Below are positions 1 to 47,138 of a stretch of 47,138 bases of DNA, one piece after another (the stretch's first letter is position 1; every line of letters begins with the position of its first letter). This stretch comes from Rhizaria sp. SCN 62-66 (Eukaryota). The stretch lies in the NCBI GenBank assembly GCA_001724265.1, contig MEDY01000232.1, positions 1 to 47,138 of the forward strand. Direction: 5' to 3'. The notes under the pieces are model-generated. The model was not told the DNA's origin. It did not search any database and saw only the letters and a program-made list of their open reading frames with translations. Both the position numbers and the translations under genes were made by a program.

Positions 1-630
1 TTTATTTGACGGAAGTTTGACAAAGTTGTATGGCTATTTCAAACTGCCCCTTCCAGGCGCGTTTTTGCGTTTTCCATAAACCTCTACATCAGGGGTACAG
101 AGCGCACAAACATTGAATGAGCGACGGACTCAACTAGCCAGGTCTTCTTCCCTGACAAAGACACGAAACGTTGTCTCGAATGTTAATTTGCTCTTTTAGT
201 AGCTACATTCACACGCACCGAACACACGTCGAAAAACACAAACGCCTTTTTGAACACCACACAACACAGTGTGAACCGCGCAGATTGTCGTCATAGTAGC
301 CTAGTATATAAGCGTGATGCGGTTGTGCTTTTAACACAACAGTGCAATGTAAAAAGAGTGTGCAGTTGGGTTCGCTCTGTCCTGTCCCACGTGGAGGGGC
401 TATCTGTTGCAGTTAATTCGTTTCGCGCGGCAGATAAACGCACTGTGCTAGCACAGAGACACGGGAGCAGCGCAGCGCACACACAGGTCAAGGGAAGATG
501 CAGGGGGGCGACGACGGCTGTGATGCGGCTTAGACGATTATCGCATCACATCGATGAGATCAGATCCCCCCCCCACCCCATTCTCACGCCACGAGAGACG
601 AACGACCGTATAGTAGCAGTGGTCACGCGC

Positions 631-2118
631 TTACGCGGTGGCGGCGGGCTTCTCGCAGATGAAGACGTAGCCGGGGGTGAGGAGCTTGCGCTCGCCGGCC
701 TCAGTGAAGGAGTCGGCGGCGCCGATGAGCATGTTCTGGACCTCGACGGTGCCCTTGGGGAGGATGCGCAGGGCCTCGCCGACCGTCAGGATCGAGGTGG
801 TGACAGCGCGGCCAGTCTTGGTGCCGAAGAAGCGGCCGCCGGTCTTGTCGACGAAGACGGAGTGGAAGGGCACGGTGCCCATGGTGTCGAACACGTCCTC
901 GGACTTGATGATCTTGAAGCCGGCGTCGGTGAAGGCCTTGGAGGTGGACGCGACGGTGTTGCCGTGGCAGTAGCAGCCGTTGGTGTTGTCGATGCGGCGG
1001 ATGATGTCGCGGTGCACAGGGTCCTTCTCGTTGTAGGCATCGAGCAGGCAGTACTGCGCAGAGATGATCTTGCCTCCGGGCTTGAGGACGCGGCACAGCT
1101 CCTTGAAGGTGCGGGGGCGGTCGGTCGAGTGCAGAGTGGCCTCGAAGTCGTAGATGGCGTCGAAGGTGTTGTCGGGCACAGGGATCTCGTTGAAGTCGGC
1201 TTGGATAAAGTCGCAGTCCTTGACGCCGTCGCGCTCGTTGTAGCGGATCGCGCGCTGGATGTGCTCCTTGGTAATGTTGACGCCCGTGATGGTGGCCTGC
1301 GAGTACTTCCACACCTCGCGCATGGGGCCGCCGATGCCGCAGCCGACGTCGAGGACGCGCATGCCCTTGGTGGCGCCGATCTGGGCGGCGAACCAGTGCT
1401 CGTAGCGCTTGATGGCCTGCTCGAAGGTCTCAGAGTCCCACTTGGGGGCGAAGTGGAACGACTGGCCCCAGCCGTACTCGTAGAAGTCCGTGATCAGGTT
1501 GTAGAAGGTCTCGGTGGTCTTGGTGTAGACGTTGCGGCTGTAGAGAAGCGCACGCATCGGAGCAAAGAGTGGGCATCAGATGTACACGTAAACGTGCGAA
1601 GGCAGGGAATGGGGTGACGTAATCGGGGAGAAGGGCAGGAGGGGGGCAGAGTGAGCTTTAAATGAAAATATGTACCGTCAAATCAAGAGTTTCATGAAGA
1701 ACGCATTTGAATAGAGATTGAAAAAACGACTGCACAACACAGGAACAAGTTAAAATTTCATAAGATAACGCGTGTAAGGCACACAGGGCAAAGCCCGAGA
1801 CGTACCGAGCGGCATCCTTGTCGTTGTCGTCCTTCTTGTAATCGCCGACGAACTTGCCGGTAACGTTGTCGAGACCATCAACGTGCTTGTAACTGAAGCG
1901 CTGCAGAGAGATAAATAAGCAAACAAAGTGGGGGTCAGAAGTCGTGAGATGCGCGTTGAGAGGCAGGTATGCAAGATTGGGCAAGGGGCAAGGGGGGTAT
2001 GGGTGGTCGGAGGAAAAGCGGACTTGCTCGAGATTGCTAAACGTACGTTGATAATCTTAGAGATGGGGCTCTTAAGCACCAGCGCAAGAGCGATGAGAAC
2101 AGCCGCAACGAAAAGCAT
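631..2118 (-). CDS. SMT: S-adenosylmethionine:sterol C24-methyltransferase (SMT/ERG6 family), 3 exons: 2118-2047, 1900-1806, 1537-631; ~357 aa
   Basis: SMT motifs FYEYGWGQSFHF, LDVGCGIGGP, FEATLHS, RVLKPGG and C-terminal FICEKP. Introns 2046-1901 and 1805-1538 run GTACGT...CAG and splice in frame (MLFVAAV...KIIN/RFSYKH...DAAR/RNVYTKTTETFYNL). Hydrophobic N-terminus. Stop TAA. Confidence 0.93.
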
Positions 2119-3305
2119 CGTGTGGCGCTATACGGGGGGTGAGTGACGAAACAAAAAGAGAGGATAGAACGAGTCTGTGAGTGTGCCCGTCGATGTCCAC
2201 GCTCCTCCCTGGCGCAAGGCCGCGACAAGGCGCCGTACTCTCCCGGTCACGTGCGCGCACAATATACAATAACTTCCAATATCAAACAAATTAAAAAGTA
2301 TCCACGCCCCGGTAAACTCGGCAAGCACGCCGTGTGAGCAGGACGAAATACTAATACGTTGCTTCACCACGCTTTTGTTGCATGTTGGCCCGCTGTCAAC
2401 AAAAAGTTAGGCCGCTCTCAGGTTGAGTAAGCTGGATTCAGTCAGCGAGCAACCTGTGGTAGCGACACGTTGGACACAATATCAAACTATTAAAGAACGA
2501 TGATAGAACAAAGACGACATTTCTGTGTATGGGCCAGCGTGTATTATCCGGAAAGTAAGATATTAATATGTGCATTAGTCATTGTACACGGCCTGAGGTC
2601 ACGGATTTTCTGTTTGCGCCGTGATCTGGCCCCTTATGGTCCCGCATAAATGTTAGACACGTACAGACCCCATAAATACACCCTGCCACATCACATCAAG
2701 GACAGTCCTCTTGTGCTGAAACATCTCGCACCATTTTGGGCGCGAGCGTGGGGGGTTGTCCCGCGAGCGCGACCGCCTTTCCCACGTTGCTCTGGCTCGC
2801 GGCGCGCCTGGCCGCAGCCCGCGCACGCAGGTCCGCGCCCTCAGTCTCTGTCGCCGCGGACGGCTGGTCAAGCAGCAGCATCTTGTTGGTAGCAACCTTT
2901 AACAGAACTGCGACTGATTCCGCGAGTGTGAGCGTCGAGGTGCGAAGACGCCAAGTTATGATGCCAACTTTTGATATTGTGTGCGTTTCGCATATTAGGT
3001 TGGCTGTGTATTAATACAATTGTTTTTGTTTGAAGAAGGAATATCCTTTGCCAATGCCTCACGTCAATCAAGTCACACATGCTGTCAATCGTGAATTCGC
3101 TATAGGCGTTTGTATTTACTTGTAGTCAATGTACTGTAATACCTTCAGATTAGCTCTGGGTTTGCAGTCATTTTTATCAAATTTTCTTGTCTCATACGTA
3201 CCATACCAGACATAGGTCCAGTCTCAAGTAAAATATTTAAATATTAATGTTTCATTGAAATAGTGAATTGCTCATCGTGATTTTTGTCATGCTGATTCAT
3301 TTCAC

Positions 3306-6300
3306 TTAGGCAACCGGCTTCCATTCACGCACTGCGCGGGCAAAGAGCGCTGCCTCTGCTTGGATGCTGTTCGCGAGTCGCCACCACGCAACAGCAGTCG
3401 GGTGCTGCGGCCCGCCCAGCACCGCAGCGGCCGCAGTCGCCGCACCCAAGGCAGCAGCGCGGGCGGCGACAAAGGCCGACGCTGCCTCGGTGGCGGCCGC
3501 GGTGACGGCAGCAGTGTCGGGGCCCGCTGCAGCAGCATTGACGGCAAGCGTGGACGCCAACACTGTCTGGTGCGATGAAGACGACTTCTTGACGGATTGC
3601 GCAGCGAGGGCAGCGACGGCGGCGGATGTAAAAGTGGTTGCGACAGTGGGCTGCGCCGACTCAGATTGCTGCGACAACGACGAGATGTCGGCAGTCTCCG
3701 TGTTGTTGGCAGCAACCTTAGCGCGGTAGCTCGCAAGCACTGGAGCCAGCGGCGCGTTGGCGGCGGCGACTAAAGGTGCGATTTTACCGAGCAGGGTCCC
3801 CATGATAAACTGCTGTGCGCGCGCCACGGTCACTGCGTACGGAGCCGTCGGAGCGGCAGCGAGCAATCCCTTAGCCAAGCTAAGTACGTCGGTGGGCATC
3901 TGGGTGAACAGATCAGCGACAATATCGTCCTTGGACATGTTCCACTCGTCGATCTCGCCGTCTTGAGGAACTTGAGCATCGGACCGGGTCTTTGTCTGGC
4001 GGATCGCCTTGTTGAGCCCCGGAGCGAGCTCAGCCAGGTCCAACACCCCTCCAGCGACGAAGCGCGAGTGCAGCGTGCTCGAACCCACGGTCTCAGCCTC
4101 CTCGGAAGTCAGGCCGCCGAGCTCAGTCGCGACGCGCACAGCAGCCGCGGCAAGGCCGGGGGCGGCGGCAACGGAAAACAGCATACTGTTGGCGTGGTGC
4201 TCATTGCCGTCCCTACTGTCGTCAACAGTCCCGTTCGCTGAAGGATGGTAGTTGCGGTTCGGCTCCAAGAACACCAAGCCCTTCGTTTTGTCGTTCTTAC
4301 CACTGACAGCAACGCTGAACCCGAGCGTCTCCGCCCAGTGTCCGGCGCCAGTCACTACGGCCACTGCGTCGGCCGCGGCGCCGTGACCCGCGCTGCCGTC
4401 CAAGTACGCCGCCCAGTCGCCGGCGGTCAGCACCCCGCTGCCCAGCGCAGTGCGCGGCGCGCGGAGGCCCGAGGCGGCCCGCAGCGCCGCCGCCGTAGCC
4501 TCGCGCGCGCGCGCGTTACGGGCCGCGGCGAGGCGGGAGCGGTACTGCGACAGCGCCGCGGACAGCGCCGGCAGCAACTGCGCCAGCGCCGAGGAAGCCG
4601 ACTGCAGCATATTAGCGTTCGTGGGGGCGTCAGTCGCTGCAGTTGTCGCGGCGGCTGCGAGGGCAACGGCGAGTGCGCGCGCGGGCGCTGTGACAATGCT
4701 GACTCTGCCCCTCTCGGCCTTGCTCTTCGCATTCGTGCTGGCCGCGGCCGCGGCGACAGGCAGCAGCCTCTGCAGCGCGCCCGCGGGCACCGGCGCAACC
4801 GCCGTCGCCGTCGCCGCCGCCGCGTCCGCCGCGGCGCCCTGCCAGCCGCCCTTAACGGCAGCGAAGTGGTACAGTCGCGCGAGCAGGCGGTGCGGGTTCA
4901 GGTGCAGCGGGCCCGGCAGTGACAGCGCGCGCGGCGGGGCCGGGACGAGCACTGAGGCCAGCGTGTACTGCGCGGCCGCCACGGCGGGCGGGAACAGCGG
5001 CGGAAGCCAGTAAGTCAGGCCACCGAAGCCGCTGGTGTAGGGCGCGTCGTCCGAGACCAAAACAGCCGCAGAGGGGGCGCGGCGGCCGTGACCGTGGCCA
5101 GCGTGAGCGTCGGCATTGTTGTTGTTAGAGCCAGGGCGGTGACGAGCACCGGGCCTCTGCTGCTTCTTGTTGGTCTGCGCACTTGCAGCAGCCTTTGCGG
5201 CAGCAGCCTTTGCGGCAGCAGCCTTTGCGGCAGCCGCGGCCGCAGCAGCGCCCACCGGCGGCGTACTTGTGGACGCGCTCGCGCTATTTGCGTTGGTCTT
5301 GGCACTGTTGGCGTTGCTGCTTCCAGCCCACTCATCGCGAGTCGTGAACATGACCCTCGTCATCAGCGCATCAAGCGCGTGCGCCGCCGTGTAAGGGCCC
5401 AGCGCGTGCGATGTAAGGGGGGTACTGAGATCGATACCAGCGCCCTCACCGTGCAGCACCACGCTGCGCTCCCACGCGTCAGAAACCGCGAGGTCTAAGT
5501 GCCCACTTACACTGTTGTCGGCAGCGGTGATGTGGAGAGCCACGCCCGCGTGTGCGAGGCGCTCAGAAAGCGCTGCAGCGGCAGTGATCAGAGGGGCAGT
5601 GAGCGACTGCAGCCCGTGCTGCGACAGAGACAACGCGGGTGGATCGGGCGCAACCGTGAAGTCGTCTCCACTTGAGTCAACATTTGAGTCAGTGGCAGCG
5701 GCCGGCTGCGAGAACAGAGGGTCAAACAGTGACAACGAGACTACCGTCGCCAGGATGCCTTGCGCCACGCCCACCGCGTGTGCAGTCCGGTGCAGCTGAG
5801 GAGCGAGCGTGAGGGCCGCCACAGTCGCCTCGGCCACGTCCCCCGTGAGGGCACGCACGAGTTCGGCGGCGGGCAGCGCGCGAGGGCTGGCGGTCACGAG
5901 GGACAGCAGACTGTCGCTGCTAGCGGCCGCCTTCGCGTACGCTGGAGCAGCTGGAGGCATGAACACACTGGCACTGGCACCGACACCGACACTCCCACTT
6001 GCACTGTCGCCAACTGCCGCAGTTGAAGCGTCAGCCTCAGCGTTGGCCGCAGTCATCGCGGCGGGCAAGAGAGCGGCTGCATAATCGAGCAACGCCTCGG
6101 CGTGGGCCAGGCCCTTGCTGCTCTGAAGTCTAGCCGCCTCGCGCAGCAGCTCCCCGGCCCGTGCGCTCACAGCGGCGGCGGCGTCCAGTGCGCCCGCGGG
6201 CCCCGCGGCGATCGCGGCGGCGGCGGCGACGTCTGCGGCCGCGGTGGCCGTGGCGGCCGCGGAGAGGGACGTCGCGGCGGAGAGCAGCGCGCGGGCGCCG

Positions 6301-9300
6301 CCGTAGCTACGGCATGGCAGCCCCTCCCAGGGGGACCACAGGTGCAGGGAGTGGAGCAGCTGCAGCTGCTCTTTCTCGACACCATTGGCGGCATGCTCTG
6401 GAATAAGATCAGCAGCACCATTCGCATTCGTGTCGTTGCTGCTGGACAGAAAGAGAGAGTCGCCCGCGGCGCCGGCAGCAGCGCTGAGCACCCGTGCCAG
6501 CGCCGAGCTGCGCGGCATGCTCACGGCCACCGGCTGCACGAACGCGGCCGCTTTGCTGCCTACAGCCACTGCGCCAGGGCGCGCACGGGCGCGGACTGTC
6601 GCGGCGACGGGCGCGGCGGGCGCGGGCACCAGCGTGGCAGAGCTGGCAAAGCCCTGCGGCGCGGGGCACAGCGCAAACGCGGAGGCTGCGAGCGCGGCCG
6701 CGTGCAGCTGGCCGTACACGCGCGCCCACTGGCCGGCGACGAGTGCCTCTGCGTTGCCGCCCGCGTCTACGTTTGCGCTGGAGTGCACAGGGATGATGCC
6801 GGGAGCCACTAACGCGCCGGCAACTGAGGTTAGGCCGCCGCCGAGAGCGTGTGCGGAGTCTACGGCGGCGTTACGGCGTAACGCCTCACGTGCAGCCACT
6901 GCGGCGGCGGGGGACGCCGCATGCACACGCGCTGCCGCATCAGCCGCGCTCGCAGGCGTGTCAGAGCCGGCGGCAGCGCCAGAGTCCGTCGCTGTCGGAG
7001 CGGCTGCAGCAGCGGCAGCGGTGGCGAGGGCGTGGATGGCGCTCGCAGTGGTCGTGGCAGCGCGCGCGGCCGCGGCGTCCGCGGCAGCCAAGTCGCCACT
7101 CATCGCCAGCGCAGCCGCAGCCGCCGTGTTGACGAGTGACGCGGCACTGACGCTTAGACCTGAGGCGCTCGCACTCGCGGAGAGCGCCGCCCCGAGCGCG
7201 TCCAGTGCGGCCACAGAGGACCCCGCGCAGCCGTCGGCCGTCGCCGCGGACAGCGCAAGTCCCAGCACCAGCGCAGGCGCCGCCGCGGGCGCGACGCGGG
7301 CGCCCGCCGCCGCCAGCGCCGCCGCCGCGGTCTCGGCCGCGGGCGCCAGCGCGAGGAGCTTGGCCGTCCACGCGTTGACGCCCGCGCCGAGCAGCAAGTC
7401 GCGAGGCTGCGAGTGCGCCGAGAGCCAGCCGGGGGTGCCGGCGGCGAAGGCGGCGGCCGCGGCCGCGGCGGCGGTCGCGGCTGCGGGCAGCTGCAGCCCC
7501 GAGAGCAGGGCGCGGTGCGCGGCCGCGGTGAGCAGCGCGGCGCGCAGGGCAACGCCAGCGCCGACGGCGGCGTTGCTGCCGCTGTCAGAGTTGCTGTTTG
7601 TGATCGAGGTGACGCCCGTGGCGCGCAGGGCAAAGGGGAAAATGCGGTACTCAGAGATCACTTCAGCTGCAGCGGTGTTGAACGCAGTGGTAGCGACACG
7701 TGAGTGAATGCGTTCATCGTGCTGCTGTGTGGTCTTTGAGGCCGACGCAAGCGGGCCCTTGGTGGCAGCGGCGAGTGCCCAGCTGCCGTCGCCGGGTAAG
7801 TGTCCCAGCACCCTTAGAGTGTCTTCGCGGAACACTGCGCGCGCGTGCGTGGTCGCCGTCGCACGTACAGAGGGCGAAAAGAGCGCCGCCACTGCGTCGC
7901 CAAGCAGTTCGAGGCCGACAGGCTCCCCAGCGGCGGCGGCAGTTTCGGGGAACGAGTCGGGAACCGGGTTGTCGCGCCCGGGAATGGCGGCAAGCGCGCC
8001 GGACTCGGCGAACCTGGCCGTGTCGGTCAGCCGCTGCAACGCGCCGCCGCCTTCGCGCCCGCCGTCGCCGGAAGCTAGCACAGTCGCCAAGACCGGGTCG
8101 CCGCGCGCCACGGCCTCCGCCGCCGCCTCGGCCGCCAGTCGCACCGCTGGGGGTAGAGGGGGTGCGCCGCCCCGCGCGCGCGCCGCGGCCGTGCCGGGGA
8201 TAATCGTAAGCCCGGCGGCGAGGGCCGCAGCGGTGGCGGGCGAGAGGTCCGTGAACTCGGTCCAATGCAACAGCGCCGTGAGCAGAGCGTCCGAAGCCGA
8301 TGCCAGCAACGCCAGCGCGGACTGAGCTGAGACCGCGGCCGCGGCGGGCGCCGGCGCGCGCGCAGCTGGCGGGGAGAGCAGCCGCACCAGGGCCGAGCCG
8401 GCGACGGCGGCGCCCACGGTCGAACTCGCACTCACAGTTGCGGCCGCGGAGGCCGAGGCCGAGGCAGTGCGGCGCAGAATGCGGGCCGCGACACTGGGCG
8501 GCACGAACGCGGGCGCCGCTGACATCGCGCTGTCACTGCCACCGTTGTTGCTGGCAATAACAACAGCAGTCACCGCGGCCGTCGCGTGGCGCGCAAGCAG
8601 GCGCAACGCGTCAGCGCCAGCGGCTGCGGCGGTAGTGGGCGCTGGCGCTGGCACTGCGGCGGCTGCGAGCATAGCGCGGACGCGGGCGGTCTGCCGCGCG
8701 GCCGCGGTGTCCGCTAGAAAGCGCGCGGCGATCACAGTCGCGGCTGGCACAAAGGCGACCGCGTTGGCGGCAACGCGGGACGACACGGCCGCGACGGCAG
8801 CGCTGGCGATCGCGACTGCGCGGTCAGCGCCCACGCTTGCGCTGGCGCTCGCAGTGTCAGCTTGTGATTCAGCCGCTTTGGCGAGCGTGAGAGAGAACGG
8901 CGAGCTCGCGCGCGCCCACGCCGCATCCCTGGGCAGCGCGAATGTAAGGGGGTACGCGGCCGATGTAAGTGCCCGGGCGACGGCGCCCAGCGGCAGCACG
9001 GCGGCGATGTTGCCGAACGCGCGCGTCACTGCGGTCGCGAGCAGAGCGGTGCTCTCCGCGCTGTACGCACTGCGCACGGCGCTGGCCACGCGGTCTGCGA
9101 TGACGGCGCGCGCGGCCGTCACCGCGGTCAGCACGGCGGCGCCCGCGCGCGAGCGCCAGAAGAGCGCGTTAGCCGCGTCGCGGGCTCCCTCAACGACGGC
9201 GCTGAGCGCGGCGGCGGCGGCCGCGGGCACGGACAGCGGCGCGCCGAGTGGAAGCGCAACCGAGCCGACGGGGGATGCGCGCGCGGGCACCGCCGTGAGC

Positions 9301-12300
9301 GGGCCCAGCAGCTGCGGCGGGAGCGCGGCAAGCGCGGCGAGCAGCGAGGCCGGGGGCGCGCGCGGCAGCGGCGGCAGCGGCGGACACAGGGCGGCGGCCG
9401 CGGCGTCGCTCAGAGAGCTACTCTCGTTACCAGTGCCGTTGCCGGAGCCGGTGTTGTTGCTGTTGTTGATGGTGGCAACGGCAGCGTGCACGGTGGCAAA
9501 GCACGTCAGATACGCGTCTGCCGCGGCCGCATGCAGCGACGCACCGGCGTACTTGAATCGGCCCAGAGTCGTCGCCGCAGCGCCGCGCGCCTGCTAGCCC
9601 TGCTTCGACTGCTGCGCCTGCGAGATGTTTTGCGCCGATTCGAGCCCTTCAAAGGCGCGCAGCGGGTGTTTCACGGCGTGGATGAAGTCCGGGTTGCTGA
9701 AGAGGGCAAACATCGACACCCCCACGTCGCCGCCGCGGCCCGCGCCCGCGCCCGCGCTGGCGCTGGCACTCATCGCGCTCGCGGCGACGGCCGTGGAGAC
9801 AGGGGCGTGCGCGTGGGAGCTGCGGGCGAGACTCGCGGGGCTGAGGTAGCTGCCGATAAGAGGCAGCGCCAAACCGGGCCCCAACAGGACCTCGCTCGTG
9901 CTTTTCGCACTAGCGGTGTCCAAGTTGGCGGAAAGGGTGACCGTGAGCGCTGCGGCGGTGGCGGCGGCGGCGGAGTCAGCCCAGTCCGCGAGCTGCGAGA
10001 CCGTGAGTAGGCGCGGGGTGACTGTGAGCAGCTTGAGCGCCGAGTCCGCCGCCGAGGCCTCGCTGTCGCCGGGGACGGCCGGCAGTGCAATGTGGCTGTT
10101 GTTCGCCACGCGGGCCGCCGCGAGCGCGACGGCGACGTCAACGCCGTGGGCGTTGTTGGCAGCAGCCTCGGTTTGCTGCTGGTGCTGCTTGCGGGCCTGG
10201 CGCACGACAGACAGCGACGGCGCGGCGACTGTGTCCACGGGGAGACGCTTGTAGTGCGCTTGCAGCAGCAGCGCCGCAACGGCAGCGCGGCGCACGACAC
10301 CACCGTCACCGCCACTAAGCCCACTCTTAGACTGACGAGCGGGGGCGGGTCCATGAGCAGCCATCGCGGCTGCTGCCAGCGCAGGGTCGGCTGTCGCGGC
10401 GCTGATGGCTGCCGCGACGCGAGAAAGCGCCGTCGTGAGCACGCCGTCGTCAAACATACTGCTGAGGGAGACACTTGCCTGACCGCCGGAGGATGCCGCG
10501 TCAGCCGCGGCGTCCGCAGCCGCCTCCGCGGCCTCTGCGGCAGCAAGAGCAACGGCGTCGAGCAGCAGCGGCGCAGCAGTGTGCAGGTTCGCGGGCGCGC
10601 CGCCAGCCGCGGTTGCAAGCGCCGCCGCGGCTGCGACAGCAGAGGCGGCGGCAGCCCTTGAGCGCGCGTCCGCAGTGCAGGCGCGAGCCGCGGATGCAAC
10701 AAGCCAGGAGTCTAACGGGATGCCCGTTGCAAGGGTAAGTACCCGCATCGAGTCTAAGTAGGACAGCGCGGGCAGCGCAGCGAGGCGGACGTAACTGTGC
10801 GCAGCGGTCAGCGCGGCGCTGACACGGCCACTGCCGTCACTAGAGCCACCGAGCACGCGCGAGACGCTGAGATCAGACACGGAGGAGTTTGTGCTGAACT
10901 TGCCAGTGGCAGGAGTATAGCTGAGAGCAGTCGTCGCAGGCATATGTAAAGCGGACAGCAGCTCACTGACGTCACTCCCAATCTCATTCACACTATACTG
11001 GGACGGCGACTGCAGCGTTGAGGGCTTCGGGGCAAAGCGGGAGCCTGCGGCGAGAGCAGCATTGGTGGTCGTGACAATGACAAGGCCCTTTGCCTGGGGC
11101 CAGGCGCGGTCAAACGACCACTGCTCACGGTCACTCTCAGCCTCCGCATCAGTTTCGTTCTCCGAGCCCGACTGCGCCTGCGCCTGCGAATCACACCGAC
11201 AGCGTGCGGCCACAGTCGCCGCCGCGTCGCGCGCAGAGACGGGCGCCGTGAGTGATAAGGGAGCAGGGAACAAAGGCATCGTCGAGAAACCCTTCGAGAA
11301 ACCAAAGCGGCTTGCGAATGCGTCATTCCCAGCAGTCTTAGTGACGTTACCGCTGCTCATAGCAGCGAACGCCGCACTGCATTCATCATGAGTCGGCTGT
11401 GGCATGATAAAAGTCAAACCGCCACACTTCGCCCTGCTAATATTGCTAAACGTGGCATTCGCTTGCTTTGACTTCGCAGACACAGACGCGGAGGCAGTAG
11501 TTGTGCCGCGGACGCCGCCCGCAGACTCGACGATCGAGACCATTTCCGCGGAGTCGGCGCCGTCGAACACCAGCGTCCACGACGGCAGCGTCAGTAGATA
11601 CGCGTTCAGCACGGCCGCGGCCTCACGCAGGCTGAGCGCGCCGGCGCCCGAGGCGGGGCCGTGGGGGCCGGTGCCTGTGGTCGCCGTGGCCGCGGCGGCG
11701 GCGGCGGCGGTGATGCCGGGGGCGGAGGACAGCGCGCCGCTGCCGGCTGCGGCGGGGGCGAGCGCCAGGTAGTCGATCAAGGCGAGGTACGAGGATAGTA
11801 AGGAGGCGGGGGAGTCGGCGCTGAGCCAGAAAGACGGCGACGACGGCAGCACAAAGTAGTGGTGGTACACGCCGTCACCGTCGCGGGCGTTGCACTGCTG
11901 CTGCTGCTGCTGCTGTGTGTCGGCGCTGTCGGTAATACGCCGCGTCGCCGTCGCCGTCTTGAAGTTAGGCCGCTCCGCAAAGGGCGCGGTAAGCGCGTGC
12001 GCGACGAGGCTAGTGCGGCCCGAGCCCGCGTCGCCGGCGACGTACACGACGCGTGGCGCGGCGAAGGCGGCGGGGCCCGCAACAGGGGCGGTCATCGCAA
12101 AGAAAAAAGAAGACAGGGGCTCGGTGCGGCCTACGAGGGCGCGGGCGGAGGCGGAGACTGCGGCGGTCGTGTCCGCAGTGAAGAATGACGAGCTCGTGCT
12201 GGCATCGCAGTGCGTACTGCTCGAGTTGAAGGTTGGATTTGCGGAGAGACTGAGACCATTAAAGAGAGACGTTGTCATCAGAGCCTGCGCGACCGTGACC

Positions 12301-14486
12301 GCGTCGCTCTTGACAGAAGCAGCGGTGACGCCATGCTGTACACTGGTTTCGATCGCAAGAGTGCGAACTGCATTTACGAAGCCCAATTTCTCGGAACCGT
12401 GTCCCCGGGTAGCGGTAATGTCAGAGACAGTGTTTGCCACGACCACTGCCGCTGCCGCCGCCGCCGTCACACTGGCGCTGGCGCTCGAGCTGAGGCCCTC
12501 GCTGTGACCGTGGGCGTAGAGACTGTGGGTAAAGTGACTGTGAGCGAGCGGGGGCAGCGCGGGCGTGACGCCGGCGGGCAGCGAACCCGCCGCAGCAGTC
12601 AACGCAGCCAAACTGGTGCTCGCAGCCACGCTGTTGCTATGCAAAGCAGCGGCATTCACTGCGGCAGCGGAAGTTAGGAGCGCGTCAGCTATCGACTCAG
12701 TCTCAGCAACGGCATCACCAGCGCTGCTCTTGCTCTTACCGCTGCCGCCGCTCTTGGCCTGACTCGCCCCAGAGCCAGTCCAATGCGCCCATAAACTGTG
12801 GCCACCCTCATTGCCGTCGTCCACCGACGAGGCCTGCTGCCGCCAGTAAAACGACTTGCCGGCGGCTTTTTTGGGAACCGCGCGCCACTGAGGCAGCGGC
12901 AGCGCGTATTGCAGCCACTCCGCCGTAGTTTCCGCCGCCGCGGTGGCCGCAGTCCAGGCCTCGTAGCCGTGGGGCTTAGGCGCACCAGCTGCAGCTTCAC
13001 CACTGCTAGACTTCGACTTATCAGCGGAATCATTCTCGCCAGCAGATGTAAGTGCCCCGCTGCCCTCCTGCCTAAGCGTCCCTAGCGAACGCAGCACCGC
13101 CGCGATCACGCCCACGGGCGACACGGTCGCGCTCGCGCTCTCGCCGGTACTCGTGACACGCGTGACCGTAATGGTGCGCGCGCCGTTGGCCCCGCCAGTC
13201 AGCGCCCCGCCGCCGCCGCCGCCCACGGTCGTCTCCGCCGTCGTGACGGCCGCGAACGCGGCGCCCGCCCACTGCGCGGGCGTGGGCGCGGCGACGACTG
13301 TGAGGAGCGCTAGCGCAGCGGCGAGGATGGCGGCCAGCGCGAGGTAGGGCGTCGTGGACAGGTTGCTGTCGCCATGGCGGCCGCCGTGGCGAGGCTCCTG
13401 CGGGCGCGGGCGCTGCCGCCGAGCGTCGCCGTGGCCGTGGCCGTGACCGTCATCATCTTCGTCGTGGCCGCGGCTGTGGCTGTGCCCGTGGCCGCCGCCG
13501 CCGCCGTGGCCGTTGTGGCCGTGGACGTGGCCGCGGGTTTGGGCCGCACTGTAGTTCGGCGCCGAGGAGGAGGCCGCCCCACGGCTGCTGCTGCTGCTAC
13601 TACTGCCGCTGCTAGCCCTGCTGTTGTTAGCAGCTGCGGGAGGGCGGCTGAGACCGGCGGGGGTATTCAGACGACTATTCGCATTGGTGGCGCCAGGACG
13701 GGCGGCGCTAGAGCTACTTAGAGACCAATTGTCGGCGCGATGGTCCATGCCCCTAAGATCCTCCTCGTGTAAGGGCGCGACGGTGTGCGGCCGCGCCTGT
13801 CCCAGTCCGGGCTGCCGCGCGCGCGCAACCAGTTGCTCAGTGTCATTGTCATTATGGCGACCGGTCGCGTGTCCATTGCTATTGACAGTGCTCCGTGCAT
13901 TGATGCTGGCAGTGACGACGCCACTGCGGCTGTTCGTAGTATGGAGCCGCGAGTTCGAGTTGCTGTTGTTGTGCGGCGCGCGGGCAATGAGGGCCGCCGC
14001 GGCAGCGGCAGCGGGCGTCAGAGTCAGCGCCAACGGCTGCGGCAAAGGCTGTGTCCGCGGCTGCGCCAGCGGCTGCGCACGGGCGTTGGCGCCAGAGTCA
14101 GCGGCAGTACCGACAGAGCGGACGCTGGCGGCCTTGGCGGCGGCTGCGGCGGCCTTGGTAGCACGCATCAGCGCTATGGACTTCACCGGGCCCGCCGCGC
14201 TGTCGGTGGTCGAGTCGTTCGCAATTGCAGCGGCGGCAGAAGACTCGTCAGCGCAAGCAGCGGTGTTCAGTGTATCTTGGGCGCTGCCGTCGTCGTCGTG
14301 GTCGCTCTCTTGCAGCAACCCTTCCCAGTCCTCTTCCTCCTCGCTGGCGTACGCATCTGCGCTGTCATCATCGTTGGCAGCGTCAGCGCCAAAGCGAGCA
14401 GAGGGCTCGGACTCAGGAGCAGGCTCGGGGGGGCTCCCCGCCGCGCCCCGGGTGATTGGGGCGACGACGACGGCGCGCGGAGGCAT
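3306..14486 (-). CDS. Very large Ala-rich protein (~3,726 aa when the in-frame TAG at 9596-9594 is read through) with an N-proximal TM helix, a degenerate NB-ARC/STAND P-loop domain and a TPR-like C-terminus
   Basis: ORFs 9594..14486 and 3306..9491 share a frame and are separated only by one TAG plus 34 sense codons (SKQG*QARGAAATTLGRFKY...). Motifs VYVAGDAGSGRTS, FWLSADS, WTLVFDGAD, GLVIVTTT, GGAPANL and C-terminal LGGPQHPTA. Ends TAA. Confidence 0.7.
5188..5232. repeat. Coding tandem repeat, 15 bp x3 (GCAGCCTTTGCGGCA), encoding AAAKA repeats
   Basis: Directly visible three-copy repeat within the minus-strand CDS. Confidence 0.8.
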
Positions 14487-14797
14487 TCAAAAACAGCACA
14501 GTGAGGGAGCAAACAAAGCAACGGAGGAAATTATGTTCGCCTCAAAGATTTCTAGTTCTGTGTGTGTACAGAGCAGAGTAGACGCGAGAACGCGGCTGAG
14601 GCGGCGAATTGGTGGTGGCAGAGATTCGAGAGAAGCAGCGGAGTTTGGTGAGTTTGAAAACTGGGTTAGGATCCGTTGATAGCCACATTTGAAAAGATCC
14701 AAATAGAAAGGCGAAATATGCGTTTAATTTCCAAATTATGATTCCAGATACCTCACTTCACCACGTCAAATGTATCTTTTTCAGCCGGTCTCGAGCA
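14487..14797. promoter_or_regulatory. Short divergent (head-to-head) intergenic region, probable bidirectional promoter
   Basis: 311 bp, lower-GC spacer between start codons at 14486 (-) and 14798 (+). Confidence 0.5.
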
Positions 14798-17700
14798 ATG
14801 CTTGGCGCGCTCCAGCTCGCCCCCGCCGGCCCCGCTCCCCCGCCGCCCCCGCCGCCGCTCTTCGTCCTCCGCGGCCATCGTTCCGACGTCACCAGCGTCG
14901 AGTTCTGTGACTTGCCTTCCTCCTGGCTGCCCACACACTCCGCCTCGGCGCGCCTGCGCGACGCCACAGTGCCCTGTGTAGTGTCCGGCGACGGCAACGG
15001 CCAGGTGACGCTGTGGGACCTCCGCACGCGCCGCCCGCTGTTGTCCTTTCTCGCGCACAAGTAGTCGGTGCTGCACGTACGTAAGACCTTACCATGCACC
15101 CGCTTAACGTGTATTACATGCCATTCATCCTCATGCGACTGATATATCTACTTGTTTTCTACTCGACACTTCGCTGTCTCACCCCACACTTTGTCTTTTA
15201 TTATTGCGACGTATCCACCCCACAGCTCTCGGTCCCGGCCTCCGCACAGTGCCACATTCTGCTCTCGCAGGGCAAGGAGGGCGGCATCTCTCTCTGGTCC
15301 CTCCCCAAGCTGCTCGCCCTCATCGGGTCGCACACTGCACCTCCCTCCTCCGGCGAAGCCCCAGCAGCAACAGCAACAACTGCAGCGGCCTCTGCTTCTG
15401 CTTCTGCTTCTGCGAGTGCGAGTGCTCCTGTGACCGCGCCCGCGCCAGTGGCACGCCCGTCTGCGATGATTCGCCGCAAAGCCAACGTCGCCGCTGCTGC
15501 TCCAGCACTGACCTCCAGCTCTGGCGCCACCGCGTCAACCGCCGTGACCGCCGCCGCCGCCGCCTCGGCGACGACTGCAGTAGCCCTGCCTGCTGCCGGC
15601 GCGGCCGCGGCGGGCGCGCGCGAGGCCGCCGCGCGGTGGCTGGTGTTGTCGACCGGCGTCGCCGAGCCTGCGCGGCTGGCGCGCCTGACCACCAACGCCT
15701 ACGGCTTCCTGCGCTCACACCTCGTCCTCGTAGACACTATCCGCGTCGACAGTGTCTACGTCGACAGCGAGCCCGGCCCGCAGAGCGCGGGCGCCGGTGA
15801 CAGTGCGAGTCGGCGGAGAGCGACAACGCGGCTGCAATACCTGCTGGCGACGCCTTCGGAGCACGCCTCGTCGGTCAAGGTGTGGCGGCTTGACTTCGAT
15901 ATCACTCTCTCGAGCTCTGCCGCCGCGACACCCGCGACAATTGGCACGGCGTCCGCTGCGAGCGCGAGCGTGATCGACAGCTCGGTGGCCCTGGTGTCGT
16001 CGCAGCTTGTCAGCACCGTCACGCTGGACCCGCCCAACCGCCCGTTCGCGCCCACGGAACGCACGGTGCTAGATCACGACGCCACGACCCTCAGCACCAC
16101 CGCCAGCGCAGCCGCAAAGAAACCGATCACTACTGCGCCACAACAACAACAACAGCAGCTCTCGCCAACTGCGCCGAGCAGCACTGTCGCGGTGAGTTCG
16201 GGCGCCTTTCTACCGCCCGCGGCACCCTTGGCGACGGCGATGGCGCTGGGTCTGTTGCCCGCCGCGCCGCGGCCGCTGTCTACCGCCACGAACTACGCCT
16301 ACCCGTTGCCACCCGCTGCCTCCGCCGCGGCCTCCGCAGCCGCGCTCGCGACTAAGGCTGCTGCCAAGACCGCAGCCGCAGTCGCGGCCGCCGTGTCCGC
16401 CGCCTCTGCTGCCGCTGCCGCAGCCGCAGCCACGGGGGGCTCGCTGCGCGCGGCTGCGGCCGCGGCTGCGGCAGCTGAGGCTGCCGAAGCTACGGCCGCG
16501 GCTGCGGCCGAGGCCGCTGCGACAGCTGCCGGCGCCAGCGCCGTGGCCGCGGCCCGCGAGTTCGGCGTCGCGGCGACGGGCCGCGCGATCACGGGCGCGG
16601 GCAGCGCCTCGGCCGCCGCGGCGCGGGTCTTGGTGCGGCGCCATCTGCTGCTGCAGTCGCTGCCCCACTGTGTGCGCGCGAGCAATGACTGCGACGCCTG
16701 CCATAGCAACGATGGCAGCGACTCTGTTCGCATGAAGGCTGTGGCGAAGGTAAGTCAAGCCGCGTCCGCTGGCGTCGTGGCCGCGCTGACGAGCGGGTGC
16801 GAGACGGCCGAGGACGGCGACCTGCGCCGCCGCCGCGCCAAGGCGATGGCGCCCTTTGCCGCGGCGACGACGCTGACGACCCTGGCGACCCCAGCGGCGC
16901 AGCGGCGGCCGCTGGTGCCTGCCGCGCCGCCCCGCGCGCCGCTGCCCGCGCTGACGGCCCAGTCCGCGTTGCTGTGGCAACGGGCGCGTGCAGAGCGGGA
17001 CAGGGACGCCGACGGGCCCTGGGTCGCGCTGGCGGCGCTGCAGTCCGCCGCCGCGCTCACGGCCGCTATCAACGCCAATACAGCTACATCCGCCTCTGAT
17101 GCAACTACTGTTACAGCAGGTGTTGGTGCTGCTGCTGCTGGCCGTGGTTTGGTGACGATGAGTGCGGGGCCTATGCTTGGTGCAGCGACCGACGCGGCAG
17201 TGAGCACCCTCGGATACACTCGGAACCGCGGTATCGCGCTGCCCAGAGTCGCTTGTACAGCGATGACTGCAAAGACACAGGGATCAGCAACATCAACCGC
17301 AATAGCGACAGGAGATGCAAGTGCGGCACAGTGCTCTGAGACCTGTGTGAGCGACCCTGAGGCGATGTTTTGGGACTGCGACATGATGAGTTCAGAAACA
17401 GTCTCAAGTGCACTGACACTCAATCCCCACATCCGTCATTGCGGTTCTTCTGCTGTCTCCGAGAAGACAAGCCGCGTAGCGACTACTTGCGCTGTTGGTG
17501 GTGCCAGCAGCGGCGGCCCACGACCCCTCGTCCGCTGGCCCGGCCAGTCTCCTGACTGCGACTGTCCCGCCGCCGCCGAAGCCGCCGCGGCCGCCTCTGC
17601 GAACGGGCTGCCCCCGACCGGCGACGGCGACGACGAGGACGGCGTCGGCAGCGGCAGCGGCAGCGGGCGCGGGCCCAGCGCGGCCGGCGATGAAGGGGAG

Positions 17701-20457
17701 GAGCAGGGCGCGGCGAAGGGGTACGGAATGGTGATGGCGTGCGAGGTCGCGGCTCTGCGCTTTCCATTGCCTCATCATCTTTGCGACATCAACGGCGCCA
17801 ATCAGCCACAGCAGCAGGGTGACCGGGGCGTCGTCGTGGTGCTCTCGGTCGCCACCGAGAGCGGCCACGTGCTGCTGTTCAACCTCACGCCACCGCGCAG
17901 GCAGCTGCTCACAGTTGCCACCGACGCACCCATAGCCGCGAGTACGACGGACGCCGGCAGCAATTGCCTCGATGCGATCAAGAGCGGCGATGCGAGTCGT
18001 GCGACTTCTGGTGATGACGCTGTTTTGGTCGCCAAAGAATCAGGCCTAGGAGCGGCGTTGCGGCGCCAGCGTGCGTTGGAGCAAAGTCAAGCCGCCAGTC
18101 GGGATGGCCAAAGTCAAGCCGCATCCGCGACTGGCAGCACGCTTGTGTCACAGCGCGCCGTGCAGCTGCAGCCCGCGGTGCTTGCTGTCCCGCAAAAGCC
18201 GATCGAGACAAGCACATGTTCAGAGTCACCTGAGTCTGCGCAGGCGGCGCGGTCAGAGGAAAACTTCACAGTGTTTCCAGTTGTGACTGTTGGGCTGCCC
18301 CGCGTTGTCACCGTTGCGGCAACATCCCCCCAGAGCATTGCCGTCACTGCTGATGGACCTATCTTTGCTGTAGTGAGCTCTGATACGAGTATTGATGCGA
18401 CCATTAGTGCCAACCCAGACAGCAACGCTGCTTTTAGGGTCAATGCGGGCATCTCGGCACTTCAGAAGCGAGGTACGCTCTCATCAGCTCTTGCTGCAGC
18501 TGTTAACAACAACACCACCACCAACAACAACAGTGCCGCAAGCGCGAATGAGATAGAGACGGAGAATAACGATGCGATGGCTCGCGAGGCCTCGCTGCTG
18601 CTGCCCCAGCTTGTCTGGCGCGGCCGTCTGGCTAAGGGACCCCTTACATCCCTCTCGTCCTCAGTCTCCCCCCTAGACTCTACGCAGAACCACAACAGCT
18701 ACGGTGGCCACAAGAGCGCCGCCCGTCGTGAGAGCTTGCCCACAGTCACCCAGACTCCGCTGTCGTGGCTTGGCCTGACGCTGTACGCCGCGGGCGCAGG
18801 CAAGCGCGTGACGCGGCTTGACTTCGAGGTCGCCTCTGAACCCGTCTTTGTCACGACCCCCGCCTCGCACACGGCGAGTGCTTCCCCCATTGCACCGGTA
18901 GTGGTGCCTGTGACGGACTCGCTCACTGCGAACATAGCGGCCATCACGAGCTTATCCGCGTTAAGCAATCCTTCGCCTGTGCAGCCAACACCTGTCCCGA
19001 ATGCGTCAGTGGGCGTGACTGGCCGCTTCGAGTCGTCTCTCGTCCAGCTGGGCCTGACTCGCGCCGTCGCGACTCTGCTGCCTCGCCCCGGCGTCGCCGA
19101 GCTCACAGTCACCCCCGTGCGCACAGTCACCACGAACAACAACAGCAGCAGTAGCAGCAGCAGCAACAACAACAGCAGCAGCAGCAGTGTCAAGGCCAGC
19201 ACCAGTGCGGCTGCGAGCGCGATTCGGTGGCGTGACCAGGACGTCGTCGCTGGCGCTGGCTGGGATAAACGCGTCTATCTCATCAAAGGACGCCACTACC
19301 GCCGCTCTCGTCGCAGCCTTGCAGTGCCGCCACGCTTTTCTACAGCAACAGCAGCAGACAGCGCAAGTGCAGGTTCCGGTCGGACCGGCGTTAACGCCGA
19401 GTTTTCGGAGTTCTACCGCTCACTGTGTATCCCGCCGTTCGGCGCGATTGGCCCCGCTGCTGCGGCTCCTGCAATTGCCCGCGCGAGCGCTGATGCGGGC
19501 GACACAGAGCGCGGCCCCCTAGTCCCGCCTATTGCAATCGCGTGCTGCCTGCGTGCGGAGGAGGCCCTGGGGCTCGACAAGCCCTTCGCAGCCCCGCGCT
19601 GCCTCGTCGCACCCCCGCGCCCGCCTCAGAGCGGCTTGAGCGCTGCCCCGGAGGATGACAACGCTGCAGCAGCGCAGACGCAGTGGCTGCGCGAGGTTGA
19701 TGCTGTGAGGAGTGCTGTGGTTACCGGCATTGCGCTACCCCAAGCACGGCTGCTAAACCGGTTCCTGCAACATTACGACGGCGGCGACCGCACGAGCATT
19801 GACACAGAGCAGCCCCAGTCATCGTCAGATTGGGCTGCCCTGAAGGAGGCTGCGGCGACAGTGTTTGGCGTTGCTCTTGCGTTTAGCAGCGATGAGACCG
19901 ATGGAAGCGCTCTCCCTAGCATTAGCAACGACAACCCTGATGGTGAGGGAGATAGCGACGTCAATGCGACCTCCCAACCCTCTTCTGCCCTTGCCCTGTA
20001 TCAAAGTCAGGCCGCGTCGGCTGCTGCATACCAGTGGGCGCTGGGCGAGCGCGGCACGGTCGCCGACGACGGCGTGAGCGGGCTGGCGGGTGTGCTGCGC
20101 GAGCACACGGCTGGCGTCGCCGCAGTGCGCTTCCGCAAGCACCGCCGCGTCGGCGCCGTCGTGCGCGAGGGCGCTGCTGAGCGGGCGGTCGTGGCTGTGG
20201 CCGCAGACGGCAGCGCTGGCGCTTGCGATGCCGACTCAGGGAGCCGAGCCGTGACTGCAGGCAGCGGCCGGCTGGTGACTGTGGGGGGCAGGACGGTGAC
20301 CGTGGGCGACGGCACTGCATCCGCGACCACTGGCGCCGGCGCCGGCGCTGTGCAGCTGGAGAGGGAGGCTGGGGACGAGGTTGACTGGAGTCGGGGCGGG
20401 TACCTGGCTACGGGCGGCCGGGACGGCGTCATCAGCATCTGGCAGCCCTACGGCTGA
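14798..20457 (+). CDS. GNB1L: GNB1L/ASA1-like WD40 protein with very large low-complexity insertions; exons 14798-15076 and 15226-20457; ~1,836 aa; in-frame TAG at 15062-15064
   Basis: Ordered family-like motifs: PPPLFVLRGHRSDVTSVEF, SGDGNGQVTLWDLRTRR, LLSQGKEGGISLW, GMVMAC, ESGHVLLF, PGVAELTV, AGWDKRVYL, GVLREHTAGVAAVRF, LATGGRDGVISIW. Intron 15077-15225 (GTACGT...CACAG) is phase 0 and joins the two frames. Ends TGA. Confidence 0.82.
15077..15225 (+). other. Spliceosomal intron of the WD40 gene (149 nt, phase 0)
   Basis: GTACGT donor matching the other introns, pyrimidine-rich body and CACAG acceptor. Splicing restores WD40 continuity (SVLH/LSVP). Confidence 0.85.
19135..19187 (+). repeat. 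AAC/AGC trinucleotide tract encoding NNNSSSSSSSNNNSSSSS
   Basis: Directly visible within the WD40 CDS. Confidence 0.75.
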
Positions 20458-20824
20458 GAACGTCGCGAGCGATATGAGTCGAGTACAAACTGCAACGCAA
20501 AGTGGCTTTGGATAATTCTACGATGCCCACTTGAAGAAGGAAATTTCAAAGTTATTTATATTTATTCACAAGGACCAAGCGCAATTCGCGCGTTACATAG
20601 ACGATACAATACGTAATTTTGGGTTAACTTCGTGGCTGCGGTTCTTACTGTGTTGCCACTTGAACAAGAGCGGAAAATTGAAGTTTGGAGTTAGCCTTGT
20701 TTAAGGATCGTAGTAGGACTTACCATATGTCTAACTAAGCTGAATCAAACGCATTGCTTCATCGTTTTTATTTTGTTTTGTAGTGCGCGAGTAGGTTCGA
20801 GTTTTTTCGCATCTCTTCTCGCCA

Positions 20825-22531
20825 ATGCTTCCGCCATCGCGGCGGCTTCAGCGCCTTTCAATTACGCCAATAGGATTAGCTATCATTTTACTTGCACATC
20901 TGTGCTTCCTTCAAGTTGGCGCAATGCCACTGCGGGTTCACAAAGAGCTTGAGGCATCGACCGATTTGTTTTCAAAGCGGCACCCGAACAAGCCTGCATC
21001 GGCAACAGTGACAACAACCAGCTCTCGCCCACCAAGCACTAATCAGCACAACTTAGAGCAAGAACAAACATTGAAAGCATCCACAACTAATGATGGTACC
21101 TACTTTAATAGGCTACGCCAAGAACATGCCTTGCGCGCATCTATGCTGCCGTTTTTACGTCACTATTCTCTTCACGATCACGGTCATATGCCAGCAGACT
21201 TGTTTCACCCGAGCGCATCGTTGTTCCACTCAAGGCTGCTGTCGTTTCAACCCTTAGTTCGACTCAGGGGACCGCGGGCTATTCCGATCAGGCATAGCAG
21301 CCCCACTGTGTCACACACTGCATACATGCACTCTGTTGCACTGAAGGCAAAGGCGCGCACAATGCTGCGCCGTACAGAACTGTCCAGCAGTATAGTTAGT
21401 GCAAATACAAGCCAGAACGGAGTTGATAATCTCTTGGTAGCTGTTGGCATCGGACACAGCAAAGCTGCATCGCTAGCGGATTACAACAGAAAGAAAACTG
21501 TTTCTGTCCTGTCCCGCGCTCTATTGCGCGTGACGAAAAAGCCAACGTTCCCATGGCTACCAGAGGCGAAGCCGTTCACACGCACTGCGAAAAATGATGA
21601 CTCTAACGACGAGTATGACAGAGAGATTGTCAGGTTTGTGAATGAACTTGTGGCCCACTTAAAAGACCTTGAAACCAATTACAGCTACAAGAACAAAAAC
21701 ACTGATAACGAGGCACGCGTTGTTGCGTTATCGTCACCATTATTCGCACAAACGGATCGTTACAAAACAAGTTTCAAAAAACAAACTTCTTTAAACATCT
21801 ACACCTAGAAAAACATTTGCACCAAGAAAAACGCGCTTGATTTCACGTCCAGCTCAGCTAACACGTGTAAAAGCCCACACATGCGCGAAAAGAGCACGAT
21901 TTCAAGTCCAATATGGCTAACTCTACCATTGACACAACAAGCTGCAGCCGCGCTTACCAACACCCATTTACTTTTTCCAGCCTTATCGCTGCTGTTCCAA
22001 AGACAGAGGCAGAAAAAGGGCAGTCTTGAAGGCGTAAAAGAAAAGAAGGCATTGAAACACCCGCTGGACCTTCAGCGTTTATTGCGTCGACGTCACAGCT
22101 TACGTGCCGCATACACGCGTTTCCTGACCGTTACTGCGCCGCGGCTGCAAGATCGCCGCAATCGTCGCCGCGCGATTGCAACACTTCTAGACACCATTGT
22201 CTCCAATGCGCGCGCCACAGAGCACATCCACAGGCGTGTCGCTGCGTACAACGCACTTATTCAGCGCATCAAAGCCCCTGTCGTAACCGTGAGCAAAGCG
22301 GCGTTTGCGACTGAGGCCGACGCGGCAAAGGCGGCGCAGGCAGTCATGCTCGCGGCGGTGAGGGCTGGCGCGGCGGCGGCGGCGCGGGGCGTGGGTGCGC
22401 TGCCGAGCTTCATCGCACACGCTGTGGCCGCCGAGGAGCGGTTAAAAGACGCGAATAGCGATGTGAGGAGACAGAGACAGCGGGTGATGGACCATAGAAG
22501 GGCACAATTTCTGGTCTTCAGCGCACAGTGA
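20825..22531 (+). CDS. Hypothetical basic protein with a signal-peptide-like N-terminus; ~568 aa if the TAG at 21806-21808 is read as sense
   Basis: ORF 20825..21808 ends in TAG, followed by 24 sense codons in frame with ORF 21881..22531, which ends TGA. Hydrophobic segment IGLAIILLAHLCFLQVGA near the N-terminus. No recognisable domain. Confidence 0.55.
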
Positions 22532-22944
22532 TTGTGATGTCAGAGAATGCAATGGAAATTCAATGAACATGCATGCAATGGTGATGATTTGAGTAATTGC
22601 TAACATGAGCCAACATTTAACGCGGATTGGAGATGTGGTAGCAAAACAAAATTTTGTGATTGTATTGCTATTTTCAAATGTCGTATTGATGAGCGCACTA
22701 GAGGCGACACTGGTATTGAAACATGCGACATTTGTGCTGGCCTGAAGCTCCATCATGTACGGTAAAGTTGCTTTCGCGATCGTGGTTAAACACGATATTC
22801 AGAAGGAAATCGAAAAACAAAAAATAAAAATCAGGGAATCAATTATTATGAAATACAAAAATAGTGTTAAACACATACAAATACACAAATAAAGAAGATA
22901 AATCACGAAAAAAGTTGTTTCGTTTCAACGTGTCACTCAGCAGC

Positions 22945-24816
22945 TCACTGCTGCAGAGGCCGCAGATTGCCCGCGGCCTCGTTCTCCATGAACGCATTAA
23001 TCACCGCCGTGGCCATCATGCGGAAGACAACCGTGCGCAGCAGTCGCCGGTCGCTGCGGAAGGACTGCGCGACGGGGGGCGGCGGCAGGACCGTGAACCC
23101 CCCGCCTGCTCCCATGCCGCCTCGGCTGCCCGCAGCAGTCGCGTTGCCGCCGCTGTTGCGGCCAATGGGGCCGTAGGCGCTCGTGGCCGCCGCAAGGGGG
23201 TTTACAGCAGGCTTGGCCACTCCAGCGGCGGTCGATGGCTCTGCCTGAGGGCGATCGTTGATGCCGTCAGCATATTCGGCGCCGTTGTCGTCAACAGAGC
23301 CAGCGTCGTCACCCTCACCGTCGCTGCCGTCATCGTCGTCACTGTCAGTGTCGGCATCACCTTTCCTCCCAGTCTTCGCAGTATCAGTCTCACGCTCAGG
23401 CGCAGGCTGAGAGGCACCGTTCCGACCCACAGTCTTTGGCCCACTCGGAGCGCGTCCCCCGGTGCCGAGCGCTGCCATCCGCTTTTTGGCAGGCTTGGGC
23501 AGCAGCGGCAGCAGCCCCGTGGTGACAAGCCGGGCCAGGAACGCCTCCGAGTCGGCCACGAACCGAGCCGGCTAGGTGTAGAAAAACCCATGCGACCACT
23601 CGCTGCCGCCCCTGCCCCTGCTGACCTGAGACGCCGCTGCGCGGGCCGCCAGCGCGCCGCCGCCGGCCAGCCGGGCGCTCACGCTCACGGCACCCGCGCC
23701 GCGGCCGATGTGGAGCGGCGTGTCGCCGTCGATGCTGCTCGTAACGACCAACCCGCCGGCGCCGCCGCCAGAGCCGCTGCCGCCAGAGCCGCCGTCACCG
23801 GCCGTGCGCGGCACGTGGGCGAACCGCAGCGCGGCCTAGAAGCTCTGCTCCGGGATAGCCAGCGAGCTGCGGAGCGCGCGCGCCTGCTGCAGCGCGCGCT
23901 GCGCGAACTGCGCGTCCTCTGACTTGGCCTCCGCGTCAACGACAAAGGTGTCAGCGCTGCTGCTGCTGTTGTTCTCTAAGGAGAGACGGCTGAGGAGCCA
24001 CTTTTTGGGGACTTGTTGCGCTGTTTTGACCGCGGCGAAGGGGTTCACACAGTCGCTCGGCGCGTCCGTCAGCTCGGACTCATCTGCTGCAGCGCTGTTG
24101 CTGTTAGCGCGCCAACTGTTAAACGTGGGTAAGTACCCCCTTAGATGCACGGGGTAACCGTGGGCGAGCTGCTCGAGCACTGAGCGCCACGCCGACAGCG
24201 ACGAGTGCGCAAACCACCGCGTGCGGCGGCACCCCTCGCTGTGCTGCCCGGTCTGCGCCTGCACCTGTGCACTGTTCTGCGCGTTGTCAACGTTGTCAGC
24301 GCTTGGGTCAGCGCCGTCGTCGTCATCGATGCCGCCGGCGACAATGCGTGCGTAGACGTCGTCAAGCCTCACGCGCAGCATCGCAGCCTTGGTCGCGGGG
24401 CTCCAGCGCCCGCACGCAGAGCAAACGGGATACGCGACGTTGCTAACGTTCGCAGCAACGTCCTGCGCACGAGCGTCGTCAACGCTAACAGGGTTGCAGC
24501 GCGCGCAGGGCACGGAGCGCCAGACGGTGGCGAGGTCGTCGCCGTACTCTTCGAAGAAACAGCGGAATGTGAGCGTCTCCTGCTTGAGCCGCGAGCGCAG
24601 CAGCACGCGGTCGCGCCACATCGTCTCCAGCATTTCGGGGGGCCAGATCGAGTGCCTCAGCGACGCCACGGCGTCCGTGTCCACGTCCGTACACTGTGCC
24701 ATGTGCGCCGCGGTGGCCTGCGCAATGGAGGTGAGTCCACAGCAGTCGCAACCGCCGCCGAGCACGGAGTCGGTGATGACGCGCTCCTCCACCCACTGGT
24801 CGCTGTAGGAGCTCAT
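22945..24816 (-). CDS. Hypothetical protein, ~623 aa, with N-terminal CDCCG and two CxxC pairs; two in-frame TAG codons (23838-23836, 23574-23572)
   Basis: ORFs 23836..25011, 23572..23814 and 22945..23559 lie in one frame and are separated only by single TAGs. Likely start ATG 24816 (MSSYSDQWVEER), where the sequence shifts from AT-rich to GC-rich. Ends TGA. Confidence 0.72.
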
Positions 24817-25154
24817 TGACCTGCGACCTGAATACATAAAAAGAGAAAATAAAAGGAAATAAAACGTTGGTATACTAGGGTACTTCAGAATGTAATAATG
24901 ACGATCACAAATGGTGCTGTTGATGCAACGAGATCTTGTGGTGGACGGTGACCGTGAGCAACGGCTCGGCGCCCGACCGAGAAGACCGTTTCTCCCCGTC
25001 CTAAGCCCCAAACTTTGGCTTTGCTATACGAGATAATTCTTCGTAATCAGGAAATGCGAGTCACACTGTGTATTGGCGCTATCTATTTCTTTGTTGAATT
25101 TTAATCAGTTCCTCTCACTCCCCAATCTACCCCTGGATTTGCACCTCGCGCAGG
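24817..25154. promoter_or_regulatory. Short divergent intergenic region, probable bidirectional promoter
   Basis: 338 bp, lower-GC spacer between start codons at 24816 (-) and 25155 (+). Confidence 0.5.
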
Positions 25155-26733
25155 ATGGCCGAATCGGGCTACTACGACATCCTTGGTCTTCAACGGACCA
25201 GCACCAACAACGAGGTCAAGGATGCTTTCCGGAAGCTCTCCCTCAAGTGGCACCCCGACAAGCACGACGACAAGGCTAAGACCCTTGCCGAGCAGAAGTT
25301 CCGCCAGATTGCCGAGGCCTACACCGTCCTTTCCGACCGTACGTTGCAACCCCAACTCTCTCCTCTCGCTGATCAGTTTCTGTCTCGCCAAGGCCAAGAA
25401 TCGTTCATTTGGGTTGAATTTTTTGTGTTTTGTTATGGTTTTATTCATGATATATTGCCGTGCGCTGGTTGTGTTTTGTCCTCTTGCTCTACTCATTCTT
25501 TGACCCAACTGTCTTTCAATCACCACCTCTGCATCTGCACCTGCTCATCACCCTTTGCGCTCCCTCACCCGCACTTACGCACACACTCGGTCCACCCTTA
25601 CAGTGCGTCTCCGCGCCCGCTACGACCAGTACGGCATGGGCGGTCTGACTGGCGGCGAAGCTGGCTCTGCTGCAGGCGGCGGTACGTTCCCTTGCCCAAT
25701 CCTCTCGCTTCTCCTAGTCACATCACTTTAACGCTCTGACTGACCCTTTAACAATGTCCAGTCACATCGAAATCAAACTATATTGTAGGCATCCTTATAT
25801 CCCCGTATTTTAACTTGCGCACCTCATTGTTTCTTTCATATCATGTCATATTCGCATTTGTTTTCTGCCCGTCACAGAGTCCACGTGGACCTTCCAGGAG
25901 GACCCGCACTCTGTCTTCACCGCCTTCCATGGCACGGCCTCGCCGTTCGCGGCCGCGCTGTCGACGGAGCTGCTGTTCCGCGACCCGCGCGAGGAGAAGC
26001 AGCCCCAGTGCCCGCCTCTTGAGGTCAACCTCTACCTCTCGCTCGAGGAGCTCTACCAGGTACGCTTGTTTACAACCAACGAACAATAACACGCATCCGA
26101 AGAGCTATATCGAGAGCTGTTGAGTCGGAACTAAGCATTTACATTTTTACTATGTTAAGATTATTATTTTTGCTAAGTATTTTACGAAGTATTTACCTTG
26201 TTCTTATCATTACGCATTTTGTTCTTCTAATTCATTTCCAGGGCGCGTCCGTCAAGGTCAAGGTGACCCGCTCCGCGCTGCAGCCCAACCTGACGACCAC
26301 GGCCCCCGAAGACCGCATCCTGACCGTGGCCGTGGCGCCCGGCTGGCGCGCCGCCACCAAGCTTACCTTCCCCGGCGCGGGCGATGAGGCGGCTTCACTT
26401 AAGGCGGGCGACGTCGTGCTCACGGTCCTCGAGAAGCCGCACCCGCGGTTTACGCGCGTCAAGAACGACTTGGTGCACACGGTGACGCTGTCGCTGCTCA
26501 AGGCGCTGACGGGCACCGTGGTCGAGGTGCCCACGCTGGACGGACGCGTGCTGGCCGTGCCCGTGACCGACGTCGTGTCCCCCGGGTACGTCAAGATCGT
26601 GCCGGGCGAGGGCATGCCTGTCAGCGGCAAGGAGGGCAAGAAGGGGAACCTGCAAATCAAGTTCGACGTTGTGTACCCGGCGGCGCTGAGCATCTCGCAG
26701 AAGGAGAAGCTCGCGCTCATCCTGCCGCAGTAA
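25155..26733 (+). CDS. DNAJB13: Type II Hsp40/DnaJ protein, DNAJB13/RSP16-like; exons 25155-25338, 25604-25681, 25878-26059, 26242-26733; ~311 aa
   Basis: J-domain (YYDILG...KWHPDK...AEAYTVLSD/LRLRARYDQYG), short G/F linker (WTFQEDPHSVFTAFHGTASPF), LYLSLEELYQG and DnaJ C-terminal domain (PGWRAATKLTFPGAGD, VPTLDGR, PGEGMP). Three GTACG(T/C)...CAG introns splice in frame. Ends TAA. The subfamily call is less certain than the DnaJ call. Confidence 0.85.
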
Positions 26734-27282
26734 GCAGAGCGCGCGCAGATGATGCGGATGATACATGAGAGACTGGGGCGTTAGTAGATAGCGACGCCAG
26801 TCCGGAATGAAAATGAAAATCACATTATAACACACACGGTTACGTTAGCTTTTTTACACGGTACAGAGACAGGTTTCACTGTTATAAACCAAAATAAACC
26901 ATATTTTGCACACAATATCTCGATCTCAACTCTAAATGTTGTTGTCACACGGATTTATCTTCGCTTTTGATTGTTCGTTGCTGCGTTACTATCGCGTGTC
27001 CGCTCGCGGTGGCGACTCGAAAGGGTCAGGCTGGGAGACGTAGCAGGCAATATCTGAAATGACTCAGAGGGGCAGGACTTCCGACAGTGACCGTGCCACA
27101 AACATATGATATTAAATTCTACGTATTATTTTATCATCTTTCTTTTTTATTTTAACGTCGCTCATCGACTTGAGATATCTTCTGTTTCGTTCAACCCCAT
27201 TGCGCTCACGTTTGCCCCCCCGTTGCTCTCTCTTCATCCTTGCGCTCTACACCTTATCATTCACCAAGACCCGTCCCGTGCG

Positions 27283-28665
27283 ATGTCCACCGGTCTTTCC
27301 AGCGTGTACGTCATCGAAAATGACGTGAACAACGACCTGATCGCGTGGGGCTACCCCTCGATCGACGTCAAGGTAGAGTCGGTGCTCAAGGAGCGCTGCG
27401 GTCTCCACACCGCCAGCACGCTCGGCACCGCCTTCTGCTCGCGCTTCCAGGCCCACTGGCAGTACTTCCTGTCCGCGCCCGTTGCCGTCAAGGGTTCTAA
27501 GGTTGTCTCGGTCTCAATCGTGCTCCTGGCCGACCAGTACAACGTGCCCAAGTACGAGGCCCTGCTGGCGCTGCTGCTCAAGCAGTACCTCTCCTCACCC
27601 GCGCTGTCGATGGTGCCCGTGCAGCAGACTTTCCTGTCCGCCTACGCCGCTGGGAAGGTCGCGGTTGACGGCGAGAAGTGGGCCGACGCGGGTTTCGACG
27701 CGCGCCTCTCGCTCATCGCGCCGCTGCACGTGCTGGTCGAGGCGCTGGGCGTCGAGGCCGTGATGCTGTGGGTAGCCGTGCTGTGCAAGCAGCGCGTCAT
27801 CGTCCACCACACTAAGCACGACGAGCTCGCGCTGCTTGTGCGCGCCGTGCCCGCGCTGGGCGGTTGGCACCGCCAGCGCTGGTCCCACCTCCGACCCGTC
27901 ACCGGCCTCACCGAACCAGAGGTACGTTGCTGTGCGAGCATGACTGTTGACCCGGTTACCGGTTACAGAGCGCTTACAGCATTGATGTTTTTGTAGTTGT
28001 GTTGCTGTTGTTGAATTAGTTATATCTTTGTTCACTTTAATCGCGTGCACTCCTAATCTCACTGCAAATGATCGCCCTAACAAACCCTTACTTTCTTCGC
28101 TTTCTTTGTTCCTGATTGATCCTAGGTCGCGGACCTCAAGAGCGAGGGTGTGTACATCGCCGGCACGGTCTCCGCCTCTGCGCGCGACCGCCATGACCTC
28201 TGGGACCTCTACGTCGACATCCCCGCCCGGACAGTGACCGTGAACCCCAAGGTGCAGGCGATGTTCGCGATGGGTAAGTACCACAAGCAGGTCGCCGAGG
28301 CGTTCTTGCGCGCGTACGAGGCCGCGAACCCCGCCTCTGGGGCCTACGGCGACGCCGCGGCCGCTCAGGCGCTGATCAAGGCCGCCGCGGGCAAGACGCG
28401 GGAGCTCCTGGACCAGCTGCAGAGCTGCAAGGGCGAGCACGCCGACGGCGCCTACGTCACGCTGGCCGATCTGCAGGCCAAGAAGCTGCCGCCGAACATG
28501 GAGAGCTTCCTCATGAACGTCGCAGTCGCCGAGGGGATCACCAAGGGCGGCGCGAACGCCGGCGCTGCTCCAGCTGCCACCGCTGCTCTTACTGTCACTG
28601 CTGCTGCTGATGCGGCTGCGGATGCGGCTGTGCCGGAGGCGGAGGCCGTGGCTGCGGCCGAGTAA
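27283..28665 (+). CDS. DENND10: DENND10/FAM45-family protein; exons 27283-27921 and 28126-28665; ~392 aa
   Basis: Resembles FAM45: VIENDVNNDLIAWGYPS, YNVPKYEALL, GVEAVMLWVAVLCKQRVIVH, WHRQRWSHLRP, YIAG, LWDLYVDI, MGKYHKQVA, FLMNVAVAEG. Phase-0 intron 27922-28125 (GTACGT...CTAG). Ends TAA. Confidence 0.85.
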
Positions 28666-29962
28666 GTGGCGCCGTGTGCGATGTGAGAGGGATGAGAATA
28701 AGAACGTTTTGTGACGCAGGGCGGTCGCTCGAGTTTTGAATAGCCGGTCGGCTTATTAGTATATATCGATGTATTATGTATGCAGTTTGTAGTTATACCA
28801 GAAAAATGAACTTTTTCAAAAGGTTATTGTCAGAGCGCAATAAATCACACACTTAAACGATCAAGCCCTGTCGGGTGCATCTGTGACACGGCGCCGTCCC
28901 TGTCGGCCGTGTGGTATGATGTACTGAGATGATATTAGAACCAGCGACTAAGAGCTTCGACAACACGCCGTTTGACGTTGAGCAGCTCCAACACTTTGAG
29001 GCGCAAGGATAGTATTGAGTGCAATCCTCACGTGAGCGTGTCGATCGTAGATTTTAAGTTTCTGTACTAACAGAGTATTGCAGTCGGTGAAGAGGACTAA
29101 GTAAGCTCGAACTACAGCTCACGCGGAAGCAACATTTTGAATACATAAGAATAATCTTGTATTGCTTGTTTTGATCGACTTCACAATCTCTATCACGCAC
29201 TGGAGGACGCAAAACGAGCTTGTTGGTGTTCTACTAAACCACTCCAAAATATAAGAGAGATTACTGATTAATACATGTACAACGTGCGAGAGTGAAAGAG
29301 GATAGCAAAACATGGTATCGTCGAGTAAGAATACTGCAAGCGACGAGTTAAAAATAAAGTCGAACAAGTCCCACATGAACACTAGAGCTCACACACGCAC
29401 GCGAGTTAGCAACGTAGGTACGATGAAAAGCTGGTGATCATATGTTACCTGTTAAGATTAAAACTATATCTGCGTCAATACACAAGCTACGTGCATGTAC
29501 GGGGAGATACATGCGCGCACGCAGTCGTGCACAACAACAAATCTAGCTTAGAACAGCAAAAATAGGATGACGCAAAGATACAAGTCAATGCATAGGAGCA
29601 AAGACAAGGCTATGATTTAACGGCAAACTAAACTAAAAATAAAAATATTACGATAATACGAAAATACGGACATAAAAATCCACATAAGCGAAGATAAAAA
29701 GGATAACATGTTTTGGAATATTTTTCATGGAGCTCACCTCTGCGATGCATGCTCAAAAGCTCGCGAACAGTCGCTGCAATTGCCACTTACATCCAGATCG
29801 CTTCATTTCACATCATGGCACAGTCAATATCACTGTGACTGTGCCTCATATTGTGGAGCGAGAAAATCCTCGACCAGGCCGCTTGCCAGCCACGCCGGCC
29901 ACGGATCCTGACCCACTCAGGCCTGCAAGGGCTCCATTGACGAGCATCGTACTTTTACAAAT

Positions 29963-32900
29963 TTACGGTTTCGTCGTCTTTCCTCCATGCGCATTTGACG
30001 TCCTCACCAGGGCTCCATCGGAGCCGCCACCGCCCATGCCGCTCCCGTCGCTGCTGTTGCCGCAGACGTGATCGCTGTGGAACTCGGGAGTGGAGCTGGC
30101 GCGCTGCGTCGTCTCGCCAAGTGACGAGCTCCAGACGAACGCGTGGCCGCCACCGCCGCCAGGGACGAGAAGGGAGCTGTGGGCGCTCTGGGGCGAGGTG
30201 GAGGGCGTGCCGCCTGTCGGGGGAAGCTTGGTCGCTTTCAGAGCCTTGGTCGCAGCGGCTGCCGTGGCTTTGGCGTCCGCGATCGGGGCAGCGGGATCGT
30301 GCTCCCCGTCGCCGTCACCGAAGTGCACGATGTGCGCCTTGACGGGCACGTTTTCAGTCGCAACAGCGGTTAACTGCGAGAGGCCGTGGCCGCTGTCACT
30401 GCGGCGGCCACTGATGCTGCTGCTGCCGCTAATCGCCGGCTGCTGCTGCTGATGCGTGTGCTCTTGCGAGCCGCCGCTGACCGGCGAGGTCGTCGTCACA
30501 GTGTTGTGGAAAACGACGGGGTTCATGGCGTGCACGGGAGTCACAGCGCTGGGGTAGGTCATATTCACAGCGCCAGGAGGGACGCTGACTGCGTTGTCGG
30601 CGTTTTGGCGCAGGAGCATGTCGATGATCTGCAGCCGCAACTGCTGCTGCTGCAGCTTCTGCTGCTGCGTCAACGGCGGCGCAGACGCGGACGCCGACGC
30701 CGATGCGGCCGATAACAGCTGCTGCAGTTGCTGCTGTTGCTGGCTGTTAGGCGAGAGCGGCGCCGCGCCGTGCGGGGCGTGGGGGTTCACCGCATTGTCA
30801 CCAGCGAGGCCTGCAGTCGGCGGCGGCGTCTGCGTCAAGGGCTGCGTGTACTGAGGCTGGAGCTGCGGCTGACGCATCTGTTGTTGCAGCTGCAGCTGTT
30901 GCAACTGTTGCATCTGGTGCTGTTGCTGCGCCATCTGCTGCATCTGCTGTTGCTGCATCATGAACATGTGCTGCTGGTGTTGCTGCGCGAAGTGAGACAC
31001 GATCGCGTTATAGTTCTCCGTGTACAGCTGCATCTGCTGCTCCGTCGGTGGAGTGCCTGTGTCGTTCATAAACATCGACAGTGGCGGCGGCGGTGGCGTC
31101 GCGCTCGACACCACGGGCGACATACGCGGGTTCACCATGTGAGCACCGCTGCTGTTGAAGCCATGCGCACTGCCGTTGCGCGGTGATACCTGCGGAGACG
31201 TCCTGTTGGACGCGCTCTGCAGCGGCGACGCCGGCGGGACTGCGGTGGCGTCGCCGACACTGCGCGCCTTGCTCGCGGGCGAGCCGCGCGCCGAGTTGGG
31301 GACTGAGTTGTCGCCTGAGCGGCGGCCGTTGGCGCTCGCGCCGACGACTGCGTTGAGCAGGGGCACGACATCGATGTCGGGCAACGACGCGACCGCGTTT
31401 TGCTGCTGCGGCGGGCCGCGCAGAGAGACGGACTTCTCAGAACCGCGCCTCTTGTCGCGGCTGTGACTGCGGTTCGCGGTGCCAGGCTGCGTTTGCGCCG
31501 CACCGACGGCAGCGCTGGCGCCCATTCTCACGCTCGCGCTCGCGTTCGCAGCCGCTGCGGGGGCGTTCGCCGCCGGGCCTTCCCGGTCGTCGAGGTCGAG
31601 CCACGAGTACGTAAGCAGCGGCACGGGCGCCAGCGCCGGCGGGGCCCGCGCCGCGCGCGCCGTGGCCTGCGTGAGCGCGATCGGTGCCCAGCCCCAGGCC
31701 GAGGCGCTGGGGTCGTGGATGTCGCGGTCCTTGCCCGCGGCCGCGTTCAGCGCGCGGTTCGCGATCGCGATGACGATCTTCTTGTGCGACATCGCGCCCA
31801 TGTCGTCATTGCCAGCGCCGAGTGAGCCGCGCTTGGACATGGAGATAATGTCATTGTCCTTGTTGACGTCATCCGTCTGGCTGATGCTGCAGCGGCGTCC
31901 GTTGGTGTCCGTCGTGTTGACGGGGTCCAGAGCACGAGCCTTCCAAGTCGTGTCGCCGTTGTTCGCTCCGGCGGCAGAGGGAGAGCGCGCAAGCCCGCGG
32001 CTGCGCATCGCACGCAGCTGGGCCAGCACGCGCTCGCGCGCAAGCAGGATCATGGCGCGGCGGCGCTGGCGCATCTCGCGCGCGATCTCGCGGCGACGGC
32101 GGCCGTGGAGCCGCATGCGGATGTGCGCGACGCAGCCCGCGGCGACGGCGACGACGGAGAGACTGAGCGGTGTGGTGATGAACCAGTCGATCAGCACGCC
32201 GACGAGCGCGCCGACGGCCCACACCCACACGCCCGCGGAGCCGTCGCGCGCAGCGAGGCGGACTGAGAAGACGAGCGCGATGAGAATGCCGACGAGGGCG
32301 ATGCCGATGATCAGGGTGAGCTGTAGCAGTAACGCCGGCAGCAGAGTCCACGCACACACACTCTCGCGCTGCAGGTCGTACTCGTCTTGCTGGCACTGCG
32401 CGGGCTGAGCCAGAGCCGACGCGGAGGCCTGCTCAGCGACAACGCCACTTTGCAGAGCAGCCGCAGGAGCAGGAGCAGCGGCGGCGGTGCTGGTCTTGGT
32501 GTCGCGCTGCGAGCGAGCGCGCACGCGCCAGCAGCAGCAGCAGCCGCGCTTGCGGCGGCGCGAGCGCTGGGACTTGCTCTGCGAAGCGGCCGCAGCAGGA
32601 GCAGCGGGCGCAGCAGGCGCAGGAGCAGCAGAAGAGTTCGCGTTCGTCAGCGGCGTGATGACGGCCGTTGAGCCAGCCCGTGGCGCCGCCGGGGCGGCAT
32701 GCTTGACCGGACTGGGGTCGACGAAGCGCTCGTAGCAGCGCAGCACGTGCGCAGGGTCGACTGCGACCAGGATCACGAGCGCGCGCGCGATGAGTGCCTC
32801 CTCGCGGCGGCGCTGTGCCAGCTGCTCCTGGAGCTGGTACCCGGCGCCCTTGCCCGCGCTGAGCCCGCACAGGGGCACGCCCTCGTAGCACGCGGCCAGC

Positions 32901-35900
32901 GCGCGCTCGCCGGCGCTGGGGCCGCAGTCCGCGGACCGCAGCAGCTCGCCCGCGCGGCGGCGGTGGCGGCGCGCGCGGGCCGCGGCGAGCACGGCATCGT
33001 TGCGCGCACCGATGACGGTGGCGACCGTGATGTACGAGCCTGGGACCGCGCCAGCAACCGCCACGGCGGGGGCCATGGAGTCGGCGGCGACAGCGGCGGC
33101 GGAGTTAGCATCCTTAGCGGCGGGGAAGCCCTTGCCGCTGCGCTTGCCCACCGCATTGCTGCGAGCGGCGGCGGCGGCGCTGCGGATGTCCTCGTCGTTG
33201 TCGCTGCTGCTGCTCGCGTTCAGATCCTCGTCAAGCCCCGTGAGCGTGGTGCGGCCGCGGTACGCCTGGCCCGCGCGCACGGCGGCGCCGCGGTTCATCG
33301 CGTTGTCGCCGTAGAGCGTCTCAAGCGGCAACACGCGGAGGCGGCGTTGCAGCTGGCGCTCATGCGCGAATCGCGTCACTGCAGACCGCTGCGCGGGGGT
33401 CATCGGCGCCGTCGCAGCCTTGGCTGCAGCCGTCACGGCGGCGCGGTCGCGGTTCGCGGTGGCGCGGATGCCGGGGAGCTCGACCGTGAGCGCGGGCCGC
33501 GGCGAGGCGTCCGTGCTGGTCTCATTTCCGGTGGGCAGGCGGGTCTCGCGGGCCGAGTCGCCGGTGGACGGCGCAACCTCGTTTCTAGTGTTGATCGTGA
33601 GCACGGTGGCGCCCTTGACCAGATTGTTGTCACCAATGCTGTTGCTGGCGACTGCGCTGCGTGCGTCAGAGTAGCTGTTGTTGCGCGCACGGACGGCGGC
33701 GAGCGTGCTCGCGGCAAACGGCTGCGGCTGCTTCGGGGAGACAGCGCCCTCAGTCGCGCTGCCGCGGCTGAGACTGTTCTCGCGCGAGTGCGAGCCGTCG
33801 CGACGCGTGTGGCGAGGACGCTGCACCAGACCAGAGCGCGAAACACGGATGTTTCGCGGGCCGCCGTCCGAGGACGATGACGACGACAAAACAACACTTT
33901 TCTCGTGGTTCTGCTCGGCTCGCGTGCGGCGGGCGCGGCGCGCGGCGGCGGTCATGTTCTCGACCATGAGGGTCGCGGCGACGGCCTCGGCGGCGTCGGC
34001 CGCGCCCTCAGCGCCGGCGGCCTCGGGGTAGATCAAGCGCGCGAGCTCCGCGCTCGCGTCGGGCATTTCGCGGGGCTGCGGGCGCCAGCGCGCGGCGTAG
34101 GACAGCACGTGCAGCAGCTCGAACGCGCGCGCATTGCGCGACTGCATCGCCGCACGCAGCAGGCACGGCTCCGGCACAGCTGCAGGCATGGGCGCGGGCG
34201 CAAACGCGGGGGCGGCATAGTCGGCTGGAGCAGTCGTGGCGGTTGCCTGAGAGCCGTTCTGAGCGTTGGGGTCAGCGGTAGAACCATCAAGCGGCAGCAC
34301 GGCCACCGCTCTCGGGGACACGGGGCTCGCAGTCCTGTCCGCAGCACTGATGTTGACAGGCGAGGAAGGGACGCGTGTGCGCGAGGCGGCGACCATAGCG
34401 GCGGCCGCGGTGGCCGCGAGGCGGACCGCGGGGCCGGCGCAGAGCGTGGCCCAGCCGAGCTTGCGCCGGCGCTGGTTGTTGAACACAGCGGCCGCGGCGC
34501 GCGCGCGGGCGAAGCACGTGCCGCAGGCGCACTGCACACGCATGCCGACCGAGCCCTCGCCAGCGGCCAGGTCGGCCGCGGTGAGAGTCGCGCCAAGCGG
34601 CGCGTCGTGCCGCGCCTGGGCGTGAGGCTTCGCAGCGGCCGCCGGTGCACCGCCCTGCTTGCGACTGCTGGCACCCGTCGCGGGAGCAGCAGAAGCAGCA
34701 GTATTCGAATAGGCAGCAGCGACGGTGGGCGAGGAAGCGCCAGTGGCAGTGAGCTTGGAGCGCGTGTACATCACGAGAGGCAATTCCGCCTGAGGGAAGA
34801 AGTTGTTCTTGTATGCCCCGGAGCCGGCCGGCGGGACGACGCCGCCGCAGTAGTTGGCCAAGGCAACCTGCTCGGCATAGTAGCGTACGAAGTCGTCGGC
34901 GCGCTTGATGCGCGCGGTGCGCATGACGCAGATGAGCAGCTGCGAGAGCACAGCGACGAGGAGGGACGCGATGACGCCCGCGACGACGATGCGCGCCACG
35001 GCGCCCTCGGACGAGTACGAGTCGCTGTCGCTCGAGTCGAACACGAAGAAGAGCACCAGCGCGGCGCACGCGAGCGCCCACAGCGCAGTGGTGAAGATAA
35101 CCGCGAAGCGGCGCGTGAAGGACATCTGCGAGACTGCGGCGCGGCGCCAGAGCGAGTAGGCCACGTGGCGACGGCGCGAGAGACGCGAGAACATGATGCC
35201 GACGATCGAGCACATCGGCTTCGGGCGCGGGCCCCAGATCGAAGCGCTGCCGCCGCCGTTCTTGCGAGCGACCGCGTAGGCCCGACTGCGACTAGTCGCC
35301 GAGTCGTCCTTGCCGCTGATGCCGGAGCCGTTGGCCTCATCGAAGTCTTCGTCGGCAGAGTCGTCGCTGTCGAACGAGTCCGAGTCCAAGTCGGAGTGCT
35401 CGCTATCCTGTGCGTCGCCGTTGTCCAGCTCACCACCGAGCTCCTCCTGCAAATTCACACCAAGCGCCTTGGCGGCCGCGGCGAGCGCAGTGATGTCGAC
35501 GTCGTCGTACTCGTCGTCATAGACGTTGTTGGCGTCGGCGTTCACGTCGCTGCTCACAGCCGCGGTGCTGTTGGGCGCGTCGGCGCGAGCGATCGGCTCC
35601 GCGCGCTGGGGGCTGTGAACGTAAGGCCTCGACTCGGCACGCGAGCTGGGGCGGTTGCCGACGCCGCCGTTGGTGTCGTGCGCGATCTTCTGCAGCACAA
35701 GCGTGAGGACGCGCTGCATCTGCTGGTGCTGCTGCTTCAGCTTCTTGTGCTGCTGCTGCTGGCGCTGCTGCTCCTTCAGTTGCTTGTGCTGTGCGTCCGC
35801 ACCAGGGGAAGAGCCGCTGACGCGCTGGCCCGGCGGCGTCGGCGTGCGCGAGCGGTTGTCGTTGCGGCTCACCGAGCGACCGCGCACGTGCTTGTTCTGG

Positions 35901-38900
35901 AACATGCTCATCGCCGAGTGGAACAGCGGGTCCGACTGGTACGCGTCTGTCTGGCGCGCGCGCGAGCGGCCCAGGCCGGACGGCGGCAGCGCGGCCGACG
36001 CGCCGAGGGGCGGCAGCGAGCGGGGAACGAGCTCGACGGTGCCCTGGCTCTGTGGCGCCGCAGACGAAGACCCGGACGAAGACGGGGAAGCAGGGGACAC
36101 GGGCTCAGAGACGGCCATAGGCGCGGGCGGAGGCGGCAACGGGCGCGGGCCCATGTTATTGCCCATGTTGTTGTTTATGAAAACACCGCCGTTGTTCGCG
36201 GCAAGGTACTGCTGCTGAAGGGCGAATTGCTGTTGGAGTACAAAGTGCTGCTGCATCGCGAACTGCTGCTGCGTATCAAGAGGCATGTTGTTATGAGGGC
36301 TGCTTGAGCTTGAGCCAGAGCCACGGGGACTAGACTGATGCTGCTGCTGGTGCTGCTGCTGTTGTTGTTGATTTTGTTGCTGTTGTTGTTGTTGTTGCTG
36401 CTGCTGGTTGACCTGGTTGCTGTTACTGTTAGTGTTCGTGTCCGCAGCAGCAGGGGATGATGCCCTCTTGGCGGCAGTAGCAGCTGCAGCAGCAGCAGCA
36501 GCAGCGCGAGCGGCGGCCGCCTCATTCGCAGCAGCCGCAGAGGCGAGTGCCACTGGGTCCGTCTCAAGCGCCCAGGGGTGGTAGGCGAGGTGGCGCTTGT
36601 TCCAGCGCAATGCCGCAAGCAGCACGCTGTTGCGCATCGCGGCCGCGTCGCAGTTGCCCGCGAGGATGACGGCGAGCAGGCCGAGGAGGCACACGGCAGC
36701 AATGATGATGATCGGCGCGATGTTGTCGTTGAGCATGCTCCCTGTCAGGCCCATGAAGCCCGTTGAGAGCGGCGCGACGAAGACCGGCTCCGTGAGCACG
36801 GCGTACAGACCGAGGCGCAAGCACGAGCACACGGTGAGCGTCGAGGAGACCTGCTTCGCAACCGTGCACGAGGCCGTGTCCCAGTCGCTCGCGGTGCCTG
36901 CCTGCGCGGTCGCCGTCGCGCCCGTCACTGTGTCCGAGACCGATGTAGACTGTGACCAATCGCTGGGCCGGCTGACGCAGCTCACGGTTTCCGAGCTGGT
37001 AACCGCGCGGTGCGCGACGGTCACGTACATCGGCGAGCTGAGCGACTGCCACGAGTCAGAGTCTGCGAAGTCAGTGGCCTGGACACGCACAACGCGAGAG
37101 GCACGCAGCATACGCGCGAGCGTGGAGCTGCTGCTATGCGCTTCGTTGAGCTCCACAAGCTGCTCCTCAGAGATGGACTGCGCAGCGAAGGCCTCAGAGG
37201 GCGCGTCGGCATCCGAAGATGCAGAAGAGGCGAGCTGATCCGCAAGCTTGCTATCCGCGCTGCCCGGGTAAGCAACGACGTTGGAGAGCCCGGAACGAAC
37301 CCACAGCGGCCACTGCGCAGTATCGCGCGTCTTGAACAGGAAGTCACCGATAACGTCGGGCGCCATGTTCAGTGCCGCAAGCTCATGATCAGTAAGGCCG
37401 GAGTCGGCATCGCTGGCAGCAGGAAGCCACTGGTCCTCGTTCATGCTTTCACTAACAGTAGCTTCACTGAGCTCAAGAAAGCCAAAGGCATCGTGCGGCA
37501 GAGCCAGCGCAGACACGCCCGGGATCGTGCTCGCAATACTCTGGGTTGCATACGGGCGAACAGCACTGGGACTCGCGTTAGATGCTGCAGCCGCCTGACT
37601 ACTAGACGCACTGACAGAGTCGGCAGCGTCCTTAGCAATCATGCTGAGAGCACCACCCGAAAAGAGTGTAAACACTGCGATATCGGAGCTCTCGTGGCCG
37701 TCAGCGGCGTGGCCAGACAGCAGCGACTCGGGCACAGTGACTGAACCGGCGTCGTTGTCGATGACAGGTGAATCAGACACGACCGCCTCGTTGTTGATCC
37801 AACGCACACCGCTCCAGGCCGCCTCAAGCGCGCTATTAGCGCGCTTAGACTTCTTGGTCGCAGCGGTGAAGAACCAGCCGGCGTTCGAATCATCCTCGCT
37901 CTCAGTGCTGTCCACGGCGACACCACCAACGTCATTCGAGAGCGACGTGACGCTAAAGAGAAGGTTAGACATGTTGTACTTCTCGTTGATCGAGGCGAGC
38001 GTGTCGTCGTGCGGCTGCACAGTAGTGCTCGCCTGCATCTGCGTCGACGAGCGGAGGAACGCGAAGGCGAGCCCACTGCTACCAATGATCACAGGCGCCT
38101 CATTAGCAACCTTGCCGCGCAGACTGAGTGCGGCGAAGGCAGGCGTGAGCTTCGTGACGTGGTCAAGCAGCGTGTCGACAACAGGGCCCAGTGCGCCGAA
38201 GCCCGAGAGCCGCTGCATGATGTACACGCCACTGACGAGGTTGGCAAGGCTGGCGTCAAGCACAGCTGCAGCGTCCGTGTGCGCGGCACTCGACGCCGCC
38301 AGCGCAGTGACCTGCGCGGACTGGTAGGACAACACGCGCTGCCACATGTTCCAGACGGCGAAAAAGGCCGGCCACGCGCCGTCGGCCTGCGCAGAGGACT
38401 CGACGGCCGTGGACGTGTAGCTGAACAGCTTTGTTTCGTCCAGCGTCGTCAGCAACGAAGCGGAGCTCGCGCTCTCGACGATCTTGTTGCTGCTGTCGAG
38501 CACGCCGACCTTGCGCAAGACGCTGGCGAGCTCAGAGCGCAAGCGCCGGGCCTGGCTCTTGCGCGAAGGCTCCGTGCTGGTGCTGGAAGAGCTGTCACCA
38601 GCGCTCGCGACCAGAATGTTCAGTTCGTTCACTGTGGTGTACATCACGTTGAGCAGATATGTCACAAGTGCCATACCCGTGGGGGTTGGGGTCGTCGTCG
38701 TCGTAGGTGAGGTCGCCGCTGTCGTCGCCGCAGCAACGAACTGGCTCGCAGCGGGGTTGACCGACCGCAGGCCGGTCGTGGGCGACAGAGACGCGCCAGC
38801 CAGGCTCCACAGGGGCACCGCAGTTGGCGACTGTGACGCGACATACGCGTTCGAGTCGGGCGACACGGTTGTGCTCCCGTCAAACATCGCGACCACTGTT

Positions 38901-41900
38901 TCGGCCTCCATGTTGGCGAGCACAGCGTCGAGCTTGCCACTGGCAACTTCCTTCACGAGCGCCATCGCCACTGCAAAGCCAGTCTGCGGTGCGAGCGCGC
39001 GCGCAGTGGTGAGGAGCGCGGCGAAGCCCTCGAGGACGTTACCTGCGTGCTGACTTGCGACGGCAGTGCGCGCCGCGCTCAGAAGCGCTGACAAGCGCGT
39101 CTTCAGCGCCGCGCGCACGGCGGCAGGGCTTGTGTTGTCTGTATCGGCGGCGGCAGCGGGCACAGTGAAGGTGGTCCACGTGCTGACGCCCGCGGCATCC
39201 GTGGCCTCGACCAACACAGGCACGGCGGAGGACACAAGCGTGAACTCGCACACAGGGTCCATGCGCGTCGAGCGCAGCAGCAGCTTTGGGGTCTGGCTTA
39301 GTAGCAGCGAAGCCTCGGCAGCGCTCGCGGCCGAGGAGACGTCGACGGGGACAGCAGCGGCGTACCAGCGGTAGGTCAGCGGCAGCACGGCCTCAGCGGC
39401 GGAGAAACCGAAGCAGCGCGCAGCGTATACAGTCGAGCTGGCAGGCATGGAGTCATCAATCGCACAGCGGCCCGCGGTCGGCGCCGCGGCAGTGACCACC
39501 GTCACGATAGAGGAGTCGACTGCGCCGGGAAGAAGCACGCCAGTGACACGGTCCACAGCGTCCGTCGCGGCCAGGGCGGCAGAGGGCACGGAGGCGAGCG
39601 GATAGGCGGCGTCGACGGCGAAGATGTGGACGCGGAACGTATACTCCGTGTCGGGACTCAGCGCGGTGGCGTTGATCACGAGCGTGGTCAGAGTGCGCTT
39701 GTTGCCAACGATAGTATATGCCGACGTGAGCGAAAGGTGTCCGGACTCGCAGGTCCACAGCACCGCGTAGTTGCCGTCCTTGGCCGACACACGCGCAGTG
39801 AGGCGCAGGTTCTCCGAGGCCGGGAAGACGCCGCGTGCGTACTGCGGGTGCGGCACTGCGGAGGCGCTGACGTAGTAGCGGTTCGTGGTGCGGACAACAC
39901 CGGCGAGCACGGCCGTGGAGGCGCGCGCGGAGTTGGACGCGGACTTGGCGGTCACGGCGAAGTACACCGAAGCCATGGCGTCTGCGCGCTCGCCGATGAT
40001 CGACGTGCGCTCGGTCTCCGTCTCGACCAGCGTGGCCATCACCGACGCAGGCAGCGTGATGCTGGACTGCGTAGAGCTCAGCAGCACAGCGCCCGCACTA
40101 CCCGAGGCGAAGCAGGGCGTGGACGCGTTGTGGAGCACGCCTAAGTCGGCAGTCAGTTGCAGCTGTGACAGCGTCGAGTTGGTCGCCAGGTCCGCCTGCG
40201 TGAGCGTGGAGCGGATGGTCATGTTTAGCGGCACGTACATGTTGACCAACGTCGGCGAGTGGTAGCGACGGTAGCACGACCAGCTGTACACAAGCGAGCC
40301 CGCAGTGGCGGACTCAGCATCCGGATCGGCAGAGGCGTTGGCGTACAGAACCAGCTTCTGGTTGGGTGCAAACACAGTGCTGCCGACGCTGCTGGAGTCC
40401 TGAGTGGCGAGCGGCTCGAACAACGTAGCATTGTCAAGCTGACGGCTCTCCAGTGCACCGGCGAGCGGGGCACTCGAGTCGTAGACGTACGTGAACGTCG
40501 TCTCATACACACGCACCGCCGGTGACAACGCGAAACCAACTGCGGAAGTCGCAGACGCTGTCAGCGAAGCATCGTAGGGGCGCGTTGCAAGACGTGCGAC
40601 GATTGGGCGCGCCTTGATGTTCAGCTTGACGCGCTCGCAGCCGGTGACGTAGGTCGCCGAGGAGCCCGGAGTGCCGATGGTGACGCAGATACGCAGACGG
40701 TAGGACGCGCCGGCGGGCAGCGTGAAGGGCGGGATAACAATCACAGGCTGGTTAAGCACCGTAACAGCGGTGCTGAAACGCGCCGGGAGAGTCTCACCAG
40801 GCACCGCGCTCCAGAGATAGGAGATGTCGCGCTGCTGCTCCAGACTGCACGACGACAACGTGACCTGGGGCACGATGGTGATAGTCTCGGAGACAGTGTA
40901 GGTGTTGGTGCGGCCATTGGGAAGCGTGATAATCGGCAGGACGTCGACCGAACGGGACACAGTCACGGAAGCGGTGAAGTCAGATCCGAGCCAGGTGGAG
41001 ACACGCGCGGTGAAGGTTGCGGTAGTGCCCGTAGGGAAGAACGTAGCAAGCTCGCTGACTGTGAGCGTAACAGAGTGCACCATCGCGGGACTCGCAGTTT
41101 CGTTGTACAGCGTGTTGCTGTCAACCGGCGCATGCGTGTTCATCAACGCCGCAAAAGTCGCCATAGCTGCCGTGTTGTTGCCCGTGCTGAGAAGGTCAAA
41201 CATAATCGAGGGACGCAGACCGCCGTTGCCACTGACTGCGCGCACAGTCAGCGTGAGCGCAGAGCACGAGCCCAGCGTCGACGGCGCAGAAAGATCAGCG
41301 TAGATCTTCGGCGCGACCAGCGGCGCAGTCACGTTCCACGTGTGCTGGGGCATGTATGATACAGCGGCGGACTTGGTGTCGGGATACAGTGCGGAGCTCG
41401 TGGCCAGAACAGCGGGCTTGACGATGCCGCCGTTGACAGTGAAGGACGAGCCGGGGCGCAACGTGAAGCCGTAGCCCAGCGTGACACGCAGCACCGACGG
41501 CGAGCGCCAGGCGCACGAAGCGCCGCTGCGGTCACCGAGGCGCACGGTCGTGGTGTTGCCGAGCAGGTAGTCGCACGTGCGCATCGAGCCCGCGGTGTCA
41601 CGTACCGTCGCGCCCGACGCGTCGATGTACGTCGCAACGGGCTGCGTCGTCGGGTACGAGAAGGTAACGTCGACGTGCGTGCCAGAAGCATCAAAGCGTG
41701 CGTCTGCGATGGTGCACATCGGCATGCACATGATTTCCTCGGCCCACGTGGCGTTCCATGCCGGTGTTTCCCACGTGGCGTCGGCAGTCAGCGTGTTCGG
41801 GGTCGAGGAGCGCGAACAAAACGTGATCGAGGTCGGGTAGAAGACGAAACCCGCCTTGCAAGTGACGTAAGCCTGGGCGTTGATGTTCAGGGTCTCAGGG

Positions 41901-44900
41901 GACTCGTCCGAGGTAGGACTACCGATGATAATGGCGAGGTCAATGCCATCGTCGTCGTCATCATTACCGCCACTGCTGGACGCCATGTTAAACGAGGCAA
42001 CGGAGCCAGCGCGGGAAGCAAGCTTCTTGGCACCCGCGACGTACCGCTTGGAGATGCCACCGCCACCGAGTCCACTACCCCAGCCTCCGTCGTTGCCCAC
42101 GCCACCCTTCATCGTCGCAGGGTCCACGGCGTAAATCTTACCAGACGTTTCCGTGTACGTGATCGAAGTCACGCCGAGGCGCGTCGTCATTGCGGGACAG
42201 GTCGGGACCATGACACACAGAGGCAACGAGGCGGGGCTCCACGTGCCGTCGGCGCGGCACGTCTGGGTAAGCTGTGCAGTGGCGTAATACTGGCCGGAAA
42301 ACTCCGTTTCACCAGGAGTACAGGCGGTCGTCGCTACAGTGCCGGGTGCCAGAGCGTGCTTATCATACCAAAACTTCCGGGTAGGGTTATCTACCTTGCC
42401 GGCGTACGGGGAGGAGCAGGTGCGATTGTCGTATGACTCGCAGTTGGGTGCGGCAGGCGTCCATTCACCATCGTCGCCACAAGTTTGCTTGACATGGTCA
42501 GAGTCGAGAGTCTTGTCATATGTGCCCACGCCGCATTGCCAGTAGCGGTAGTTGCCGACAACATCGCTGTAACGGCTGAAATTACTTGTTGACACGCCAC
42601 TACCATCATAAAACCCGTCTGTCTGCAGCTGAGCACGTGTGTTCGCAGGGTCCGTACCACAATAGGGGACACAAACAATACGCTCACTTGAGACATTTTC
42701 CCAAGAAGCCATATGACTGGTGTCAAATACAGGCGAGTCGTAGGGATGCAGCAATGGTTGTCCGGGAGTCTTGAGCTTGGGTACCGCGGTTTCATCGATG
42801 AGACAGTCGATGCCAGTACGAGATAAGCCATACATTCCCGCGAGAATGTCTTGTGCCTTGGTAATGCGGTAGTTACCGACGATTGTTGACTCGCCGATAC
42901 CCACATGCAAAACTTCGTAGCCATCCGGACAAGTCAGAAACGCACTCGTGGTGGGCTGCAAAAACAGCTTCTCGAACACAGGCGGATTGTTGACAAGTTC
43001 GAGCGGCTCACTGTATGTGATGGTCGAGGGGTCGGACATGAAGACCGAGTTCGGCACGCGCGAGATAGTTGGGGTCGGCAACACTTCCTCTTGTGTGTTA
43101 TACTTGTATGACGAAGAAAAATGAGCACCCGACTCGATTGCTGATGCAAGATGCTCGTACGATTGGGGACTATAAATCACCGACTCCGGTTGAAACGTGG
43201 TTTGTGGGTACATTGAGCTCATAAAGTCCGTACACGCTACAGCGAGACACGACAAAGCAGTTTCTTGAACCCACCCACGGCCGTAGTAACACTTGAACAC
43301 GCCCCGCAGCGTCTTGTCGCCGGGGACTACAACGCCAGATTGCACAGTGGGCATCGGCACAAAGCAACGCGAATAAGCTAAAGCACCAGGGAGATCAGAG
43401 CCCCGGGTTGTGTCACCAGTCGCCGGATTTTTCACCTCCTCCTGACCGACTGGAGGCTCCAGGTAGTAGCACGTGAACTTCATGCAGCGCGACGGTGTCA
43501 AGGACCACTGGCCCGACGGGAGACACTCAATCGTGGAGCCGAAAACGCTCGTGACCGTGTACGGCGACGCACAGTCCAGCGAGAGCACGGAGCCGACCGT
43601 ATAGCCCATGAAGCCCGCGGAGTAGAACGTCGATCCGCTGATCTGCGTAATGTTGGGCAGCGGGCGCGCAGTCGTACCGGCGACGTTCTCGAACGGGTGC
43701 GGACACTTGACCTGTGCGCACGGCGCAGTGGAGCTCCAAGCGCCGTTTTGGCACTTGATGTCGTCCTGCGGCACGTAATGGTCCGACTGGCATGTGGCGT
43801 GCGCGCGCGCGGCCTCGAGAGTGGACCGCGTGGTGTCCGCGGGGAACGAGTACGCCACGGCCGTCACGGGCGCCACGAGCGGCAGCGGGCCGCAGTCCGC
43901 GCGGGACACGCACTCGACCGACGTGACGTTCCAGTAGCTCGCCGACGTGCCGTTCTGCATGCACACGACGGGCGTCGCAGGCGACACCATGAGCGACGCC
44001 GACGAGCAGTGCGAATACGCAAACGAGCCCGGAATGCGGAAGTCGGAGTACGTGACTGAGACGTCGGAGCTGTACGGGAACTGCGGGCACTGCGACGTCG
44101 GCGTGCACTGCAGCGCCTGCGCGCCCGCGCTCGCGTTGTACGGAGTCCAGCCGGCTGCAGTGCACTCGAGAACGCTCACGGTGCCCGCGACGGGCGCGAA
44201 CCACGCGCGGCAGCCGAGCGCGGCCAAGGTGCCCAGCGCGTGCGAGGTGGCCTGCGCGTCATAGGTCGCGCCAGCGCTGGTGGCGTTCGCGCCCGAGAGC
44301 AGCTGCGCGCCGACGAGCGGCACCGTGAAAGGCAGCGACGGACAGGACTCGGCGAACGAGCAGAGACCGGGCAGCGGGATCGTGGAGCCCTGTGCGGCGG
44401 CGTCGGCGGCGACCCAGTCGCCCCACTCGTCGCACTCAAGCACCTGCAGCGCGGCCGTGGCGGCGCTGCTGACAGTGGTGTTGTCGCGGCACGAGTACGT
44501 GGCACGCGCGCCGACGGAGTACCCGTCCGCGGGCTCGGAGGCGTACTCACCGGCGCCGGCGCGCGCGGGGGCGCGGATGGAGAGCGACATGGTCTGCAGA
44601 ACCGCGGGCGGCGCAGAGCAGTAGACGCGGTAGCATGTCACAGTGCTGCCAAACCACTTACCATTGGCAGCGCACTCGAGGGAGCGAGAGTCGGAGTAGT
44701 AGCCAGAGGGGCAGCTCACTGTAATCCGCGAGCGGAATGTCGGGTATGCGAAGGCCGAGCTGTTCATAGAAAAGGCAACCGTGGACGAAACGACGGTCGC
44801 AATGCTGCCAGTCAGACGACAGCTCTGACCAAAGTCGCATTCATCGTAGGGCGTCATGAACAACAGCCCACCACCACCCAAGCCACCACCTGAGCCGGAT

Positions 44901-47138
44901 CCAGTAGAGCCGCCAGAGGAAGAATTGGTGACGGGAGCAACGAGAGCGGGCACAACATGCTTTGTCGTGATGATATCACCGCTATCGTTGAGGATGTAGA
45001 CGAACTCAGTGATGTGCGGGCAAGTGACGGGCTCGCACACGGGCACAACACCGTGCCAAGTGCCGTCGCTAAGACAGGTGACCACGCTCAGCGCGTCCGA
45101 AGAAGCATCTGAGCACTTAGCTGGGTCGTCGACGCCGGTTAGGGAGACCTTGGTCGAAGGCGTGTAGCCGCGCGCGCACGACATAGACAGCGAAACGGAG
45201 GCCTGCGGGTACTGACGCGACTTGAAGCCCTCAGGTGCTGACTCTGAGACGAGCAAGTAACGCGCGCTCATGTCAGCTTTGATGTCAGGACACGTAGCCA
45301 CGTCGCACTGCAGCGGCGAGTCAATCAGCGGGCCTGATAGGATCAGATCACCGGTGATGGTGTCCTTCAGCTGCCACACGCCCACGCCTGACACCTCGTT
45401 GCACACATAGGTGCGCGGAGCGTCCACTGAGGAGTCGTGGGGCACGCTGCCGAACTTAGCAGAGCAGGAGACGACGGCCGTGGCACCAACCGCGAACGCA
45501 CCGTCAAGCGAAATAGACGATTGCGAGTACTCAATTCCGAACCCAGCAGATTTGGCTGACTCCTCAGTGAAGTCAGTGCCAAGTAAACTTGCCGCAGTAG
45601 AGCACATGGGTGTGGAGGCGCAGACTGGGGGTTCACCGCGCCAAACGCCGGAACTCATGCATCCGCGAGTAGTAAGGCCACTAACAAGATGCGAGCCCGG
45701 TGAGCATGTGTAGTCGATAACAGAGTCGACGAGAGGGTACTGAATGTCACTGAGAGTGTTGTTAAAACCCGAATGAGTGACAATGGTGTTTGCAATCGGG
45801 GCGACAAGTGGACATGCCGTGAAGCCGTACTCCTCGATCAATGAGCAACGACTGAAACCGTACCAGATTGGGAAGCTCGCCACAAACGAAGCCGTGGTTC
45901 CGGACTGAGTACACGTGTACGTCAGAGGGGCACTACTCAGACTTCCCTGGGTCGCGCCAGCGCCACAGCCAAGCTGCATGATTGTCCCAACAGGGTATCC
46001 AGCAGTGACGGAAACAGTGGGGTCGATGTTGCGGCCCAGATCCGCCAGTGCGAACTCAGGAACAACGTACCGGTAGAAATCCATGGACTCGGGCTTCGCA
46101 CACAGAATGCGCTCGCACGCAAAAGACGCAGCGCCGTCGACCGCAGTGCCGACCCACCCAGCCACTGTGCTGTGCGCGCTCGCGGTGCGAATGGTGCACA
46201 CGCCAGTGAGCGTGCTGCCGGAGACGGGCCGGTAGCCCAACGCGCAGCTGTAGCGCACAGTCGTGCCGACGGGGTAGCTCTTGGCGCTGTTGACCGCGGT
46301 GCTGGGGAGCGTGGGCGTCCAGACCGACTCGGCCGTGACGACCATGCCAGTGCCGATGCCGCCGGAGGGCAACGGCGGCGCGGCACAGCCGGTGTAGAGC
46401 GCCGAGCCCACAGTGCCGCACGCAGGGAAGAAGCCCGTCCACGTCGAGTCAGCCGAGCAGTAGACGGTGCTGGGACGGAAAGACGTCGGGTCGTCGAGGT
46501 TGCTCGCGGTCGCCAGGATGCTCATGTTGGCGGAATTGGCACCCGCGGCACCGCTCGCAGCATTGATCGCGAGAGTGCGCATTCGGAACATCTGGCGACT
46601 CACACTAGTGCTCATAGCAGTGGAGGTTGTGTCAAGCTCGTCAGTGTTACTTCCATCGTCATTAAGAACGTGCATGGAAGGAAGAAAGTCCACATCAGAG
46701 GTCGCTGACGCGCAAGTAAGCCCGACAGCAGAGCCCACGTTGGGGTACTGGTACGCGCCCGCGAGCGTCTGCTGCGAGACAAGCGCCGCGAGCGACGGCA
46801 GCGTCGCGCACTTGGCCGTCGACGACACAGTCTGGCACACGAACTCCGGAGCCGCCAGCGGAACGCTGCCAAGGCCCGTGGGAGCCGTGGTGGTATACGC
46901 GGCGCGCGCGAGCAAAGTGGCGTTGGTCCAGCGAGCGCCAACGCCATCGGCGTCCTCGCAGCGCATCAGCAGCGTCCGCGGGGAGCGCGCCGAGGAGTGC
47001 TTGCCGGCCTCACAGGCCAGCATCACGGTCGCGTTCAGTGGGAGCACGTCGGCGTACTTAGCGGGCGCGCCGGTCCACGGGCGCGCGAACGCAGTGTGCG
47101 TGATTGCCGTCGTGGTCGTGTTGAAGACCATGTACGAG
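29963..47138 (-). CDS. Polycystin-1/PKD-REJ-like giant membrane receptor: many Sushi/CCP repeats, REJ module, GPS motif, ~5 TM helices and a long low-complexity tail; 5' part outside the window
   Basis: Single open frame of >5,720 codons, still open at the window edge (C TCG TAC ATG). Repeated C..C..GxW...P.C Sushi patterns (~41750-47100). REJ-like motifs (LVLYANASADPD...YSWSC, LVINATALSPDTEYTFRV, LPLTYRWY). WDTASC...TVCSCLRLGLYAVL before a TM helix, then PKD1-like H..SLW...SFTRR TM segments. Ends TAA. Confidence 0.85.
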   Translation of the reverse strand, partial: SYMVFNTTTTAITHTAFARPWTGAPAKYADVLPLNATVMLACEAGKHSSARSPRTLLMRCEDADGVGARWTNATLLARAAYTTTAPTGLGSVPLAAPEFVCQTVSSTAKCATLPSLAALVSQQTLAGAYQYPNVGSAVGLTCASATSDVDFLPSMHVLNDDGSNTDELDTTSTAMSTSVSRQMFRMRTLAINAASGAAGANSANMSILATASNLDDPTSFRPSTVYCSADSTWTGFFPACGTVGSALYTGCAAPPLPSGGIGTGMVVTAESVWTPTLPSTAVNSAKSYPVGTTVRYSCALGYRPVSGSTLTGVCTIRTASAHSTVAGWVGTAVDGAASFACERILCAKPESMDFYRYVVPEFALADLGRNIDPTVSVTAGYPVGTIMQLGCGAGATQGSLSSAPLTYTCTQSGTTASFVASFPIWYGFSRCSLIEEYGFTACPLVAPIANTIVTHSGFNNTLSDIQYPLVDSVIDYTCSPGSHLVSGLTTRGCMSSGVWRGEPPVCASTPMCSTAASLLGTDFTEESAKSAGFGIEYSQSSISLDGAFAVGATAVVSCSAKFGSVPHDSSVDAPRTYVCNEVSGVGVWQLKDTITGDLILSGPLIDSPLQCDVATCPDIKADMSARYLLVSESAPEGFKSRQYPQASVSLSMSCARGYTPSTKVSLTGVDDPAKCSDASSDALSVVTCLSDGTWHGVVPVCEPVTCPHITEFVYILNDSGDIITTKHVVPALVAPVTNSSSGGSTGSGSGGGLGGGGLLFMTPYDECDFGQSCRLTGSIATVVSSTVAFSMNSSAFAYPTFRSRITVSCPSGYYSDSRSLECAANGKWFGSTVTCYRVYCSAPPAVLQTMSLSIRAPARAGAGEYASEPADGYSVGARATYSCRDNTTVSSAATAALQVLECDEWGDWVAADAAAQGSTIPLPGLCSFAESCPSLPFTVPLVGAQLLSGANATSAGATYDAQATSHALGTLAALGCRAWFAPVAGTVSVLECTAAGWTPYNASAGAQALQCTPTSQCPQFPYSSDVSVTYSDFRIPGSFAYSHCSSASLMVSPATPVVCMQNGTSASYWNVTSVECVSRADCGPLPLVAPVTAVAYSFPADTTRSTLEAARAHATCQSDHYVPQDDIKCQNGAWSSTAPCAQVKCPHPFENVAGTTARPLPNITQISGSTFYSAGFMGYTVGSVLSLDCASPYTVTSVFGSTIECLPSGQWSLTPSRCMKFTCYYLEPPVGQEEVKNPATGDTTRGSDLPGALAYSRCFVPMPTVQSGVVVPGDKTLRGVFKCYYGRGWVQETALSCLAVACTDFMSSMYPQTTFQPESVIYSPQSYEHLASAIESGAHFSSSYKYNTQEEVLPTPTISRVPNSVFMSDPSTITYSEPLELVNNPPVFEKLFLQPTTSAFLTCPDGYEVLHVGIGESTIVGNYRITKAQDILAGMYGLSRTGIDCLIDETAVPKLKTPGQPLLHPYDSPVFDTSHMASWENVSSERIVCVPYCGTDPANTRAQLQTDGFYDGSGVSTSNFSRYSDVVGNYRYWQCGVGTYDKTLDSDHVKQTCGDDGEWTPAAPNCESYDNRTCSSPYAGKVDNPTRKFWYDKHALAPGTVATTACTPGETEFSGQYYATAQLTQTCRADGTWSPASLPLCVMVPTCPAMTTRLGVTSITYTETSGKIYAVDPATMKGGVGNDGGWGSGLGGGGISKRYVAGAKKLASRAGSVASFNMASSSGGNDDDDDGIDLAIIIGSPTSDESPETLNINAQAYVTCKAGFVFYPTSITFCSRSSTPNTLTADATWETPAWNATWAEEIMCMPMCTIADARFDASGTHVDVTFSYPTTQPVATYIDASGATVRDTAGSMRTCDYLLGNTTTVRLGDRSGASCAWRSPSVLRVTLGYGFTLRPGSSFTVNGGIVKPAVLATSSALYPDTKSAAVSYMPQHTWNVTAPLVAPKIYADLSAPSTLGSCSALTLTVRAVSGNGGLRPSIMFDLLSTGNNTAAMATFAALMNTHAPVDSNTLYNETASPAMVHSVTLTVSELATFFPTGTTATFTARVSTWLGSDFTASVTVSRSVDVLPIITLPNGRTNTYTVSETITIVPQVTLSSCSLEQQRDISYLWSAVPGETLPARFSTAVTVLNQPVIVIPPFTLPAGASYRLRICVTIGTPGSSATYVTGCERVKLNIKARPIVARLATRPYDASLTASATSAVGFALSPAVRVYETTFTYVYDSSAPLAGALESRQLDNATLFEPLATQDSSSVGSTVFAPNQKLVLYANASADPDAESATAGSLVYSWSCYRRYHSPTLVNMYVPLNMTIRSTLTQADLATNSTLSQLQLTADLGVLHNASTPCFASGSAGAVLLSSTQSSITLPASVMATLVETETERTSIIGERADAMASVYFAVTAKSASNSARASTAVLAGVVRTTNRYYVSASAVPHPQYARGVFPASENLRLTARVSAKDGNYAVLWTCESGHLSLTSAYTIVGNKRTLTTLVINATALSPDTEYTFRVHIFAVDAAYPLASVPSAALAATDAVDRVTGVLLPGAVDSSIVTVVTAAAPTAGRCAIDDSMPASSTVYAARCFGFSAAEAVLPLTYRWYAAAVPVDVSSAASAAEASLLLSQTPKLLLRSTRMDPVCEFTLVSSAVPVLVEATDAAGVSTWTTFTVPAAAADTDNTSPAAVRAALKTRLSALLSAARTAVASQHAGNVLEGFAALLTTARALAPQTGFAVAMALVKEVASGKLDAVLANMEAETVVAMFDGSTTVSPDSNAYVASQSPTAVPLWSLAGASLSPTTGLRSVNPAASQFVAAATTAATSPTTTTTPTPTGMALVTYLLNVMYTTVNELNILVASAGDSSSSTSTEPSRKSQARRLRSELASVLRKVGVLDSSNKIVESASSASLLTTLDETKLFSYTSTAVESSAQADGAWPAFFAVWNMWQRVLSYQSAQVTALAASSAAHTDAAAVLDASLANLVSGVYIMQRLSGFGALGPVVDTLLDHVTKLTPAFAALSLRGKVANEAPVIIGSSGLAFAFLRSSTQMQASTTVQPHDDTLASINEKYNMSNLLFSVTSLSNDVGGVAVDSTESEDDSNAGWFFTAATKKSKRANSALEAAWSGVRWINNEAVVSDSPVIDNDAGSVTVPESLLSGHAADGHESSDIAVFTLFSGGALSMIAKDAADSVSASSSQAAAASNASPSAVRPYATQSIASTIPGVSALALPHDAFGFLELSEATVSESMNEDQWLPAASDADSGLTDHELAALNMAPDVIGDFLFKTRDTAQWPLWVRSGLSNVVAYPGSADSKLADQLASSASSDADAPSEAFAAQSISEEQLVELNEAHSSSSTLARMLRASRVVRVQATDFADSDSWQSLSSPMYVTVAHRAVTSSETVSCVSRPSDWSQSTSVSDTVTGATATAQAGTASDWDTASCTVAKQVSSTLTVCSCLRLGLYAVLTEPVFVAPLSTGFMGLTGSMLNDNIAPIIIIAAVCLLGLLAVILAGNCDAAAMRNSVLLAALRWNKRHLAYHPWALETDPVALASAAAANEAAAARAAAAAAAAATAAKRASSPAAADTNTNSNSNQVNQQQQQQQQQQQNQQQQQQHQQQHQSSPRGSGSSSSSPHNNMPLDTQQQFAMQQHFVLQQQFALQQQYLAANNGGVFINNNMGNNMGPRPLPPPPAPMAVSEPVSPASPSSSGSSSAAPQSQGTVELVPRSLPPLGASAALPPSGLGRSRARQTDAYQSDPLFHSAMSMFQNKHVRGRSVSRNDNRSRTPTPPGQRVSGSSPGADAQHKQLKEQQRQQQQHKKLKQQHQQMQRVLTLVLQKIAHDTNGGVGNRPSSRAESRPYVHSPQRAEPIARADAPNSTAAVSSDVNADANNVYDDEYDDVDITALAAAAKALGVNLQEELGGELDNGDAQDSEHSDLDSDSFDSDDSADEDFDEANGSGISGKDDSATSRSRAYAVARKNGGGSASIWGPRPKPMCSIVGIMFSRLSRRRHVAYSLWRRAAVSQMSFTRRFAVIFTTALWALACAALVLFFVFDSSDSDSYSSEGAVARIVVAGVIASLLVAVLSQLLICVMRTARIKRADDFVRYYAEQVALANYCGGVVPPAGSGAYKNNFFPQAELPLVMYTRSKLTATGASSPTVAAAYSNTAASAAPATGASSRKQGGAPAAAAKPHAQARHDAPLGATLTAADLAAGEGSVGMRVQCACGTCFARARAAAAVFNNQRRRKLGWATLCAGPAVRLAATAAAAMVAASRTRVPSSPVNISAADRTASPVSPRAVAVLPLDGSTADPNAQNGSQATATTAPADYAAPAFAPAPMPAAVPEPCLLRAAMQSRNARAFELLHVLSYAARWRPQPREMPDASAELARLIYPEAAGAEGAADAAEAVAATLMVENMTAAARRARRTRAEQNHEKSVVLSSSSSSDGGPRNIRVSRSGLVQRPRHTRRDGSHSRENSLSRGSATEGAVSPKQPQPFAASTLAAVRARNNSYSDARSAVASNSIGDNNLVKGATVLTINTRNEVAPSTGDSARETRLPTGNETSTDASPRPALTVELPGIRATANRDRAAVTAAAKAATAPMTPAQRSAVTRFAHERQLQRRLRVLPLETLYGDNAMNRGAAVRAGQAYRGRTTLTGLDEDLNASSSSDNDEDIRSAAAAARSNAVGKRSGKGFPAAKDANSAAAVAADSMAPAVAVAGAVPGSYITVATVIGARNDAVLAAARARRHRRRAGELLRSADCGPSAGERALAACYEGVPLCGLSAGKGAGYQLQEQLAQRRREEALIARALVILVAVDPAHVLRCYERFVDPSPVKHAAPAAPRAGSTAVITPLTNANSSAAPAPAAPAAPAAAASQSKSQRSRRRKRGCCCCWRVRARSQRDTKTSTAAAAPAPAAALQSGVVAEQASASALAQPAQCQQDEYDLQRESVCAWTLLPALLLQLTLIIGIALVGILIALVFSVRLAARDGSAGVWVWAVGALVGVLIDWFITTPLSLSVVAVAAGCVAHIRMRLHGRRRREIAREMRQRRRAMILLARERVLAQLRAMRSRGLARSPSAAGANNGDTTWKARALDPVNTTDTNGRRCSISQTDDVNKDNDIISMSKRGSLGAGNDDMGAMSHKKIVIAIANRALNAAAGKDRDIHDPSASAWGWAPIALTQATARAARAPPALAPVPLLTYSWLDLDDREGPAANAPAAAANASASVRMGASAAVGAAQTQPGTANRSHSRDKRRGSEKSVSLRGPPQQQNAVASLPDIDVVPLLNAVVGASANGRRSGDNSVPNSARGSPASKARSVGDATAVPPASPLQSASNRTSPQVSPRNGSAHGFNSSGAHMVNPRMSPVVSSATPPPPPLSMFMNDTGTPPTEQQMQLYTENYNAIVSHFAQQHQQHMFMMQQQQMQQMAQQQHQMQQLQQLQLQQQMRQPQLQPQYTQPLTQTPPPTAGLAGDNAVNPHAPHGAAPLSPNSQQQQQLQQLLSAASASASASAPPLTQQQKLQQQQLRLQIIDMLLRQNADNAVSVPPGAVNMTYPSAVTPVHAMNPVVFHNTVTTTSPVSGGSQEHTHQQQQPAISGSSSISGRRSDSGHGLSQLTAVATENVPVKAHIVHFGDGDGEHDPAAPIADAKATAAAATKALKATKLPPTGGTPSTSPQSAHSSLLVPGGGGGHAFVWSSSLGETTQRASSTPEFHSDHVCGNSSDGSGMGGGGSDGALVRTSNAHGGKTTKP
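36338..36410. repeat. CAG/CAA trinucleotide tract encoding poly-Gln in the polycystin-like protein
   Basis: (tgc)n/(tgt)n runs on the + strand; translated QQQQQQQQQQQNQQQQQQHQQQHQ. Confidence 0.8.

Follow-up and report, generated by a model that had tools for sequence, protein, structure and literature searches.

UAG is probably decoded as an amino acid in the genes of contig MEDY01000232.1, with UAA and UGA acting as the terminators. The stretch of DNA analysed, referred to as the window, comprises 47,138 nt of this contig. It contains TAG codons inside intact conserved genes that are present in RNA libraries, and the gene ends are TAA or TGA; TAG is therefore most likely read as an amino acid. 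A preliminary description of this DNA had reported five in-frame TAGs (labelled T1 to T5) and proposed that UAG is a sense codon, and all five were found exactly at the coordinates and on the strands it gave. The proposal gains from the TAGs being fixed in independent DNA and unspliced in RNA, and from homologs that cross T4 and T5, and it is tempered by drawing on four firm codons and eight gene ends of a single 47-kb window, T3 being doubtful. The features concerned are the following.

631..1575, minus strand: main exon of the sterol 24-C-methyltransferase (SMT) gene, TAA end at 631-633.
3306..14486, minus strand: gene B, an Ala/Ser-rich ORF of 3726 codons, TAA end at 3306-3308.
9594..9596, minus strand: T1, in-frame TAG inside gene B.
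14798..20457, plus strand: gene C, a WD40-repeat protein (earlier label GNB1L, orthology putative) with ATG at 14798, exon 1 at 14798-15076, a GT-AG intron at 15077-15225 and exon 2 at 15226-20457 (phase 0); TGA end.
15062..15064, plus strand: T2, in-frame TAG of gene C (exon 1), reading LSFLAHK-TAG-SVLH and then the intron.
20825..22531, plus strand: ORF D, 327 codons, TAG and 240 codons, TGA end.
21806..21808, plus strand: T3, TAG between two ORFs whose status is uncertain.
22945..24837, minus strand: gene E, 630 codons, of an unnamed conserved eukaryotic family, TGA end at 22945-22947.
23572..23574, minus strand: T5, in-frame TAG of gene E, beside or in an F-T-[LVIM] motif.
23836..23838, minus strand: T4, in-frame TAG of gene E, in a conserved Glu column.
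26060..26241, plus strand: intron of the DnaJ gene, spliced in RNA contig X7 (placed at 26056-26237 by the alignment, four ambiguous bases, CCAG, permitting GT..AG at 26060-26241); TAA end of the gene at 26731-26733.
28663..28665, plus strand: TAA terminator of a DENN-like gene (earlier label DENND10).
29963..47137, minus strand: giant ORF (>5724 codons) carrying Sushi, REJ and GPS domains, TAA end at 29963-29965.

Gene E, in which T4 and T5 lie between an N-domain and a C-terminal QSFRSDRRLLR motif, is formed by ORFs of 395, 87 and 208 codons that these two codons join. An exhaustive profile search gave a family of 96 members, many of which hold the N-domain and the C-motif in one protein; the ten clusters of relatives that were looked up are all unnamed environmental proteins. 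As a UAG-only code would predict, each TAG of gene E takes one aligned column, since the homologs span T4 and T5 with exactly one residue per TAG (e.g., P0133, which BLASTP aligns on either side of both codons and, at 60% identity, along the gene E C-terminus). At T4 gene E reads E-x-x-F-[TAG]-x-x-L-x-F and the homologs E-x-x-F-E-x-x-L; of 70 homologs in an L-INS-i alignment, 57 have Glu and 2 have Gln in this column, and in a MAFFT auto alignment of 17 homologs, 16 have a residue at this position, which is Glu in 12. The assignment of the T5 column hinges on indel placement: it is aliphatic in two of three alignments, being L, V, I or M in 64 of 70 homologs (33, 18, 8 and 5, respectively) with L-INS-i, with which BLASTP agrees, and an inserted residue with MAFFT auto. 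Gln is absent among the residues listed for T5 in these 70 homologs. Residues F593, D596, R597, R598 and R601, invariant over an 18-row alignment, are all kept in gene E. The window's own gene E products occur in the protein library only as the TAG-cut pieces P0134 (326 aa) and P0135 (204 aa), the former of which gave nothing usable in the ESM Atlas (best feature score 0.75, TM ≤ 0.30).

Neither sequencing error nor editing accounts for the TAGs. DNA contigs of run X3, which comes from another study, agree with the window at all five TAGs, including T1 (contig 9399-13097), T2 (14309-16360) and T4 and T5 (21519-24101), and those of run X4 carry T2 (14427-15299) and T3 unchanged. PolyA-RNA contigs of run X5 span T1 (9550-10007) and T4 and T5 (23273-24040) unspliced, with the same letters; RNA editing is ruled out because the RNA contigs are identical to the DNA at these codons. 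Thus, TAGs that are real in DNA and kept in RNA, as a UAG-only code would have them, are found, the RNA evidence concerning T1, T4 and T5. X5 is an RNA library, whose contigs cannot prove a stretch to be transcribed, and its depth is zero over 20952-22279, a region covered by the DNA runs. Among the contigs listed, no RNA contig lies over T2. Stretches lacking listed cover in X4, X5 or X7, such as T4 and T5 in X4 or T2 in X5, carry no weight in either direction. The runs that carry the window's sequence date from 2015 to 2025.

The preliminary description had further held that a coding-like frame continues past each TAG. This proved correct for T1, T4 and T5, whose flanks (60 codons on each side) have a GC3 of 0.73-0.93 as against about 0.5-0.75 for GC1 and GC2, and was not confirmed for T3; coding sequence is firm around T1, T2, T4 and T5 and doubtful around T3. 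Gene B, for which no Pfam family was matched, is cut under table 11 into ORFs of 1630 and 2095 codons that T1 joins. GC3 is 0.88 upstream and 0.77 downstream of T1 in the same frame (range 0.77-0.93 across both sides), the next in-frame ATG lies 307 codons downstream with a GC3 of 0.83 in between, and there is no AT-rich spacer, unlike at the other gene boundaries in the window. A meeting of two genes at T1 was rejected on these grounds, i.e., no spacer, no start codon near and GC3 kept. A search for gene B homologs around T1 scored 8000 candidates and gave none with E ≤ 0.01, the list probably being swamped by low-complexity words; because no homologs were found, the argument at T1 is one of ORF continuity and GC3.

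In gene C, T2 stands four codons ahead of the exon 1 donor GTACGTAAG and inside a WD40 repeat that reads AHK-TAG-SVLH and, after the intron, LSV...LLSQGKEGGISLWSL. PDB WD40 alignments pass through T2, pairing AHKxSV with GHQSAV, and no difference was seen at the codon in the DNA contigs that cover it. A very long insert rich in Ala and Ser lies in exon 2. ORF D, in turn, has a start that resembles a signal peptide, an atypical composition and no matching Pfam family. Its GC1/GC2/GC3 values are 0.52/0.45/0.49 upstream and 0.60/0.50/0.60 downstream of T3, without the GC3 periodicity of every confident CDS in the window (GC3 0.72-0.96). The ORF of 337 codons (595 with TAG as sense) is longer than those in all 500 dinucleotide shuffles (maxima 309 and 323, respectively), and T3 is unchanged in the cDNA contig X7 (21731-22117) as well as in DNA contigs of X3 and X4. 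T3 lies within the stretch of zero X5 depth.

The TAGs could also be taken for artefacts of the gene models, lying in unseen introns, in UTRs or between same-frame neighbours. The sequence at T3 lacks the coding signature of this genome; an in-phase alternative donor (CAG/GTGACG at 15004/15005) could, in our reading, skip T2 with loss of the WD motif; and introns in relatives often end in TAG, e.g., before the SMT and Rab exons of locus L007. Such an origin is nevertheless extremely unlikely for the set as a whole, given that T4 and T5 fill single columns in conserved motifs and are flanked immediately on either side by homologous sequence, that polyA-RNA contigs cross T1, T4 and T5 without a joint, and that neither a spacer nor a start codon follows T1.

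The use of stop codons in the window agrees with UAG being read as sense. Five intron-free CDS (12,112 codons) contain three in-frame TAGs and neither TAA nor TGA, exon 1 of gene C adds one TAG in 93 codons, and four DnaJ- and DENN-like exon segments (661 codons) hold no stop. Over these 12,866 codons there are thus four TAGs, and TAA and TGA are absent, just as had been described for the gene models; off frame, each stop type occurs 17-231 times. The eight gene ends are also those described, i.e., five TAA, three TGA and no TAG; if TAG is assumed to make up 20-25% of stops, the absence of TAG from eight ends has a chance of about 0.10-0.17. One ORF, 27091..27996, ends in TAG, but its frame there runs into an intron. 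UAA and UGA are therefore kept as terminators and absent in frame, as a UAG-only code requires. That the stops fall near the family C-terminus could be upheld for SMT (Sterol_MT_C matches residues 251-310 of 314) and DnaJ (DnaJ_C matches 72-219 of 236), whereas the genes labelled GNB1L (gene C) and DENND10 gave only sub-threshold matches, to WD40 and SPA, respectively.

That only TAG interrupts these genes is weak evidence alone, because random single-base nonsense changes under this codon usage yield TAG in 61-64% of cases (4/4 TAG, p about 0.15; the codon set included one 165-codon DnaJ segment out of frame). The pattern is therefore also what ordinary nonsense mutations would tend to leave, in null alleles or young pseudogenes fixed in the population and not translated downstream. 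Likewise, T4 by itself cannot separate the readings: the ancestor had Glu there, GAG is one step from TAG, and a GAG-to-TAG nonsense mutation also lands on a conserved Glu column. We nonetheless regard this explanation as very improbable. It needs four independent strikes in three genes, with neither a frameshift nor TAA nor TGA over about 12,900 codons; coding periodicity is fully kept downstream, as are the invariant residues of gene E; the same sequence recurs in the DNA of another study (X3 for all five TAGs, X4 for T2 and T3) and in runs spanning a decade, 2015 to 2025; and the genes are also found in polyA RNA. Neither other lesions nor lost constraint downstream, the marks of a pseudogene, were seen. 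The giant ORF has no in-frame stop of any type, and none of the large ORFs of 1744-5724 codons is interrupted by a frameshift. All six frames were also screened for stops whose flanks look coding (TAG 10, TGA 3, TAA 0), but this was rejected as a control because most matches are antisense in-register frames of GC3-rich genes, in which the sense codon CTA reads TAG.

UAG might also still be a stop that these genes pass by programmed or leaky readthrough, or its meaning might depend on position, a double use of stops that has reportedly been described for some ciliates and for UAA in Blastocrithidia. The great rarity of in-frame UAG (4 in about 12,900 codons) would fit such an explanation, near-cognate decoding would account for the lack of one residue suiting both T4 and T5, and an 11-mer, TCTACACCTAG, which is identical at T3 and T5 upstream of the TAG, is a possible context signal. 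However, four sites in three of about eight genes within 15 kb would be extraordinarily dense, all 2095 codons after T1 would depend on readthrough, and none of the eight genes terminates with TAG, so that we consider it unlikely. Moreover, the codons directly after T1 to T5 (CAG, TCG, AAA, GCC and CCG, respectively) have no common context; apart from the upstream 11-mer of T3 and T5, no shared readthrough-promoting context was found in this sequence comparison.

If UAG is decoded as an amino acid, the alignments suggest which residue it may encode: T4 points to Glu and T5 to Leu or another aliphatic residue, and no single residue suits both. A tRNA with anticodon CUA, or a much weakened recognition of UAG by eRF1, would be expected to allow the insertion. 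The window and nine related loci contain no tRNA genes, Rfam gave no match in the window, and eRF1 is not among the window's genes. UAG occurs at about 0.3 per 1000 codons, around six times less often than the rarest ordinary sense codons, and this rarity fits a young or inefficiently decoded reassignment.

Nuclear codes in which UAG alone is reassigned are known from only a handful of lineages (PMC5304391; PMC11687900). In the rhizarian exLh, UAG encodes Leu and UAA and UGA are stops; 71 genes contain 384 UAGs in frame (Panek et al., 2017; PMC5304391). The window resembles exLh in that UAG alone is sense and the other stops terminate, in coming from a probably non-ciliate protist known from sequence rather than culture, and in that Leu is among the two residues suggested here (T5); it differs in having only 4 UAGs in about 12,900 codons, whereas UAG is frequent in exLh, and in the Glu column of T4. 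In Iotanema spirale, a member of Fornicata, UAG is Gln and UAA is a stop (PMC5304391). The UAG-only reassignment and the retention of UAA are common to both, but there is little support for Gln here (2 of 70 homologs at T4, none listed at T5). Iotanema is an anaerobic metamonad; the SMT gene, the Sushi/REJ/GPS domains and the very high GC of the window give no hint of an affinity to it. In phyllopharyngean ciliates, UAG is read as Leu or Gln through three independent events, with widespread sense UAG and suppressor tRNA(CUA) genes as the proposed mechanism (McGowan et al., 2024; PMC11687900). They share with the window the reassignment of UAG alone, UAA as the preferred stop and discovery via metagenome-derived assemblies, and they differ in that UAG is rare here.

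Codes in which UAG encodes Glu would match T4 (Glu in 57 of 70 homologs). Peritrich ciliates read UAG as Glu, one ciliate study reportedly has UAG as Glu with UAA as Lys, and in Blastocrithidia nonstop UAR encodes Glu and UGA Trp. In contrast to these codes, in which UAA is also reassigned, UAA ends five of the eight genes here and never occurs in frame. In the literature consulted, no eukaryote from activated sludge or wastewater was reported to have a code of this kind. Every further UAG-only case is a test of whether UAA and UAG can only evolve together, and this one would add a GC-rich, probably non-ciliate lineage. With UAG still so scarce, such a lineage could show directly how codon capture begins, including whether the suppressor tRNA or the eRF1 change comes first. 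It also follows from the cutting of proteins at TAG by gene callers in public libraries that such genes are mis-annotated in wastewater metagenome catalogues.

The window is best explained as nuclear DNA from a eukaryote that is uncultured, GC-rich and poor in introns and occurs in bioreactor and wastewater metagenomes. Its intergenic regions span several kb, it has genes of 11-17 kb, and its GC content is 65-74%; a 47-kb contig with such spacing, gene size and high GC would be unlike ciliate macronuclear DNA, and the lineage is probably not a ciliate. A more specific scenario, offered tentatively and in itself rather doubtful, is that an unplaced non-ciliate wastewater lineage is early in UAG capture, with UAG read as Glu or decoded ambiguously as Glu-like and aliphatic residues. 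Were it true, a code that reads UAG as Glu and keeps UAA and UGA for termination would be undescribed so far, and ambiguous decoding would be a natural "ambiguous intermediate" of stop-codon reassignment. In the SMT tree, the window's sequence belongs to a clade made up solely of environmental sequences, and its best named matches include rhizarian chlorarachniophytes (62% identity). A scan of genome contigs for SMT returned bacterial MAG homologs only (35-43% identity) and no eukaryotic relative, and in metagenome contigs the only locus at 100% identity, L001 (2.4 kb), lies inside the window and gives no new flanks. Locus L007, a relative at 77% by SMT, has an ORF that ends in KCCTIA followed by TAG, which looks like a CaaX box and a genuine stop, so that the UAG trait does not appear to be common to L007.

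UAG is quite probably translated as an amino acid in the organism from which the window derives, and the case is well worth follow-up. The preliminary description had proposed as much, and RNA contigs, homology across the TAGs and stop-codon counts together make it probable, with an exception in one codon (T3). The five in-frame TAGs (T1-T5) were all found where they had been described, and their positions and those of neighbouring features are as follows:

631-1575 (-): main exon of the sterol 24-C-methyltransferase gene (SMT)
9596-9594 (-): T1, in gene B
15062 (+): T2, in the WD40 gene C
15226-20457 (+): exon 2 of gene C, with >1500 residues of Ala/Ser/Thr-rich low complexity from the first repeats to a C-terminal WD-like end (..GGRDGVISIWQPYG)
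20458-22944: AT-richer 2.5-kb stretch between two convergent genes, containing ORF D
21806 (+): T3, in ORF D
22945-24837 (-): gene E (630 codons)
23838 (-): T4, in gene E
23574 (-): T5, in gene E
29963-47137 (-): one intron-free ORF of >5724 codons, still open at the window's end, with Sushi, REJ and GPS domains, a polycystin-1/REJ-like receptor architecture

The window is eukaryotic nuclear DNA, with GT-AG introns (that of DnaJ is spliced out in one cDNA contig), very long ORFs (1744 to >5724 codons), intergenic spacers that are AT-richer than the genes, and coding sequence with a GC3 of 0.72-0.96. Recognisable genes encode SMT, DnaJ, a WD40 protein enlarged by a huge insert rich in Ala and Ser, and a giant Sushi/REJ/GPS protein, to which a DENN-like gene is added by a sub-threshold SPA match alone. 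The window is present, whole or in part, in public bioreactor, wastewater and activated-sludge metagenomes (9 rows from 6 studies, 2015-2025).

A coding-like continuation of the frame had been claimed after each TAG, which holds by the GC3 signature for T1, T4 and T5 and is not confirmed for T3, whose flanks lack the genome's codon periodicity. T1 divides a single frame into one ORF of 1630 and one of 2095 codons, with an in-frame GC3 of 0.77-0.93 across 450 nt on either side. Two adjacent genes would be an alternative reading of this arrangement, but it is ruled out because no AT-rich spacer intervenes and the frame has its next ATG 307 codons downstream, with the intervening GC3 kept at 0.83. 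A homolog search around T1 recovered none for gene B. The ORFs that T4 and T5 divide measure 395, 87 and 208 codons and share this GC3 signature. T2 lies 4 codons upstream of a GTACGTAAG donor; after the acceptor at 15225 exon 2 begins in phase 0, and the protein across T2 reads ..LSFLAHK-TAG-SVLH|LSVPASAQCHILLSQGKEGGISLWSL, a WD40 repeat in which the T2 position is spanned by PDB WD40 alignments. Exon 2 itself matched no Pfam family at E <= 0.01.

In the five intron-free coding sequences (12,112 codons) the reading frame contains 3 TAG, 0 TAA and 0 TGA, as against 37-58 TAG, 17-61 TAA and 194-231 TGA off frame; with WD40 exon 1 and four DnaJ/DENN-like segments added, the sum is 4 TAG in 12,866 codons, and the reported absence of internal TAA and TGA is borne out by zero of each. 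All eight gene ends are, as had been stated, TAA (5/8) or TGA (3/8), and no coding-like sense-frame ORF in the window ends in TAG, except for a frame entering an intron. These counts must be read against the possibility that the TAGs are nonsense mutations in pseudogenes. TAG is the likeliest product of such mutation, as 61-64% of single-base nonsense changes made at random in the window's genes create it because G- and C-ending codons dominate. All four in-frame stops being TAG thus has p ~0.15 under random nonsense, and is therefore weak evidence on its own. Likewise, the absence of TAG from eight terminators has a probability of ~0.10-0.17 (assuming that TAG makes up 20-25% of stops), which is supportive of reassignment but weak. 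Decay by nonsense mutation is, however, at odds with the lack of any frameshift, TAA or TGA in ~12,900 codons, and with the full coding periodicity downstream of the TAGs.

Logan contigs from four public sequencing runs were aligned to 9000-28900. In X3, a DNA run of a separate study, contigs 9399-13097, 14309-16360 and 21519-24101 span all five TAGs and show no difference there, confirming the codons in other sequence data; T2 and T3 are also covered by contigs of X4, DNA from a third study. Contigs 9550-10007 and 23273-24040 of the polyA metatranscriptome X5 span T1, T4 and T5 with zero differences and no joint, so that in the RNA contigs seen these three codons are retained and not spliced away. 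X5 has zero depth over 20952-22279, where the DNA runs have cover, which argues that its signal is RNA and not carried-over DNA, although contigs cannot prove transcription. In the cDNA run X7 one contig omits 26056-26237, a GT..AG intron after shifting 4 ambiguous bases, and therefore spliced RNA of the organism exists; another X7 contig covers T3. Because the TAGs are unchanged in separate DNA runs (X3, X4) and in RNA contigs (X5), assembly errors, minority alleles and editing sites are ruled out, and the identity of the sequence in another study's DNA and the presence of the genes in polyA RNA also speak against pseudogenes. One further X5 contig (record 22) matches 25188-25460 (+) from its letter 108 onward only, and its first 107 letters thus lie elsewhere; as the gene model assigns 25188 to the coding exon of the J-domain, either the DnaJ model could be wrong at its 5' end or this record could be a chimera.

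Homology across TAGs comes from gene E, which belongs to a conserved family (P0133-P0228) without a Pfam model. A word-indexed library contained one homolog, P0133, aligned over residues 10-446 of gene E, with both TAGs inside, and again over 576-618 at 60% identity. A profile run exhaustively against 1.84 billion representatives returned 96 matches, two of which are the window's own products cut by a standard-code gene caller (P0134, 326 aa, ends at T4; P0135, 204 aa, begins after T5). Family motifs are GGxCxCCG and W-P-x-E in the N-domain, E-x-x-F-E-x-x-L in the middle and QSFRSDRRLLR at the C-terminus; many members of ~300 aa carry the N-domain and the C-terminal motif together, and the ten family clusters that were looked up all proved to be environmental sequences without a name. 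Downstream of both TAGs, F593, D596, R597, R598 and R601 are invariant in every row of an 18-row alignment, and their retention in gene E is one more ground on which the pseudogene reading fails.

Of the 94 non-window matches, the 70 with a length of 200 aa or more were aligned and the 24 below that length set aside. T4 takes up precisely one column of E-x-x-F-E-x-x-L (Glu 57/70, Ala 6/70, Gln 2/70), and T5 lines up with the aliphatic position of F-T-[LVIM] (L 33, V 18, I 8, M 5), where the window has an extra Y; BLASTP agrees with this placement and MAFFT auto makes T5 an inserted residue. Since each TAG accounts for a single residue column, T4 can mark neither an intron nor a boundary between genes. 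Judged from these alignments, T4 would argue for Glu at UAG, and T5, in two alignments out of three, for an aliphatic residue such as Leu. A GAG-to-TAG mutation would likewise hit a Glu column. T2 is a variable WD40 position. Gln, the commonest meaning of UAG in other lineages, appears poorly supported, with 2/70 homologs at T4. Near-cognate or ambiguous decoding of UAG is possible.

The status of T3 as an in-frame coding TAG is uncertain. Its flanks lack the genome's codon periodicity (GC1/GC2/GC3 0.52/0.45/0.49 and 0.60/0.50/0.60), and X5 has no depth over most of ORF D, which matches no Pfam family. ORF D is 337 codons long (595 with TAG as sense), exceeding 500/500 dinucleotide shuffles; its length is thus beyond chance, yet it is without the genome's GC3 signature, and it could be a gene that was gained recently or evolves fast. 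An identical 11-mer, TCTACACCTAG (x-Tyr-Thr-TAG), is common to T3 (21798-21808, +) and T5 (23572-23582, -), its only exact copies in the window. A one-mismatch copy, TCTACACCAAG (Val-Tyr-Thr-Lys), lies in SMT (1519-1529, -), and 100 shuffles gave a mean of 0.17 and a maximum of 2 matches at <=1 mismatch. Either chance or a preference for this context could underlie the sharing.

Glu at UAG is not known except alongside UAA reassignment, as in peritrich ciliates and, reportedly, in one further ciliate. Blastocrithidia is likewise described as reading UAG as Glu with UAA also reassigned. Among codes that reassign UAG alone, that of the rhizarian exLh gives Leu, with 384 UAGs in frame across 71 genes, and that of Iotanema gives Gln (PMC5304391); phyllopharyngean ciliates account for three events, to Leu or Gln (PMC11687900). 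The window's organism appears to be of the exLh/Iotanema type in reassigning UAG alone, but differs in its very low UAG usage, its high GC and its unplaced, probably non-ciliate lineage. The literature searched contained no report of a UAG-only sense code in a wastewater eukaryote.

The best named SMT matches are from chlorarachniophytes (62% identity) and ichthyosporeans (57-61%). In a maximum-likelihood tree built from 36 SMTs, that of the window falls in a nine-sequence, all-environmental clade (support 99/97), weakly (82/79) sister to ichthyosporean and chlorarachniophyte SMTs; as the tree rests on one gene and is rooted at its midpoint, it gives no firm placement. A relative represented by two metagenome loci (L005/L007; SMT identity 77%, GC 0.53) encodes CFAP300, Rab, Tim17 and kinesin, CFAP300 implying a flagellated or ciliated organism. 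In L007 (1496-3475, -; 4238-5869, +) one ORF ends ..KCCTIA then TAG, which resembles a CaaX box with a genuine stop after it, and the CFAP300 ORF has a TAG 6 codons ahead of TGA; together these suggest that TAG is a stop in this relative, which, given the apparent CaaX box, probably uses the standard code. Seven loci have TAA as the SMT terminator (L001-L004 and L006-L008, of which L001 is a piece of the window itself and L004 agrees with L007), and L009, the most distant locus, has TAG. Between L002 and L003 (an 83-85% SMT relative) a block differs between ..DKDNAR and RAVYTKTTE; one of the two is genomic and the other spliced, and their difference locates an SMT intron that is also in the window, upstream of 1575.

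What the first reader, a model, noticed from the sequence alone, without database searches (positions are those of the whole stretch)
15040..15300. Strongest single case: TAG inside a conserved WD40 repeat, 12 nt before a consensus splice donor
Exon 1 reads ...WDLRTRRPLLSFLAHK-TAG-SVLH and then meets a GTACGT donor at 15077. Phase-0 splicing to the CAG ending at 15225 gives AHK-X-SVLHLSVP...LLSQGKEGGISLW, a normal WD40 AHxxxV...W repeat. The alternative donor AA|GTAGTC (15061) is phase 2, and the nearby acceptors do not restore the frame. The donor-like CAG|GTGACG near 15004 would delete the conserved WDLRTRR strand. Termination here would leave under 90 aa of an otherwise intact gene.
Basis: partly seen in the sequence, partly recalled or inferred. 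Interest (0 to 1): 0.8.

Follow-up and report, generated by a model that had tools for sequence, protein, structure and literature searches.

The report
In-frame TAG codon read as sense
A TAG "stop" lies inside the coding part of a WD40-repeat gene, and four more interrupt three neighbouring genes, so this uncultured wastewater protist most likely reads TAG as an amino acid, which would be a rare change of the nuclear genetic code.

Summary
TAG at 15062-15064 is codon 89 of exon 1 (14798-15076) of a WD40 gene. It lies 12 nt before a GTACGT donor (15077). Phase-0 splicing to the CAG ending at 15225 continues an open frame to TGA at 20457. The same GTACG donor starts the three introns that a cDNA contig shows as spliced, and one further inferred intron. 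Two public assemblies, one of them a SNP-bearing variant, carry the TAG.

It is not isolated. Across about 13,500 coding codons in the window there are five in-frame TAGs in four genes (9594, 15062, 21806, 23838, 23574) and no in-frame TAA or TGA. The eight gene ends use TAA (5) or TGA (3), never TAG. In the gene at 24816-22945, homologues align on both sides of both TAGs, and a family-wide C-terminal motif lies downstream of them. This is firmer evidence than the WD40 case.

Best reading (0.7): TAG is a sense codon, and TAA and TGA are the stops.

Still open:
- The amino acid: the hints disagree (Glu, Leu/Val, Lys, Gln context).
- No RNA contig was seen across the WD40 intron.
- No tRNA(CUA) or eRF1 could be examined.

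The sterol methyltransferase gene places the organism nearest Ichthyosporea. I found no report of a nuclear code change in that group.

The parts
14798..15076 (+). Exon 1 of the WD40 gene (93 codons, including the in-frame TAG)
   Evidence: ATG-initiated frame with GC3 0.88. WD40-type matches. Translation.
15062..15064 (+). In-frame TAG, codon 89, at the second variable position of the GH-x-x-x-V motif of the second WD40 repeat
   Evidence: Present in the X3 and X4 contigs. The 88-aa fragment ending here is on 7 contigs.
15077..15225 (+). Intron, 149 nt, GTACGT...CAG, phase 0, 45% GC
   Evidence: Same GTACG donor as the three cDNA-supported DnaJ introns and the intron at 27922. Composition. 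Not seen spliced in any contig shown.
15226..20457 (+). Exon 2 of the WD40 gene. It has long Ala/Ser-rich insertions, ends in a WD40-like ...GGRDGVISIW... strand, and stops at TGA
   Evidence: The C-terminal part has an orthologue in the relative's locus L002, 2453..3097(-).
9594..9596 (-). Single in-frame TAG in a 3727-codon Ala-rich ORF (3306..14486, ends TAA)
   Evidence: GC3 is 0.73-0.93 on both sides. The X3 contig 9399-13097 and the X10 contig 9550-10007 carry it.
21806..21808 (+). In-frame TAG, codon 328 of a 568-codon ORF (20825..22531, ends TGA). It lies in an 18-nt tandem repeat whose other copy reads AAG
   Evidence: The X11 contig 21790-22117 has 0 differences.
22945..24816 (-). 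Single-exon gene of 623 codons with two in-frame TAGs (23838-23836 and 23574-23572). It ends in TGA and has a conserved C-terminal SFRSDRR motif downstream of both TAGs
   Evidence: The X3 contig 21519-24101 and the X10 contig 23273-24040 have 0 differences.

Best explanation
[quoted passage not shown] The WD40 mRNA is spliced GTACGT(15077)...CAG(15225). The ribosome reads the UAG at codon 89 with an aminoacyl-tRNA and makes the full protein of about 1,840 residues.

Shown:
- The TAG is real DNA.
- It lies in the coding frame.
- The same thing happens in three other genes.
- TAG never ends a gene in this window.

Inferred:
- A dedicated tRNA with anticodon CUA and an eRF1 that no longer recognises UAG.
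- The identity of the amino acid. Gln or Glu are my guesses; Leu and Lys are not excluded.
For: 1. There are five in-frame TAGs and no in-frame TAA or TGA in about 13,500 coding codons. That total is 12,625 codons, plus 312 for DnaJ and 569 for the ORF at 20825.
2. Only reading TAG as sense fuses long GC3-rich ORFs. Reading TAA or TGA as sense merely adds UTR or intron codons.
3. The frames stay open and keep their coding composition for 2096, about 1750, 241 and 296 codons after the TAGs.
4. In the gene at 24816-22945, the three homologues that extend beyond the N-terminal domain (taken from 83 hits) align on both sides of both TAGs. The family's C-terminal SF-x-x-DRR motif is present in 45 of the 81 family hits examined, and in the window it lies downstream of both TAGs.
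5. Eight of eight gene ends use TAA (5) or TGA (3). The relative's two gene ends use TGA and TAA.
6. For the WD40 gene, GTACG is the donor of all four other introns. Three of these are shown spliced in one X11 cDNA contig.
7. The TAG at 15062 is reproduced in the X3 contig and in the SNP-bearing X4 contig. The truncated fragment is on 7 contigs.
8. A code with UAG as sense and UAA/UGA as stops has precedent (PMC5304391, abstract and sections 6 and 8 read).
Against: - No RNA contig shown covers the WD40 exon junction or its TAG. The polyA 'RNA' run X10 keeps introns (25188-25460, 27594-28077), so its contigs over three other TAGs may be DNA.
- TAG is very rare, about 0.04% of codons. It is absent from the 5724-codon ORF, the sterol methyltransferase gene and DnaJ.
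- Residues opposite the TAGs disagree: Glu in 3 of 3 homologues at 23838; Leu/Leu/Val at 23574, next to a gap; Lys in the sister repeat copy at 21806; and a Gln-rich stretch at 9594.
- From the codon usage, 63% of random single-base nonsense changes would give TAG. Five of five TAGs therefore has p of about 0.1. Zero of eight TAG terminators is also weak on its own.
- No tRNA gene of any kind is in the window, and no genome is held.
- The relative's 509-codon orthologue and its 214-codon WD40 fragment have no in-frame TAG.
Confidence: 0.7

Rival explanations
1. Ambiguous or leaky UAG. UAG is still formally a stop, but it is read through at useful efficiency by near-cognate tRNAs (weak eRF1 recognition). 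TAG mutations at tolerant sites then survive without any dedicated tRNA.
For: The residue hints at the TAG sites disagree (E, L/V, K, Q context), as expected if TAGs arise from many different codons. TAG is extremely rare, and it is absent from the two recognisable conserved housekeeping-type genes, the sterol methyltransferase gene and DnaJ.
Against: No gene of eight ends in TAG. The TAGs sit early or mid-gene (codon 89 of about 1,840; 1631 of 3727), where inefficient readthrough would be costly. The nucleotide contexts after the TAG differ (T, C, A, G, C), so there is no shared readthrough signal downstream.
Confidence: 0.16
2. The TAG is removed from the WD40 mRNA by an alternative splice, for example donor CAG|GTGACG at 15005 joined to the acceptor at 15225. 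No unusual decoding would then be needed for this gene.
For: The 15005-15225 intron is in frame and leaves no stop. No RNA contig shown contradicts it.
Against: It deletes 24 codons, including the WD-bearing strand of the first repeat. Its donor lacks the GTACG found at 4 of 4 other introns. It would discard sequence with coding composition (GC3 0.88). It cannot explain the TAGs at 9594, 23838 and 23574, which lie in unspliced GC3-rich ORFs with homologue residues flanking them.
Confidence: 0.04
3. The TAGs are nonsense alleles, pseudogenes, or assembly or consensus errors in a metagenome-derived sequence.
For: The sequence comes from metagenomes. Contigs drop rare variants, so a minority sense allele could be hidden. 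The excess of TAG over other stops is not significant by itself (p about 0.1).
Against: Five nonsense changes in four of eight genes within 47 kb is implausible. There is no frameshift or second stop of another kind downstream. The WD40 TAG recurs in the X3 contig and in the variant X4 contig. The fragments that end at or start after the TAGs are on 6-7 contigs.
Confidence: 0.06

Closest known systems
Nuclear code of Rhizaria sp. exLh (Sainouroidea): UAG = Leu, UAA and UGA stop (PMC5304391; abstract and sections 6 and 8 read)
   Same: Only UAG is in frame, and genes end in UAA or UGA. In that organism UAG is rarest in ribosomal-protein genes; in this window it is absent from the sterol methyltransferase and DnaJ genes.
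   Different: In exLh, UAG is common (384 in 71 transcripts) and sits on conserved Leu. Here it is about 0.04% of codons, and only one of the sites hints at Leu/Val. The sterol methyltransferase tree puts this organism near Ichthyosporea, not Rhizaria.
Nuclear code of Iotanema spirale (Fornicata): UAG = Gln, UAA the main stop (same paper)
   Same: UAG is decoupled from UAA. UAG is a minor codon there (about 8% of Gln codons). TAA is the commonest terminator here too (5 of 8).
   Different: Gln is not demonstrated here; only the Gln-rich context at 9594 suggests it. The lineage is unrelated, and this genome is GC-rich.
Ciliate and trypanosomatid codes with UAG = Glu (Oligohymenophorea sp. PL0344, PMC10553269; Blastocrithidia, PMC12153298; search-listing abstracts only)
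   Same: At 23838 the TAG replaces a Glu that is conserved in 3 of 3 homologues. The relative's codon there is GAG.
   Different: In those organisms UAA is also reassigned. Here TAA ends 5 of 8 genes.
Programmed stop-codon readthrough (natural suppressor tRNAs; PMC4150775, listing abstract only)
   Same: A UAG is passed by the ribosome without a frame change.
   Different: Known programmed cases extend the C-terminus from the normal stop and depend on a defined downstream context (this is recalled, not tested). Here the TAGs are internal and the downstream contexts differ.

Membership tests
Variant nuclear code: UAG sense, UAA/UGA stop | In-frame UAG in several independent protein-coding genes, with no in-frame UAA or UGA | tested here: met
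   Five TAGs in four genes and no in-frame TAA or TGA in about 13,500 codons.
Variant nuclear code: UAG sense, UAA/UGA stop | UAG is not used as a terminator | tested here: met
   0 of 8 gene ends in the window (TAA 5, TGA 3), and 0 of 2 in the relative's loci. The sample is small, so statistical power is low.
Variant nuclear code: UAG sense, UAA/UGA stop | UAG positions align with one amino acid at conserved sites of orthologues | tested here: inconclusive
   Only two sites have homologues: Glu in 3 of 3, and Leu/Leu/Val. Other hints point to Lys (repeat copy) and Gln (context).
Variant nuclear code: UAG sense, UAA/UGA stop | UAG is present in the mature mRNA (not edited or spliced out) | tested here: inconclusive
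   Run X11 contains a spliced DnaJ cDNA contig. One of its contigs (21790-22117) carries the TAG at 21806 unchanged. No RNA contig was shown over 15062.
Variant nuclear code: UAG sense, UAA/UGA stop | A cognate tRNA(CUA) gene and altered eRF1 | not testable with these tools
   No tRNA genes in the window or in L001/L002. No genome is held.
   Pfam WD40 and propeller models at E 3e-4 to 6e-3, all below their cut-offs. PDB phmmer E=7e-19 to a designed WD40 propeller. The C-terminus has a WD40-like strand.
   None of the 60 PDB rows listed (of 431 matches) is GNB1L or Asa1. The C-terminal query found nothing relevant. The 'longer' protein search found nothing. The resemblance of the N- and C-terminal strands to GNB1L is recalled only.
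Programmed readthrough site | A shared downstream context and a position at the normal gene end | tested here: not met
   The next codons are TCG, CAG, AAA, GCC and CCG, and the positions are internal. Two sites do share an upstream 11-mer.
Pseudogene | Further disabling changes after the first stop, and loss of coding composition | tested here: not met
   The frames stay open for 241 to 2096 codons after the TAGs. GC3 was measured on both sides of the TAGs at 9594, 23838 and 23574 and stays 0.57-0.93; WD40 exon 2 has GC3 0.72. A conserved motif lies downstream of the two TAGs in the gene at 24816-22945.

The most novel reading that the evidence does not exclude
This is an uncultured, GC-rich lineage related to Ichthyosporea that lives in wastewater reactors and has reassigned UAG to an amino acid while keeping UAA and UGA as stops. 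It would be the first nuclear stop-codon reassignment in Holozoa, the animal side of the opisthokonts. UAG would still be at a very low, early-stage frequency.
Probability: 0.45. Interest if true: 0.85.

Novelty: new member of a known kind. Interest (0 to 1): 0.72.

Why it matters
Nuclear code changes are known from only a handful of eukaryotic lineages. Cases where UAG alone is reassigned are rarer still (PMC5304391).

A case in a relative of animals would add an independent origin. With UAG at only about 0.04% of codons, it would also be an unusually early or lightly used stage. That makes it useful for testing how a stop codon is captured: codon disappearance versus an ambiguous intermediate.

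There is also a practical point. Standard-code gene callers split these genes. The public protein collection holds only the truncated pieces (88, 326 and 204 aa) and none of the seven read-through versions that I looked up.

Tried and rejected
- The window's whole genome is not held.
- Exon 1 as a query found no relative in JGI metagenome contigs (one search was unanswered) or in prokaryote genome contigs.
- Exon 1 against the 5.8-billion-protein set found only the window's own 88-aa fragment at near lengths and nothing among longer proteins. No orthologue could be read at position X.
- A relative's sterol methyltransferase as a query in genome contigs returned only bacterial homologues at 41% identity or less.
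- The PDB search with the WD40 C-terminal part found nothing relevant.
With the 326-aa fragment of the neighbouring gene, it gave only scores of 0.75 and TM of 0.30 or less, so no lead.
- Pfam found no family for the 3726-aa ORF, WD40 exon 2, the gene at 24816-22945 or four of its homologues, or the ORF at 20825.
- No tRNA and no Rfam family is in the window.
- A tblastn of the 20825 ORF used a wrong frame (off by one). Repeated correctly, it still found no orthologue in L001 or L002.
- In read laying, no joint 15076>15226 appeared among the 15 joints listed; 154 more were not shown. The many long 'joints' listed have sides of 20-25 nt in GC-rich repeats and are not splicing.
- Exact look-up of seven read-through translations (TAG = Q, E, L, K, Y, W, S) of the gene at 24816-22945 found none in the collection.
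- Literature searches for a code change in Ichthyosporea or Holozoa returned nothing relevant. Subscription journals and supplements were not searched.

Full report
**What is in the sequence.** The window is GC-rich (63% overall; exons about 65-74%, spacers about 45-55%). It carries very long ORFs with few introns.

At the finding, an ATG at 14798 opens a frame reading ...VVSGDGNGQVTLWDLRTRRPLLSFLAHK-TAG-SVLH.
- The TAG is at 15062-15064.
- Twelve bases later, at 15077, comes GTACGT.
- The 149-nt stretch 15077-15225 is 45% GC, ends in CAG, and contains a TGA in the exon-1 frame.
- From 15226 the sequence continues in phase 0 as LSVPASAQCHILLSQGKEGGISLW... It stays open to TGA at 20457, ending ...GGYLATGGRDGVISIWQPYG.

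Exon 1 matches WD40 and beta-propeller models weakly (PF00400 E=8e-4, below its cut-off). It matches WD40 chains in the PDB clearly (E=7e-19). Those alignments place the TAG at the second variable position of GH-x-x-x-V. The aligned chains show S, E, D or A there, so this site cannot tell which residue is inserted.

**Is the splice model right?** One X11 contig (1064 nt) is a spliced cDNA of the DnaJ gene further along. Its three introns begin GTACGT, GTACGT and GTACGC once the 1-4 nt mapping ambiguities are resolved. The neighbouring gene at 27283 can be completed only by an intron that begins with GTACG at 27922. The donor at 15077 is therefore the organism's own consensus.

I listed every GT/GC...AG pair that would remove the TAG and keep the frame.
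- The donor at 15061 pairs only with acceptors 350-460 nt away, inside exon 2.
- The donor at 15005 pairs with the 15225 acceptor but deletes 24 codons, including the WD strand.
- Neither has GTACG.

No RNA contig across this junction was among those shown, so splicing of this particular intron remains inferred.

**Is the TAG real?** The stretch occurs in public runs from bioreactor, wastewater and activated-sludge metagenomes. Eighteen rows from 11 studies hold part of it, and four hold half or more.
- An X3 contig covers 14309-16360 without a difference.
- An X4 contig covers 14427-15299 with one SNP, at 14518. X4 differs from the window at eight listed places in the 20 kb laid, so it is a variant, and it keeps the TAG.
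- The 88-aa product ending at this TAG is recorded on 7 contigs from several sources.

**It is not alone.** Treating only TAG as sense fuses 3306..9593 and 9594..14486 (minus strand) into a 3727-codon ORF with one TAG. Treating TAA or TGA as sense adds nothing but UTR or intron codons. GC3 is 0.73-0.93 on both sides of that TAG.

Other in-frame TAGs:
- The single-exon gene 24816-22945 (minus strand) has two, at 23838 and 23574.
- The 568-codon ORF 20825-22531 has one, at 21806.

TAGs at 27994 and 28123 that first looked in-frame lie in an intron.

In total there are five in-frame TAGs in four genes, and no in-frame TAA or TGA, in about 13,500 codons. The eight gene ends use TAA five times and TGA three times.

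**Comparative support.** A search of 1.84 billion representatives with the 24816-22945 protein (TAG shown as X) gave 83 hits. Two are the window's own truncated pieces. I aligned the three that extend beyond the N-terminal domain.
- They flank the first TAG residue for residue: PE-x-x-F-[E]-x-x-L-x-F. All three have Glu at that position, and the closest relative's codon there is GAG.
- At the second TAG they show Leu, Leu and Val, next to a one-residue gap.
- The C-terminal SF-x-x-DRR motif is present in 45 of the 81 family hits examined. In the window it lies downstream of both TAGs.

A protein with both conserved ends therefore requires translation through both TAGs. This is firmer than the WD40 case, for which no orthologue of exon 1 could be found.

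A relative's contigs (L001 and L002) keep the gene order. L002 holds the C-terminal part of the WD40 orthologue, ending in TAA. They contain no in-frame TAG, so they say nothing about how far the trait extends.

**Weak points.**
- From the codon usage, 1711 of 2712 single-base routes to a stop lead to TAG. Five of five TAGs is therefore only p of about 0.1 under a random nonsense model. Zero of eight TAG terminators is similarly weak.
- The argument rests instead on frames that stay open and keep coding composition after the TAGs, on the conserved downstream motif, and on recurrence in independent assemblies.
- The residue hints disagree: Glu, Leu/Val, Lys (the sister copy of an 18-nt repeat reads AAG where this copy reads TAG) and a Gln-rich context.
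- TAG is the rarest codon, and it is absent from the 5724-codon receptor ORF, the sterol methyltransferase gene and DnaJ.
- The run labelled polyA RNA (X10) keeps introns, so its contigs over three TAGs may be DNA. Only the TAG at 21806 is covered by a run that demonstrably contains spliced cDNA.
- No tRNA gene is in the window.

**Who is it?** The sterol 24-C-methyltransferase at 631-1575 is 56-61% identical to those of Abeoforma, Creolimax, Sphaeroforma and Pirum. It is 37-42% identical to the plant and fungal rows among the 120 listed.

In a maximum-likelihood tree of 33 chosen rows, it sits in a nine-row clade made only of metagenome sequences (99/99). That clade lies beside the clade holding the four ichthyosporeans, and the 19 rows together have 100/100 support.

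This is one gene, so the placement is provisional. The Sushi and REJ domains of the giant receptor are, from recall, commonest in animal proteins.

Searches of the paper library for a code change in Ichthyosporea or Holozoa found nothing relevant.

**Verdict.** The most likely mechanism is decoding of UAG as a sense codon, with UAA and UGA as the stops. This kind of code is known from a sainouroid rhizarian and from Iotanema (PMC5304391), but here it appears in what looks like a new lineage. Leaky readthrough of a still-functional stop is the main rival. The amino acid is unresolved.

Noticed in passing
window 21798-21808 (+), 23572-23582 (-), 1519-1529 (-): Two of the five in-frame TAGs share an identical 11-mer, TCTACACCTAG, in the same codon phase. 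A one-mismatch copy ending in AAG lies in frame in the sterol methyltransferase gene. That is 3 matches against 0.17 expected, and 0 of 100 shuffles reach 3. It could be a mutational hotspot, a decoding context, or chance.
   Followed up: partly
window 15077, 25339, 25682, 26060, 27922: All five introns recognised in the window start with GTACG(T/C). Three of them are supported by one spliced cDNA contig. This is an unusually uniform 5' splice site.
   Followed up: partly
window 3306-14486 (-): A 3726-residue, extremely Ala-rich protein with no Pfam family. It is a single exon and has one in-frame TAG.
   Followed up: no
window 29963-47137 (-): An ORF of more than 5724 codons that runs off the window. 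It has many Sushi repeats and a REJ domain, and its translation shows hydrophobic stretches that look membrane-spanning, like a giant polycystin-1/REJ-type receptor. It has no in-frame stop of any kind.
   Followed up: partly
window 631-1575 (-): The sterol 24-C-methyltransferase belongs to a clade known only from metagenomes (relatives 69-83% identical). It is nearest the named ichthyosporeans.
   Followed up: yes
window 22945-24816 (-) and proteins P0130-P0210: A eukaryotic protein family without a Pfam model. It has a conserved N-terminal domain of about 100 residues (C-x-D-x-DT ... WPP ... W-x-DR ... R-x-RLK) and a C-terminal SF-x-x-DRR-L-x-R motif. The search gave 83 hits at E of 1e-3 or better.
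   Followed up: partly
window 20825-22531 (+): This 568-codon ORF has GC3 of only 0.4-0.6, while its neighbours have 0.57-0.97. It has what looks by eye like an N-terminal signal peptide, no Pfam family, and no counterpart in the relative's syntenic contig L002.
   Followed up: partly
window 25188-25460 and 27594-28077: Contigs of the run labelled polyA metatranscriptome (X10) run unspliced across exon-intron borders. For this organism that run behaves like DNA or pre-mRNA.
   Followed up: no
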